This document shows, in pieces, positions 1 through 64,000 of a stretch of DNA of 64,000 nucleotides. Each line of letters starts with the position of its first letter. The stretch's first letter is position 1. The stretch is from Macrostomum lignano (Eukaryota). The notes beneath the pieces were generated by a model. The model did not search any database and was not told where the DNA came from. It saw only the letters and a program-made list of their open reading frames with translations. The stretch spans positions 269,233-333,232 of the forward strand of contig NIVC01000827.1 in NCBI GenBank assembly GCA_002269645.1. Direction: 5' to 3'. Made by a program: the position numbers and the translations under genes.

Positions 1-130
1 TACAGATTCCCCCCGGAATCTACTCAGACTCCCCTCTGGGATCTCCTCAGATTCCCCTATTGAATTCCTTCAGATTCCTCTCTCAGAACCCTTCAGATTC
101 CCCTCCAGGATCTCCTCAGATTCCCCGCTC
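1..130. repeat. Degenerate ~19-bp tandem repeat (cagattcccc...) in the upstream gene's intron
   Basis: Recurrent ctcagattcccc motif. Confidence 0.7.
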
Positions 131-148
131 CCCGCACCTCCTGCCCAG

Positions 149-400
149 GTGTGCCGGCAGATCGAGCTAGAGCGGGTCCGGTTCGACCGGGCCTGCTACA
201 GGTCGCAGCGGTCATTCCGGTACACGCTGCGCCTGAGAATGGCGGTGCTGGAGGGCATGTGCAACATGCTCAGGGAGTACGCCACCACCAAGATGACGGA
301 GAGGAATAACTTTGCCGCGATTGTTCGCGCGATGGAGCTGGAGATGGCGGGTGGCGACCTGCCCTCGCCATTTTATCACCGAGGAGGCGGCGATCCTTGA
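149..400 (+). CDS. Probable terminal coding exon of a gene entering from upstream of the window (83 codons, product unidentified)
   Basis: Pyrimidine-rich acceptor (ctcctgcccag|GTG at 148/149), GC-rich coding-like sequence open to TGA at 398-400, AATAAA candidates at ~632 and ~1081. No family recognised. Confidence 0.55.
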   Translation: MCRQIELERVRFDRACYRSQRSFRYTLRLRMAVLEGMCNMLREYATTKMTERNNFAAIVRAMELEMAGGDLPSPFYHRGGGDP

Positions 401-1249
401 GCCAGCGTCCAGTAGCGTGCTCAAACTTGAAGTGGTGTTTTTTGTTCGTTCGTTTGTTTGTTTTGTCTTGTTCGCCGCGGCAGTTGAAGGTTCCTATACC
501 CTTACACATCAGTGTTTGAGGCTCAATAAGCCTGCTGCTCTGGTGTGCTCAAATTTTAGTGCTGATTATTCGTCAAGTTCTCTTGTTTTTTTCCAGTTGC
601 CAGTATTTCCTGTTGAGCTTCGTCTGCTCAAATAAAACACGCAGAATTGCAAGTCTTTGTGCCTGACTCAGTTCTTTGTCCGTGTACAATGTCCCCCATA
701 ATGCGATTAGAAATTTGGAGCAAAGCTCTCTTACTTGTCCCATTATGTCTACACATCCCATCTACCTGCATTAAATATCTACATTGAAATTATATGCATA
801 TATTACTCTACAAATTCTCAGTCAGTAGTATATTTGTCGCATTTTTTCTTATATTGCTGTCTCTACCAAAGTGTAAGCTTATTCAAATTGTGCAATATTA
901 TTATTGTTGTTTGATAAAATTATTAACTTACTATTCCAACCCAGTGCATTCAGACTTAACCTGTATATTGTGTGTAAATTCAGTGCTTTGTCCACTCCTA
1001 ACACTTCTTTCATTCAAAATTATCTGCAGAATTAAAAGTCTCACAGCCAGCCTTGAAATTCTTTCTGTCAGTTTTTTTGCAAATAAATAATTGGACAAAA
1101 TTTTTCTTAAAAAAAAACACGAAGTTTTTTTGTTGCAATTTGCAGTATTAAATAGTTGGTGTTGAAGAATTTGTTATTTATGTTGACCTATAGTATTATT
1201 GGTGCAATTGTGGGGCTCTTTGAGAGGGGCAGGTCTCAGTGGGAGATTA

Positions 1250-1770
1250 TCGTTAGAGATGAGTAGATCTCATGAGAGATTATACTTTGAAATGAGCTAG
1301 TCTCATGAGATATTTATTATCCTTTAAAATGAGCAAATCTCATGAGAGATTATCCTTTGATATGAGCAAATCTCATGGGAGATTATCCTTTGGGATGAGC
1401 AAATCTCATGAGAGATTATCCTTTGATATGAGCAAATCTCATGGGAGATTATCCTTTGGGATGAGTAAATCTCATGAGAGATTATCCTTTGGTATGAGCA
1501 AATCTCATGAGAGATTATCCTTTGGTATGAGCAAATCTCATGGGAGATTATCCTTTGGGATGAGTAAATCTCATGAGAGATTATCCTTTGGTATGAGCAA
1601 ATCTCATGAGAGATTATCCTTTGGTATGAGCAAATCTCATGAGAGATTATCCTTTGGTATGAGCAAATCTCATGAGAGATTATCCTTTGGTATGAGCAAA
1701 TCTCATGTGAGATTATCATTTGGGATGAGCAAATCTCATGAGAGATTATCATTTGGGATGAGCAAGTCTC
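1250..1770. repeat. 33-bp minisatellite (~15 copies) upstream of LRRC47
   Basis: Unit atgagcaaatctcatgagagattatcctttggt. Confidence 0.95.
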
Positions 1771-1946
1771 ATAATCCCGTATCTCGTGTCTCGGGGGTGA
1801 TTGCACCTAATATTTTGCGCATTTTGCTATTAATAACGGAGCAGACAAGCATCGAACAGTTATTCCCACGTTTTTGCATGCTTCCCCGCAGCATCCCATT
1901 GTGACAGTAATCAGACAAACGCATCAGTCAGAGCCGCAGCAGCAGC

Positions 1947-4900
1947 ATGCCCTGGGAGGAGGTGAGCAAAGTCCAGCAAGAGGGCCGTCACGAGCTGGTG
2001 CTGAGCGGTCCCGAGGTTGCTCAGCGCATCGAGACGGAAGGCCTGGACCCGCTGGTGCTGCAGCTGGAGTCGTTGAACTTTCTCAGCATCTCCAAGACCG
2101 CACTTGAGCAGCTGCCGACTCCGGATGGCGGGATCCGGCTGCCGGCACTGACCAAGCTGTGCGTGTATGAGAATCGCCTGGCTGCCCTGCCAGCCACCTT
2201 TGCGCAGTTGGCCACCTTGAAGCACCTGGACTTGAGCAACAACCGGCTGGTGTGTCTGCCGGATAACTTGCTGACTGACCTGCTGCAGCTTGAGGTGCGC
2301 GCAATTCTGTGAGATGGAATTAAATAAAAGCACTGTTGAAATGAAATCAGTGAGCTCATGAGCTGCGTGTCAATGCACGAAAATTCACCTTGGGGGGTTG
2401 TCTTGCGATTCACAGCCGTTACCGTGACATGGATCGCTGAAGAGTGACTGCAAACGCCTCAAATTCACTTTCTTGGCCTGGGTGAGATATGTCAATTAAA
2501 CAAGTTTAAAAACCACTCTTTCAGGTGCTGAACCTGTCTAATAATCAGTTGGAGAGCCTGCCGCGACTGGGACCTCTGTCTCACCTGCTGGACATGTACC
2601 TGAGCAACAATAGATTGACAGCTCTGCCTGATGGTATCGACCGGCCTGAGTTGTCAAGTTTACTGTCAATCAGAGCCAACAATAACAGCATTGAGGTTGG
2701 GCCTTGTGTCTTTGATGTTTCCTTTTTTAAATGCGAGTTACAGTACCGGTACAGTAGATAGAGCTAGAGTCTTTGAGCTATTCCCTCCACAGGTGCAGTC
2801 AGAGGCCCCACAGGTGCAGTCAGAGGCCCCACAGGTGCAGTCAGAGGCCCACAGGTGCAGTCAGAGTCTCCACAGGTGCAGTCAGAGTCCCCACAGGTGC
2901 AGTCAGAGTCCCCACAGGTGCAGTCAGAGTCCCCACAGGTGCAGTCAGAGTCCCCACAGGTGCAGTCAGAGGAGTCCCCACATGTGCAGTCAGAGGCCCC
3001 ACAGGTGCAGTCAGAGGCCCCACAGGTGCAGTCAGAGTCCCCACAGGTGCGGTCAGAGGCCCCACAGGTGCAGTCAGAGTCCCCACAGGTGCAGTCAGAG
3101 GCCCACAGGTGCAGTCAGAGTCTCCACAGGTGCAGTCAGAGTCCCCACAGGTGCAGTCAGAGTCCCCACAGGTGCAGTCAGAGTCCCCACAGGTGCAGTC
3201 AGAGTCCCCACAGGTGCAGTCAGAGGAGTCCCCACATGTGCAGTCAGAGGCCCCACAGGTGCAGTCAGAGGCCCCACAGGTGCAGTCAGAGTCCCCACAG
3301 GTGCGGTCAGAGGCCCCACAGGTGCAGTCAGAGTCCCCACAGGTGCAGTCAGAGTCCCCACAGGTGAAGTCAGAGGCCCCACAGGTGCAGTCAGAGTCCC
3401 CGCTGCCCGCTCAGGCCCTGCCGCCCTCGCTGTCGCGCCTGCCGTGCCTGCGGGTGCTGGACCTGGAGAACAACCGGGTCACCGAGTTGCCAGCCGACGT
3501 GAGCGGCTGCGCCAAGCTGCGCGAGCTCAACCTCAAAGGTAATAAAATTGCCGATCGCCGCTTGAAAAAGATGCTGGAAGACGACAAGGTGCAGTGCGCC
3601 TCGGTGCTGGAGTACCTGCGCAAGACCGCCGCCTCCAGGCCGGGCCAGGCCACAGCCAAGGCGGCTGGCAAGAAGCAGAAAAAGCAGCAACAACAGCAGC
3701 AGCGACTCGAGTCCGAGACTGGCGATGGAGACGATGCTGATGAAGCTGAAGCCGCCACGGTACGTGCAGTCTGGGATTCTGGCTTAAGATGGGGGGCAGG
3801 AGTGGAATTTGAGTGACAAATCCAAGTAATTGACAATTGGAGTGACTGGTCGAGTGACAGGTGGAGTGACTGTTCGAGTGACAGGTGGAGTGACTGGTCG
3901 AGTGACAGATAAGTGAGTAACTGATGGAGTGACAGATAAGTGAGTGACAGGTCAAGTGACAGATAAGTGAGTGACTGGTGGCCGAGTGACAGATAAGTGA
4001 GTGACTGGCCGAGTGACAGATAAGTGAGTGACAGATAAGTGAGTAACTGATGGAGTGACAGATAAGTGAGTGACAGGTCAAGTGACAGATAAGTGAGTGA
4101 CTGGTGGCCGAGTGACAGATAAGTGAGTGACTGGCCGAGTGACAGATAAGTGAGTGACAGATAAGTGAGTGACAGATAAGTGAGTGACAGATAAGTGAGT
4201 GACTGATAAGTGAGTGACAGGTCCAATGATAGATAAGTGAGTGACAGATGAGTGACTTAGGTTTAAGAGATAAGCCAGCTAATGCTGAGCAGCTGGTACC
4301 CCCCTCCTCACCAGATCGACATCCGGCACTGGCGCCCTGAGTCGGACCTGACTGCCCGCCTGCACGAGTCGGTGCTGGAGGTGCGGCCCTACCTGGTGCT
4401 GTGCGCCGTCCGCAACATCGACCTGGCCAGCGCGCCAGGCCGCTTCAAAGCCTTCCTGGCCTGCCAGCAGGCGCTGCACGACGGCCTCGCCGACCGGCGG
4501 CAGAAGCTGACGGTGGCAAGCCACGATCTGGACAAGATCCGCTTCCCCCTGACCTTCGAGGCCCGGCCACCGGCCGAGATCGTGTTCCGGCCGCTCAAGT
4601 CGGCCAAAGAGGAATCGGCCGCCGAGCTGTTCCGCCGGCTCCGTCAGGAGGCCGAGGACGAGCGGAAGGCGAAGAAGCGGAACACGGTGTCCGGGGTGCA
4701 CCGCTACCTGTCCCTGCTGGAGGGCCGGCCGGCCTACCCAGTGCTTCTGGACCGGGACCAGCGGGTGCTGTCCCTGCCGCCCATCACCAATGCCGAGCTC
4801 AGCAGGATCGGCCCGGAGACCCGGAATCTGCTGCTAGAGGTGAGGGGAATCTGCTGCTGGAGGTGAGGGGAATCTGCTGCTGGAGGTGAGGGGAATCTGC

Positions 4901-5972
4901 TGCTGAAGGTGAGGGCGTCCGCGCCTGGAATCGCCTAATGACTCAGCCACCCCATAAGAATCGCCCCTAAGCCAGCCCAAAAAAATCGCCCCTCAGCCAC
5001 CCCATAAGAATCGCCCCTCAGCCACCCCATAAGAATCGCCCCTCAGCCACTCCATGAGAATCGCCCCTCAGCCACTCCATGAGAATCGCCCCTCAGCCAC
5101 TCCATGAGAATCGCCCCTCAGCCAGCCCATGAGAATCGCCCCTCAGCCACTCCATAAGAATCGCCTCTCAGCCACCCCATGAGAATCGCTCCTCAGCCAC
5201 CCCATGAGAATCGCCCCTCAGCCACCCCATAAGAATCGCCCCTCAGCCAGCTCATGAGAATCGCCGCTCAGCCACCCCATGAGAATCGCCCCTCAGCCAG
5301 CTCATGAGAATCGCCGCTCAGCCAGCTCATGAGAATCGCCCCTCAGCCACCCCATGAGAATCGCCCCTCAGCCAGCTCATGAGAATCGCCCCTCAGCCAT
5401 CCCATAAGAATCGCCCCTCAGCCACCCCATGAGAATCGCCCCTCAGCCACCCCATGAGAATCGCCCCTCAGCCACCCCATGAGAATCGCCCCTCAGCCAC
5501 CCCATGAGAATCGCCCCTCAGCCACCCCATGAGAATCGCCCCTCAGCCATCCCATAAGAATCGCCCCTCAGCCACCCCATGAGAATCGCCCCTCAGCCAC
5601 CCCATGAGAATCGCCCCTCAGCCACCCCATGAGAATCGCCCCTCAGCCATCCCATAAGAATCGCCCCTCAGCCACCCCATGAGAATCGCCCCTCAGCCAT
5701 CCCATGAGAATCGCCCCTCAGCCAGCCCACGCCAACCTGCACCGCAGGTGAGCGGGCACAGCCGCCTGGAGCTGTGCAAGCAGGCCATGGAGCAGCTCAT
5801 TTCCTGGCTGCTGTCCTCAGCCCTGAAAGACGACCCCGCGAACGAGGCCGGGCTGGCCATCGAGCAGGTGCGCACGCTGGACTGGGAGGGCGGCCTCCGG
5901 GTGGTGTACCCGTCGCGAACCGACCTGGTCAGCTGCGAGACCAGCTCGTGCCGGTTCAACCGGCCTGGATGA
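1947..5972 (+). CDS. LRRC47: Leucine-rich repeat-containing protein 47 (LRRs + PheRS-beta B3/B4-like domain), ~537 aa, 5 exons
   Basis: Exons 1947-2294, 2525-2695, 3415-3759, 4315-4839, 5748-5972; all GT-AG, all phase 0. N-terminal LRRs (LKHLDLSNNRL, LNLSNNQL, LDLENNRV). B3/B4-type motifs (RPYLVLCAVRNIDL, SHDLDKI, VLSLPPITNAE) and C-terminal IEQVRTLDWEGGLRVVYPSRTDL as in LRRC47. AATAAA at ~6309. Confidence 0.92.
2783..3400. repeat. 21-bp minisatellite in LRRC47 intron 2
   Basis: Unit ccccacaggtgcagtcagag(t/g); ~300-bp block duplicated. Confidence 0.95.
3835..4260. repeat. 15-bp minisatellite in LRRC47 intron 3
   Basis: Unit gtgagtgacagataa. Confidence 0.92.
4824..4915 (+). repeat. 4 x 23-bp duplication of the LRRC47 exon 4 / intron 4 junction
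   Basis: Unit gaatctgctgct(a/g)gag|gtgaggg. Confidence 0.95.
4955..5728. repeat. 25-bp minisatellite in LRRC47 intron 4
   Basis: Unit gagaatcgcccctcagccaccccat. Confidence 0.95.
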
Positions 5973-6489
5973 CCGACTGAACAGAAGAGCGGCTTCATCT
6001 GTGTGGATGCTGGAGGAGTCTTCCTTTGATGATGAGTTCTGAAGTCAATCGAGTCATTCGTTAATAACAGCAGGCTAAATGCTTTAATGCGACTTTAACT
6101 ATAAACCGAAAAGTATAGACCATTTTCCAAGCCAATCGAGCCTAGGACCTCAGTGGGAGAATCCGGCTTCACAGGCGGCCGCCTTTTGAGCCATAGACAG
6201 TGAAAAGCAAGCCTTCAAATGCTCAGTTGGTTAGGAAAATGCCATACTGATGGTGTCACTGAGAAATCCGAATTGAAGCTGTAAGCGCATTTTTTTGTTC
6301 TCTGATTGAATAAAATAAATCTAATTGACGACGGAAAACACGTGACTGACGCGCCTTTATGGGACAAATTCCAGTGTGCTGGAAGTTAAACTTGCATCCA
6401 GATCTGGCTTTCTTGTTTGTTTATTTCTAAGAAAATTGCCAGAGTTTTTGGGAGAACTTTTGTAAAGCTGAGCACACTTCTGACTCAAT

Positions 6490-7330
6490 AGACACTTCAC
6501 ACTGTGGAGTCTGGACACTTCACAAAATATGGACGCTTCAGTCTGGACACTTCACAGACTGTGGAAACTTCATAGACTGGACACTTCACAGACTGGACAC
6601 TTCACAGACTGGACACTTCACAGACTGGACACTTCAAAGACTATGGACACTTCACAGACTGGACACTTCAAAGACTATGGACACTTCACAGACTGGACAC
6701 TTCACATACTGGACGCTTCACAGACTGGACACTTCAGAGACTATGGACACTTCATAGGCTGGGCACTTCACAGACTGGACACTTCACACACTGGAAACTT
6801 CACATACTGGACGCTTCACATACTGGACGCTTCACAGACTGGACACTTCACAGACTATGGACACTTCATAGGCTGGGCACTTCACAGACTGGACACTTCA
6901 CGCACTGGAAACTTCATAGACTGGACACTTCATAGACTCGACACTTCACAGACTGGAAACTTCATAGGCTGGACACTTCACAGACTGGACACTTCACAGA
7001 CTGGACACTTCATAGACTCGACACTTCACACACTGGAAACTTCATAGGCTGGACACTTCACAGACTGGACACTTCACACACTGGAAACTTCACAGACTGG
7101 ACACTTCACAGACTGGACACTTCATAGACTGGACACTTCACAGACTGGACACTTCATAGACTCGACACTTCACACACTGGAAACTTCATAGGCTGGACAC
7201 TTCACAGACTGGACACTTCACACACTGGAAACTTCACAGACTGGACACTTCACAGACTGGACACTTCATAGACTGGACACTTCACAGACTGGACACTTCA
7301 CAGACTGGACACTTCATAGGCTGGAAACTC
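6490..7330. repeat. 16-bp minisatellite between LRRC47 and the cadherin
   Basis: Unit ctggacacttcacaga. Confidence 0.95.
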
Positions 7331-7819
7331 TCAGCTGACTTCGTTTTCGAAAGATTTAAAACAAACCTTTTGAGTTCATGAAATTTCTAGGAGGATGATT
7401 GAAGCGAGCCCATCCGCTACTAATAGAAGTAGTCGCGTGTGTAATCTGCACTGAATGGCCTTGCAAGCGCAGTTTCAATGCTATAAAACACGCGGCCTGT
7501 CCTTTGCTTCACTGAACAATGTACGCTCCTCTATTCTTCATGCAATGGGCCGGGATAGGCTGAGAAGCAGGGGCAGACGGGCTTGAATTTGAGTCTTCTC
7601 ACATTGGGTGCGCCAGTGCGAATTCTGCGCTTCTACAGTGGGTGGGCGGGCAGCTGTTGCTGTTGCAGAGACACTTTTGTAAGGCGCATTGTGGCGCACC
7701 CTGTTTAAATTATCTTGGGTGGGTCTCTCTGGGCTAATTGTGAATTTCTCTGCGGCTTCCATCGTTTTCTCACGCGCTGAAGAAGATCAAACTAAAAGAA
7801 ACCTAAGCGACCAAGGAGA

Positions 7820-10800
7820 ATGAAGCCGCTGATTTCTGTTGCGTTGCTTCTAGTAGCAGCAGCAGGAATTCCTTCTTGCCTCGGACAGCTAGTCTGGGTA
7901 AACGACTGCAGCGCCACTTTCAAGCTAGGCTTGCAGGAAAATATCCCAGTGGGAACTCGGCTCTGCACCCTGGCCGCTACCTACAATAACAACAGTGCTC
8001 GGGTGACTTACGAAGCGGTTAGCGATAATTTCAATGTGAACACCACGACTGGAGTGCTGAGCATGGCCAGGATCATCGACAGAGAGGTGCGTTACCTGCC
8101 CTCGTTAGCAGGGCCTTTGCGGGGCTAAATGCAATCCTGACACCCTGATAGCGTCCTGACACCCTGCTGACGTCCTGACACCCTGCTAGCGTCCTGACAC
8201 CCCTGCTAGCATCCTGACACCCTTGCTGATGTCCTGACACCCTGCAAGCATCTTGACACACTTGCTGATGTTCTGACACCCAGCTAGCGTCCTGACACCC
8301 TTGCTGATGCCCTGACACTCTGCTAGCATCCTGAAACACTTGCTGATGTCCTGATACCCTGCTAGCATCCTGACACCCTTGCTGATTTCCTGACACCCTG
8401 CTAGCGACCTTTACCCTTGCTGATGTCCTGACACCCTGCTAGCGACCTGGCACCCTGCCACATGTAATAATCCTGACACCCAGCTGGCATCCTGGCGTCC
8501 TGCTAACGTCCTAAACCCTGCTAGCATTTAGGCATCCTGATGACGTCCTGACACCACCACCACCACCATGACACCCTCGGGCTTTCTCTGCCTGATACTT
8601 ATGCACCCAAAGACGGTGCATAGTGGCTGTGAGAACAAGAGTCAGCGCATTTCATCCACACCCACAGACCATAGACCCGGCCAGCAGAGACACGGTGCTG
8701 CTGACAGTGCGGGCCAGATACAACCCAGCCTCTCTATCCATCGAAGCCGCCATCACCATCACCATCTTGGACGTCAACGACAATCAGCCGCAGTTTGAAG
8801 GCCAACCGTATTCCGCCAGCGTGTCGGAAGCGGCTCCAAACGGCACCGTGTTCTACTCAGGCATCGTGGCCACCGACTCAGACGCCGGAACCAACGCCGA
8901 GCTGACGCTCAGCTGCATTAACTGCGCCAAGTTCCACCTCTTCCAGACCCGACTGGCCGCCAATCGGTACCAGGGCTCGCTGATGCTGGTCGAGCCCGTG
9001 GACTACGAGCAGGACACTTACTACATCGTCACCGTCTTGGCCAAGGACAGTAGCGCCACCAACCCGCTCAACCGCACCGTCAACGTCATCGTCACCATCG
9101 GCGACGCCCAGGACACGCCGCCGGTGTTCCGCGACCGCTACATCAGCTTCACCATCACCGAGAACAACACCGTCGTGTCCGCGCTCGGCTACGTTGAGGC
9201 CCGCGACGGCGACGGTGGCGACAACCTCGGCCGGCCAGTGGTGCTTGACATCGTCAACGACCCGATCGGGGCCTTCCTTTTCAAAGCAACGCTGGACCCG
9301 CTGCTCAGCTCGGTGTACTACCGGGGCGAGCTGGTGCTGAAGCCGGGCGCGGTGCTGGATCGCGAGGCCTGGTACGGCAACTTCTACAGCTTCAACATCA
9401 GCGCCACGGAGATTTACTCGAAGTCGAACACCACAAAAACTGACGCGGTAAGGCAGAACGCAGTCGAGATAATCGTCATCGACATCAACGACAACATTCC
9501 GGCATTCGTCGACGGGCCAATCTTCAACGTGACGACGCCGGAGAATCTCGCCAACTTGTCCGTCATCGGCGGCCTGGACATTCTGGTGCGAGACGCGGAC
9601 GGCACGTCCAGGTACAACACGATGAACGTGTCCGTGCAGTCGTCCACGTACGCCAACGTGTTCGCTATCACGCCAAGCACAGTGGTTGGCCAGGGCACCT
9701 GCAACCTGCTGGTCATGGACTCTACCAAGCTGGACTACGAGGTGCCTGCCTACCGAGAGCATGCGGTGGTGCTGCTGCTCCAGGAGGCCGGCACAACCGA
9801 GAAGTTCTCTTCCTCGGCGACTGTCTATATTCGGCTGACTGACATCAACGATAATGCCCCCACCTTTGGGGGCAATTCCTCGTTTTTTCAGTGAGTAGTT
9901 CGCTTCCAGCATTGGGCAACGTTTATACGAGCTAGTAGACAAAAAGCCTGGGAAGTGTCGTTCGATGTGATTCTGCACTGGGAAGTGTCGTTCGATGTGA
10001 TTCTGCACTGGGAAGTGGCTCTCGAGGGGCAAACAGAAAAAGATCAGATGTGTCCATAATGGGTCCGGTTTTACTATATATTTTTGGGCTCCTGGCCCCA
10101 CCTTTGCCAGGCATGCTGTGGCACTAAAGATACGTACATATGATGCATGCATACGTACGCGTCCGAGTGTTCAGAGGATCCACAGCCTAGGCCATCACAG
10201 ATGTCACAGACGGCGTTGCGCCACGGTGCCTATCGCTCATCTGTGTGTACTTTTCATGGTTTTCTAGGAAAGTGTAAAAGGTCCCCTGGGATTGAGGTCC
10301 TTTTACACTTACGAAAGCAAGCCAACTGCATGCACGCACATACCGCCCACAGGTTCAGCGTGCTGGAGATTCGCCCGGTCGGCTGGCTGGTCGGCCACGT
10401 CCGCGCCACCGACCGCGACTCCGGCCTGCTCGGCGAGGTGACCCACTCGCTCAGCGGGTCGAACGCCGACAAACTGTCAATCAACGCCACGACTGGCCAG
10501 CTGAATCTGGCCAAGCCGCTCAACTACGACATCGAGAAGGAGTTCAGCGTCACGGTGGTCGCGACCGACGGCGGCGGACTGTCATCTGCCGCTGTAGTCT
10601 ATATCAACGTTCAGGACTATAATGACAAGGCGCCATACTTCAGCCAGGACCGCTACACCGCCACCATCAATGAGCAGTCCACCATTCTCATCCCGCCGCT
10701 GGTGCTCAAGACAAACGACACGGACACGACGGTGCCGATCAAATTCAGCATCATCAGCGGCAACACGCCGGACAATGGGTTCCGCATCGTCAACCAGAAC

Positions 10801-13800
10801 TCCAGCCTGCTCAACGGCGAGCTTATCATCACCCGGTCTGGCGGCTTCAACTTCACGGACACTCCGTCCGGCACCTTCGGACGCTTCATTTTGCACGTGC
10901 TGGCCCAGGACGAAGGTGACCCGCCGCTGAACGCCACCACCATTGTTGAGATCAGCCTCCGCGACATCAACAACAACCCGCCCATCTTCAATCCGAAGAA
11001 CTATTCGGCGGTGATCAAGGAGACCACGGCGGAGGGCACCATCATCGCCACTCTGACGGCCACGGATGCTGACATTGACGCGGAGACCAACAAGAGGATC
11101 ACCTACCAGCTGCAGTCGGGCAGCGTCGAGAAGTTCACCATCAACAGCCTCACCGGGGAGCTCAGCGTGGCCAGGACCAACAATTTCGACATCAACCGGG
11201 AGGGCAGCCTCTTCTATGTGCAGGTGGTGGCCAGAGACAACGGCGCGCCCACCCAGTCCGACGTGGCCTCCGTCTACGTCACCGTGCTGGACGCGAACAA
11301 CAAGAATCCGTTCTTCTTCCAGCCGCTGTACATTTTCCAGATTGTCGAGGACACCCCCATCGGCAGCCTGGTGGGCTTCGTGAACGCCAGCGATCAGGAC
11401 AGCAACGCTCGCCTGGAGTTCACCGTGAATCCCACCTCCATCACCGCCATGAATCCATTCAGCATCCCGGTGACGTCCCGGGCTCCGTTCGACTATCTGG
11501 CCGCCTTCCAGATGAACAGCAGCGGCTTCATCACCACCCAGTTGGTGATGAACCGCGACGCCGTCGCCCAGGTCCAGATGGTGGCGGTGGTCCGCGACCT
11601 CAACGCCGAGCTGCCGCCGATCCAGACCGCCACCAGCACGGTGGTGATCCAAATCACCCAGCGGAGCTCCCGCTCGCCGGTGTTCAGCGCGCCCTGGTCC
11701 GTGTCCAGCCCGCAGATCCTGGTGCCGATGCCGGAGGGCCTCCCAGTCGGCACCACCATCATCACCCTGGTGGCCAGCGACCCGTCCACCAACGAGAAGG
11801 TGACCAACTTCCGCGTCATCCCCGGATCGGACAGCGAGAGCGCCTTCACGCTGGACTCGCGCACCGGCACCCTGACGCTGAACAAAGTGCTGGACTACGA
11901 GAACCGGATCAACAAGCGGCTGTCGGTGATTGTGGAGGCCCGCACCAGCGCCAACACCACGGCGCTCTGCACTGTCTACGTCATCATCGAGGACATCAAC
12001 GATAATCCGCCCGTGTGAGTGGCTGAGCCGCGTTTTGGGGAAGTGGGGGAGGAGTATGGCGAGTGCGATGGAGAGTAGGAGAGGGTGGGAGAGAGTGAGA
12101 GAGAGTGGGAGAGAGTGAGAGAGAGTGAGAGAGAGTGAGAGAGAGTGAGAGAGAGTGAGAGAGAGTGGGAGAGAGTGAGAGAGAGTGGGAGAGAGTGGGA
12201 GAGAGTGGGAGAGAGTGAGAGAGAGTGAGAGAGAGTGAGAGAGAGTGAGAGAGAGTGGGAGAGAGTGGGAGAGAGTGGGAGAGAGTGGGAGAGAGTGAGA
12301 GAGAGTGAGAGAGAGTGAGAGAGAGTGGGAGAGAGTGAGAGAGAGTGAGAGAGAGTGAGAGAGAGTGAGAGAGAGAGTGGGAGAGAGTGAGAGAGAGTGA
12401 GAGAGAGTGAGAGAGAGTGGGAGAGAGTGGGAGAGAGTGGGAGAGAGTGGGAGAGAGTGAGAGAGAGTGAGAGAGAGTGAGAGAGAGTGGGAGAGAGTGA
12501 GAGAGAGTGAGAGAGAGTGAGAGAGAGTGAGAGAGAGTGGGAGAGAGTGAGAGAGAGTGAGAGAGAGTGAGAGAGAGAGTGGGAGAGAGTGGGAGAGAGT
12601 GAGAGAGAGTGAGAGAGAGTGAGAGAGAGTGGGAGAGAGTGGGAGAGAGTGGGAGAGAGTGAGAGAGAGTGAGAGAGAGTGGGAGAGAGTGGGAGAGAGT
12701 GGGAGAGTGGGAGAGAGAGTGGGAGAGAGTGAGAGAGAGTGAGAGAGAGTGGGAGAGAGTGGGAGAGAGTGAGAGAGAGTGAGAGAGAGTGGGAGAGAGT
12801 GGGAGAGAGTGAGAGAGAGTGGGAGAGAGTGGGAGAGAGTGAGAGAGAGTGAGAGCGCCTGAGAGATCAATTACTTTGAGACTTCCCAAACCTCTTAAAT
12901 AGCAGTGAAATCCCACTCAAACCAACTCGCAGATTCCTATCTTCATCTTACGCCTTCCTGGTCTCCGAGGACACCCGCTATCCGCAGGAGTTCGGCCTGG
13001 TGGTTGCCACAGACGCAGACAGCGGCGACTATGGCACGCTGAGGTACTCGCTGCGGGGCACCGGGTCTGAGCTGTTCTTCCTCGACCCGGTGTTCGGCAC
13101 CATCCGGCCAGCGCCGGGGGTCACGCTGGACCGCGAGGCCAAGTCGCAGTTTGACTTTCTGGTACGTTCGAAGATTGCTGTTTTTGTTGTGGGTGAAACA
13201 AATGTTCCCCATAGACATTTATTTCCGTGACTGCGCTATGTTAATATGAAGAGGTCGAACGGACCAAACTAGAAAGGAACAAAAATAAAATTAATTAAGA
13301 GCTAAGCTCAGCGTCAATGACCCATGCATACATTGAAGGCTTAAAGCCAAAGTACAACAGTTTTAGCGTCAGTTAAACTCCGAGCTCTTGCAACCATGCC
13401 TAATTCAAATTCGGGCCAAAAAGGAAGTAGTTAAACAAATGGTTAGAAAACCAAAGACAGTTCTAAATTGTAAAAAAGTACTTTTTAAATTTAATCAACC
13501 ACTTTGGTGTCTTATACCTGAGAAGTACTTACGTTTTCTAAAGCACTGCATTTGTTTTTCACCATTTGTTTAACTATACTCATTTTGGCGCTAATTTGAA
13601 TCGGATTATGTTGAACGAATGAATTTACATGGCTGTATTTACATGAATTTACATGATTGTTGCAATGACTTATGCAACAATGAAATTGCATTTTAAATCG
13701 CCTTTGTACCAATCTTTTCCTGACTGCTAGCAACTGCCAATGATGATGGAGAACGCCGGGGTTTGATTCCCTAATTCCCCAATGAGGGCCAAAGTTAATT

Positions 13801-16800
13801 GTGTACCACAGATTATCAAATTTTAGAATTTCAACTCAGTCGTTGGTATAAAAATTGGAGAGAAATTTGCTTCTCATATTCCGTAATAATTGCGTTTGTA
13901 TAAAATTTATCAACAATTCTTTTTAAACATTTAGATTAGTTTCAAACGCAAACTGTTAACATTGCACCACTTGTGGCACCGAAATGTATTCAGTTCCAAA
14001 TATTTATCTGCTAACCTCACCGACTTTTGCACACGCACTTCAGTTGCACCAAGTTTTTGCACATCCGCGACTTGATCAAATTTCCCAATATGACAAACTG
14101 GACACTTTGAATTTTATCCTGAATGAGGAAGAACCCCAGGAATGCCAAATTACCTACAACTGGCAGTGCTGGGGTGTGTTGCAGTTATCCCAGTGTAATT
14201 TACTAAGATACGAGTAAGTGACGATTCTCAGGGTAGATTAGTGATGTTTTTCCAAGTAGATTAGTGACGATTGTCAGGGTAGATTAGTGACGATTCTTAG
14301 GGTAGATTAGTTTATATTCTCGAAGTAAATTAGCGACGATTTTCATGCTAGATTAGTGAAGATTCTCATGGTAAATTAGCGATGATTCTCGGGGGTAGAA
14401 TAGTGACGATTCTCAGGGTAGATAAGTGACGATTCTTGGGGGCTTACCTGGCTGTTGTCCTGGTTACTCCTGGTCCTAATACATGCAAGGGCTCCACAAC
14501 AGCCCCCAGCACTGTCAGTCGCTCAGTTCCGGCAGCGCAGCCACACAGAACTCAAGCAATCCGAACCCGGTCCCCGCCTTCCAGGCAAAGATAGCCAACT
14601 GCCAGCCGTGTTTATTTCAGGTACGTGCCACCGACAACCCCACAGCCAGCACCGCTGCCACGCAGCGCTACACCGACGTGCCACTGACTGTAACACTCAC
14701 CGACGTTAACGACAATGCACCGACCTTTACTAATCCCACGTTTGAGGTGAGCATATTCGAGAACATTCCAGCTGGCAGCGTGATCATCACACTCACCGCG
14801 TCCGATCCGGACTCCGGAGTCAACGGAATTGTCGGATTCGCGATTCGCAGCGGAAACGAGCTCGGCTACTTCGGCTTGAACCCCACCACTGGAGCCCTGC
14901 GCGTCTCCACCAGTCTGCTGGGCAAGCCGTCGAGGTCCTACGTGCTCAGCGTCACGGCCACGGACGGTGGTACGCCTCCACAAAGCACCGAACACCGGCT
15001 GACGGTTACCGTTCGCTCGGTGTCGGAGACTCGAGGCAACCCGGTGGTCACCTACCCGATCGAGGGACGGAGCTACGCCACGGTGGAGGAGGCGCCCATT
15101 GGGACTCCAATACTGCAGGTGCGTGGGAGTTCGTTCAGCCGATGTAGGGCACCCGATGAAAACGGTACCTAAGCCAAGAAGCGGCCCAGAGTCACTTGCG
15201 TCGCCATAGAGTCGTTGCAGATGACATAGGTAAAATTGAAAAGAAGTGAGTCTAGAGGACTCTAAAACGACGAGAAGTCACGGTACAAGCGCCAAAAAGT
15301 CGTTAAAGATTCGCTCAAGAATCGCTTTGAAGCGTTTCTCTGGGGCGACGCAAGTCACTCTGGGGCCGTAAAGTCGTATTTGAGGCGTGCTGGAGGGAGT
15401 CGCTCTCGAGTCACTGAGTTACGAGCGTATATTCGAAGCGCTTGATGAATTAGAGTCACATCTCTAGAAAAGTTAAGCGCCAACACAACGATTCTTTGAC
15501 GACTCTTTCGCGACTCTTACGATTATACAACTCACGTGACGCGTTTGAGACGCAAAAGTCGCCTCTCCGTCGCATTAGACGCGTTTGAGTCGTTATAAGT
15601 CTCAAGAGTTGCTCCAGAGTCGCTAGAGTCACTAGAGAGTTGTTTGCAATGACTCGTGGTTCTTGTCAAGATATCATTTTCAACGGGGCAATGGGTTAGT
15701 TTGCCATGCCAATGCAGGATTTAGTTCATCAATTAGTTTACCAGTTAGTTTTGTTGAATTAGGCTCATCGATAAAACAAAAAACAGACTGAATAATTCTA
15801 TTCATTTCCGGCAGGTGACCGCCCGCGACCCGGACTCGAGCGGAGAGAACATGACTTTTCTGCTCGGCGGCACGGACGCCTCCAAGTTCGCCATCAACGC
15901 CAGCACCGGCTGGATCAGCAGCCGAGTCCGGCTGGATCGCGAAGCTCAGGCCACCTACCAGCTGGTGGCGTCTGTCCGCGACGGCTCCGGCCTGGAGACC
16001 CTCGCCCCGGTGCTGTTCGCCATCTCGCTGACCGACATCAACGACAATCCGCCAGTGTTTGCCGGCTGCAATCTGCAGGTAGGGCTGCTGCTTGGATCCA
16101 GCTTACCGTGGCGCTGTTGAAGGTAGCTTTGGTCTCCAGATTCCTGTCAGTGACATTCGGCACTTTAACCGACTTCCCCATAACCCATCGGGCACATGCA
16201 TGCACATACCATCGTTGTGCATTGTGCAGTTTGAAATTTTTCAATTTTCAGTACAACACTCAGCCAGTCCCGGTGGTGGTGCCCGAGAATGTGTACAATC
16301 GCGAGATCAACACCTTCACCGCCTGCGACCCGGACATCAGCCCCAACAACGGCCTGACCTATCGGATCACCTGCGGCAACGAGGCTGGCTACTTCGCGGT
16401 GGGCCGCGACACCGGAGTGCTCAGCGTTGTGAAGCCCATAGACCGGGAGGCCCGCAGCCAGTACCTGCTGTGCCTGATGGCCAATTCAACCCTGCCCGTG
16501 GTGCCGCCAGGCAGCGCCTCGCCTGCCAACCAGTCCCAGCTGATGGTGCTGGTCAATGTCCAGGACGAGGACGACAATGGCCCCACTGCCGAGTCGGCTG
16601 TGCAGATCGCCTATCTGGCCTCCGATGCCATCTACAATACTCAGGTGGGTTGCATGATTATGGAACTGCAGCTTTAGAAACCCATCATTGATTGGTACTG
16701 TATAGAAATAAGTAAACTATTTATTAAAGTTGAAAACAAACAAAACAACCATTCCTAAATAAGCACATATTTAATACCTGACATGGCCCAGGCATTAAAT

Positions 16801-18639
16801 CTATCTAGGCTATCATTTAATTTCATTTAATCGGTCAAGCCATTTCATTGGAAGTGACATGAGAGGAGAACGAGCCCTCAGCCGACTGCTGCGCGGCCGT
16901 AGGAATGTTTTTGAGGGGTGTTAAGGGGGGGTTAAGTATAGATAAGACAATGAAGGGGTGGAGTGCGCGATGAAAGAAAGAGGCGACATCGAAGAGCCAA
17001 TCAGAGGGCAGCGAGGGAGAGAGAGAAAATAACAAGACTGAAACTAGACGGAGAGAAAAAAGAGTAAGAACTAAGGTGCTTTACAGTCCATGTGGCATGT
17101 ATTTTGTACTTTTCAATTTGTGTGATTGTGTCTTCAAATCCAATTTCATCTGTACTCAAGAGTCTACGCCAAATTTCATCTCACTGTGGTTCACATGTAC
17201 TTTAAAAACGCTAAAAAGGTGTTTAATTTTTTGCTGACTCATTCGCGCGCAGGTGACCACACTGGCCGTGACGGATCCCGATCTGCCGTCCAACTGGAAC
17301 CACGTCTACTCTGTGCAGCGAAGCGTGTTCACCTCGGCCGACAGGTCAAAGGTCAACTCGCCAGCCGACGGCGCATTCCGCGTCGATTCAAGCGCCGGCG
17401 TCCTGCGCAGCGGCTTCCTAAACTACGCTTCGTACATCGGCGGCACCTTCGACGTGGACGTGCTGGTCTCCGACAGCCGGTCGCGCACTGCCAGGGTCAA
17501 CGTCCGGGTCAACATCCTGGGCGAGGAGAATCGACTACGCTACGTGGTGTCCATGACCCCGGTGCAGGCCCTGGGCGTGGCTCAGCAGCTCATTGACAAT
17601 GTCACCGCTATGGTGAGACGCACTTTAGTTTTGAAGATGCTTTAAATTGAGCTCCTTTATCTGACCATAAGAGTGTTTGACATTCTGGTAAAAGTTGACC
17701 GTGTTGAGATACTATTTGACAAATCGGTGAAACACTTCTCAGAAGATGCATTTTGCTGGTTTGGCTTGGCTGGTCAAAAGCGGGCGAATGACGCGAATAG
17801 TGATTCTCAAGTTCTGGTAGAATGGGACTTTGCTGTTGCGAGTATTGTGTGGGAATATAGTTATAGTAGAGCAGTGTTTCACAGTCACCATAACAGAAGA
17901 TTCCGTCTGTGGACGCCGAGTTGCCGAGTATACCGGTATATTCTGTGGTGTTTCAGAAGAATTTCACCGACAATTGGGCGGCATGCGACCAGTACTTCGA
18001 CTTGGCATTTGACATTGTGGCTCAAAGGCTGCGATTGCTGGTCGAATCTTATAAGTATTTAAGTTATAAGTTTATAAGTTTTTTTAAGAAAGCTGAAAGA
18101 ACTAAAAGGACGTCTCAAGCCCGGGGATTGAGTACGATTTTGCTGAGATCTACTGCGTGTAACGGAATGTACTTTGCTCTTAGCGGGTCTGTACAACTCC
18201 GGTGTGCAAGGCGCAATCATCTCCTCCATCTCCCGCCCTCCCAAAGGTTCGCTCCAGCGGCCTCACCCTGACATTCCAACGGGTATCTCTGCACGCCACC
18301 ACAGCCTCGGGCGCCGAGCAGAACACAGCGGACGTGTGCTTCGCCGTAGCCGGCTCCGAGTCCCAGATCCTCACTCTGCGCCAGGCTAAGGCCACCCTTG
18401 ACAAGGGCGTGAGTTCGAGTCTGGACTCGCTTTACTCTGAGTTCAAAGTGCAGAGCATCGGGTACTGCAACTCGTACAGCTTGTTCAAGACTTACAACTA
18501 CCTGGGCATCGAAGGCTACTGGTGGCTGTTCACGGCGATGTCGGCCATCATCATCCCGTTCGCGTTAGGCCTTGTTGGCTTCATGATGGTCCTGTACAAC
18601 AAGTATGAGACCATGTGCACCGCTCTGCAGTATCAGTGA
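7820..18639 (+). CDS. Cad87A/CDH23-family cadherin: signal peptide, 14 EC repeats, membrane-adjacent domain, TM; ~1760 aa, 9 exons
   Basis: Exons 7820-8086, 8668-9890, 10353-12014, 12933-13161, 14621-15118, 15815-16078, 16252-16644, 17253-17612, 18247-18639; phases match (0,2,2,0,0,0,0,0). Repeated DRE/DYE, ATDxD and DxNDNxP motifs; EC2 linker DAQDTPP. Post-EC segment (EENRLRYVV...QILTLRQAKATLD) resembles the CDH23 membrane-adjacent domain. TM WWLFTAMSAIIIPFALGLVGFMMVLY. The exon 9 acceptor could alternatively be 18184. Confidence 0.9.
8135..8550. repeat. ~19-22-bp degenerate minisatellite in cadherin intron 1
   Basis: Unit cctgacaccctgctagcgt. Confidence 0.9.
9948..10017. repeat. 30-bp tandem duplication (2.3 copies) in cadherin intron 2
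   Basis: ctgggaagtgtcgttcgatgtgattctgca. Confidence 0.85.
12070..12855. repeat. 10-bp purine-rich minisatellite in cadherin intron 3
   Basis: Unit gagagagtg(a/g). Confidence 0.95.
14215..14441. repeat. 23-bp degenerate minisatellite in cadherin intron 4
   Basis: Unit gtagattagtgacgattctcagg. Confidence 0.85.
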
Positions 18640-18904
18640 TGCACCATAAACGCTATTATTAAACACGATGAGCAGACAAAAACTGGGTCGATGCTTGCCT
18701 GGAAATAATGCGCATATGCTCCTATATTTTTCACTTGCTAATTTTGACTAGGTAAATTGTACTTTTGAATAATCAAATCAGAAAAGAATTTACAGTTTGC
18801 ATGACAACCAATTGCAGCCAAAAAACTGATTGGAATCTTCTTGATATATCTTTTTTATTTCGAAAGATTATGTTAATAAGGTTACACTGACCCTCGTTCG
18901 ATTT

Positions 18905-19940
18905 TTAGGGATGTACATTGAGGGTAGAGTAATCGATATTTAAGGATGTAAATTGAGGGTAAGAGTAATCGATATTTGAGGATACAGTTAATCGATATTT
19001 GACGATGTACATAGAGGGTGGAGTTGATCGATATTTAAAGATGTAGATTGAGGTTACAATGATCGATATTGAGGATGTACATTGAGGGTAGAGTAATCGA
19101 TATTTAAGGATGTACATTGAGGGTAAGAGTAATCGATATTTGAGGATACAGTTGATCGATATTTGACGATGTACATAGAGGGTGGAGTTGATCGATATTT
19201 AAAGATGTAGATTGAGGTTACAATGATCGATATTGAGGATGTACATTGAGGGTAGAGTAATCGATATTTAAGGATGTACATTGAGGGTGGAGTTGATCGA
19301 TATTTAAAGATGTAGATTGAGGTTACAATGATCGATATTGAGGATGTACATTGAGGGTAGAGTAATCGATATTTAAGGATGTACATTGAGGGTAAGAGTA
19401 ATCGATATTTGAGGATACAGTTGATCGATATTTGACGATGTACATAGAGGGTGGAGTTGATCGATATTTAAAGATGTAGATTGAGGTTACAATGATCGAT
19501 ATTGAGGATGTACATTGAGGGTAGAGTAATCGATATTTAAGGATGTACATTGAGGGTGGAGTTGATCGATATTTAAAGATGTAGATTGAGGTTACAATGA
19601 TCGATATTGAGGATGTACATTGAGGGTAGAGTAATCGATATTTAAGGATGTACATTGAGGGTAGAATAATCGATATTTAAGGATGTACATTGAGGGTAGA
19701 ATTGATCGGTATTTAAGGATGTGCATTGAAGTTAGAGTGATCGATGTTGAGTACATGTATGTGCATAAGGGTAGAGTAATCGATATTTGAGGATACAGTT
19801 GATCGATATTTAAGGATGTACATTGAGGTTACAATGATCGATATTGAGGATGTACATTGAGGATATATTTAATCGATATTTCAATGTACGAGTACATTAA
19901 AGGTAGGATTGACCGATATTTGAGGATGTACATTGAGGGT
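18905..19940. repeat. 35-bp minisatellite with a 269-bp higher-order period
   Basis: Unit aggatgtacattgagggtagagtaatcgatattta; identical ORF-track translations at 19054 and 19323. Confidence 0.93.
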
Positions 19941-20048
19941 CATCGAGACTAGACTAGGAGTAGATTGAGGTTCATAGAAGATCATAGAAGCCGATTCATG
20001 ACATCGGTTCAGTTCTTTTGTTTTTTTCTCATAATCCAGCTGCATAAC

Positions 20049-20909
20049 TCACAGCTTCATCCAGACCCAACCAGCCTTGTCGGCAACTACAGAAGGCACG
20101 GCCGTGAACTTCACCTGGTGGCAAAGCCGGTTGGAAAGTGCGAAGGCGCATGCCAGACAGTTGGGGCTGTCGTGGCAGGCGGCAACGCACTCGATGATGC
20201 TGTCCACCGCCCAGCTGCTGTGAGTGATGGAGTTTTCGGAAACTGAGATATTCGGCACCGAAGTGCTTGATAGCTTCGTCATGGTCGGTCCGACTGCGAC
20301 GGGTTAAACTGTTTGAAATATATTTCTTAACTCAACGGTCAACTTGATAGAGCTATGTCAATCATGCCATCTCAACCATGTTGTTCGAACTTCGATGTTT
20401 TGTCAATCCGGTTCCAGACATCTAGACAGTCATGTCAGGCATGATCTAGAAAATCATGTCAGGCATGAGCTAAAGAATCATGTCAGTCGTAATCTAACAC
20501 AATCCAGTCAGTCATAATCTAAACATTCCAGTCATGCATGATCTCTCACAGATACAAAATACAGCTTCCCTCACTGTATCCTCAGGTTCGCTCACTCGGT
20601 GCGTAGAAGATTTCGTAGATGTAGTTTTTGGAATGGCCGCCGCAGACCTGCGAGGAGTTGCCGGTGCACTTGTGCGAGCATCAGCGTCATTTTGGTAGCG
20701 CTGTAAACAAACAGAGGCGCGACGCAGTACCTGGCGAAACGACCGATAGTGCGAATGCCTTGAAGTCCTCGTAAGTCTCGATTGCTGTTGTCGCCGTACT
20801 TGTAGCAGCCGATGTAGCGAAATTCATGCATCAGAGTTGGCAACGACAGCGCTGTCCAGCCTCCTAGCAACAGAAATTCTATGGCGAGGAGAGCTTCCAT
20901 AGATGACAA
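20049..20909 (-). pseudogene. Small secreted WSC + PAN/apple-like protein gene with internal deletion and frameshift
   Basis: Signal peptide, then the WSC start (FRYIGCY...RDL...MTL). From 20680 another frame gives the WSC end (CSHKCTGNSSQVCGGHSKNYIYEIF). Phase-1 intron 20595-20294 joins to a PAN-like exon (IIECVAACHDSPNCLACAF...LCHQ) ending at 20049. Confidence 0.65.
20415..20545. repeat. Short degenerate tandem repeat in the WSC-PAN intron
   Basis: Recurrent atctagacagtcatgtcaggcatg-like unit. Confidence 0.65.
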
Positions 20910-21640
20910 TCACTTTTTTCCCGACAGCTTCTGAGCTACGTCGATGCTTTGGGGGCAAGAGAAGTCTTTAGTCTGCAAGCAAGGCAATGTGTCATTGTCT
21001 TGTTTACGATTTGCATAAATTTACAATTCAATAAATGCAACACCGTGCATCTTTTGTGCGGGAAAATCGGACATCCGTTCCTTACCGGGCGCCAGCTCAT
21101 TTATAAGAAAAACGGGTGCAGCGTCCTTCGATATCAGTTTTCTACGAAAGATTAAACGCTTCCTGTATGCATAAATATCTTAAATAAAATAGCAGCAATT
21201 GGCCCCTGGAAATAAACTACCATTAAAATGATTAAAATGATATATTTTTAAATAAACTCATGTCTGGTCTTGGAAGTTCACGGATTTTCGAGTAGCTTTG
21301 GCAACCTGCAGCAGACAGCTCAAGCGGTGTGCTTGACGAGATTTACGAGTTAAATATCTGTCCCAGAGAATTCCTGAAATTTCTAATTTAGCTTGTCAAT
21401 AGTGTCGGAAAATGCGTTTCTATCTGCTTTATGCGACTATTTTGGTTGAACAAAGTCTCTGAAGGTTATCTAATATCCGTCTGAAATAACTTTTAAGGCT
21501 GACAAGGTCGATAGTCAGTAATTTATGGCTACTGGTTGAATAACCATGCATTGTAGGGTTTTCCCGCCAAGCAGGCTATCTTCTGCTGTCGCCAAGCGCA
21601 CTCGTGCTTTAGAGCCTCATTGTCTAGCAATTTGACGATA

Positions 21641-21697
21641 CCGGCGCTCGCCAGACAATCGTTGTCACGCACTGGGACCGCTGATTATTTATCCATT
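21641..21697 (+). repeat. 57-bp dispersed repeat identical to 52907-52963 (transposon-end-like)
   Basis: ccggcgctcgccagacaatcgttgtcacgcactgggaccgctgattatttatccatt occurs at both sites; 21 bp of it is inverted at 50514-50534. Confidence 0.85.
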
Positions 21698-23582
21698 AAA
21701 AGCAGCAGCCTATTTGCCGAATTGGTGCCAGCTTTTAATTAGGCTGCGGCAGTTGCATCCTGATTGGAAATTTGGCAGCTCATTGAAGCTTCATAACGGC
21801 TTGCAATACCAGAAGTCAGAATTTTTACAGCTCAATAGTATTGAGAACTGTGGGCGTCTCACTTATGTAACGAGCCACTGCTTGGTTGAACATTTTTATG
21901 CATTTATGGCTATTTTTTTAAACATTTCATGGACCCTACTTGGAGTAGTCAGGCGCTGAACTGCAGCAGTTGAATGACAATCCGTTATGCCAGCAGAATG
22001 GGCGGTTGTCTCCCGCTGCATGCGCACTCCTCAAGGTTCGCCTCTTGACAAAGTGGTTTGGCCAAGAACATGGATCCACTGAGTTTGGTTCATCCGGTTT
22101 ATCTGGCCAGAGTGTAAATAATGGAGAGACTTTGCTGGATTTTACTTTGCACAACCCAGAATTTAAAAAAATAAATGGGCAATCGTGTACTGTTACTGAC
22201 AATCAGTAGTCACGTGTGTGTTATTACATGACAGAGATTCATTATAATGGCAATAAAATTTTCGCAAACTCATTCGAGAAAGTGTAAATCTAGCACACTT
22301 TTGGCACCGCGTTTGTGCACAATTTGTTTAAATCACGCAGCTTGTCAGAGCAGCAAGACTAACACATCACGCGAAAATATCACCGCGCATACTGAACAAG
22401 GCCAACGTGGGTTACTAAAATTGAATAAAGTACTCGTATCTCTGCACAAGCACAGGAAGTCAGCAATGCTGATACGATACGGTTTTAGTTTAATAATAGC
22501 AGATTTAAAACAAAATTACAGTTCGATTTCAAACTATATAAATAGTGCATTGGTTTACATGTGCAGCCTACATGGGCGGTTACTGAAGACTCTATTGGCG
22601 TCAGATTCGCCATGGAACTGTGGGGTTTAAATACGAAGGACTTTGTCAAGCCCCCAGCCATCTCAGAAACGGCACTTGCATGTGGCGAATATGATCTGCT
22701 AAACGGGGACAATAAGATGAAAATATATATTAGTACATCTGAACTGCAGCTCAGGTTTTTACTGAGAAAAACGATCTGCATGTGGAGAAAATGCCGCTTA
22801 TATAAATATGAAGCTGATGTGCGCCCCATTTCTTTGGGCGCACAGACTTGCCGCAACAGCTAGTTATGGCCATCTGTGGACAAGAATCGAATGCAAGCTG
22901 CATAATTTCTGTTACCCTCCGTGCAAGGAGAGATAGAATCAAGTTCAACTGCTGCCATTGCAAAACCAGCAAGTCAGTTTGGTGGATTGCAATGCATCAT
23001 GTGGCGATGTTTCTGTGAAAAAGAAAGCATTCTGCAATGCATTGGGGTGTCGTAAACGATGACTGTGCGTGGGTAAGCAGATGCAATACAACTGTAGTTG
23101 TGATGTGTGACGGTTTTATATTGAAAAGACAAGCTATAGAGCATTAAAAAACCTTTAGAAGGGAGTTCTATCGTAAAAAACAAAGGCCTCAGGGATTTAA
23201 AACTAAATACTCATTTCGTGGCATGAGAGTGTAGAAGGAAGCAATTACGTATCAATCCAAACCAGTTAACTCATAATATGAATTTGCTGCGCTCTTCATC
23301 AAAACTATGTTAACTGCAAGCTCATACCGGACAATCCGCACTTAGTATTGTTAAACTGCAATAAATTTAAATTTTCTTCAAAATGGGACAAAAAACTACT
23401 TTTAAAATGTTACTAAATTTATATACAAGGAAGCGAGACTGTTCAAAGTTTGTCTAACAATGCACCCTGGGGCGCGAATTTGAAATCGATTCAACCAACC
23501 GATAGTTGCAGGATTGCAACAGATGAATGGCTTTGTTCAGCAGACATTATAGGAATAACGACGGTCACCCAAGCGGTTGAGT

Positions 23583-26500
23583 TTAGTTCGGCGCCAGGTA
23601 GGAATCCATGCCAAGTTTAGACATCGTCGTGTTCGAGGACCTCGGCGGCGGCTGCGGCGGAGGCCCGGCCTGCTGCGAGCCAGCCGAGCTGTTTTTCCTA
23701 GAAAAGCTTCGCGAATTAGGCATCAGTTGCGTTTGCTCGGCCTGAGCTCGCCCGTAGGCTGAGTTGGCAAAGTTGCCGGTGGTTTGCTGGCTGACATCTA
23801 AGTTGGGTTCGTCTTGCACCTCCTCGTAGTAGGTGCTCTCAACTGGCTCGGTGCTGGGCTGCATTAATTCCACGGGCTGCGGGCTGGCAAGCAAGTCGAA
23901 TTGTTTCAGAGGAGAATAGTGCAACTGCAGCACCGCAAACTGCCATTCCAATTATTATTTTAGGAGGCTTATGGGCACACTGGCGCAAGAGCGTTGAGAC
24001 ACCTCTGCCCATTCCGTTGACTCCTGAGCACACACCAGCGCATGGACACTGTACGCAGTCACTCAATCACATACACGCTCACACAGCGTGTGCAGTGGTC
24101 TTGAATTTCTCATTGTCAGGGACAACACACTCTCTGTGCCTTCGGGGTTGGCCCTCGTGGATGTGAATCGAAACTTTAGGGTCGAGGTTATACGAGCGTA
24201 GGCTTCAATTATAAAATAATCGTCATGTCAACCATAAAATATTTATGGGGGATTGCTAAAATGTCAAGGCTCATGGTGGAATCGCTAAGATTTCAAAGCT
24301 CGTTGGGGGAATGGCTAAAGATGTCAAGGCTCATGGCGGTCAATCACTGAAACGCTTTGGCTCAAAGCATCTGTTGCTCAGATGCTTTAAGCCAAAGCTC
24401 ATGGGGGATCTGATATCTTAGGCTATGATATGATAGGTGGCTTTCATGGCGGATGCTTTTTTGCTTCAAACATAATTTTTCTTAGGATATTAACAATAGC
24501 GACTTTTGAGTACAAGGTCGAAACGTATGTGTAATTTATTCAATAACTTCTTTCTCTTTATTGCCTCCCAACGGGGGGGGGCGCAGATGGCTAGTCCAAT
24601 ATACAAAACTCACGAGCTGGGCTGGTAGGCCACCCTGTTGACGCGCAGCTCCACTCTTGAAGAATGCTTCCGATGATAGACCATGATGCCAGCGACTATG
24701 GCGGTCAGGGAGCAGACAACGATCAACAGCACCGCCAGCAGCAGGATTGGCATCACGAGCTGTTAGTGAAAATCGGATAATTAAGTAGAAAAATTTGAAC
24801 GACGAATGAACGACAGACTGTCTGAACGACAGACAGTCTCGCTCTTCTTTTGACATTAGATAAAATACTTTATCCTCTACGATGTGCTTTTTCAAACTCT
24901 AAACTTAATTCATTTGAGATTTGATGTTCAAATTTATCGCGGGAGGACTATAAAAGTTTCAACTACACTTCAACAGGAAGTCAACTTCACTTTCTCCCCC
25001 ATACATAGCACTTTGGGCAGGTTCTGTTCTTGAAAGGGATCTTTTGATCTCGCAGTCCTCATTGTTTCGCAGGCTTCAGTTTATGGTTTGCTAATCAGTT
25101 CACAAAAACACCGAAATTTCACAAACCCGAAATTTAACAAAGTCGAAATATACTCTTAAATTTCAATGTTGTGAAATCTCGGGGTTGTGAAATTTCGGTA
25201 TTATGCAATAGGTCGCGTGAATTTTTGAAAATATGAAATTTCAGGTTTGTAAAATTTTGGTGTTGTAAATTTCGGGTTTCTGAAAGCGCCCCGCAAATAC
25301 ATACAGACTTTCTTGTTTCAAGATACCACGCTAGACCTAAGGGCAGCAAGAACTTACTGTTTCATTCAATGGCTGCGGAGCGTCATGTCTTGCCGTGGTC
25401 AGCGCTCGAATTGCTGTTGGTGCCGGCGGCTGAAACTGGCACACAGCTCCTGAGAAGCCGCTCCTGCAGTCGCATCTGAAGCTGCCCACGGTGTTCACGC
25501 AGTCGCCATAGGAGCCGCAGAGACCTGCCACCAGGCGGCACTCGTCAACATCCTGGTCGCAGTGGTAGCCAGTGAATCCTTTGTCGCAGACGCACACCGA
25601 TGAGCCGTTGCTGTTGAAAGTCTGGCAGCTGCCGTTGCGGCACCACGTGGCGTTGCGATGGCACGGGTGAGTCTCCAGCTGACAGTGAGGTCCGGTGAAG
25701 TTCATCGGGCACTGGCAAACCGGCCGTCCTTGCAGGTCCTCCGAGCAGCTGCCTCCGTTCTGGCAGAAGGCCTGTCCCTGCCGCAGACACTTGTGTGACG
25801 GAGCGCAGCTGCCGTTGAGAGCCGTGTAGCCGGCAGGGCAGATCGCAGAGCCGTTGGGGCTGCAGCCGAACCTGGACGGGTCGCAGTGCACCGAACAGGC
25901 AGCTTGGTAGAAGTTCGGCCTGCACCTGATCCAGACAGCCAGTTTCAGGATGTGACCATTGCTAGAGATCTCAGTGAGCTGTGATGACCAGCGGCTGTTT
26001 GCTGAGTTGTTAGCAAAAAATGGGAGCTCTGCGGCGTTGTAGGAGCGGTGCAATCTGCACATGAGCTCATGCTCTCCGGGGTCTTTGTCCTTGACAGTGA
26101 CCGACACTTGGACATTGTCAGTGGGCTTCAGATCCGAGCCGGTGAATTGAAACTCCAGAGGGTTGATAAGCTGGCCGATGAAATCTCCGAAGTGAATCAC
26201 TGTCGGGGCATTGTCGTATTCAGACGAGACGAAGGTTGCCAGAATTTTCCTTGGCGTCGACACGGAGATGAGAAAGTACGGGTCGCAGTGGTCACTTCCA
26301 AAGAAGCTCCGGTCGCAGCTGCCTCGGTCTCTTTGTCGATACGAGTCGAATTTCACGTATACTGCTCCACTGATCGCTGAGGAATAACTCCTGACTACTC
26401 CTAGCAACTAAAATAAGTTTAATAAGGAAAATTATAGATGACATTTTTACAGTTTGCTGTTTTTGCTGCAATTTTTACAATTATTGCTCCCAAATTTATG

Positions 26501-26591
26501 CAAATTGAGCTAACAAAACTATTAATATGAGTTAGTTGTTTCTTACCAGCATGCTGAATATAAGAAGCAGAAATACTTTTATTTCTTTCAT
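23583..26591 (-). CDS. Delta/Notch-ligand-like type I membrane protein (signal peptide, C2/MNNL-like, DSL-like, 3 EGF, TM, cytoplasmic tail), ~510 aa, 4 exons
   Basis: Exons 26591-26547 (MKEIKVFLLLIFSML), 26407-25358, 24759-24614 (TM LVMPILLLAVLLIVVCSLTAIVAGIMVY), 23883-23583; phases 0,0,2 match. CRPNFYQAACSVHC...CSPNGSAICPAGY is DSL-like. Three EGF repeats, including Ca-binding DVDEC. Confidence 0.8.
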
Positions 26592-27631
26592 ATCATGTAA
26601 TCTTTCTATTGAATAATTGTTAAATATGCAATCTTTTCAAAAAACCTTCAACTCTTGTCGAAAAGCTGCAGCACTGGCCAGCCCATGATGCGCAATATTT
26701 GATTTAAACTGCGTACTTTCACATTTCGGTGTAGTTAAAACAAAATAAATTGTATGAAGTAGCTATTATTTTATTGTTATTAGATATTCGGCAATGGGTG
26801 AAAAATCTTGTGGGATTTTCGAAAATTTTAAGCCTAAAATGTCGAGTGTATTTTATAAAACTTTATTTAAAAATTTAATTGAAAGTATGTATTAGCGTAT
26901 GTATAATATGACTGTGTAAAATATAAAATAAATTCTATTTTTATAGTATGGCCCTAAGCGACATTTGTTTTTTAAATAACGGTTTGTTAAAAATTCTGAA
27001 CTGACACCAGGAAGTATTCATTTTGTAAAAATGATTGTCGGCAGTCTTCGTAGATTTTTTTCATTATATACTAGAAAATGATAGAAATATGCGACAAATT
27101 TTTCTTAACTATTCATCATTTTATTCTTTATTTCTAATTTCGCTCCGATTTTACTTCTACTGGATTAGAAACTTATACAGCGGAATTTTTTTTGTAAAGT
27201 CAGCGTGTCCTGGTGAAGCGCCAGCACTACATGAAGCTTTAGCTAAGTATTGTTTTTTATCATATGCAATAAAAAACAATCAGCCTGTCAACTATATGCA
27301 TGTATTTGGGAAGGCCGCCTGCAGCAGTACTATCACATGCAGGTTCAAGAAAAGTAAATGCTTTTTCCGTACCACTAGACTGGATGATCGCAAGCCATAA
27401 AGCCGGAAACTGCATGGGAGTTTGCAAATGTAGGTGAAGAAAAAACTGTTAAATAAATAGCAGAGCAAAGAAAAGCTAACTGCAGAATTCTAAAAAGATG
27501 TTTGCTTCACGAGTAAAAAGTGTCATGCTTTAATCAAACATCTTCATTCCGATTGAAGAGTTGGTGAAGACATAATTTAATATATTGTCGCTACGGAACA
27601 TTGCTCCATCTCAAGCCACTCGCGTGCTTGC

Positions 27632-31450
<3,819 letters not shown>

Positions 31451-31749
31451 TAATGAAAACATAAGCACCGAAAGTTTGCGGTCTCAAAGCTGTGTTTGAA
31501 CTTCTGTGTCCAAAAATTCGAGTAATTGAGTGTCGAGTGCTTTGTTAAAATAAAAAAATGCACTAAAACAGAAATCGCTAGAAAATCCCTGCCCAAAAAC
31601 AACACAGATGAAACCAATAAGCGAAGTACATTAGCTGTTTCCATAAGTACAGTGTACGTGCCTAAATAAAATACACGTATATTAATGTGGGTTTGCAGAC
31701 GAGCACGGATCCTGGCTGCATATCACGGCTTTACTCCGAAGTCCCGAGC

Positions 31750-34700
31750 TCACTCAGCTGGGCTTAGGAGTCTCGTCATCGTAGCGGCCAGGCAAAATGC
31801 CTGGAATTTAAAAACAAATCCGTGTTGTTAATTGGTTTGTGTAGTTAATCAGCCGTACAATTTTACTGATACAATTTATTCTTTGAAGCCAGAAAACCTC
31901 CCTTTTCCTACCTTTATGCATGAGCCAAACACCGACCAGACTAAATTGGACCACAGGTTAAACCAGAGTCCATCGCTGATTTTGGTCAGACAGTCCTGCA
32001 AAATTGTCACAGGATTATACGGTCAGGGCTGTGTTGGAGTGTTGGAGCTGTGCAGTGAGGATCAGTCAGGGCTGTGTTGGAGTGTTGGAGCTGTGCAGTG
32101 AGGATCGGTCAGGGCTGTGCTGGAGTGTTGGAGCTGTGCAGTGAGGATCGGTCAGGGCTGTGCTGGAGTGTTGGAGCTGTGCAGTGAGGATCAGTCAGGG
32201 CTGTGTTGGAGTGTTGGAGCTGTGCAGTGAGGATCGGTCAGGGCTGTGTTGGAGTGTTGGAGCTGTGCAGTGAGGATCGGTCAGGGCTGTGTTGGAGTGT
32301 TGGAGCTGTGCAGTGAGGATTGGTCAGGGCTGTGTTGGAGCTGTGCAGTGAGGATTGGTCAGGGCTGTGTTGGAGCTGTGCAGTGAGGATCGGTCAGGGC
32401 TGTGTTGGAGTGTTGGAGCTGTGCAGTGAGGATCGGTCAGGGCTGTGTTGGAGTGTTGGAGCTGTGCAGTGAGGATTGGTCAGGGCTGTGTTGGAGCTGT
32501 GCAGTGAGGATTGGTCAGGGCTGTGTTGGAGCTGTGCAGTGAGGATCGGTCAGGGCTGAGTTGGAGTGTTGGAGCTGTGCAGTTAGGCTTTTACGCATCT
32601 GTGCATAGTAGAATTGCAGGCTACTCACCTTCTCAAAAACGTACCTGTTTATCCGAGCCTCCTTCATGTTCACAGCCACTCTGCACTTCTCCTTGCTAGT
32701 CATGCCCAGACAGCACGAGAGAGGCAGGGTGACGTTCTTTTTGCCAGCAGTGGAATTTGCATTAGCCTGCTTGTACCACGGAGTCCGTAGGAACAGATTT
32801 TCTTCCGCATTGTCACTGAAGCCACAGCACTTTTCCTGTGTTGAGTATCGTTGATGAGGCCAATTTTGTCATGTAAACGCGTGACCCCTATTTCGATTCA
32901 CACACCTGACAAGTGGAAAGTCAGGACACCCTCTGTGAACGCCCTTGCATGTGCTCAGAAGTCAATAAACTGGACAAAATTGCCTCACGGCTGTTTATGG
33001 GACAAGGTCGCCGAAGAAGTTGCGCCAGGGGGCCCCCGTCCTCTGACGCATATTTTTAAAGGGATGTCAACTCAAGCACTGGAATGGAGCCAAAAGTTCA
33101 GCTCCTCGCTAAACCGAGCGCATTCGATGACTTGTCAAACCAGTCAACCAGAATCACTTAGAGACATCAAATCGTGAGCGTTTTGACTAGTAGAATGTAA
33201 ATCATTCTCACCCTCTTCTGATAGTTCTCTATGGACCAGGTGAACTTCTTCGATGCAGAGTCTTCCTTTCCGAACTGATTAACGATCTTCTCTTCAATGG
33301 CGTTTTTGTTGACTCTGGACAGGGACTTCGTGGCGGTGAATGCCACGACTAGCAGGATGACGTCCATGACGATAGCTACGGCAAGGAAGCTGATGATCTG
33401 TAAGGATGGGACAGGCAGCTACAGATGGGACAGGGGGATGCAGATGGGACAGGGGATACAGATGGGACAGGGGGATACGGATGGGACAGGGGGATGCAGA
33501 TGAGACAGGCAGCTACAGATGGGACAGGCAGCTACAGATGGGACAGGCAGCTACAGATGGGACAGGCAGATACAGATGGGACAGGCAGCTACAGATGGGA
33601 CAGGGGGATACAGATGGGACAGGCAGCTACAGATGGGACAGGGGGATACAGATGGGACAGGGGGATGCAGATGGGACAGGGAGCTACAGATGGGACAGGC
33701 AGCTACAGATGGGACAGGGGGATACAGATGGGACAGGGGGATCCAGATGGGACAGGGGGATACAGATGGGACAGGCAGCTACAGATGGGACAGGCAGCTA
33801 CAGATGGGACAGGGGGATACAGATGGGACAGGGGGATACAGATGGGACAGGGGGATACAGATGGGACAGGCAGCTACAGATGGGACAGGGGGATACAGAT
33901 GGGACAGGCAGCTACAGATGGGACAGGGGGATACAGATGGGACAGGCAGCTACAGATGGGACAGGGGGATGCAGATGAGACAGGGGGATACAGATGGGAC
34001 AGGGGGATACAGATGGGACAGGCAGCTACAGATGGGACAGGCAGCTACAGATGGGACAGGGGGATACAGATGGGACAGGGGGATACAGATGGGACAGGGG
34101 GATACAGATGAGACAGGGGGATACAGATGAGACAGGGGGATACAGATGGGACAGGGGGATACAGATGAGACAGGGGGATACAGATGGGACAGGGGATACA
34201 GATGAGACAGGGGGATACAGATGAGACAGGGGGATACAGATGGGACAGGGGATACAGATGGGACAGGGGGATACAGATGGGACAGGGGATACAGATGGGA
34301 CAGGGGGATACAGATGGGACAGGCAGCTACAGATGGGACAGGGGGATACAGATGGGACAGGCAGCTACAGATGGGACAGGGGGATACAGATGGGACAGGG
34401 GGATACAGATGGGACAGGGGGGTACAGATGGGACAGGCAGCTACAGATGGGAGCTAATGGTGACAACGGAGCTCATGATTTAATAGATTTTTGCAAAAAA
34501 CAATCACGAGTCCTGTGATTTTTTAGCCCTTAGCCACACCACAGCCTCATCAAGTACAAACTTCTGAAATAGCTCAACTCACCGCCATCAACATGGCGCG
34601 TCTGTTGAGCAGGACAGCAACGAGGCCCAGAATCCCGATAAGCAGGCTAACCAGACCGAACACTATCGAGGTCCATCTGTCGTTCTCAAACGTGTCAACT

Positions 34701-34852
34701 TCATTGAATTCCTCTACTTTGTCAGATTCTTCAATTTTCGGTTTGATTATCAAGTCGATGGCGCCAAAGCCAATTCTGATGGATCCCCACAAGATGAAGG
34801 CGGTGTAACTCGCGAGAAGGAGGCGCCGTAAGACAATGCCTGAGAGAATCAT
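31750..34852 (-). CDS. Tetraspanin, ~265 aa, 5 exons
   Basis: Exons 34852-34583, 33397-33212, 32835-32629, 31995-31912, 31800-31750; all phase 0, GT-AG. Four hydrophobic segments; EC2 with EKCCG, PLSCC and YVFEKDC motifs. Confidence 0.85.
32020..32581. repeat. 43/35-bp minisatellite in tetraspanin intron 3
   Basis: Unit ctgtgcagtgaggatcggtcagggctgtgttggagtgttggag. Confidence 0.95.
33404..34450. repeat. 19-bp minisatellite (two variants) in tetraspanin intron 1
   Basis: gggacaggcagctacagat / gggacagggggatacagat. Confidence 0.95.
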
Positions 34853-35059
34853 GTTCCTTCTTTCAGTATAATAATTGTTCAAATTAGTAGTTCAACCATT
34901 TTGTATTTTGTTAAACCCTCCGAATCCACGACTTGTGCCAAAGGATTTGGCCTTCAGTGTGAAATTTTTATAGTCTATGTTTATAAGGTCACCGATTTGA
35001 ATTGGACATCTTGTTTTTCGTTTGAGTTATTGCTGCTTCCGAATCAATCTGGCTATTGA

Positions 35060-35857
35060 TCCATGCCGTTTCCTGTAAATCCATGCCGCCCCCTGTAAAT
35101 CCATGCCGTTCCCTGTTAATCCATGCCGTTCGCTGTTAATCCATGCCGTTCGCTGTTGATTCATGCCGTTCGCTGTTAATCCATGCCGTTCGCTGTTAAT
35201 CCATGCCGTTCGCTGTTGATTCATGTCGTTCCCTGTTAATCCATGCCGTTCCCTGTAAATCCATGCCGTTCCCTGTTAATCCATGCCGTTCGCTGTTGAT
35301 TCATGTCGTTCCCTGTTAATCCATGCCGTTCCCTGTAAATCCATGCCGTTCCCTGTTAATCCATGCCGTTCGCTGTTGATTCATGTCGTTCCCTGTAAAT
35401 CCATGCTGTTCCCTGTTAATCCATGCCGTTCTCTGTAAATCCATGCCGTTCCCTGTTAATCCATGCCGTTCGCTGTTGATTCATGTCGTTCCCTGTTGAT
35501 TCATGCCGTTCCCTGTTAATCCATGCCGTTCCCTGTTAATCCATGCCGTTCCCTGTTAATCCATGCCGTTCCCTGTTAATCCATGCCGTTCCCTGTTAAT
35601 CCATGCCGTTCCCTGTTAATCCATGCCGTTCGCTGTTGATTCATGCCGTTCCCTGTTAATCCATGCCGTTCGCTGTTGATTCATGCCGTTCGCTGTTAAT
35701 CCATGCCGTTCGCTGTTGATTCATGTCGTTCCCTGTTAATCCATGCCGTTCCCTGTAAATCCATGCCGTTCCCTGTTAATCCATGCCGTTCGCTGTTGAT
35801 TCATGCCGTTCCCTGTTAATCCATGCCGTTCCCTGTTAATCCATGCCGTTCCCTGCC
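35060..35857. repeat. 20-bp minisatellite
   Basis: Unit atccatgccgttccctgtta. Confidence 0.95.
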
Positions 35858-35867
35858 ATTCTATGCC

Positions 35868-36080
<213 letters not shown>

Positions 36081-36501
36081 ACCAGCGCCCTCCCAGTGTT
36101 GGAGGTGGCAACCAGTGGACTGAGCTAGCAGTTAAAACAAAACAGCTTTACTCGCTAGAGATCAATGCTTTTCTTTGCTGAGTTGGCAAGCTCGGCTGAG
36201 GGGGTGTGAGTCGTCGAAGAGCGTTTCGGGACGGTACGCACATTGAGCACAGGGACAATGGCTTCACTTCAGAATGTGAATCGATGCCTTAACGCGGAGG
36301 GTCCGACCTGGACGGAGCAGGAGGTGGCGCCACCACTTGCTGCTCACAGCCCGGTTTACGAGCCTCAGTGCTACGCTGGGAAACACCTGCTCCAACTCTG
36401 CTAGCCACCAGGCCATTGCCCACGAAGTCACCCCAGCGAACTCTCTCCACCCCCCGCATGCGTTCGCGAGTCGCCATTGGAAGCGGAAGACGCTATACTG
36501 C

Positions 36502-36509
36502 TATAACTA
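36502..36509 (+). promoter_or_regulatory. TATA-like box of gene A
   Basis: TATAACTA within a block (ctatactgctata...ccccagtccgcgagcttc) conserved with gene B, ~150 nt upstream of the ATG. Confidence 0.4.
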
Positions 36510-36657
36510 TGCTGCCGCCCCCAGTCCGCGAGCTTCTCCGACTTTCCAACACACGCCCAGTTCGAAAACTGCTATAGAAAATATCGTAGCAGTTCGCATT
36601 TTGTCGTTGAACAATCAACAACTGCAGGCTACTGTTTTGATTTGCTCAAGCAAGAGT

Positions 36658-39600
36658 ATGCTGCTGAAGGGCAGAGCTGCTGCGGTGAGCAGCTTGTTGC
36701 TGCTCGTTTTGCTTCTGGTTGGAACTCGCTGCCAAGCCAGACCAGTGCGAGGACCAGGTGAGTAGCACCTGATGTAGCAAACAGAGTAACAAATATTGTG
36801 CAAAACATCATAGCAACTACTTGATTGCTATGCACTTGAAGGACTTCCTTTGAAACCCGCAACTTTACAGAGTCTGAAGAGCACGAGGAATTTTATCCAG
36901 AAGAGGAAGAAGAGGAGTTTTTTCCCGGTAAAAAAGGAGGAAGTGTCGTTTCAGAAGAATGTGAGTAGTTTTTCGACAGTCCAATAAACATTAAAACGCG
37001 TTTAATAACTGCATTCACAACTGCGTAATGCTTGAATCGCTTCAGTGCTGAAAAAGCTCCTGGCCGGCCGAGATGAAGTGTCGCGGTCGTCAAAGGACAT
37101 CCAGAAAGGTAAATCTGTAAAAGAGATTTAGCACATTAAACTATTCAATTATTCTACAAGCTTGGAGCACCATTTTCGATCTGCAGGAAGGCGCAAATCC
37201 GATGGCAAAAACCCGAAGGTTGTGCCGCCCGCGAGGAAAAAGCGTAAGCCACAAATTCTGCATTTTCACTGTGAAATTCTTAGTAAAATTTGCTTTGTCT
37301 TTCAGTAGAGCGCAAAGTTCACAGCCTACCAAGAATTCACCCAAGCCGGAAAGTGGGCGGAAGCAGGAAGTCTGCGCCACCGGTGAGGAAAGGTAGGTCA
37401 GGAACTTTACCTGCATAATTTGGTTTTGCTCTTCTTGCCGTAAGACATGTTGGCGGAAAGAGTTCCCTACCAAAGAGTGAGTTTCAGATAACATCAGATA
37501 GCAAGCAAACATCAATCCAAATTGGCGGTTTCAGAGAAGAACCAAAAGAATCGTAGAATCGTTTTGGGAGGCTCCGAGAGCTCCCTGCCGCCTCAGTTTA
37601 GAAGTGAGTATCAGCGCCATGACTCACAATGGCGACATTTCTGACACACTAGCATGCAATTCATCAACAAGTTTGACTGTTTCAGAGAAGAACAAGAAGA
37701 GGATGATTGTAGGCGGCTCCGAGAGCTCCCTGCCGCCTCAGTTTAGAAGTGAGTATCAGCGCCATGACTCACAATGGCGACATTTCTGACACACTAGCAT
37801 GCAATTCATCAAGAAGTTTGACTGTTTCAGAGAAGAACAAGAAGAGGATGATTGTAGGCGGCTCCGAGAGCTCCCTGCCGCCTCAGTTTAGAAGTGAGTA
37901 TCAGCGCCATGACTCACAATGGCGACATTTCTGACACACTAGCATGCAATTCATCAAGAAGTTTGACTGTTTCAGAGAAGAACAAGAAGAGGATGATTGT
38001 AGGCGGCTCCGAGAGCTCCCTGCCGCCTCAGTTTAGAAGTGAGTATCAGCGCCATGACTCACAATGGCGACATTTCTGACACACTAGCATGCAATTCATC
38101 AAGAAGTTTGACTGTTTCAGAGAAGAACAAGAAGAGGATGATTGTAGGCGGCTCCGAGAGCTCCCTGCCGCCTCAATTCAGAAGTGAGTATCAGCGCCAT
38201 GACTAACAATGGCGACATTTCTGACACACTTTAGCATGAAATTGATCAACAAGTTTGACTGTTTCAGAGAAGAACAAGAAGAGGATGATTGTAGGCGGCT
38301 CCGAGAGCTCCCTACCGCCTCAGTTCAGAAGTGAGTATTAGCGCCATGACTCACAATGGCGACATTTCTGACACACTTTAGCATGAAATTGATCAAGAAG
38401 TTTGACTGTTTCAGAGAAGAACAAGAAGAGGATGATTGTAGGCGGCTCCGAGAGCTCCCTGCCGCCTCAGTTTAGAAGTGAGTATCAGCGCCATGACTCA
38501 CAATTGCGACATTTCTGACACACTTTAGCATGAAATTGATCAAGAAGTTTGACTGTTTCAGAGAAGAACAAGAAGAGGATGATTGTAGGCGGCTCCGAGA
38601 GCTCCCTGCCGCCTCAGTTTAGAAGTGAGTATCAGCGCCATGACTCACAATGGCGACATTTCTGACACACTAGCATGCAATTCATCAACAAGTTTGACTG
38701 TTTCAGAGAAGAACAAGAAGAGGATGATTGTAGGCGGCTCCGAGAGCTCCCTGCCGCCTCAGTTTAGAAGTGAGTATCAGCGCCATGACTCACAATGGCG
38801 ACATTTCTGACACACTAGCATGCAATTCATCAAGAAGTTTGACTGTTTCAGAGAAGAACAAGAAGAGGATGATTGTAGGCGGCTCCGAGAGCTCCCTGCC
38901 GCCTCAGTTTAGAAGTGAGTATCAGCGCCATGACTCACAATGGCGACATTTCTGACACACTAGCATGCAATTCATCAAGAAGTTTGACTGTTTCAGAGAA
39001 GAACAAGAAGAGGATGATTGTAGGCGGCTCCGAGAGCTCCCTGCCGCCTCAGTTTAGAAGTGAGTATCAGCGCCATGACTCACAATGGCGACATTTCTGA
39101 CACACTAGCATGCAATTCATCAAGAAGTTTGACTGTTTCAGAGAAGAACAAGAAGAGGATGATTGTAGGCGGCTCCGAGAGCTCCCTGCCGCCTCAGTTT
39201 AGAAGTGAGTATCAGCGCCATGACTCACAATGGCGACATTTCTGACACACTAGCATGCAATTCATCAAGAAGTTTGACTGTTTCAGAGAAGAACAAGAAG
39301 AGGATGATTGTAGGCGGCTCCGAGAGCTCCCTGCCGCCTCAGTTTAGAAGTGAGTATCAGCGCCATGACTCACAATGGCGACATTTCTGACACACTAGCA
39401 TGCAATTCATCAAGAAGTTTGACTGTTTCAGAGAAGAACAAGAAGAGGATGATTGTAGGCGGCTCCGAGAGCTCCCTGCCGCCTCAGTTTAGAAGTGAGT
39501 ATCAGCGCCATGACTCACAATGGCGACATTTCTGACACACTAGCATGCAATTCATCAACAAGTTTGACTGTTTCAGAGAAGAACAAGAAGAGGATGATTG

Positions 39601-42600
39601 TAGGCGGCTCCGAGAGCTCCCTGCCGCCTCAGTTTAGAAGTGAGTATCAGCGCCATGACTCACAATGGCGACATTTCTGACACACTAGCATGCAATTCAT
39701 CAAGAAGTTTGACTGTTTCAGAGAAGAACAAGAAGAGGATGATTGTAGGCGGCTCCGAGAGCTCCCTGCCGCCTCAATTCAGAAGTGAGTATCAGCGCCA
39801 TGACTAACAATGGCGACATTTCTGACACACTTTAGCATGAAATTGATCAACAAGTTTGACTGTTTCAGAGAAGAACAAGAAGAGGATGATTGTAGGCGGC
39901 TCCGAGAGCTCCCTACCGCCTCAGTTCAGAAGTGAGTATTAGCGCCATGACTCACAATGGCGACATTTCTGACACACTTTAGCATGAAATTGATCAAGAA
40001 GTTTGACTGTTTCAGAGAAGAACAAGAAGAGGATGATTGTAGGCGGCTCCGAGAGCTCCCTGCCGCCTCAGTTTAGAAGTGAGTATCAGCGCCATGACTC
40101 ACAATTGCGACATTTCTGACACACTTTAGCATGAAATTGATCAAGAAGTTTGACTGTTTCAGAGAAGAACAAGAAGAGGATGATTGTAGGCGGCTCCGAG
40201 AGCTCCCTGCCGCCTCAGTTTAGAAGTGAGTATCAGCGCCATGACTCACAATGGCGACATTTCTGACACACTAGCATGCAATTCATCAACAAGTTTGACT
40301 GTTTCAGAGAAGAACAAGAAGAGGATGATTGTAGGCGGCTCCGAGAGCTCCCTGCCGCCTCAGTTTAGAAGTGAGTATCAGCGCCATGACTCACAATGGC
40401 GACATTTCTGACACACTAGCATGCAATTCATCAAGAAGTTTGACTGTTTCAGAGAAGAACAAGAAGAGGATGATTGTAGGCGGCTCCGAGAGCTCCCTGC
40501 CGCCTCAGTTTAGAAGTGAGTATCAGCGCCATGACTCACAATGGCGACATTTCTGACACACTAGCATGCAATTCATCAACAAGTTTGACTGTTTCAGAGA
40601 AGAACAAGAAGAGGATGATTGTAGGCGGCTCCGAGAGCTCCCTGCCGCCTCAGTTTAGAAGTGAGTATCAGCGCCATGACTCACAATGGCGACATTTCTG
40701 ACACACTAGCATGCAATTCATCAAGAAGTTTGACTGTTTCAGAGAAGAACAAGAAGAGGATGATTGTAGGCGGCTCCGAGAGCTCCCTGCCGCCTCAATT
40801 CAGAAGTGAGTATCAGCGCCATGACTAACAATGGCGACATTTCTGACACACTTTAGCATGAAATTGATCAACAAGTTTGACTGTTTCAGAGAAGAACAAG
40901 AAGAGGATGATTGTAGGCGGCTCCGAGAGCTCCCTACCGCCTCAGTTCAGAAGTGAGTATTAGCGCCATGACTCACAATGGCGACATTTCTGACACACTT
41001 TAGCATGAAATTGATCAAGAAGTTTGACTGTTTCAGAGAAGAACAAGAAGAGGATGATTGTAGGCGGCTCCGAGAGCTCCCTGCCGCCTCAGTTTAGAAG
41101 TGAGTATCAGCGCCATGACTCACAATTGCGACATTTCTGACACACTTTAGCATGAAATTGATCAAGAAGTTTGACTGTTTCAGAGAAGAACAAGAAGAGG
41201 ATGATTGTAGGCGGCTCCGAGAGCTCCCTGCCGCCTCAGTTTAGAAGTGAGTATCAGCGCCATGACTCACAATGGCGACATTTCTGACACACTAGCATGC
41301 AATTCATCAACAAGTTTGACTGTTTCAGAGAAGAACAAGAAGAGGATGATTGTAGGCGGCTCCGAGAGCTCCCTGCCGCCTCAGTTTAGAAGTGAGTATC
41401 AGCGCCATGACTCACAATGGCGACATTTCTGACACACTAGCATGCAATTCATCAAGAAGTTTGACTGTTTCAGAGAAGAACAAGAAGAGGATGATTGTAG
41501 GCGGCTCCGAGAGCTCCCTGCCGCCTCAGTTTAGAAGTGAGTATCAGCGCCATGACTCACAATGGCGACATTTCTGACACACTAGCATGCAATTCATCAA
41601 CAAGTTTGACTGTTTCAGAGAAGAACAAGAAGAGGATGATTGTAGGCGGCTCCGAGAGCTCCCTGCCGCCTCAGTTTAGAAGTGAGTATCAGCGCCATGA
41701 CTCACAATGGCGACATTTCTGACACACTAGCATGCAATTCATCAACAAGTTTGACTGTTTCAGAGAAGAACAAGAAGAGGATGATTGTAGGCGGCTCCGA
41801 GAGCTCCCTACCGCCTCAGTTCAGAAGTGAGTATCAGCGCCATGACTCACAATGGCGACATTTCTGACACACTAGCATGCAATTCATCAAGAAGTTTGAC
41901 TGTTTCAGAGAAGAACAAGAAGAGGATGATTGTAGGCGGCTCCGAGAGCTCCCTGCCGCCTCAGTTTAGAAGTGAGTATCAGCGCCATGACTCACAATGG
42001 CGACATTTCTGACACACTAGCATGAAATTGATCAAGAAGTTTGACTGTTTCAGAGAAGAACAAGAAGAGGATGATTGTAGGCGGCTCCGAGAGCTCCCTG
42101 CCGCCTCAATTCAGAAGTGAGTATCAGCGCCATGACTAACAATGGCGACATTTCTGACACACTTTAGCATGAAATTGATCAAGAAGTTTGACTGTTTCAG
42201 AGAAGAACAAGAAGAGGATGATTGTAGGCGGCTCTGAGAGCTCCCTGCCGCCTCAATTCAGAAGTGAGTATCAGCGCCATGACTCACAATGGCGACATTT
42301 CTGACACACTAGCATGCAATTCATCAAGAAGTTTGACTGTTTCAGAGAAGAACAAGAAGAGGATGATTGTAGGCGGCTCCGAGAGCTCCCTACCGCCTCA
42401 GTTCAGAAGTGAGTATCAGCGCCATGACTCACAATGGCGACATTTCTGACACACTTTAGCATGAAATTGATCAAGAAGTTTGACTGTTTCAGAGAAGAAC
42501 AAGAAGAGGATGATTGTAGGCGGCTCCGAGAGCTCCCTACCGCCTCAGTTTAGAAGTGAGTATCAGCGCCATGACTCACAATGGCGACATTTCTGACACA

Positions 42601-45600
42601 CTTTAGCATGCAATTGTTCAAGAAGTTTGACTGTTTCAGAGAAGAACAAGAAGAGGATGATTGTAGGCGGCTCCGAGAGCTCCCTGCCGCCTCAGTTCAG
42701 AAGTGAGTATCAGCGCCATGACTCACAATGGCGACATTTCTGACACACTTTAGCATGCAATTCATCAAGAAGTTTGGCTGTTTCAGAGAAGAACAAGAAG
42801 AGGATGATTGTAGGCGGCTCCGAGAGCTCCCTACCGCCTCAGTTTAGAAGTGAGTATCAGCGCCATGACTTCTAAGCGTTTAAGAGTTACGCACGTTTTT
42901 AGCACACTGGACAGGGATTAAGGTAGTAGGCAGTAGCCAGGTGAGTGCGAAAAAAACTGGGAATCGACAAAAAGGACGCCGTAATCCCAGATGATGTCGA
43001 AGAAAAAAGGCAATATAATTCGTGAAACAAAATATGAAGCAAGGAGCGCTGATAGAGATTCAGTCGTCGAAGCTTGAGGCAGAAGTTTTGCCTTGACCTT
43101 ACATCTCGAGACTCTGTTGTGCTCCAAAAAGTTTTCTTTGGTTTCTTGAACGGTGCATGAAGCGATTGACTGGGTGAATTGCCATTTTCTGCAATTCATG
43201 CAGCAGTAAACCCTTAAGAGCGTTGAGGACATTTTTATTGATGATGGATCCGTGGTACGTGCGTTTATCTGCTTGAAAACTGGAAAAAGTGATGTATTTT
43301 AGCATCAGTCTCACTTTAAGCAGTCCAAAACAGTAGCCTAAGTTAGTGACTCAAGAAAGGACTCAAGATGGAACTCAGGACTCAAGGAAGGCAAGGCAAG
43401 ACTCTCTAAGACAATGTCGAGAACCCCTGGGAGTGGTGGTAGTTCCACAAATTCAACCTGGATGAGATGTCTGGGGGCTTCTTGTCCACTCGTCCGATCA
43501 GTGATTGATTGGCCTTCGGTCTGGTCCGGAGCTTCACTTCGGGCTCCTTTATGTCGATGAAGTTGACATCCTTTATGATACCATAGCTCGAGAGTCATTA
43601 TGAATCGATCAGCTGATCAATACTGCAGGTTCTGTGTCAGAAGAGGAGCGATCCAGCAAACGCTTCCCTTTGTCCGGATACGCAAAGGCCTCCAAGACTC
43701 CCGGGTCCAGAGGTGACAAGGACAAAGAGTTTAAAAGTGCGTCATAATTTGTCATACCCTGATAATTATTGTAGGACAGAATTTTCGTAGTTGAAAAAAC
43801 TCTGAAGAAAAATTCGAAAAAATCGATAAGCGATTTGGAATCAAAGTGACGGGCACCGGGAGCTCCCGACCGCCCCAGAATGGAAGTGAGTTGCGGTGGT
43901 CAATCTGTCAATCAAAGAAGACATTTCCAGTATCCTTAGGTCTTCAACTGCTCTGCCTCGTACTCCAGTTGATTTAAGATTCGAGTCGAACATTCGGCAG
44001 TTTAACCATTGTTAACTTTCCAAAACCATTGGAAAAGTCTGGCTTGGACGTTAGGAAACAGAAAGTTTTACTGTTTCTTTTAGCGACCCTCGAAAGGAAG
44101 GCAAGAATTTATACCGTGGACGACATAAATACCTGCATAAACGTGGGTCCACAAACACCCAGGGTGCGCAGATGTCCTCAGACAGCGAAAAATGTGGTGG
44201 CCGCTTGCACAATCGAATTCAGGGTCCTTAGTCCAAGTCTCAGGTGCTTCGTCTCTTCTAAAACAACCCAAAAAATTAAAATGCATTCAACTTTTCCAAG
44301 TGCACCCAGCTGACACTGAAACAAATGCAACTAAAACACTGCTACGCTTTAGAGAAGAACAAGAAGATCTCCAAGGCTCCTCAGGTGATCGTGGGCGGCT
44401 CTGAGAGCTCCCTGCCGCCTCAGTTTAGAAGTGAGATCCCTTTAATACTGCATCAGTTGTTATGATTTCAAAGCCAATCAAGAGCATCTGTGAACAAATA
44501 TGAGTCCGTTCATTCACTGCAGAGAAGCACCGCAAAGCCAAGAAGTCAGTTCCGAAGCCAGGCTCCTCGAAGGCCTCACTACCTCCCAAGAAACCCAAGA
44601 AGATTAAGAGTGAGTCTGTTTCTCCATTTTGCCGATTTTAAACCCTTGAATCAAGCAGTGTCTCCTGCGGTTGCAGAAATCGTCAGGCACCTTGGAATCA
44701 AAGCTGCTGAGCGCAAAAGTGAGTCTAAATTCTTCTAATTTTCTTTCGTTTTCCGAAATGATCTCATGTTAGCATGCACAGGCGACGCCCCTTGCGCGTA
44801 TGCGCTTGCAGAGCAGTCGAGAGGGGCAGGCAGCAGCAGCCTGAGGGGTCAGCGCAAGCGCTTGCAAGTCAGCGACGAGGCAATCAGTCAGAGTGACCAA
44901 GCGGGTCTGGCCGCTCCACAGTCGCTCGGTCGGCTGGTGCAGCAGGGCCAGGGCCAGAAGGACGGCCTCACCGCGGCCAAGGGCCCGTAGGCAGTCGCCC
45001 AGCAGCATTTGACGATGCCGGCGCAGGGTAGCGCTCACCAGCGCGGGCCATCAGAGCGTTGGTCGACATGCGCTCCAGATAGTGCACTCCAAGCGCGTAA
45101 CGCAGCAGCGATCGGTAGAGCGCGTCCAGGGCTCGCGCTCGCATCTGCGTCAGCGGCACAGCCTCCATGCCGTACAGAAGGATCGGCTCTACGACCGCGT
45201 GGAACAGGCACACCTTCAGGTCGTCTCTGGCAGCTGAAGTGAAGACGTTCATGAAGAAGGGAGCGCGCGTCGCGCCAGGCCTGGTTCCTCCTGTCGGAGA
45301 CAATGGCACCGGGTTTATCACCAGGGTGTCGAGGTACCGGAAGTCCTCGCACGTCGCGGTGCCGTCTCCTTTGGACAGCGTGAGATTTGGGGCGGTATTT
45401 GGGCCCTCGTGCAGCGCCTCCGTCTTGCGAGAATTCACCAGCAGCCCAAGACGGGCGCCCTCGTCGCCGAGTCTTGTGATAGTGCGCTGGGCAGCGGCTG
45501 GGTCGCGACAGAGCAGCGCGATTTCGTCAGCATATGCGAGAGCGGGAAGCAAAAGGAATCGAAGCAAAACGAGAGGGCGTCTGGACCTTCGGTGTAGAAT

Positions 45601-48600
45601 CAGTAGCTGTCATCCTCGTGGAAGGACTGATGCAGCGCATAAGTCCAAAACTACGAGGAAGCGCAGCAGAACCAGCATGTCGCCCTGAAGGACGCCTGGG
45701 CTGATGCCGAACTCTTCTTCTGGACCGCCGCCGCTTGACATGACAAAGGCACTGGAGTCAGGATAGAGATCTATCACTGCGTACGCGTAGCAGGTACGCC
45801 ATAATGAGATAGGAGCCACGCGATAGCTCTGTGGTGGATCCGCCCGGGCAGAAGCCACTTTGGAGGCTCAGCAGCAGTGGGTCGAGGCCGGGTTGGATGC
45901 CGTTGCGCAGAATTGCGTTCAGCAGCTATCTCGGCTGGTGGAGGCGCCTTTCTTTGAGATGGAGACAATATTGGAGGTCCGACATTGCTGAGGAGCTAAG
46001 GCGGCCTCGTTGCCTCCAAGGCTGCAGTGCTTGTTCAGCAGGCTGGTGATGATCGGGGTGAGCTCAGGCAGCTTCAGGACCCTGGGAGGGATGGCGTCCA
46101 CCCCAGCGGCGGCATCAGCTCGCATGGTCATCAGTGCTCGGCCAACCTCGCCTGCAGTGGTGGGGCCGGTGTCGAAGGCGCCTGATTGGACTGAAGCGAA
46201 GTCTGGGATCGGCAGGAGAGGCACAGTTGAAGCGGGCGCGTTGAGCACCTCGCGGTAGTGGGTGGCCAGCCGGGCCTTCCGGTGCTCGGTGGAATCAGCA
46301 CCGACGATGGTGTCGGGCTTCGGCTTCCTGCCGGTCAGCTGGTTGATGGCCCTTCTGGAAGCGCTATGGCGGCCGTTGTCAGTGGCGAGTTGGGTTTTGC
46401 TCACTGCCACTTCGATGAAGACTTCAGTCGCTGGGCATAGATGCGCTGCAGCTCGTCCGTGGCAGCACTGGCCTGGGCGCTGTCATGGCCGTGGAGGGCA
46501 GCAGTGCTCTCCTTCCCTTGGAGACGATGAGACTGCGGTCCCACAGAGCCTTTGGATGGTTTTCCTGTCTCCGTGGGAGAAGCGCTGCAGCATCCTCGAC
46601 GGCGTGATGGAAAGACTCGAAAGACTCGTTCAAAGAAATTTGGAAGCTTTCTGAGGCGCTTTCGCATGGTGCCATTGACAGCCATCAGATCTCTGGCCTG
46701 GAAAAAACTGGATAGGAAAGGTGAGTTGGCATTGGGGATGCCACAGCTGTTCTTCACCAGGCGGCCGTCGGCTGGAAATTGCGAGTTGAAATCCCCTGCA
46801 CCAAACTGTCGCCGATGTTCTTGAACTGCCAGGATGGAGACGTTGAGGTCAGCGGCCAGCCTTGTCAGCTCCTGCAGTCTCCATGTCTGACTGAGAGCGC
46901 GGGCATTGAAGGTGGCGACCCGAAGCTGGTCTTGAAGATGCGGCCGACTTGTGCCCTTGTTGGCTCTGCTTGTCACTGATCTCAGCAATGTACAGTGTTG
47001 CATTTGACTGAAAACACCAATAATTGTACTCCTTGAGAATAACAAGAAGATCTCCAAGGCTCCTCAGGTGGGCGGCTCCGTGAGCTCCCTGGCGCCTCAG
47101 TTTAGAAGTATAAGATCTGTTTAATACTGCATCAGTTGTTGTGATTTCCAAGCCAATCAAGAGCATCTGTAAACAAATATGAGTCCGGTCATTCACTGCA
47201 GAGAAGAAGCGCAAAGCCAAGAAGTCAGTTCCGAAGCCAGACTCCTCGAAGGCCTCACTACCTCCCAAGAAACCCAAGAAGATTAAGAGTGAGTCTGTTT
47301 CTCCATTTTGCCGATTTTAAACCCTTGAATCAAGCAGTGTCTCCTGTGGTTGCAGAAATCGTCAGGCACCTTGGAATCAAAGCTGCTGGGCAAAGTGAGT
47401 TTAGAGTATTCTAACTACATGTACCTTCGCTGTCACCTTCGATCTCGTAGTAATATTTCTACTTTGTAACAGAGAAGGAATATTGATTAAGGTGTTTGAC
47501 TGTTTCAGAGAATAACAAGAAGATCGCCAAGGCTCCTCAGGTGATCGTGGGCGGCTCCGAGAGCTCCCTGGCGCCTCAGTTCAGAAGTGAGATCCCTTTA
47601 TATTATTATATCAATTTTTTATTTCCAAGCCAATCAAGAGCATCTGGGAACAAATACGAGTATGAGTCCGGTCATTCACTGCAGAGAAGAACCGCAAAGC
47701 CAAGAAGTCAGTTCCGAAGCCAGGCTCCTCGAATGCCTCACTACCTCCCAGGAAACCCAAGAAGAATAAAAGTGAGTCTGTTTTCTGTTTTCGTTGGTGT
47801 CGACGAGAAGCGACGAGACACCCTATGCAGGTCCTTTCCAGGGTCCTTCCCTATGCAGGGCGCCCGACATGAGCCTCGAGTGAAGAGGGGGCCTTCTTAT
47901 AATAAAGTGGCGCCCCTGATGAAAGATTCTGGCTGTGCGCCTTGGCACAAGTCTGACTGCTTCATCATGTTTATTGCCCCTCGATGCATTTTGACCCAAA
48001 GGAGATGTAGCTAGATACTTGAAGTATTAAGAAAAGTTCCAGTGCTGTGTTGATACGAAAGGGAATAATAGTAAATACTTGAGCTAGCTCAATGTAATTT
48101 GGCTATAACTTCTTCATGAAATTACAGAGCAACAAATACTGCTTTCATTTTTGCTGCCTCAACGAACACGGTGCTTTAAGTTGACAAAAACTCTCTCTTT
48201 TATACCCACAATCCTCTGGGATTCCAAGGGAGTGACCTTGGATGGGATTCTCTATGTTTGCATCGGTGTCACGTTAAAAGTTCAGTCTGACGGACAGAGA
48301 ACCGCGCCGACTAAGCTCGGCCGTCCAAGTGACTTTCGGCCTTCTTAATCCCACTAGTGAAAATCGTCATTTTTATCGGTTTTTTATTTTTCAGAAAAGC
48401 AAAAGAAGAGGAAAATTTTATTCAGACACGTTCGCACCGGTGGCGATGAAAGCTCGACTTCAACTGGCTCTGGAAGTGAGTGCATGCCATCTATGCTCGT
48501 ATCCTCCCACATGCGATCACTCTTTTTCGAAAATTTTATTTTTACGAATCGTTCGGTTTTTTAGCACCTCGAAAAGTAAATATTGGGAAGAAGAAAAGAA

Positions 48601-49331
48601 TTCAAAAACACAAGGCCGGCGGAAGTGGCGTCAAAAAGACCGGTGGAAGTGGTGTCAAAAAGACCAGTGGAAGTGGCGTCAAAAAGGTTGGCGGAAGTGG
48701 CGTAAAAAATTCCAGTGGAAGTGGTGCCAAAAAGGCTGGCGGAAGTACCATCAAAAAGGTTGGCGGAAGTGGCGTCAAAAAGGCCGGCGGAAGTGGTGTC
48801 AAAAAGGCTGGCGGAAGTGGCGTCAAAACAGTTGGCGGAAGTGGCGTCAAAAAGACCAGTGGAAGTGGCGTCAAAAAGGTTGGCGGAAGTGGCGTCAAAA
48901 AGGTTGGCGGAAGTGGCGTCAAAAAGGCCGGCGGAAGTGGTGTCAAAAAGGCTGGCGGAAGTGGCGTCAAAACAGTTGGCGGAAGTGGCGTCAAAAAGAC
49001 CAGTGGAAGTGGCGTCAAAAAGGTTGGCGGAAGTGGCGTCAAAAAGGTTGGCGGAAGTGGCGTCAAAAAGGCCGCCGGAAGTGGCGTCAAAAAGGCCGGC
49101 GGAAGTGGCGTCAAAAAGGCCGCCGGAAGTGGCGTCAAAAAGGCCGGCAGAAGTGGCGTCAAAAAGGCCGCCGGAAGTGGCGTCAAAAAGGCCGGCGGAA
49201 GTGCCGTAAAAAATTCCAGTGGAAGTGGCGTCAAAAAGGCCGGTGGAAGTGGCGTCAAAAAGGCCGCCGGAAGTGGCGTTAAACCGGCCCCTCTGAAGGG
49301 ACCCAGCAAGGGAAAGGCGAACCAGCCTTAA
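36658..49331 (+). CDS. Gene A: secreted, highly basic repetitive protein / putative multi-copy peptide precursor (~1400 aa if all exons are used)
   Basis: Exon 36658-36757 encodes a signal peptide (MLLKGRAAAVSSLLLLVLLLVGTRCQA). Then phase-1 exons 36871-36960 (E-rich), 37046-37108, 37187-37243, 37306-37392, 37535-37603, 36 x 63-nt repeat exons (to 42849), 43629-43736, 44353-44430, 44523-44609, 44677-44718, 47202-47288, 47356-47394, 47509-47586, 47685-47771, 48395-48475 and 48565-49331 (stop). Every junction is GT-AG and in frame. AATAAA at 49620. Splicing in 42871-44340 is only partly resolved. Confidence 0.8.
37604..42871 (+). repeat. 145/147-bp exon-intron tandem array A (36 units)
   Basis: Donors GTGAGT at 37604, 37749, ... 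42850 (37 donors). Unit = 82/84-nt intron ending tttgactgtttcAG + 63-nt exon. Confidence 0.97.
44767..46976 (-). mobile_element. Degenerate non-LTR retrotransposon (LINE, RTE-like: AP endonuclease + reverse transcriptase) in an intron of gene A
   Basis: APE motif LRVATFNARAL...ILAVQEHR. RT motifs AAGVDAIPPRVLK, GVLQGD, LAYADEIALL, CEDFRYL and HAVVEPILLYGME, split over several frames. Candidate 8-bp TSD TGATCTCA at 44759-44766 and 46977-46984. Confidence 0.88.
48613..49283 (+). repeat. 24-bp coding minisatellite (~28 x GGSGVKKA-type octapeptide) in the last coding exon of gene A
   Basis: Unit ggcggaagtggcgtcaaaaaggcc. The frame is fixed by the phase-1 acceptor at 48564/48565. Confidence 0.9.
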
Positions 49332-50965
49332 GGTAGGTAGGCCGAAGGCATTACTTCCAAGGGTGTTGAACGCATTGTAAGCTGAGCAATGGCAAGCTGA
49401 TCCAATTCCTAATCTTCTCTTTCAGGTGCCGACTGTCGAAGTCAGAATTGCATTCTGCGAGGCTGATGATCCGAAACATGACCAGACAAAATATATTATT
49501 TTTTCTCGGTCCGGTCAAAGTGAACAAACATTTCCTTTCTCCCCGACAATTCACATCTAGTCGCTTATATTTTGAAAGTGCTGTCATCCTAACTACCATT
49601 ACGATGTTGAGCTGAAGAAAATAAAAGCCAGAATTTAATAATGAATTGTTTTGATTCCTAAACAGGCTGTGGTTATTCAAGCAAGTTTCAAAGAACCTAT
49701 ATGAATTATTTGCGTTATTTTAACTCTGGAAAATACTGAACGATGAAATTTCATAAATGGCAAATATTTGGTGAATCAATACTATGACCGCCAGTCAGTC
49801 AACAGTGGTTCGTATTATTCTAACAAAGCAGCCCCCCATCAGGCGCGTTCTCATTAGTCCCGAAGAAGTACACAAAGCACTTTAATGCAGAGTATTTCAG
49901 AGCACAAAAACGCTCGAAAACAAACAAATTTAATTATTCTAACAAAATCTAAATTATCATTTGTTCAGAAAGAATTAGTTTTTTGTTATTAATAACAAAG
50001 CGTTAAATTAAAAAATTAAATTTATTAAATCATAAACTAGATTTACATATTTCTATGTTGAATACAATCCTCGATTACTTCGGAAAGACAGCTTCTGGTT
50101 GTGAGTTCGTATAGTTCCTTCAAAGTTTAAATTAACAAAGTTGTGTAAATACTGCTAGAAAATGTGTAATTTGTGCTTCTTAACGTTAAAAATATGATAA
50201 ACATTTCACCAGAAGGAAAATTAATATTTCTCTACATGCGCTTTTTGACTCCCCAGATTTCACTTTAGCCGTGTGGAACCCGCCTGAGATGCTGTCTTTG
50301 CCTCATCATCACTCGCTTGACTGGCTGGCAAAGTAGGACTTCAGTGTTGTCGTTGGAAGGTTCTGACATTTTTAAACTCAGAACAAAAACTGAAGCAGCT
50401 AGTAGCAACTTTGGCGTCATTGTGACAGCAGAAGTGACAACGTATATAAAAAGCGATGGTTTATCCTTTGTCTCAACATTCGTGTGAGCATCGTGTAAAT
50501 TGCATCAGAATATCCCAGTGCGTGACAACGATTGACTGTCACGCAATCGTTGTCACGTGCTGCGACCGCTGATTCTTTGCATTGTTATGCTGCTTGACGA
50601 TTGTATTGTTCTGCATAAAAATGTGAATAATGATAGTCAAATTGCTAGACAATGAAAAACGCGCACATTAGGCGCAAAAACAACGCAGTAGTCAGAGACT
50701 GTTCATCAGAAGTTGCTCATTAAAACTGAAACGTGCAATCCTTGAAGTGACAGTTCTCGAATAAGCGAACTGCGCGTTCCGAATGCATCCGACCTGCAGA
50801 TTAATGGACATTGTAAAAATTCAGTTTCTATATAGCCATTAGTATAGCCACTAATTTACTTACAATGTTGACATATTATACTTACCATGCTTCACCCGCA
50901 TCTCCTGTGTCACCTCCACTGAAGCATACATGTAGGTCGCACGGGTCGGTCAGTCGTCGACACTA

Positions 50966-53170
50966 GTTGTTTGACAAGACAAATACAAATGTAGCTTTTA
51001 CTCGCACTACCCGCTTTTCTGATTCTGTGCAAGACGCAAACGAAATCAGCATTCATCACAGTGTTGTCTATGGTCAAACTAAGACACATCTCACTCGTCT
51101 ATGGGTAAAATAACTTGAAGCGTGATAAAAAAGTGTGGAATAATGACCGCTTCCAGCACGCTGAAACAATGGCCGCCAGACTACGCTATGCCGAAATAAT
51201 GGCCTCTATGTGTCTTATAGACAATGGCGTTGCGTCTTATATGACAATCTACCATTGCTAAACACTTTTATATATTAGCAGTGTGACACCCATGAATTTG
51301 ATGTTTAGCTGGCCACAGACATTAAAGTGTTCAGACCAATTGTATCAGATTCGCCATAGACATTAATTTGTTCAGATCAATTATCAGATTCACTCTCCCT
51401 CGTAGATTCCTACATCCATGCTCTAGCTGTTGTTATTTGTAGCTGGTACTTTATACTTCATCATCCGATAAACGTTAGATAACAAAAAACATGGCCCCAA
51501 TTTTACCTGTTATAAATTGGAAACGTCTGCCAGTGGACGCACTTGATAGAGTCAGGACTGACGAGCATCATGTGCATTACTGACCAAAAGACCAAACGGA
51601 CTGTTCGACGGTACCTCTTAAGAAAAAGATATCCTGCTGTTTGTCAAGCATCGACTGCTATAAGCGCTGCCTTAGAGCGACCAATCGGGGAAGAAGGTCT
51701 GTAAAAACTGTAGCCTTGAACAGCAGAGCAGTAGAAAAGAAAACAAGTGAGCAGACTCGGTGAAGTGACTCCGAGTCAAGACGTGCATCTTTCAGCAGTT
51801 AGGATAAACTGCAATCTTATTATTTTTAGGATGTACCTCCAGTGTTTTTCTCATAACTTTTGGATTTTTCAGCTATATCAGATAAATGGTATATATTTCC
51901 CATGTATTTTGTTGTCTAGCGGGAAAAGGCTCGAGGTGTCTCGTATATTGACCAAGGCGAAGCCGAGGTCAATGATTGAGACACCGAGTGCTTTTACCCT
52001 AGACAACACAATAAATCGGAAATATGGTATGTATCTCCCACTATATGGCTAAAGAACGTAAAACTACAATTAAAAAAGTTCTTCAATATTTTTAAACTTA
52101 AATCAAGTCAAAGCTGTAGTCTATGGCTAAGCATTTAAACAAGGTACAGGCTGAAACCACATAATGACTAAGAAAATAAAATAAGTAAGAGCAAGCGAAG
52201 AAGCGAATAATTATAAATATATAGATTTTCACGACATGACTAGCGAACGGTTTGAAAGTCTGACGGACGTTGAAGTAGACGCCTTGATTCAAAGTACTCT
52301 TCTGCCAAACACAATAAGAAAGTGTGAGTGGATGATCGCTACATTTCGTGAATGGCATCAGTTCAAGAAGAACCAGTGGGCTACATCAGGCGGACCATCT
52401 TTAATGGTATTAAAGGAGATGGAGGAATTCACTAAGAACGATTTTAACTACTTGTTGAAGATGTTGATTCTAGAGGTGAGAACGAAATGGAATGAAAGAT
52501 ATTCGGCCGGCACATTAAAGGACTTTTTTCAATGCTCCAATATCACATGCGAAACGTGGTCGGCAACAATGGTGCTTATGGACTGATTTCGAGTTCACCG
52601 AAAGCAGAAAGGCTTTAGACTCGGCAATGAAATTCGCAGAAGGTCACGACGGAGTCAGTGGCTGAAACTAGGGTGCAGCGAGATGCGGATATTCCTACTA
52701 GAAAGAAGATGCGGATTAATGTCAACGGTGAGACCAACAGTGTAGTTATTAGTTTCGAGTAATTATCCTATAATAACATTTAATATCATTCTTCAAATCA
52801 ATAGTAACTTAACATTAACTTATTTGTTTTGTAACTTTTTTGTAAGTAGACACATTCGGGACATGCCCCCAAATTTTTGGCGCGTGCTAAAATAAAAAGA
52901 AGTAACCCGGCGCTCGCCAGACAATCGTTGTCACGCACTGGGACCGCTGATTATTTATCCATTGCTCCACACTTGTCGCTGTCATTATTCCACACTTTTT
53001 ATCATGCTTCAATTGGCTGTTTCAAGAGTTATTTTACCCATAGACCACTGAGTTGTGTGGCTTAGTTTGACCATAGACAACACTGTGATGAGTGCTGATT
53101 TCGCTTGCGTCTTGCAAGAAATCAGGAAAGCGAGTAGTGTGAGAAAAAGCTTTTTGACTTGTCAAACAAC
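50966..53170. repeat. ~185-bp diverged inverted repeat pair (50966-51147 / 52981-53170) flanking the Crypton relic
   Basis: For example, catcacagtgttgtctatggtcaaactaag is the reverse complement of cttagtttgaccatagacaacactgtgatg; the ends gttgtttgacaag / cttgtcaaacaac also pair. Confidence 0.85.
52236..52640 (+). mobile_element. Crypton-type (DUF3504/KCTD1-ZMYM-like) tyrosine-recombinase element relic, frameshifted
   Basis: NTIRKCEWMIATFREW...EEFTKNDFNYLLKMLILEVRTK...Y...TL continues in shifted frames as MLQYHMR and DFEFTESRKALDSAMK. This matches the N-terminal pattern of Crypton YR proteins; no catalytic C-terminus is seen. Confidence 0.65.
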
Positions 53171-54444
53171 AATGGCTGGTGCATCTCGTCAAACAGCCGC
53201 GCTTATTAATCGGAAAAATCTGAACGACTGAACGAACCGTGCGGCGCTACCTAGGAAGAAAACGCGACCATGCAAGTCTTCAACGCCTCGACGGCTATAA
53301 GCGATGCCTCAAAGCGGCCAATCGATTTAGTCGAGCAGCCGACAGTCCCAAAGAATCCCAGCTTGGATACTGCGGTACCAAAGAAGCTCATCAGAAGAAC
53401 TGTCACTGCAAGCCAAGACGTTCATCTTTCAAATGGTAAGTTTTTGGAACTATACTTGAGCACCTGTATTTCTCTTTTATAGAAAACATTCAACATAGAC
53501 CAACTCCTTTTGCAGTGCCAAATCATCAGGCTAAAGTGTCGAGCATCTTTGGGAACTGCGGCTTTGAGAACTGCATGTTTCACTTTGGGTGATAAATTGA
53601 TTTTCAAATTGTCAAATTTCGACTACAAACTGATGAACTGCACTAGGTGTGGCATTAATAATGAACTCTTTTCGTGTAGCTGGTACTTTAGTTTTAATGA
53701 TTTTTTTTTCCTTTTTGCTCATTTACTCTTTGCTGTTCTGTATTATTTATTCACAAAAATACTGTGCGATGGATTTTTTTCAATCCAAATGTCTATGGTA
53801 CACATCAAAACTGTGGAATAATGGCCAAAATATTTTTTTATTGCGTCTGGGTAAAAGTATAATTACAATGTAACGATATATACTGATTTTTTCGCCAGCA
53901 ATTGCGTAAGCTGAAGCCGCGTAGCGTAGTGGCTGAAGCTTAGGAAAGCAATTGCTGCCGTGAAATAATCTATGTCGTTATTGTATCATTTTAGAGAGGT
54001 TTTTTGGGGTCTACCTACTAAGCCCGATAGTTGCACGCTTCGATTGTCTATGGTGTAACTTCGGTCAAAACATTATATTTCTTAATTTCACAGAGCGTGA
54101 ATATCAGGTTGATTAAACCTTTTCTCGTTCAAGACGATATTCTATTTAGACACTATGGTTTAAAGCACAGTTCCAAGCATTCAAATTAGACAAGCTTAAG
54201 TTCTTTTTAGCCAGTGATATTCAGTTTAGACACAAACTTAAATTTTGGTTTCGTCTATGGTTATAAGTTACTGCTTGCAAACAAACTTCATTCAATTTAG
54301 ACAAGCAACATTCTATTTCGTCACAAGGAAAGGGCCGGACTGGCTAAAAATGTGTACGAGCCTAAAACTCTGTCGCTTCTTTCAAACCACCATTTGAGTC
54401 GTCTTTTACTGTTTTTTATTTAAAACCATTGAAAGACAGAGAGA

Positions 54445-54775
<331 letters not shown>

Positions 54776-55884
54776 GTGGGCATCCAGAAAGTCGTGCTTG
54801 ATCCTCGTTGGATATTCTCCTATGAAGGGCCCTCGTCGGTCTTGTTCTTCTTCAACCCCTTCTTCTTCTTCTTCAATCGTTTTTTCGCCTTGCGGCGTAG
54901 GTAACCTCTTCTTCTACATCACCGAGCTCTTCTTCGTCTTCTTCTCCAATCTCTTCGATAATCTCCTCTTCATCTTCTACATGTACCAAAGCGGCCATCT
55001 TTTTCTTATAAAATGTGCGAAGTAGATTTTTAAGTGTGCACTTTTCAAGTTACCTTTGGAAAAGTTAGGAGAGGGAGAGTGAGCCTGTGCTTGGTGTCTA
55101 AAGTGAATGTTGGCTTTTTAAATTGAATGTGCCAGCACCCCCATAGCACCCCCGTGCAGACGTTTTATTCCCCCCACAAATAGGGACATCAACTCGCCCC
55201 ACTCGTATGGCTCTTCAGCTGAGGAAATAAGAAAGAAATCGGCTGGCTCGAGATCTCTCGAGTGCGGATCGTGAATTGACTCAAAGCGATATGGTTTAAA
55301 AACCATGTAAAAGGATTGCTCGACACTAACCTGATAGGCAAGTTCGCGTCCATCGCATTCAATAAAGGCGCAAAATACGTTGCAGAAATCAATTAACGCA
55401 TCCATTGGAAATGACGCAGGGCGCATCGTAGTTGAAATTTGGTTTTTTTAGAGTTTGGAGTTGACGTGGCAATTCTCTCCTCCCATATTACTCCTCTCTC
55501 CAAGCCTTCCCGACATTGTTGCTTTACGAGCGTATAGCAAGGGTTGGCGTTCAATTGCCCAGACAGCAGACTATGCAAAACAATGAAACCTTCGAGGTCA
55601 TTCTGTCTGGACAGCCAGCTACGAGCCATTTGCCAAGCGACTCAAGATTATTGTCGATAAATTTATACCATGCGACGACATACTGAAGTTAGAAAATTTT
55701 AAAATTTAACGTTTCAGCGTCTACTTAAGGAGTCTAGAAGGGTAAATAATAAATAATAGCGTCTGCCCTCTGTCCGCCAGTCTGTTTGTGCTTCGCATTG
55801 GCAAAAATTACTGGAGAACATTCAGCAGTCTGCAACGCCCCCACATATCTCGACTGCTTCTTCCGATGTGATGTAATCTGATGT

Positions 55885-57995
55885 GACTGGCTTTGAATCT
55901 AATGAGACTGACTATCAATCTAATGAGACTGGCTATCAATCTAATGAGACTGGCTATCAATCTAATGAGACTGGCTATCAATCTAATGAGACTGAGACTG
56001 GCTATCAATCTAATGAGACTGGCTATCAATCTAATGAGACTGGCTATCAATCTAATGAGACTGGCTATCAATCTAATGAGACTGGCTATCAATCTAATGA
56101 GACTGGCTATCAATCTAATGAGACTGGCTATCAATCTAATGAGACTGGCTATCAATCTAATGAGACTGGCTATCAATCTAATGAGACTGGCTATCAATCT
56201 AATGAGACTGGCTATCAATCTAATGAGACTGGCTATCAATCTAATGAGACTGGCTATCAATCTAATGAGACTGGCTATCAATCTAATGAGACTGGCTATC
56301 AATCTAATGAGACTGGCTATCAATCTAATGAGACTGGCTATCAATCTAATGAGACTGGCTATCAATCTAATGAGACTGGCTATCAATCTAATGAGACTGG
56401 CTATCAATCTAATGAGACTGGCTATCAATCTAATGAGACTGGCTATCAATCTAATGAGACTGGCTATCAATCTAATGAGACTGGCTATCAATCTAATGAG
56501 ACTGGCTATCAATCTAATGAGACTGGCTATCAATCTAATGAGACTGGCTATCAATCTAATGAGACTGGCTATCAATCTAATGAGACTGGCTATCAATCTA
56601 ATGAGACTGGCTATCAAACTAATGTAATGAGACTGGCTATCAATCTTATCTAATGAGACTGGCTATCAATCTAATGAGACTGGCTATCAATCTAATGAGA
56701 CTGGCTATCAATCTAATGAGACTGGCTATCAATCTAATGAGACTGGCTATCAATCTAATGAGACTGGCTATCAATCTAATGAGACTGGCTATCAATCTAA
56801 TGAGACTGGCTATCAATCTAATGAGACTGGCTATCAATCTAATGAGACTGGCTATCAATCTAATGAGACTGGCTATCAATCTAATGAGACTGGCTATCAA
56901 TCTAATGAGACTGGCTATCAATCTAATGAGACTGGCTATCAAACTAATGTAATGAGACTGGCTATCAATCTTATCTAATGAAACTGGCTATCAAACTAAT
57001 GTAATGAGACTGGCTATCAATCTTATCTAATGAAACTGGCTATCAAACTAATGTAATGAGACTGGCTATCAATCTTATCTCATGAGACTGGCTATCAATC
57101 TAATGAGACTGGCTATCAATCTAATGAGACTGGCTATCAATCTAATGAGACTGGCTATCAATCTAATGAGACTGGCTATCAATCTAATGAGACTGGCTAT
57201 GAATCTAATGAGACTGGCTATCAATCTAATGAGACTGGCTATCAATCTAATGAGACTGGCTATCAATCTAATGAGACTGACTATCAATCTAATGAGACTG
57301 GCTATCAATCTAATGAGACTGGCTATCAATCTAATGAGACTGACTATCAATCTAATGAGACTGGCTATCAATCTAATGAGACTGGCTATCAATCTAATGA
57401 GACTAGCTATCAATCCTATCTAATGAGACTGGCTATCAATCTTATCTAATGAGACTGGCTATCAATCTTATCTAATAAGACTGGCTATCAATCTTATCTA
57501 ATGAGACTGGCTATCAATCTAATGAGACTGGCTATCAATCTAATGAGACTGGCTATCAATCTTATCTAATGAGACTGGCTATCAATCTTATCTAATGAGA
57601 CTGGCTATCAATCTTATGTAATGAGACTGGCTATCAATCTAATGAGACTGGCTATCAATCTAATGAGACTGGCTATCAATCTAATGAGACTGAGACTGGC
57701 TATCAATCTAATGAGACTGGCTATCAATCTAATGAGACTGGCTATCAATCTAATGAGACTGGCTATCAATCTAATGAGACTGGCTATCAATCTAATGAGA
57801 CTGGCTATCAATCTAATGAGACTGGCTATCAATCTAATGAGACTGGCTATCAATCTAATGAGACTGGCTATCAATCTAATGAGACTGGCTATCAATCTAA
57901 TGAGACTGGCTATCAATCTAATGAGACTGGCTATCAATCTAATGAGAATGACTATCAATCTAATGAGAATGGCTATCAATCTAATGAGACTGGCT
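55885..57995. repeat. 21-bp minisatellite (~2.1 kb) upstream of gene B
   Basis: Unit aatctaatgagactggctatc. Confidence 0.97.
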
Positions 57996-58110
57996 ATTCG
58001 AATAATTATCGAGCGCAACTCGTCTGGCCCTGCCAGTTGGTGGGCACGCATGTCGTAGTGCACAGTGGGCAGCACAGGGATTGGCTCCAGGGTCAGGTCC
58101 ACTATACTGC

Positions 58111-58118
58111 TATAAATA
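58111..58118 (+). promoter_or_regulatory. TATA box of gene B
   Basis: TATAAATA at the start of the A/B homology block, ~145 nt upstream of the ATG. Confidence 0.5.
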
Positions 58119-58262
58119 TACTGCCGCCCCAGTCCGCGAGCTTCTCCGATTTCCAGACACACGCTTGTCAAGCTTGCTGTGGAGAATATTGTGCAAGTTC
58201 GCACTTTGTCGCTGAACAATCAACAACCGCAGGCTATTCTTTTTATTTGGTCAAGCAAGAGA

Positions 58263-61200
58263 ATGCCGCTGAAGGGCAGAGCAGCTGCAGTGAGCAGCTT
58301 GTTGCTGCTCGTTTTGCTTCTGGTTGGCACTCGCTGCCAAGCCAGACCAGTTCCAGGATCAGGTGAGTATAAGCAGGCTTGGCTTGACTGACTACTCTAT
58401 GTAGCAAACAGAGTAACTAATATTGTGCTTGCATAGCAACACTTGATTACCGTACACTCGAAGGACCTCCTTTGAAACCCGCAACATTACAGAGTCTGAT
58501 GATGACCACGAGGAACTTTTTCCAGAAGAGGAAGAAGAGGAAGAAGAAGAAGAGCCTTCTACAGGTGAAGAAGGTGACGAGAGGCATGGAGGAGGAAGTG
58601 TCGTTACAGCAAGAAGTGAGTAACGGGTTTTCCACTGCTTAGCTCGTACTATTAAAGATGAAACTGGGTACTCTGTCCTAATAACAGCGGAATAATTGAA
58701 ACGCTTCAGTTCTGCAACAGCTCAAAACCAGCCGAGATGAAACCTCAAAAGACTTCCTAAAAGGTAAATGCAACAAATATGTCACAAAAAACAACCATTC
58801 AACACGCTCGAAGCGCCATTTATAGGCTGAAAGAAAAGCGCAAAACTACATTCAAAACGCAAAGGTTATGTAAGGCCACTAATCTAATGGGACATGGCGA
58901 CATTTCTGACACACTTTAGCATGAAATTGATCAAGAAGTTTGACTGTTTCAGAGAAGAACAAGAAGAGGATGATTGTAGGCGGCTCCGAGAGCTCCCTGC
59001 CGCCTCAGTTTAGAAGTGAGTATCAGCGCCATGACTCACAATGGCGACATTTCTGACACACTTTAGCATGAAATTGATCAAGAAGTTTGACTGTTTCAGA
59101 GAAGAACAAGAAGAGGATGATTGTAGGCGGCTCCGAGAGCTCCCTGCCGCCTCAGTTCAGAAGTGAGTATCAGCGCCATGACTCACAATGGCGACATTTC
59201 TGACACACTTTAGCATGAAATTGATCAAGAAGTTTGACTGTTTCAGAGAAGAACAAGAAAAGGATGATTGTAGGCGGCTCCGAGAGCTCCCTGCCGCCTC
59301 AGTTTAGAAGTGAGTATCAGCGCCACGACTCACAATGGCGACATTTCTGACACACTTTAGCATGCAATTGTTCAAGAAGTTTGACTGTTTCAGAGAAGAA
59401 CAAGAAGAGGATGATTGTAGGCGGCTCCGAGAGCTCCCTGCCGCCTCAGTTCAGAAGTGAGTATCAGCGCCATGACTCACAATGGCGACATTTCTGACAC
59501 ACTTTAGCATGAAATTGATCAAGAAGTTTGACTGTTTCAGAGAAGAACAAGAAGAGGATGATTGTAGGCGGCTCCGAGAGCTCCCTGCCGCCTCAGTTTA
59601 GAAGTGAGTATCAGCGCCACGACTCACAATGGCGACATTTCTGACACACTTTAGCATGCAATTGATCAAGAAGTTTGACTGTTTCAGAGAAGAACAAGAA
59701 GAGGATGATTGTAGGCGACTCCGAGAGCTCCCTGCCGCCTCAGTTCAGAAGTGAGTATCAGCGCCATGACTCACAATGGCGACATTTCTGACACACTTTA
59801 GCATGCAATTGATCAAGAAGTTTGACTGTTTCAGAGAAGAACAAGAAGAGGATGATTGTAGGCGGCTCCGAGAGCTCCCTGCCGCCTCAGTTTAGAAGTG
59901 AGTATCAGCGCCATGACTCACAATGGCGACATTTCTGACACACTTTAGCATGAAATTGATCAAGAAGTTTGACTGTTTCAGAGAAGAACAAGAAGAGGAT
60001 GATTGTAGGCGGCTCCGAGAGCTCCCTACCGCCTCAGTTCAGAAGTGAGTATCAGCGCCATGACTCACAATGGCGACATTTCTGACACACTTTAGCATGA
60101 AATTGATCAAGAAGTTTGACTGTTTCAGAGAAGAACAAGAAGAGGATGATTGTAGGCGGCTCCGAGAGCTCCCTACCGCCTCAGTTCAGAAGTGAGTATC
60201 AGCGCCATGACTCACAATGGCGACATTTCTGACACACTTTAGCATGAAATTGATCAAGAAGTTTGACTGTTTCAGAGAAGAATAAGAAAAGGATGATTGT
60301 AGGCGGCTCCGAGAGCTCCCTGCCGCCTCAGTTTAGAAGTGAGTATCAGCGCCACGACTCACAATGGCGACATTTCTGACACACTTTAGCATGCAATTGT
60401 TCAAGAAGTTTGACTGTTTCAGAGAAGAACAAGAAGAGGATGATTGTAGGCGACTCCGAGAGCTCCCTGCCGCCTCAGTTCAGAAGTGAGTATCAGCGCC
60501 ATGACTCACAATGGCGACATTTCTGACACACTTTAGCATGCAATTGATCAAGAAGTTTGACTGTTTCAGAGAAGAACAAGAAGAGGATGATTGTAGGCGG
60601 CTCCGAGAGCTCCCTGCCGCCTCAGTTTAGAAGTGAGTATCAGCGCCATGACTCACAATGGCGACATTTCTGACACACTTTAGCATGAAATTGATCAAGA
60701 AGTTTGACTGTTTCAGAGAAGAACAAGAAGAGGATGATTGTAGGCGGCTCCGAGAGCTCCCTACCGCCTCAGTTCAGAAGTGAGTATCAGCGCCATGACT
60801 CACAATGGCGACATTTCTGACACACTTTAGCATGAAATTGATCAACAAGTTTGACTGTTTCAGAGAAGAACAAGAAGAGGATGATTGTAGGCGGCTCCGA
60901 GAGCTCCCTACCGCCTCAGTTCAGAAGTGAGTATCAGCGCCATGACTCACAATGGCGACATTTCTGACACACTTTAGCATGAAATTGATCAAGAATTTTG
61001 ACTGTTTCAGAGAAGAACAAGAAGAGGATGATTGTAGGCGGCTCCGAGAGCTCCCTACCGCCTCAGTTTAGAAGTGAGTATCAGCGCCATGACTCACAAT
61101 GGCGACATTTCTGACACACTTTAGCATGAAATTGATCAAGAAGTTTGACTGTTTCAGAGAAGAACAAGAAAAGGATGATTGTAGGCGGCTCCGAGAGCTC

Positions 61201-62508
61201 CCTGCCGCCTCAGTTTAGAAGTGAGTATCAGCGCCATGACTCACAATGGCGACATTTCTGACACACTTTAGCATGAAATTGATCAACAAGTTTGACTGTT
61301 TCAGAGAAGAACAAGAAGAGGATGATTGTAGGCGGCTCCGAGAGCTCCCTGCCGCCTCAGTTCAGAAGTGAGTATCAGCGCCACGACTCACAATGGCGAC
61401 ATTTCTGACACACTTTAGCATGAAATTGATCAAGAAGTTTGACTGTTTCAGAGAAGAACAAGAAAAGGATGATTGTAGGCGGCTCGAGAGCTCCCTACCG
61501 CCTCAGTTTAGAAGTGAGTATCAGCGCCATGACTCACAATGGCGACATTTCTGACACACTTTAGCATGAAATTGATTAAGAAGTTTGACTGTTTCAGAGA
61601 AGAACAAGAAGAGGATGATTGTAGGCGGCTCCGAGAGCTCCCTGCCGCCTCAGTTTAGAAGTGAGTATCAGCGCCACGACTCACAATGGCGACATTTCTG
61701 ACACACTTTAGCATGAAATTTATCAAGAAGTTTGACTGTTTCAGAGAAGAACAAGAAGAGGATGATTGTAGGCGGCTCCGAGAGCTCCCTGCCGCCTCAG
61801 TTCAGAAGTAAGTATCAGCGCCATGACTCACAATGGCGACATTTCTGACACACTTTAGCATGAAATTGATCAAGAAGTTTGACTGTTTCAGAGAAGAACA
61901 AGAAGAGGATGATTGTAGGCGGCTCCGAGAGCTCCCTAACGCCTCAGTTTAGAAGTGAGTATCAGCGCCATGACTCACAATGGCGACATTTCTGACACAC
62001 TTTAGCATGAAATTGATCAACAAGTTTGACTGTTTCAGAGAAGAACAAGAAGAGGATGATTGTAGGCGGCTCCGAGAGCTCCCTGCCGCCTCAGTTTAGA
62101 AGTGAGTATCAGCGCCATGACTCACAATGGCGACATTCTGACACACTTTAGCATGCAATTGTTCAAGAAGTTTGACTGTTTCAGAGAAGAACAAGAAGAG
62201 GATGATTGTAGGCGGCTCCGAGAGCTCCCTACGCGCTCAGTTCAGGAGTGAGTATCAGCGCCATGACTCACAATGGCGACATTTCTGACACACTTTAGCA
62301 TGCAATTGTTCAAGAAGTTTGACTGTTTCAGAGAAGAACAAGAAGAGGATGATTGTAGGCGGCTCGAGAGAAACGAATCAAATAGAAGAAAAAAGTTCAA
62401 GTACACAAGGCCGGCGGAAATGGTGAGAAAAAGTCCGGCGGAGAGGTGCCAAAAGCAGCATCTGAAGGACCTAGCAAAGGAAAGCCGCAGGGCAAGCATC
62501 AGCCTTAA
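58263..62508 (+). CDS. Gene B: paralogue of gene A (signal peptide, E-rich exon, 23 repeat exons, short GG-K tail); may be disrupted
   Basis: Exons 58263-58362 (MPLKGRAAAVSSLLLLVLLLVGTRCQA), 58493-58615, 58710-58763, probably 58834-58869, then 23 repeat exons (58953-62247) and a fused last exon from 62332 homologous to the gene A tail (HKAGG...GPSKGK...QP TAA at 62506-62508). 1-nt deletions in exon 61452-61513 and in the last exon break the frame. AATAAA at 62882. Confidence 0.65.
58893..62370 (+). repeat. 147-bp exon-intron tandem array B (23 complete units + 1 partial)
   Basis: Donors at 59016, 59163, ... 62248; same unit as array A. Confidence 0.97.
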
Positions 62509-63193
62509 GGTAGGTAGGCCCTATGGAATTACATTTATGTGTGAGTGTTAAAAACATTTTGAATCTGATTTTAAAGCGAAACTACTAACTGATGAAGGCC
62601 CGGAGAGACAGGTCATAACAAGGACTTGTTTATTTATTAGCATTTTAGAAATACTTCGTGCATGCTGACCTTTCTACTCTTTTCTTTCAGGTGCCGACGG
62701 TTAAAGTCAGAATTTAATTCTGCGAGGCTGATGATGCGAAAATGACCAGACAAACTATGACAATTATTTTTCCTTGATTCGGTAAAAGTGAACAAACGTT
62801 TCTTTTTTCTCCCGATAATTCGCACCCAGTCGCTTTTTGGAAGCGCAGCCTTCAACGTAACTATTATGCGATGAGGAAGGAAATAAATTAAGCCAGAACT
62901 CAATAACGAACCCTTTCGATTCTTAAAGTGTGGCAGTGGTTATTCAAGCAATTTCCAAAAAATGATTAATTGTTTGTGCTTTTTTATTTCAGGAAACGAA
63001 ACTAATCGGATTTCATAATTGACAATTTCCAACTCTTGACAAAGCTTTACGCCAAGAGTACATGTATTTTGAAGGCTTTTCATGTACATCAGCACTCTGT
63101 GTATGTTCTGTTTCAGATTTAGCGATTACCGCATTAATGAGATGAAAGATTTCAATGCATTTTGTTAGTTTGGCTAGCCTTTAACCTGCCTAG

Positions 63194-63584
63194 CTGTCTG
63201 AGGAACCTGTCACAAGCGTACCAATCGAGGCTATGCGTGTGCTGTTTGTTGTTGTTAAACGGGGTGCTAGCGGGATCAGCCCAAGTGACGTTGGCTCCAC
63301 CGCTTGAACAGGCAACGTCAAGATTGAATCCTTCAGTGGGGATCGGAGCCGTTGAAAGATTTGAAACTCCTGCAGGATTTGTTGTCCTCACTGCAAAGGC
63401 TCATAATTACGAATATTTTCACGGCTTGGCTCTGCTAATCCAAGCTCTGCAGTGGACCCGCAATCTCGGCCAGACACAAGTGAAATTTAACTATCCATCA
63501 GGCAGGGTCGAACGTGAGCGGACGACACAAAGAGCGAGATCAATGGCGCCATCCGCGGGCACTTGGTCCAGCTCCAGCAAACAG
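63194..63584 (+). other. Possible coding exon of a further gene (unidentified)
   Basis: Open frame (63162-63671) bounded by cctgcctag| and cag|gtgcat, with a hydrophobic stretch LCVCCLLLLNGVLAG. No family recognised. Confidence 0.2.
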
Positions 63585-64000
63585 GTGCATGAGAGCCTCA
63601 GCCTACACATATGCTTACGGCAATATATCACATGTATTTACATGTATATTATTAATGTAAGGCAACTATGAGGATATAGTTAACAGACTGCAGCCTGAAT
63701 TGCCGCACTCATCTCGCAAAAGTACACGGGGTGTCTGGAGTTCTGACACTTAAACCCAGAGCAAAAAGGGGGCTTTGGTGTCATTTTGAAGCGCGCATTC
63801 TTTATTATTATTAGAGGCAGGGGTTGTGTGCACCCTGGCGCACTTTAAGCGACATAGGCACACAACCGGCGAGAGCATTACTGGCCATTCCGCCGACTCC
63901 CCTGAGCAGGCATACAAGCGCGCGGATACGTACGCAGGCAGACACTCACACAGGAGTGTACAGCGGCCCTAACTTTATTTTATCGTTAGGTATGTACACT

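What the first reader, a model, noticed from the sequence alone, without database searches (positions are those of the whole stretch)
37535..42871. A 'satellite' that is really a tandem array of 36 exon+intron units encoding one 21-aa repeat per exon
Seen: each 145/147-bp unit splits into a GTGAGT...tttgactgtttcAG intron (82 or 84 nt) and a 63-nt phase-1 exon. Spliced, it reads KKNKKRMIVGGSESSLPPQFR 36 times, in frame with an upstream signal-peptide exon and a downstream stop. Length variants (+2 nt) occur only in the introns. All exon variants I could see in array A are synonymous in the spliced frame (CTG/CTA, CAG/CAA, TTT/TTC, TCC/TCT). Inference: purifying selection on a protein invisible to ORF finders and likely masked as a repeat.
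Basis: partly seen in the sequence, partly recalled or inferred. Interest (0 to 1): 0.93.

Follow-up and report, generated by a model that had tools for sequence, protein, structure and literature searches.

The report
Satellite-like array of spliced coding exons
What looks like a 145-bp satellite in the flatworm Macrostomum lignano is the middle of a real, expressed gene: 36 tandem mini-exon-plus-intron units are spliced into a secreted, very basic repeat protein whose peptides are already present in published mass-spectrometry data, while public transcript and gene models hold only collapsed or partial versions.

Summary
Window 37535-42871 holds one diverged 69-nt exon and 36 exons of 63 nt. 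Each is flanked by ...tttcAG and GTGAGT, separated by 82/84-nt introns, and open in one frame only. The four variable exon sites are all synonymous.

The array belongs to a gene of about 53 exons (36.5-49.6 kb, + strand). It has a TATA box, a signal-peptide exon, only phase-1 introns, a stop codon, a 3' exon and AATAAA. The predicted product is 1421 aa with pI 11.8.

The window is Macrostomum lignano. UniProt fragment A0A1I8ITX3 matches six of my predicted downstream exons 181/181.

Published footprint and pull-down mass spectrometry (Wunderer 2019) contains MIVGGSESSLPPQFR, two variant-exon peptides, and GGSVVSEELLK, which spans a predicted splice junction. The protein is therefore made.

Short-read transcripts hold two array units instead of 36. 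A copy in the Mlig_3_7 assembly has 10 units. A second, partly decayed paralogue (array B) lies at 58.3-62.5 kb.

The architecture, iterated exon-intron modules with homogenised introns, is known from spider silk genes, so this is a new member of a known kind. Function (extracellular polycation, possibly adhesive- or mucus-related) is inferred only.

The parts
36502..36507 (+). TATA box (TATAAC) of gene A. The inferred transcription start lies about 18-39 nt downstream (about 36520-36541).
   Evidence: The sequence is conserved with the gene B promoter. The start of the Mlig_3_7 gene model maps to about 36520. The length of the 709-nt transcript implies a start near 36541 (inference).
36658..36757 (+). 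Exon 1: ATG plus signal peptide MLLKGRAAAVSSLLLLVLLLVGTRCQA|RP. It ends in phase 1.
   Evidence: The h-region has GRAVY 2.66. Gene B differs by 3 aa in this exon's translation.
36871..36960 (+). Exon 2: acidic segment (SEEHEEFYPEEEEEEFFPGKKGGSVVSEE).
   Evidence: Peptide GGSVVSEELLK spans its junction with exon 3.
37046..37108 (+). Exon 3 (LKKLLAGRDEVSRSSKDIQK).
37187..37243 (+). Exon 4 (basic).
37306..37392 (+). Exon 5 (basic).
   Evidence: A 32-nt candidate at 37445-37476 breaks the phase and is not used.
37535..37603 (+). Exon 6: diverged 69-nt first unit (KNQKNRRIVLGGSESSLPPQFR).
37604..42870 (+). Array A: 36 units, each a 63-nt phase-1/phase-1 exon (first 37686-37748, last 42787-42849) plus an 82/84-nt intron. 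Every exon encodes KNKKRMIVGGSESSLPPQFR(K).
   Evidence: The tryptic peptide mIVGGSESSLPPQFR appears in published mass spectrometry.
43629..43736 (+). Candidate exon, in phase (SVSEEERSSKRFPLSGYAKASKTPGSRGDKDKEFK). Its use is unproven.
43808..43885 (+). Candidate degenerate unit exon with a weak acceptor. Its use is unproven.
44353..44430 (+). Older paralogous unit exon (KNKKISKAPQVIVGGSESSLPPQFR).
   Evidence: Peptide APQVIVGGSESSLPPQFR is found by mass spectrometry.
44523..44609 (+). Exon (KHRKAKKSVPKPGSSKASLPPKKPKKIK).
   Evidence: It is contained in UniProt A0A1I8ITX3.
44677..44718 (+). Exon (IVRHLGIKAAERK).
44780..47000 (-). Degraded non-LTR retrotransposon fragment (RT remnant; APE-endonuclease-like ORF judged by eye only) inside the intron 44719-47508.
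   Evidence: ORFs. A weak RVT_1 hit. The region is GC-rich.
47202..47394 (+). Duplicate module exons 47202-47288 and 47356-47394. Their splice sites are intact, but the UniProt model skips them. They are optional or pseudo-exons.
47509..47586 (+). Unit-type exon (NNKKIAKAPQVIVGGSESSLAPQFR).
   Evidence: Peptide APQVIVGGSESSLAPQFR is found by mass spectrometry.
47685..47771 (+). Exon (KNRKAKKSVPKPGSSNASLPPRKPKKNK).
48395..48475 (+). Exon (KQKKRKILFRHVRTGGDESSTSTGSG).
48565..49331 (+). Last coding exon: 28 copies of the 8-aa repeat KAGGSGVK (a 24-bp coding minisatellite), ending in TAA at 49329-49331. The UniProt model instead uses an internal donor at 48696|48697.
49426..49625 (+). 3' exon after the intron 49333-49425, ending with AATAAA at 49620-49625. 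It is untranslated in my model and coding (ADCRSQNCILRG*) in the UniProt model.
   Evidence: It is conserved in gene B.
58263..62887 (+). Gene B, a paralogue.
- Exons 58263-58362, 58493-58615 and 58710-58763.
- 23 array units (58953...62247), one of them a 62-nt frameshifted exon at 61452-61513.
- A terminal unit fused to the 3' exon, with a stop near 62424.
- AATAAA at 62882-62887.

Best explanation
Array A is the central block of a protein-coding gene of Macrostomum lignano (window about 36.5-49.6 kb, + strand).

**How the units work.** Each 145/147-bp 'satellite' unit is a 63-nt exon plus an 82/84-nt intron. Every intron of the gene is in phase 1, so the spliceosome joins the units in frame. 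The product is a secreted protein of about 1,400 aa, pI about 11.8 and 20% lysine, predicted to be disordered. It reads: signal peptide, one acidic exon, basic exons, (KKNKKRMIVGGSESSLPPQFR) x 36, older diverged unit exons, then (KAGGSGVK) x 28.

**How the array arose.** It grew by duplication of whole exon-intron modules, and unequal crossing-over or gene conversion keeps it homogeneous. The signs are higher-order blocks and copy numbers of 36, 23 and 10 in three copies. Selection on the peptide filters exon changes in gene A.

**Shown versus inferred.**
- Shown: anatomy, frame continuity, transcription, splicing at several junctions, and translation.
- Inferred: all 36 units are included in the mature mRNA.
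- Inferred with low confidence (about 0.3): the protein acts outside the cell as a polycation that binds polyanionic glycans or surfaces (mucus, adhesive or cohesive secretion). This would resemble the lysine/arginine-rich regions of the same animal's adhesive protein Mlig-ap1.
For: **Anatomy and frame**
- Unit structure, splice signals and single open frame.
- One unbroken frame of 1421 aa through 53 exons, all internal ones multiples of 3 and phase 1-1, from signal peptide to TAA.
- Conserved TATA box, 3' exon and AATAAA in both paralogues.

**Constraint on the exon**
- Four of four exon variants in array A are synonymous (P about 0.002-0.006). All seven synonymous sites of A and B are third positions.
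- Older unit exons keep 92-95% identity over 40 nt next to introns at shuffle-level identity.
- Window versus the Mlig_3_7 copy: exon divergence 1.3% with no indels, intron 2.4% with indels, 3 synonymous and 3 non-synonymous changes.

**Species and independent models**
- The Delta-like neighbour is 98% identical to an M. lignano protein.
- UniProt A0A1I8ITX3 is 181/181 identical to my splice of six downstream exons plus the 3' exon.
- The Mlig_3_7 annotation has a same-strand gene (669 aa) starting just downstream of the TATA box and spanning a 10-unit array.

**Protein-level evidence (PMC6410801 supplements)**
- mIVGGSESSLPPQFR with MH+ 1620.81, against a calculated 1620.805.
- APQVIVGGSESSLPPQFR, APQVIVGGSESSLAPQFR, and GGSVVSEELLK, which spans junction 36960|37046.
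- The reported coverage values imply that each transcript translation holds two array units in frame.
Against: - No read-level evidence shows that all 36 units are spliced in. Public short-read transcripts carry two units.
- The selection test rests on four to ten variable sites. Exon and intron variable-site densities in array A do not differ significantly (Fisher P = 0.39).
- The Mlig_3_7 copy and array B carry non-synonymous changes (G to A, G to D, P to F, P to T). Array B has a frameshifted exon.
- The array peptide lies within one exon, so it does not itself prove unit-to-unit splicing.
- The footprint and pull-down lists also hold vitellogenin, HSP70, ribosomal proteins, GAPDH and tektin. 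Presence there says nothing specific about function.
- No homologue or domain gives a functional handle.
Confidence: 0.85

Rival explanations
1. Polyprotein precursor. The product is cut by proprotein convertases at the basic clusters (KKNKKR|M and FR|KK) and trimmed by carboxypeptidase. This would release about 36 copies of a 14-15-aa peptide, MIVGGSESSLPPQF(R), acting as a signalling, antimicrobial or seminal peptide.
For: - The protein has a signal peptide, an acidic N-terminal exon, and 36 identical short peptides each flanked by KR and RKK.
- Amino-acid identity is strict despite synonymous variation.
Against: - There is no Gly for amidation before the basic cluster.
- The rest of the protein is also strongly basic repeat (KAGGSGVK x 28 and K/P-rich exons) rather than acidic spacer.
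- Variant unit exons have K|APQV... instead of KR|M.
- The detected peptides are ordinary tryptic products and cannot discriminate between the two readings.
Confidence: 0.12
2. Only a few units are used. The mature mRNA carries one to three array exons. The rest of the array is skipped as one long intron or as alternative cassettes, so most of the array is effectively non-coding.
For: - Public transcripts (709 nt and 1043 nt) hold two units each.
- All exons are phase 1-1, so skipping is frame-neutral.
- The UniProt model skips intact-looking exons at 47202 and 47356.
Against: - Short-read assemblers collapse 63-nt perfect repeats, so two units is the expected artefact.
- All 36 units keep identical strong AG/GTGAGT sites.
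- Variation across all units of array A is synonymous only. That would not be expected of exons that are never translated.
Confidence: 0.1
3. The array is an ordinary non-coding satellite, and its open frame and splice-like signals are fortuitous.
For: The unit length of 145-147 bp, the higher-order repeat blocks and the copy-number variation are typical of satellites.
Against: - The frame is continuous with a signal-peptide exon and a stop codon.
- The peptide encoded by the unit is detected by mass spectrometry.
- Transcripts join the unit to flanking exons in frame.
- Exon-specific conservation appears in the diverged copies.
Confidence: 0.01
4. The protein is a linker-histone-like nuclear protein, as the UniProt name 'H15 domain-containing protein' suggests.
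For: The UniProt automatic name and the lysine-rich composition.
Against: - No Linker_histone or other Pfam hit at E <= 1.
- A canonical N-terminal signal peptide is conserved in both paralogues.
- The UniProt entry is a fragment that lacks the N-terminus.
Confidence: 0.02

Closest known systems
Spider silk genes with iterated exon-intron modules (flagelliform spidroin; Argiope MaSp2.1a/MaSp2.2; PMC9779670)
   Same: - A repetitive secreted structural protein in which each repeat unit is bounded by introns.
- The introns are nearly identical within a gene (about 97% there; 96.5-97.9% here).
- Whole modules are homogenised and change in number.
- Paralogues lie in a cluster.
   Different: - The unit here is tiny (21 aa; 63-nt exon plus 82-nt intron) and looks like a 145-bp satellite, rather than ensemble repeats of hundreds of bases.
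- The composition is basic K/S/G/P, not Gly/Ala/Pro.
- The host is a flatworm.
- There is no sequence homology.
Mlig-ap1, adhesion protein 1 of M. lignano (PMC6410801, PMC8621496)
   Same: - Same species.
- Secreted, with very large low-complexity lysine/arginine-rich repeat regions carrying extreme positive charge.
- Found in the same footprint mass-spectrometry sheet.
   Different: - Mlig-ap1 is 5,407 aa with a core of C-type lectin, vWD, C8, TIL and EGF domains. None is present here.
- The repeat sequence is different.
- No homology has been shown.
- No expression or RNAi data exist for this gene.
Multi-copy peptide precursors, such as cnidarian RFamide and molluscan FMRFamide precursors (from general knowledge, not tested here)
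   Same: A signal peptide followed by tens of identical short peptides flanked by basic residues.
   Different: - Those copies usually lie within one or a few exons.
- They end in Gly for amidation and are separated by acidic spacers.
- Here there is one copy per exon, no Gly, and basic surroundings.
Genes built of small exons bounded by same-phase introns, such as tropoelastin and the titin PEVK region (from general knowledge)
   Same: Many short exons whose lengths are multiples of three and whose bounding introns share one phase. Exons can therefore be duplicated or skipped without breaking the frame.
   Different: In those genes neither exons nor introns are near-identical tandem copies, and they do not register as a satellite.
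Classical tandem satellite DNA with units of about 145-170 bp
   Same: Unit length, head-to-tail array, higher-order repeat blocks and copy-number differences between copies.
   Different: This array is transcribed, spliced and translated, and it shows third-codon-position variation.

Membership tests
Iterated exon-intron repeat genes with homogenised introns (an architecture class, as in Flag/MaSp2 spidroins) | Each protein repeat unit is bounded by introns at the same position and phase. | tested here: met
   36 exons of 63 nt, all AG|...|GTGAGT, all phase 1-1.
Iterated exon-intron repeat genes with homogenised introns (an architecture class, as in Flag/MaSp2 spidroins) | The iterated introns are nearly identical within the gene. 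| tested here: met
   Mean pairwise intron identity is 96.5% in array A and 97.9% in array B.
Iterated exon-intron repeat genes with homogenised introns (an architecture class, as in Flag/MaSp2 spidroins) | The units are spliced together in the mature mRNA. | tested here: inconclusive
   Transcript translations of 236 and 347 aa carry two units in frame with flanking exons. This is inferred from the coverage values. No full-length read covers the 36 units.
Secreted protein (classical pathway) | An N-terminal signal peptide with a charged n-region, a hydrophobic h-region and small residues at -3 and -1. | tested here: met
   MLLKGR / AAAVSSLLLLVLLLVG (GRAVY 2.66) / TRCQA|RP, judged by inspection. 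No SignalP was available. The sequence is conserved in gene B.
Multi-copy neuropeptide or peptide precursor | Repeated peptides flanked by dibasic cleavage sites. | tested here: met
   KKNKKR|MIVGGSESSLPPQF|RKK occurs 36 times.
Multi-copy neuropeptide or peptide precursor | A C-terminal Gly amidation signal and/or acidic spacers between the copies. | tested here: not met
   There is no Gly before the basic cluster, and the spacers are basic.
Multi-copy neuropeptide or peptide precursor | The free mature peptide is detected in vivo. | not testable with these tools
   Only tryptic digests are available.
Linker histone H1/H5 (the UniProt label 'H15 domain-containing') | A globular winged-helix H15 domain (Pfam Linker_histone). 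| tested here: not met
   No such hit at E <= 1 in the 749-aa short form, which includes all of the A0A1I8ITX3 residues except its last 12 (the ADCRSQNCILRG tail).
Mlig-ap1-like flatworm adhesive protein | A core of C-type lectin, vWD/C8/TIL and EGF domains flanked by KR-rich regions. | tested here: not met
   Pfam finds no domain. Only the polycationic low-complexity character is shared.
Mlig-ap1-like flatworm adhesive protein | Expression in adhesive gland cells and a non-adhesion phenotype on RNAi. | not testable with these tools
   Peptides occur in the footprint sheet, but alongside many housekeeping proteins.
Calpastatin (Pfam Calpain_inhib) | A score above the Pfam gathering threshold. 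| tested here: not met
   18 bits against a cut-off of 22, and no single stretch passes.
Non-coding satellite DNA | No coding capacity or protein product. | tested here: not met
   The unit-encoded peptide is found by mass spectrometry, and the frame is continuous.
Intron-hosted small RNA cluster (snoRNA or mirtron arrays) | The intron matches an RNA family or folds markedly better than shuffles. | tested here: not met
   No Rfam hit at E <= 1 in 36000-50000. Intron folding z-scores are -0.2 and -1.4.

The most novel reading that the evidence does not exclude
The protein may be an overlooked, abundant polycationic component of the flatworm's surface secretion, either the adhesive footprint or mucus. 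Two mechanisms would tune its length, and so its charge and valency: the copy number of the exon-intron array (10, 23 and 36 units in three copies) and frame-neutral exon skipping. It would have escaped notice because short-read transcripts collapse it to two units.
Probability: 0.2. Interest if true: 0.6.

Novelty: new member of a known kind. Interest (0 to 1): 0.42.

Why it matters
**Annotation.** This is a clean, protein-verified case of a 145-bp 'satellite' that is really coding. Repeat masking, short-read transcript assembly and word-based protein searches all under-represent it:
- public transcripts hold two units instead of 36;
- the UniProt entry is a fragment with a misleading 'H15' name;
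- my own first protein search missed it.

In a tandem-repeat-dense region such as this window, other coding arrays could be hidden in the same way.

**Flatworm bioadhesion.** The work defines the full structure of a polycationic secreted protein of about 154 kDa. Its peptides already sit unremarked in the footprint and lectin pull-down datasets, next to Mlig-ap1, whose positive charge is central to the current adhesion-release model.

**Evolution.** The gene offers a compact system for studying concerted evolution of exon-intron modules. Three copies with different unit numbers are available, and one of them is decaying.

Tried and rejected
**Protein searches**
- The spliced 749-aa short form gave no hit. 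UniProt A0A1I8ITX3 shares 169 identical residues with the query, and a local phmmer run finds the N-terminus at E = 1e-40. The empty result is not evidence of absence.
- A cadherin exon used to identify the organism gave only 27-30% hits. The Delta-like ORF succeeded.
The results were mostly low-complexity noise plus one true hit.
- Pfam found no family. Sub-threshold Calpain_inhib and AMIN hits were rejected.

**DNA and RNA searches**
- A degenerate DNA pattern for MIVGGSESSLPPQF found nothing in metagenome or GTDB genome contigs.
- Rfam found nothing over 36000-50000, and intron folding was unremarkable. Intron-hosted small RNAs are rejected.

**Exact look-ups and literature**
- Exact look-ups of the last-exon ORF and of P0177 on contigs found nothing on record.
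- The transcript ids were not found in the main text of any paper, nor in the supplements of Arbore 2015, Weber 2018 or Grudniewska 2016. The expressing tissue remains unknown.
- A full-text search for the peptide sequence found nothing.

**Gene-model candidates rejected**
- The 32-nt candidate exon at 37445-37476 breaks the phase.
- The 36-nt candidate exon at 58834-58869 in gene B creates a junction stop.

Full report
**1. Observation**

Tandem Repeats Finder reports window 37570-42870 as a 145-bp repeat with 36.4 copies and 97% matches. It reports a related 147-bp array at 58894-62370 with 23.7 copies.

Cutting the first array at the motif tttcAG|AGAAGAAC gives unit lengths of 145 or 147 bp. 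Every unit splits into two parts:
- a 63-nt segment bounded by ...tgtttcAG and GTGAGT;
- an 82- or 84-nt segment that starts GTGAGT and ends tttgactgtttcAG.

The array is preceded by a diverged 69-nt copy at 37535-37603.

Of the three forward frames of the 63-nt segment, two carry stops. The third reads KNKKRMIVGGSESSLPPQFR, and the leftover A joins the next unit's AG to give K. The introns are therefore in phase 1.

No unspliced ORF in the array exceeds 61 aa, and none of 40 aa or more lies on the minus strand.

A multiple alignment of the units shows four variable exon sites in array A: TCC/TCT, CTG/CTA, CAG/CAA and TTT/TTC. All are third positions and all are synonymous. The intron has nine substitution sites and the +2-nt indel.

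**2. Gene model**

Upstream of the array I found five exons with canonical GT/AG borders: 36658-36757, 36871-36960, 37046-37108, 37187-37243 and 37306-37392. Apart from the first, each has a length that is a multiple of three, and all five end in phase 1. They read MLLKGRAAAVSSLLLLVLLLVGTRCQA|RP..., a textbook signal peptide, followed by an acidic stretch and then basic stretches.

A scan for phase-1/phase-1 open exons with good splice sites downstream of the array recovers:
- older, diverged copies of the unit (44353-44430 and 47509-47586);
- K/P-rich exons (44523-44609 and 47685-47771);
- short exons (44677-44718 and 48395-48475);
- a last coding exon, 48565-49331, that contains a 24-bp coding minisatellite (KAGGSGVK x 28) and ends in TAA.

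The stop is followed at once by a donor (AAG|GTAGGT), a 93-nt intron, a further exon from 49426, and AATAAA at 49620-49625.

The whole chain is one open frame of 1421 aa, with pI 11.8 and 20% Lys.

A degraded non-LTR retrotransposon lies in the intron between 44718 and 47509.

A TATA box at 36502-36507 sits upstream of the gene.

**3. A second gene**

Array B belongs to a paralogue (58263 to about 62887). It shares the promoter, 5' UTR, signal-peptide exon, acidic exon, 3' exon and poly(A) signal.

Its 23 units keep all splice sites, but several are damaged:
- two carry G to D, one P to T and one PP to RA;
- one exon has lost a base (62 nt, 61452-61513);
- the last unit is fused to the terminal exon out of the ancestral frame.

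In array B the exons are more variable than the introns (96.7% against 97.9% identity). In array A the opposite holds (98.3% against 96.5%).

Gene B therefore looks relaxed or decaying. Alternatively, some of these differences could be assembly errors in a CC homopolymer.

**4. Is there selection?**

Homogeneity of the array is explained by concerted evolution. The unit types show a recurring four-unit block, aaa[bcde]aaaaaea[bcde]aea[bcde]....

The signal of constraint is the kind of variation that survives.
- *Array A.* 21% of all single-base changes in the exon would be synonymous, and 33% of transitions. Four of four synonymous has P of about 0.002-0.006.
- *Arrays A and B together.* Seven synonymous sites, all at third positions, stand against three non-synonymous sites and one frameshift. 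This gives P of about 0.001-0.006.
- *Variable-site density.* Exon and intron densities in array A do not differ significantly (P = 0.39).
- *Older unit exons.* Independent support comes from the exons at 37535, 44353 and 47509. Their last 40 nt are 92-95% identical to the array exon, and in the 44353 copy both differences are synonymous. Their flanking introns are at shuffle level (0.54-0.67 against a shuffle mean of 0.56).
- *Comparison with the Mlig_3_7 copy.* The 5' exons differ at 6 of 466 sites (3 synonymous, 3 non-synonymous, no indels). The introns differ at 14 of 577 sites plus 13 nt of indels. This gives dN/dS of roughly 0.3.

Purifying selection is supported. It is moderate, and it rests on small counts.

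**5. Organism and independent models**

The spliced protein and a cadherin exon gave no close hit.

The Delta-like ORF at 25340-26407 (minus strand) is 98% identical to BOX15_Mlig025798g1 of Macrostomum lignano.

Its contig in assembly Mlig_3_7 (GCA_002269645.1, NIVC01003555.1) is collinear with the window at 93-97% identity. There the array has one diverged unit plus ten 63-nt units, with some non-synonymous variants. On that contig a called gene on the matching strand encodes a 669-aa product. It starts about 18 nt downstream of the TATA box and runs through the array.

An exhaustive HMMER search with the last exon found UniRef100_A0A1I8ITX3, an M. lignano fragment of 181 aa named 'H15 domain-containing protein'. 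I spliced window exons 44523-44609, 44677-44718, 47509-47586, 47685-47771, 48395-48475 and 48565-48696, then continued from 49426. The translation reproduces the UniProt entry 181/181.

This has three consequences:
- The window is M. lignano, and an independent model uses exactly my junctions.
- That model lacks the signal peptide and the whole array. It skips the 47202 and 47356 exons, and it splices most of the KAGGSGVK repeat out.
- The empty result was a prefilter failure, as the local phmmer test confirms.

The 'H15' name has no support from Pfam.

**6. Protein-level evidence**

The array unit should yield the tryptic peptide MIVGGSESSLPPQFR. Its calculated MH+ is 1604.81, or 1620.805 with oxidised Met.

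The supplementary datasets of Wunderer et al. 2019 (PMC6410801) contain the following.

*Sheet footprints_Trypsin_intact_1 of sd02:*
- mIVGGSESSLPPQFR (MH+ 1620.81), APQVIVGGSESSLPPQFR (exon 44353) and APQVIVGGSESSLAPQFR (exon 47509). These are assigned to the translation of a 1043-nt transcript (347 aa, pI 12.1).
- mIVGGSESSLPPQFR plus GGSVVSEELLK. These are assigned to RNA1509_18906 (= RNA815_30685 = RNA1310_53363.1; 709 nt, 236 aa).

*sd01.xlsx, the first dataset file, which by the main text's numbering (Dataset S1) is the PNA-lectin pull-down:*
- mIVGGSESSLPPQFR again.

GGSVVSEELLK spans the exon 2/exon 3 junction at 36960|37046. Read-through of that donor would give ...SEECE followed by a stop.

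The reported coverages fit two copies of the array peptide per translation:
- 17.37% of 236 aa is 41 aa, which equals 11 + 2 x 15;
- 19.02% of 347 aa is 66 aa, which equals 18 + 18 + 2 x 15.

So the short-read transcripts join array units to each other and to the flanking exons in frame, but collapse 36 units to two.

The same lists include vitellogenin, HSP70, ribosomal proteins, GAPDH and tektin. Detection there proves that the protein exists. It does not prove that the protein is an adhesive.

The transcript ids appear in no main text and in none of the three supplements I could check.

**7. What it most likely is and does**

*Shown:* a transcribed, spliced and translated gene whose central part is a tandem array of exon-intron modules.

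*Inferred:* all 36 units are included. They have identical strong splice sites and only synonymous variation. The two-unit transcripts are the expected assembly artefact.

*Function is inference.* The protein is a secreted, disordered polycation, with about +4.5 net charge per 21-aa unit at pH 7.5. In the same animal, the cohesive adhesive protein Mlig-ap1 owes its proposed mechanism to huge lysine/arginine-rich regions that interact with negatively charged sugars. An extracellular charge-based role in mucus, adhesion, cohesion or egg attachment is the best guess, at about 0.3.

The main rival is a polyprotein cut at KR/RKK to release about 36 copies of a 14-15-mer. It fits the unit but not the rest of the protein, and there is no amidation glycine.

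Intron-hosted small RNAs are excluded as far as Rfam and folding can tell.

**8. Comparison with the known, and novelty**

Genes whose repeat units are bounded by iterated, homogenised introns are documented in spider silk (flagelliform spidroin and Argiope MaSp2). According to that paper they also occur in several other proteins (PMC9779670). The present gene has the same architecture at a much smaller scale, which makes it register as a 145-bp satellite.

It has no detectable homologue or domain.

It already exists in public data as uncharacterised, collapsed transcripts and partial models. I found no description of the 36-unit structure or of the full-length protein.

I file it as a new member of a known kind. 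It is of moderate interest. It serves as an annotation lesson, and it gives M. lignano adhesion research an unexamined polycationic protein.

Noticed in passing
window 58263-62887 (+): A tandem paralogue (gene B) with 23 units. It has the same promoter, signal peptide and 3' exon. One array exon is frameshifted to 62 nt (61452-61513), several changes are non-synonymous, and the last unit is fused out of frame to the terminal exon. In this copy the exons vary more than the introns.
   Followed up: yes
L002 1-3400 (Mlig_3_7 contig NIVC01003555.1) versus window 35053-43577: A collinear copy at 93-97% identity has only 10 + 1 units instead of 36 + 1. It carries G to A (3 units) and P to F (1 unit) changes. 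Whether it is a paralogue from the recent genome duplication, an allele or a collapsed assembly is open.
   Followed up: partly
window 48565-49331 and 49426-49470: There are two possible C-termini. One is the full KAGGSGVK x 28 repeat ending ...KGKANQP*. The other, used by UniProt A0A1I8ITX3, takes a weak internal donor GGAA|GTGGCG at 48696 and reads into the downstream exon as ...GGSADCRSQNCILRG*. The second may be an artefact of modelling around the 24-bp repeat.
   Followed up: partly
window 44780-47000 (-): A degraded non-LTR retrotransposon (a reverse-transcriptase remnant confirmed by a weak RVT_1 hit, plus an APE-endonuclease-like ORF judged by eye, both with stops) is inserted in an intron of gene A. 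It lies next to a partly disabled duplicate of a three-exon module (47034-47394).
   Followed up: partly
repeat peptide, e.g. window 37686-37748: The unit carries ...KR|MIVGGSES.... From memory, this recalls the R|IVGG activation site at the N-terminus of trypsin-like proteases. It also carries LPPQFR, which gives a sub-threshold Pfam Calpain_inhib hit (18 bits against a cut-off of 22). Both may be chance.
   Followed up: no
The word-indexed protein search returned nothing for the spliced query, although a database protein (A0A1I8ITX3) shares 169 identical residues with it. Negative results of that tool for K-rich repeats are unreliable.
   Followed up: yes
window 2773-3816 (+): A 21-bp minisatellite (2787-3401, 29 copies) lies inside an ORF. 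It reads as PQVQSES heptads and continues into a leucine-rich-repeat region (Pfam LRR_4 and LRR_8). This may be another coding tandem repeat.
   Followed up: no
window 27632-31450: A 3.8-kb (GACA)n microsatellite of about 955 copies. The window as a whole is unusually dense in minisatellites with units of 10-43 bp.
   Followed up: no
window about 32030-34850 (-), from L002 5028-7872: The Mlig_3_7 annotation places a tetraspanin gene here, divergently oriented to gene A. The 19-bp x 55 and 43-bp x 14 minisatellites lie within its span.
   Followed up: no
window 8623-18640 (+) and 25340-26407 (-): Neighbouring genes: a large multi-cadherin-repeat gene with exons of 1.2-1.9 kb and about 60% GC, and a Delta-like DSL/EGF gene.
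   Followed up: partly

What the first reader, a model, noticed from the sequence alone, without database searches (positions are those of the whole stretch)
36658..49331. Gene A may be a multi-copy peptide precursor, or an uncut polycationic secreted protein
Seen: signal peptide, E-rich acidic exon, then repeats in which MIVGGSESSLPPQF is flanked by KKR and RKK. Established: prohormone convertases cut at dibasic sites and carboxypeptidase trims basic residues; repetitive precursors with acidic pro-regions are typical of invertebrate peptides. The lack of a C-terminal Gly implies no amidation. Inference: up to 36 identical 14-mers per precursor (plus ~20 from gene B). I do not recognise the peptide. 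Alternative: each repeat has net charge +5, so the intact protein could be a glue, structural or antimicrobial secretion; K/R-rich repetitive adhesive proteins such as Mlig-ap1 are known in flatworms.
Basis: partly seen in the sequence, partly recalled or inferred. Interest (0 to 1): 0.75.

Follow-up and report, generated by a model that had tools for sequence, protein, structure and literature searches.

The report
Flatworm secreted polycationic repeat-protein gene pair
Two neighbouring genes of the flatworm Macrostomum lignano, with no relatives found in other species, encode a secreted, strongly positively charged protein built from up to 36 identical 21-residue units, each on its own small exon; it is more likely an intact glue- or mucus-type polycation than a 36-copy peptide hormone precursor, but only expression and mass-spectrometry data can decide.

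Summary
Gene A (36658-49331, + strand) assembles into a 1421-aa open frame. It uses canonical GT-AG introns and only phase-1 exons. Its parts are a signal peptide, an acidic exon, a basic linker, 36 exons of 63 nt that all encode KNKKRMIVGGSESSLPPQFR(K), further K-rich exon modules, and 28 KAGGSGVK units.

All four variable exon columns in the array are synonymous. Gene B (58263 onward) is a shorter tandem paralogue with signs of decay.

The organism is Macrostomum lignano. Three UniProt fragment models map to the 3' half of gene A: A0A1I8ITX3, A0A1I8JMB9 and A0A1I8JLA8, auto-named "H15 domain" or "Bindin". None contains the array. I found no homologue outside this species and no supported Pfam domain.

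The mature protein has pI 11.8, net charge +326, no Cys or Trp and only two Tyr, and a composition typical of disordered proteins.

I favour an intact secreted polycationic repeat protein (about 0.5) over a peptide polyprotein (about 0.27). Sequence alone cannot settle this.

It is a new member of a known kind, of moderate interest.

The parts
36493..36657 (+). Conserved upstream region and 5' UTR of gene A, with a TATA-like element at 36502
   Evidence: 36493-36916 is 82.7% identical to 58102-58541 upstream of gene B. TATAA lies at 36502 and TATAAA at 58111.
36658..36757 (+). Gene A exon 1: start codon and signal peptide (MLLKGRAAAVSSLLLLVLLLVGTRCQA|RP)
   Evidence: Hydropathy peaks at residues 7-20, with a basic n-region and C-Q-A at positions -3 to -1. 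31 of 33 residues are identical in gene B.
36871..36960 (+). Gene A exon 2: acidic, E-rich segment
   Evidence: Phase 1, net -9 over residues 27-64. It differs from gene B only by substitutions and in-frame indels of 3, 12 and 18 nt.
37046..37392 (+). Gene A exons 3-5 (37046-37108, 37187-37243, 37306-37392): basic linker
   Evidence: Canonical GT-AG introns, all phase 1, net +18.
37535..37603 (+). First, divergent repeat exon (KNQKNRRIVLGGSESSLPPQFR, 69 nt)
   Evidence: An out-of-frame degenerate partial copy at 37445-37476 is left out of the model (read).
37686..42849 (+). Array of 36 exons of 63 nt, each followed by an 82/84-nt GT-AG intron; every exon encodes KNKKRMIVGGSESSLPPQFR(K)
   Evidence: There are 4 variable exon columns, all synonymous. 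Three identical 3-unit blocks of the 147-bp unit type recur at units 4-6, 15-17 and 22-24.
43629..43885 (+). Two post-array exons (43629-43736; 43808-43885, the latter with a weak acceptor and therefore uncertain)
   Evidence: They keep the frame open in phase 1. No independent model covers them.
44353..44718 (+). Module X1: variant repeat exon (KKNKKISKAPQVIVGGSESSLPPQFR) plus two K-rich exons (44523-44609, 44677-44718)
   Evidence: Exons 44523-44609 and 44677-44718 are present in UniProt model A0A1I8ITX3.
44780..47000 (-). Degenerate non-LTR retrotransposon fragment inserted in an intron of gene A (approximate limits)
   Evidence: GC rises to 0.53-0.55. Broken minus-strand ORFs lie at 44968-47057. 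Weak RVT_1 hit, E 2.5e-4.
47044..47394 (+). Module X2: duplicate of X1. Its first exon is degenerate (2-nt and 6-nt deletions, GTATAA donor). Exons 47202-47288 and 47356-47394 are intact but are skipped in the UniProt model.
47509..47771 (+). Module X3: variant repeat exon (KNNKKIAKAPQVIVGGSESSLAPQFR) and K-rich exon 47685-47771
   Evidence: Both exons are in A0A1I8ITX3.
48395..48475 (+). Penultimate coding exon (KKQKKRKILFRHVRTGGDESSTSTGSG)
   Evidence: Present in A0A1I8ITX3.
48565..49331 (+). Last coding exon: 28 KAGGSGVK-type units (24-bp repeat, 48612-49283), tail PAPLKGPSKGKANQP, stop TAA at 49329-49331
   Evidence: Its first 45 residues match A0A1I8ITX3 at 98%.
49333..49425 (+). Intron just after the stop codon. 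Its acceptor (next exon starts at 49426) is used in the UniProt model from a cryptic donor at 48696|48697 inside the KAGGSGVK repeat. The AATAAA signal is at 49620.
   Evidence: The 3' region 49392-49692 is 77% identical to 62660-62959 of gene B.
58263..58763 (+). Gene B exons 1-3 (58263-58362 signal peptide, 58493-58615 acidic, 58710-58763)
58953..62247 (+). Gene B array: 23 repeat exons, period 147. 18 encode the same unit as gene A and 4 carry amino-acid changes. Exon 61452-61513 has a 1-nt deletion that creates a premature stop.
62332..62508 (+). Gene B 3' end: a truncated repeat fused to a short remnant of the KAGG tail. The A-type tail frame (ending at 62508) cannot be reached by phase-1 splicing; the open reading stops at TGA 62424-62426. 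The AATAAA signal is at 62882.

Best explanation
Gene A is a real, lineage-restricted protein-coding gene of Macrostomum lignano.

After removal of a 26-residue signal peptide, its product is a roughly 1400-residue secreted chain that is probably disordered. About 28% of residues are Lys or Arg, at roughly +5 per 21 residues, and net charge is about +326. Short weakly hydrophobic or anionic patches (MIVGGSESSLPPQF) alternate with K-rich spacers, followed by a Gly/Ser/Ala/Val/Lys tail.

I propose that it is exported largely intact from a gland cell and acts as a polyelectrolyte. It would bind and condense polyanions such as acidic or sulfated glycans and acidic proteins, giving cohesion to a secretion: glue, mucus, rhabdite, egg-attachment or seminal material. 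The KR-rich regions of Mlig-ap1 are thought to work this way.

The array arose and is kept uniform by unequal crossing-over or gene conversion of whole exon-intron units, within gene A and between genes A and B. Because all exons are symmetric in phase 1, copy number can change without breaking the frame.

Shown: gene structure, open frame, coding constraint, secretion signal, charge and composition, species, absence of known domains.
Inferred: that the protein stays uncut, that it is disordered, the electrostatic mechanism, and the tissue.
For: - Coding status. A 1421-aa ORF runs across 53 phase-1 exons with canonical splice sites. All four polymorphic exon columns are synonymous while introns vary. 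Exon differences between A and B include only in-frame indels (3, 12, 18, 9 nt), whereas intron indels are mostly not multiples of three (22, 4, 1, 3, 6 nt). The TATA-like element, signal peptide, 3' UTR and AATAAA are conserved between A and B. The 3' exons are used in independent UniProt models.
- Polycation character. pI 11.76, net +326, K 20%, S 14%, G 13%, P 8%, one Cys (inside the signal peptide), two Tyr, no Trp. The charge-hydropathy values fall on the natively unfolded side.
- The basic character is not confined to the spacers. The post-array modules (net +68) and the KAGGSGVK tail (net +63, no acidic residue) are polycationic and hold no discrete peptide.
- Variant exons such as GSSKASLPPKKPKK show the unit drifting towards more Lys rather than keeping the peptide.
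- There is no R-X-[KR]-R furin motif anywhere.
- Precedent in the same species. The KR-rich repeats of Mlig-ap1 are secreted intact and act by charge; heparin blocks adhesion. Their repeat regions are poorly recovered in other species' transcriptomes.
- From my own knowledge, homogenised one-exon-per-repeat layouts are typical of structural repeat proteins.
Against: - No expression or protein data were available to me.
- Every unit is bounded by tribasic sites that prohormone convertases could cut.
- The conserved part of all variant units is the C-terminal core ...SSL(P/A)PQF-R, which is the pattern expected of a peptide family.
- The gene was not among the ten adhesive-gland transcripts found in published screens, all of which belong to Mlig-ap1 or Mlig-ap2, so a role in the duo-gland glue is unlikely.
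- dN/dS is about 1 between A and B outside the signal peptide, and gene B is decaying. This shows weak constraint on at least part of the family.
- AlphaFold gave a moderately confident solenoid for the tail in 2 of 5 models. That conflicts with pure disorder, although there is no PDB match.
Confidence: 0.5

Rival explanations
1. Gene A is a polyprotein precursor. In a convertase-expressing neuron or secretory cell it would be cut after KKR and RKK and trimmed by a carboxypeptidase. This would release 36 identical non-amidated 14-mers (MIVGGSESSLPPQF) plus N-terminally extended variants such as ISKAPQVIVGGSESSLPPQF. These would act as a signalling, pheromonal or defensive peptide.
For: - The layout is a signal peptide, then an acidic N-terminal segment, then 36 identical copies, each flanked by KKR and RKK.
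- The full 21-residue unit is under purifying selection.
- The four variant units keep the C-terminal core SSL(P/A)PQF followed by R-K-K and are also bounded by basic pairs.
- M. lignano has a nervous-system PC2 homologue with a severe RNAi phenotype.
- From my own knowledge, high copy numbers are known in peptide precursors of other phyla.
Against: - There is no Gly for amidation, and no acidic or neutral spacers; the spacer is purely basic (RKKNKKR).
- About 45% of the protein consists of other K-rich repeats. If cut at KK these would yield about 20 copies of AGGSGV and similar fragments.
- At 1421 aa and net +326 it lies far from the flatworm prohormones I know of.
- Each copy sits on its own exon, which is unusual for neuropeptide genes.
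- The acidic 'pro-region' is not conserved in sequence between A and B (dN/dS about 1).
- The peptide does not appear in the searched literature.
Confidence: 0.27
2. The array is mainly a by-product of this genome's strong tendency to expand minisatellites. On this reading a young orphan gene carries an exon-intron unit that was amplified recently, copy number has no specific function, and the protein is dispensable or only weakly useful.
For: - The 64-kb window holds more than 25 minisatellite and microsatellite arrays, including a 3.8-kb (GACA)n tract.
- Units are 97-100% identical, introns included, which implies very recent amplification or homogenisation.
- dN/dS is about 1 in the N-terminal exons.
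- Gene B carries a frameshift, four amino-acid changes and an out-of-frame tail.
- Module X2 is partly degenerate.
- No homologue was found outside the species.
Against: - Gene A has 0 non-synonymous against 4 synonymous variable columns, and no frame-breaking change in any of its 36 exons.
- The exon indels between A and B are all in frame.
- The promoter region, signal peptide and polyadenylation signal are conserved.
- The 3' exons are included in existing gene models.
Confidence: 0.15
3. The repeat is a protease-interacting motif array. One form of the idea is a calpastatin-subdomain-B-like inhibitor motif (G-x-x-E-x-S-L-P-P-x-F-R). Another is a decoy of the R|IVGG zymogen-activation site of trypsin-like proteases, possibly captured from a protease exon.
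For: - Pfam Calpain_inhib scores 35 bits (cut-off 22) on a 114-residue stretch of the array and 29 bits on four units. The hit disappears when either IVGG or PP/F is mutated.
- The IVGG and RR-IVLGG strings resemble serine-protease activation sites. This resemblance is recalled from my own knowledge and was not tested.
Against: - The score is the sum of identical weak matches. A single unit gives no hit, and 4 of 14 shuffled or reversed four-unit controls reach an equal or better best E-value against unrelated families, several above their curated cut-offs.
- There was no phmmer match to calpastatin chains in the PDB.
- Pfam Trypsin is absent from the hit lists even at E up to 10.
- Calpains are cytosolic, whereas this protein has a signal peptide.
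Confidence: 0.03

Closest known systems
UniProt A0A1I8ITX3 and A0A1I8JMB9 ('H15 domain-containing protein') and A0A1I8JLA8 ('Bindin'), Macrostomum lignano
   Same: These are models of the same locus. They are identical to window exons 44523-44609, 44677-44718, 47509-47586, 47685-47771, 48395-48475 and the start of the last exon.
   Different: They are fragments with no start codon, signal peptide or MIVGGSESSLPPQF array. Two of them include antisense pieces of the intronic retrotransposon as exons. Their automatic names have no Pfam support.
Mlig-ap1, the cohesive adhesive protein of M. lignano (GenBank MH586844; PMC6410801)
   Same: It is from the same species and is secreted. It has very large Lys/Arg-rich repetitive regions with an extreme positive charge, had no homologue in NCBI nr when described, and has a charge-based mechanism supported by heparin and cation experiments.
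   Different: Mlig-ap1 is 5,407 aa and has a Cys-rich core of C-type lectin, vWD, C8, TIL and EGF domains. Gene A has no Pfam domain and no Cys after the signal peptide. None of the published Mlig-ap1 or Mlig-ap2 repeat peptides occurs in it. The published adhesive-gland transcripts all belong to ap1 or ap2.
Multi-copy peptide precursors cut at basic sites, such as molluscan FMRFamide and cnidarian Antho-RFamide precursors, yeast alpha-factor and honeybee apidaecin (recalled from my own knowledge)
   Same: They share a signal peptide followed by many tandem copies of one short peptide, each bounded by basic residues.
   Different: Those precursors usually have a Gly amidation donor or acidic spacers, carry several copies per exon, and are not polycationic overall. 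Here there is no Gly, the spacers are purely basic, each copy has its own exon, and further K-rich repeat domains are present.
Homogenised exon-per-repeat structural protein genes: spider Flag silk, Chironomus Balbiani-ring BR3, titin PEVK exons (recalled from my own knowledge)
   Same: They consist of iterated exon-intron modules in which introns are homogenised together with exons. Symmetric exon phase allows copy-number change, and the products are disordered repeat proteins. Here intron and exon units are 97-100% identical, and multi-unit blocks recur.
   Different: The sequences, composition and taxa are unrelated. This is an analogy of architecture only.
DOPA-free Lys/Gly/Ser/Ala/Val-rich underwater cement proteins such as barnacle cp19k, and polybasic sandcastle-worm cement proteins (recalled from my own knowledge)
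   Same: The KAGGSGVK x28 tail has the same restricted amino-acid palette and positive charge.
   Different: I did not run a sequence comparison. Tyr is nearly absent, so DOPA chemistry is excluded. The resemblance is in composition only.

Membership tests
Convertase-processed multi-copy peptide precursor | N-terminal signal peptide | tested here: met
   There is a basic n-region, a hydrophobic core at residues 7-20, and C-Q-A at positions -3 to -1. This was judged by inspection and hydropathy only; no dedicated predictor was available.
Convertase-processed multi-copy peptide precursor | Repeated peptide copies, each bounded by di- or tribasic cleavage sites | tested here: met
   36 of 36 units read ...KKR-MIVGGSESSLPPQF-RKK....
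Convertase-processed multi-copy peptide precursor | C-terminal Gly as amidation donor (typical, not obligatory) | tested here: not met
   The peptide ends ...PQF and is followed directly by RKK.
Convertase-processed multi-copy peptide precursor | The rest of the precursor consists of spacers or pro-regions rather than further basic repeat domains (typical) | tested here: not met
   The post-array modules carry net +68 and the KAGGSGVK tail net +63; the whole protein carries +326.
Convertase-processed multi-copy peptide precursor | The mature peptide is detected, and the gene is expressed in convertase-positive cells | not testable with these tools
   No transcript or peptide data were accessible. 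A PC2 homologue exists in the species.
Convertase-processed multi-copy peptide precursor | The peptide is conserved across species while the spacers vary | tested here: inconclusive
   No orthologue was found. The word-indexed searches were swamped by low-complexity candidates and demonstrably missed A0A1I8ITX3, so absence is weak evidence.
Mlig-ap1-type flatworm adhesive protein | Large Lys/Arg-rich repetitive regions with extreme positive charge | tested here: met
   K+R is 28%, pI 11.76 and net charge +326, compared with the description.
Mlig-ap1-type flatworm adhesive protein | Cys-rich core with C-type lectin, vWD, C8, TIL and EGF domains | tested here: not met
   No Pfam family was found at E up to 0.01. 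There is no Cys after the signal peptide.
Mlig-ap1-type flatworm adhesive protein | Shares the Mlig-ap1 repeat peptides (KSRKVN, SRKPRRKNRKSRKP) | tested here: not met
   None of the published peptides is present.
Mlig-ap1-type flatworm adhesive protein | Expression in adhesive gland cells and presence in footprints | not testable with these tools
   The published adhesive-gland transcripts all map to ap1 or ap2.
Linker histone H1/H5 (UniProt automatic name 'H15 domain') | Globular winged-helix linker-histone domain; nuclear protein without a signal peptide | tested here: not met
   There is no Pfam hit on the gene A model, the tail or A0A1I8JLA8. The full gene has a signal peptide. The name probably reflects the Lys/Ala/Gly-rich tail.
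Bindin (UniProt automatic name of A0A1I8JLA8) | Match to the Bindin family profile | tested here: not met
   hmmscan of P0223 against Pfam found no family even at E up to 10.
Calpastatin inhibitory repeat (Pfam PF00748) | A significant profile match that is more than repeat-summed chance | tested here: inconclusive
   The array scores 29-35 bits, above the cut-off of 22. A single unit gives nothing, and 4 of 14 shuffled or reversed controls do as well against other families. There is no PDB calpastatin match. I treat this as chance.
Homogenised exon-per-repeat structural gene architecture (Flag silk, BR3, PEVK type) | One repeat per exon, symmetric phase, introns homogenised together with exons | tested here: met
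   Exons are 63 nt and all phase 1. Introns are 82/84 nt with only 10 of 84 variable columns, and multi-unit blocks recur. This is an architectural class, not a homologous family.

The most novel reading that the evidence does not exclude
Gene A is a true polyprotein that releases 36 identical copies of a previously unknown, non-amidated 14-residue peptide (MIVGGSESSLPPQF) from one precursor, together with extended variants. That would be among the highest copy numbers I know of in a bilaterian. It would also be unusual in having one copy per exon, with copy number tunable by unequal crossing-over or exon skipping. The polybasic remainder might serve as a second product.
Probability: 0.25. Interest if true: 0.7.

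Novelty: new member of a known kind. Interest (0 to 1): 0.4.

Why it matters
M. lignano is the main laboratory model for reversible bioadhesion, regeneration and sexual selection in flatworms. Its known glue works through a secreted polycation.

A second, domain-free polycationic repeat protein would be a simple candidate for charge-driven cohesion or coacervation in a secretion. It encodes a perfectly uniform 21-residue unit, which could be made synthetically.

If it is instead a 36-copy peptide precursor, it would reveal a new flatworm peptide and a new gene layout for such precursors.

The locus also shows how existing annotation fails on such genes. The array is absent from all three UniProt models, which are fragments with misleading automatic names.

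Finally, the pair of genes is a clean example of concerted evolution of whole exon-intron units. Coding constraint is visible as synonymous-only variation.

Tried and rejected
1. Homology.
- Two word-indexed searches with condensed gene A proteins returned nothing, or only same-locus M. lignano fragments.
- The first was probably swamped by poly-E and poly-K candidates. Both missed A0A1I8ITX3.
- An exhaustive phmmer search with the last exon gave 468 hits. Among the 150 best, the only ones listed, all but the same-locus fragment are unrelated repeat-rich proteins, mostly Gly/Ser-rich.

2. Organism.
- A cadherin exon gave only 27-32% identical hits, and Rfam found nothing.
- The species came from the UniRef name of P0104.

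3. Exact-product look-ups of window ORFs, P0104 and P0222 found no contigs.

4. A degenerate DNA pattern for IVGGSESSLPPQF had no match in JGI metagenomes.

5. Literature.
- The peptide and the UniProt accessions are absent from the searched papers.
- They are also absent from the supplements of the seminal-fluid in situ screen.

6. The Pfam Calpain_inhib hit was rejected after shuffle controls and a negative PDB search. The weak Bowman-Birk, AMIN and similar hits are of the same kind.

7. Origin from a trypsin activation-site exon has no profile support.

8. The H15 and Bindin names are not supported.

9. AlphaFold on the KAGGSGVK tail gave a solenoid with pLDDT 69 in two of five models and 37-51 in the others. 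Foldseek found no significant match (best E 0.057, TM at most 0.28). I treat this as a repeat artefact.

10. The intron hairpin (CGCCAT...ATGGCG) folds no better than shuffled sequence, z = -0.21.

11. An unspliced reading of the arrays is excluded: no ORF of 150 aa or more lies in either array, although gene B's 147-nt period is a multiple of three.

12. The exhaustive protein search and the structure predictor accept only contiguous window translations. The spliced array protein could therefore not be submitted.

Full report
**What is in the sequence**

The window is animal DNA, dense with minisatellites. Between 37570 and 42870 there is a 145-bp tandem repeat with 36.4 copies at 97% identity. 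A sister array of 147-bp units lies at 58894-62370.

Reading the units shows that each is a 63-nt exon bounded by TTTCAG| and |GTGAGT, followed by an 82- or 84-nt intron. The period is not a multiple of three in gene A, so the frame can only be kept by splicing. No unspliced ORF of 150 aa or more exists in either array.

In phase 1, all 36 exons at 37686-42849 encode exactly KNKKRMIVGGSESSLPPQFR, with the junction codon adding K. A divergent first copy at 37535-37603 encodes KNQKNRRIVLGGSESSLPPQFR.

From the ATG at 36658, I could join 53 exons into one 1421-codon frame ending at TAA 49329-49331. The exons comprise five N-terminal ones, 37 repeat exons and eleven downstream ones. All have canonical GT-AG borders and all are in phase 1.

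**Is it a real gene?**

Several independent signs say yes.

- Within array A, four exon columns vary and all four are synonymous third positions. The chance of this is about 0.002, or 0.012 if only transitions are counted. By comparison, 10 of 84 intron columns vary, including a 2-nt indel.
- Gene B (ATG at 58263) is a tandem paralogue. Its flanks are only 77-83% identical to gene A, yet it keeps a TATA-like element about 155 nt upstream of the ATG, the 5' UTR, a nearly identical signal peptide (31 of 33 residues), the 3' UTR and an AATAAA signal.
- The exon differences between A and B include indels of 3, 12, 18 and 9 nt, all in frame. Intron indels are 22, 4, 1, 3 and 6 nt.
- An exhaustive phmmer search with the last exon found a 181-aa spliced protein, UniRef100_A0A1I8ITX3 from Macrostomum lignano, that is identical to six of my predicted 3' exons. 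A further search found A0A1I8JMB9 and its cluster mate A0A1I8JLA8 from the same locus.

This fixes the organism as M. lignano and gives independent support for the downstream exon borders. These models are N-terminally truncated fragments. They lack the array, and two of them wrongly include antisense pieces of an intronic retrotransposon. Their automatic names, 'H15 domain-containing protein' and 'Bindin', have no Pfam support.

**The protein**

After a predicted signal peptide (MLLKGRAAAVSSLLLLVLLLVGTRCQA|RP) come these regions:

| Region | Net charge |
|---|---|
| Acidic exon | -9 |
| Basic linker | +18 |
| Array of 37 units | +183 (+5 per 21 residues) |
| Post-array modules | +68 |
| 28 KAGGSGVK-type units plus a short tail | +63 |

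The post-array modules hold three further IVGGSESSL(P/A)PQF units and exons of the type KKSVPKPGSSKASLPPKKPKKIK.

Overall the protein has pI 11.76 and net charge +326. Composition is K 20%, S 14%, G 13% and P 8%. There is no Cys after the signal peptide, no Trp, and only two Tyr. The charge-hydropathy values lie on the natively unfolded side.

No Pfam domain is found. No homologue was found outside M. lignano in the protein collections or in metagenome DNA. The word-indexed protein searches were visibly weakened by low-complexity words, so that absence is only moderate evidence.

**Evolution of the locus**

Units of arrays A and B are 97-100% identical, introns included, while the flanking gene parts have diverged by about 20%. 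Array A also contains three identical three-unit blocks of the 147-bp type typical of B, at units 4-6, 15-17 and 22-24. This is concerted evolution by unequal exchange or conversion of whole exon-intron units, within and between the two genes.

Modules X1, X2 and X3 downstream are recent duplicates. A degenerate non-LTR element is inserted between X1 and X2, and the first exon of X2 is broken.

Gene B looks to be decaying. It has four amino-acid-changing columns and a 1-nt deletion in exon 61452-61513 that gives a premature stop after 17 units. It also has a truncated terminal repeat whose frame does not reach the A-type tail. The single-base deletion could be an assembly error.

Outside the signal peptide, dN/dS between A and B is about 1. 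The acidic N-terminal part therefore keeps its character but not its sequence.

**Peptide precursor or intact polycation?**

For the precursor reading:
- Every unit is bounded by KKR and RKK.
- The unit is under purifying selection.
- All variant units keep the C-terminal SSL(P/A)PQF-R core.
- The species has a neuronal PC2 homologue.

Against the precursor reading:
- There is no Gly for amidation and no acidic spacer.
- Nearly half of the protein consists of other Lys-rich repeats that would be shredded into meaningless fragments at KK sites.
- The variant exons drift towards more Lys rather than preserving a peptide.
- There is no R-X-[KR]-R site.
- The size and charge are far from flatworm prohormones as I know them.
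- The one-exon-per-repeat, fully homogenised layout resembles structural repeat genes.

M. lignano already provides a precedent for a secreted polycation acting by charge. This is Mlig-ap1, whose KR-rich repeats mediate cohesion and are neutralised by heparin. Gene A is not Mlig-ap1: it has no vWD, C8, TIL, EGF or lectin core and none of its repeat peptides. The published adhesive-gland transcripts all belong to ap1 or ap2, so a different secretion is more likely than the duo-gland glue.

My estimates are:
- intact polycationic secretory protein, about 0.5
- polyprotein precursor, about 0.27
- recently expanded gene of little function, about 0.15
- protease-interacting motif array and other readings, the remainder

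**Leads that failed**

A Pfam Calpain_inhib match passed the curated cut-off (35 bits on 114 residues of the array). The motif G-x-x-E-x-S-L-P-P-x-F-R does resemble calpastatin subdomain B as I recall it. However, a single unit gives no hit, and the score is a sum over identical copies. In addition, 4 of 14 shuffled or reversed four-unit controls reached equal or better E-values against unrelated families. PDB calpastatin chains were not matched. I treat this match as chance.

The IVGG string suggested capture of a trypsin activation-site exon, but no profile support was seen.

AlphaFold predicted a solenoid for the KAGGSGVK tail, with pLDDT 69 in two of five models, and there was no significant structural neighbour. 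This is probably a repeat artefact.

The intron's small hairpin is not unusual.

**Verdict**

It is a lineage-restricted, secreted, polycationic tandem-repeat protein gene with a decaying paralogue. That makes it a new member of a known kind, not a new kind of system.

The precursor idea remains open and is the more interesting possibility. It can be tested cheaply with existing RNA-seq data and a trypsin-free mass-spectrometry run.

Noticed in passing
window 2773-4866 (+): ORFs with leucine-rich repeats (Pfam LRR_4, LRR_8) are followed by a weak B3_4 domain, an LRRC47-like arrangement. A 21-bp x29 minisatellite (2787-3401) lies inside an open frame and would encode PQVQSES heptads, so this may be another coding minisatellite.
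   Followed up: partly
window 8623-17600 (+): Several long exons encode cadherin domains of a large Fat- or protocadherin-like gene. The best database hits are only 27-32% identical.
   Followed up: partly
window 25337-26407 (-): A 356-aa open exon carries a DSL domain and EGF repeats, as in a Delta/Serrate-type Notch ligand.
   Followed up: partly
window 27632-31450; 54482-54771; 35868-36080; 55875-57997: Simple-repeat load is extreme: (GACA)n of 3.8 kb with 955 copies, (AGAC)n, (ATCT)n, a 21-bp x97 array, and more than 25 minisatellites in 64 kb.
   Followed up: no
window ~44780-47000 (-): A GC-rich, frameshifted non-LTR reverse-transcriptase fragment sits inside an intron of gene A (RVT_1, E 2.5e-4). 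UniProt models A0A1I8JMB9 and A0A1I8JLA8 take antisense pieces of it (45995-46255, 46431-46490) as coding exons.
   Followed up: partly
window 52236-52586 (+): A 116-aa ORF between genes A and B has a weak QRICH1-domain match (E 0.0015, below the cut-off). It may be a remnant of a Crypton-type element.
   Followed up: no
window 48696|48697 to 49425|49426: UniProt model A0A1I8ITX3 splices from a GT inside the fourth KAGGSGVK unit to the acceptor of the intron that follows the stop codon. This gives the alternative C-terminus ADCRSQNCILRG and drops 24 of the 28 units. Every KAGGSGVK unit carries a similar GGAA|GTGGCG site, so variable tail length by alternative splicing is possible, or this is an artefact of the older assembly.
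   Followed up: partly
window 37686-42849, first 21 nt of each repeat exon: The Lys-rich spacer is encoded by a 90% purine (GAR)n stretch (AGAAGAACAAGAAGAGGATGA), compared with 45% purine in the rest of the exon. This resembles a purine-rich exonic splicing enhancer. The basic spacer may therefore also be constrained at the RNA level for recognition of these 63-nt exons.
   Followed up: no
window 48567-49328 (+): AlphaFold2 without an alignment models the KAGGSGVK tail as a regular solenoid with a beta bridge every 8 residues. pLDDT reaches 85 in the centre, but only in 2 of 5 models, and no PDB structure matches.
   Followed up: partly
method note (versus 32): The word-indexed protein search missed an identical 170-residue match (A0A1I8ITX3) when the query held low-complexity runs. 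Negative results from that tool on this kind of protein should be treated with caution.
   Followed up: yes
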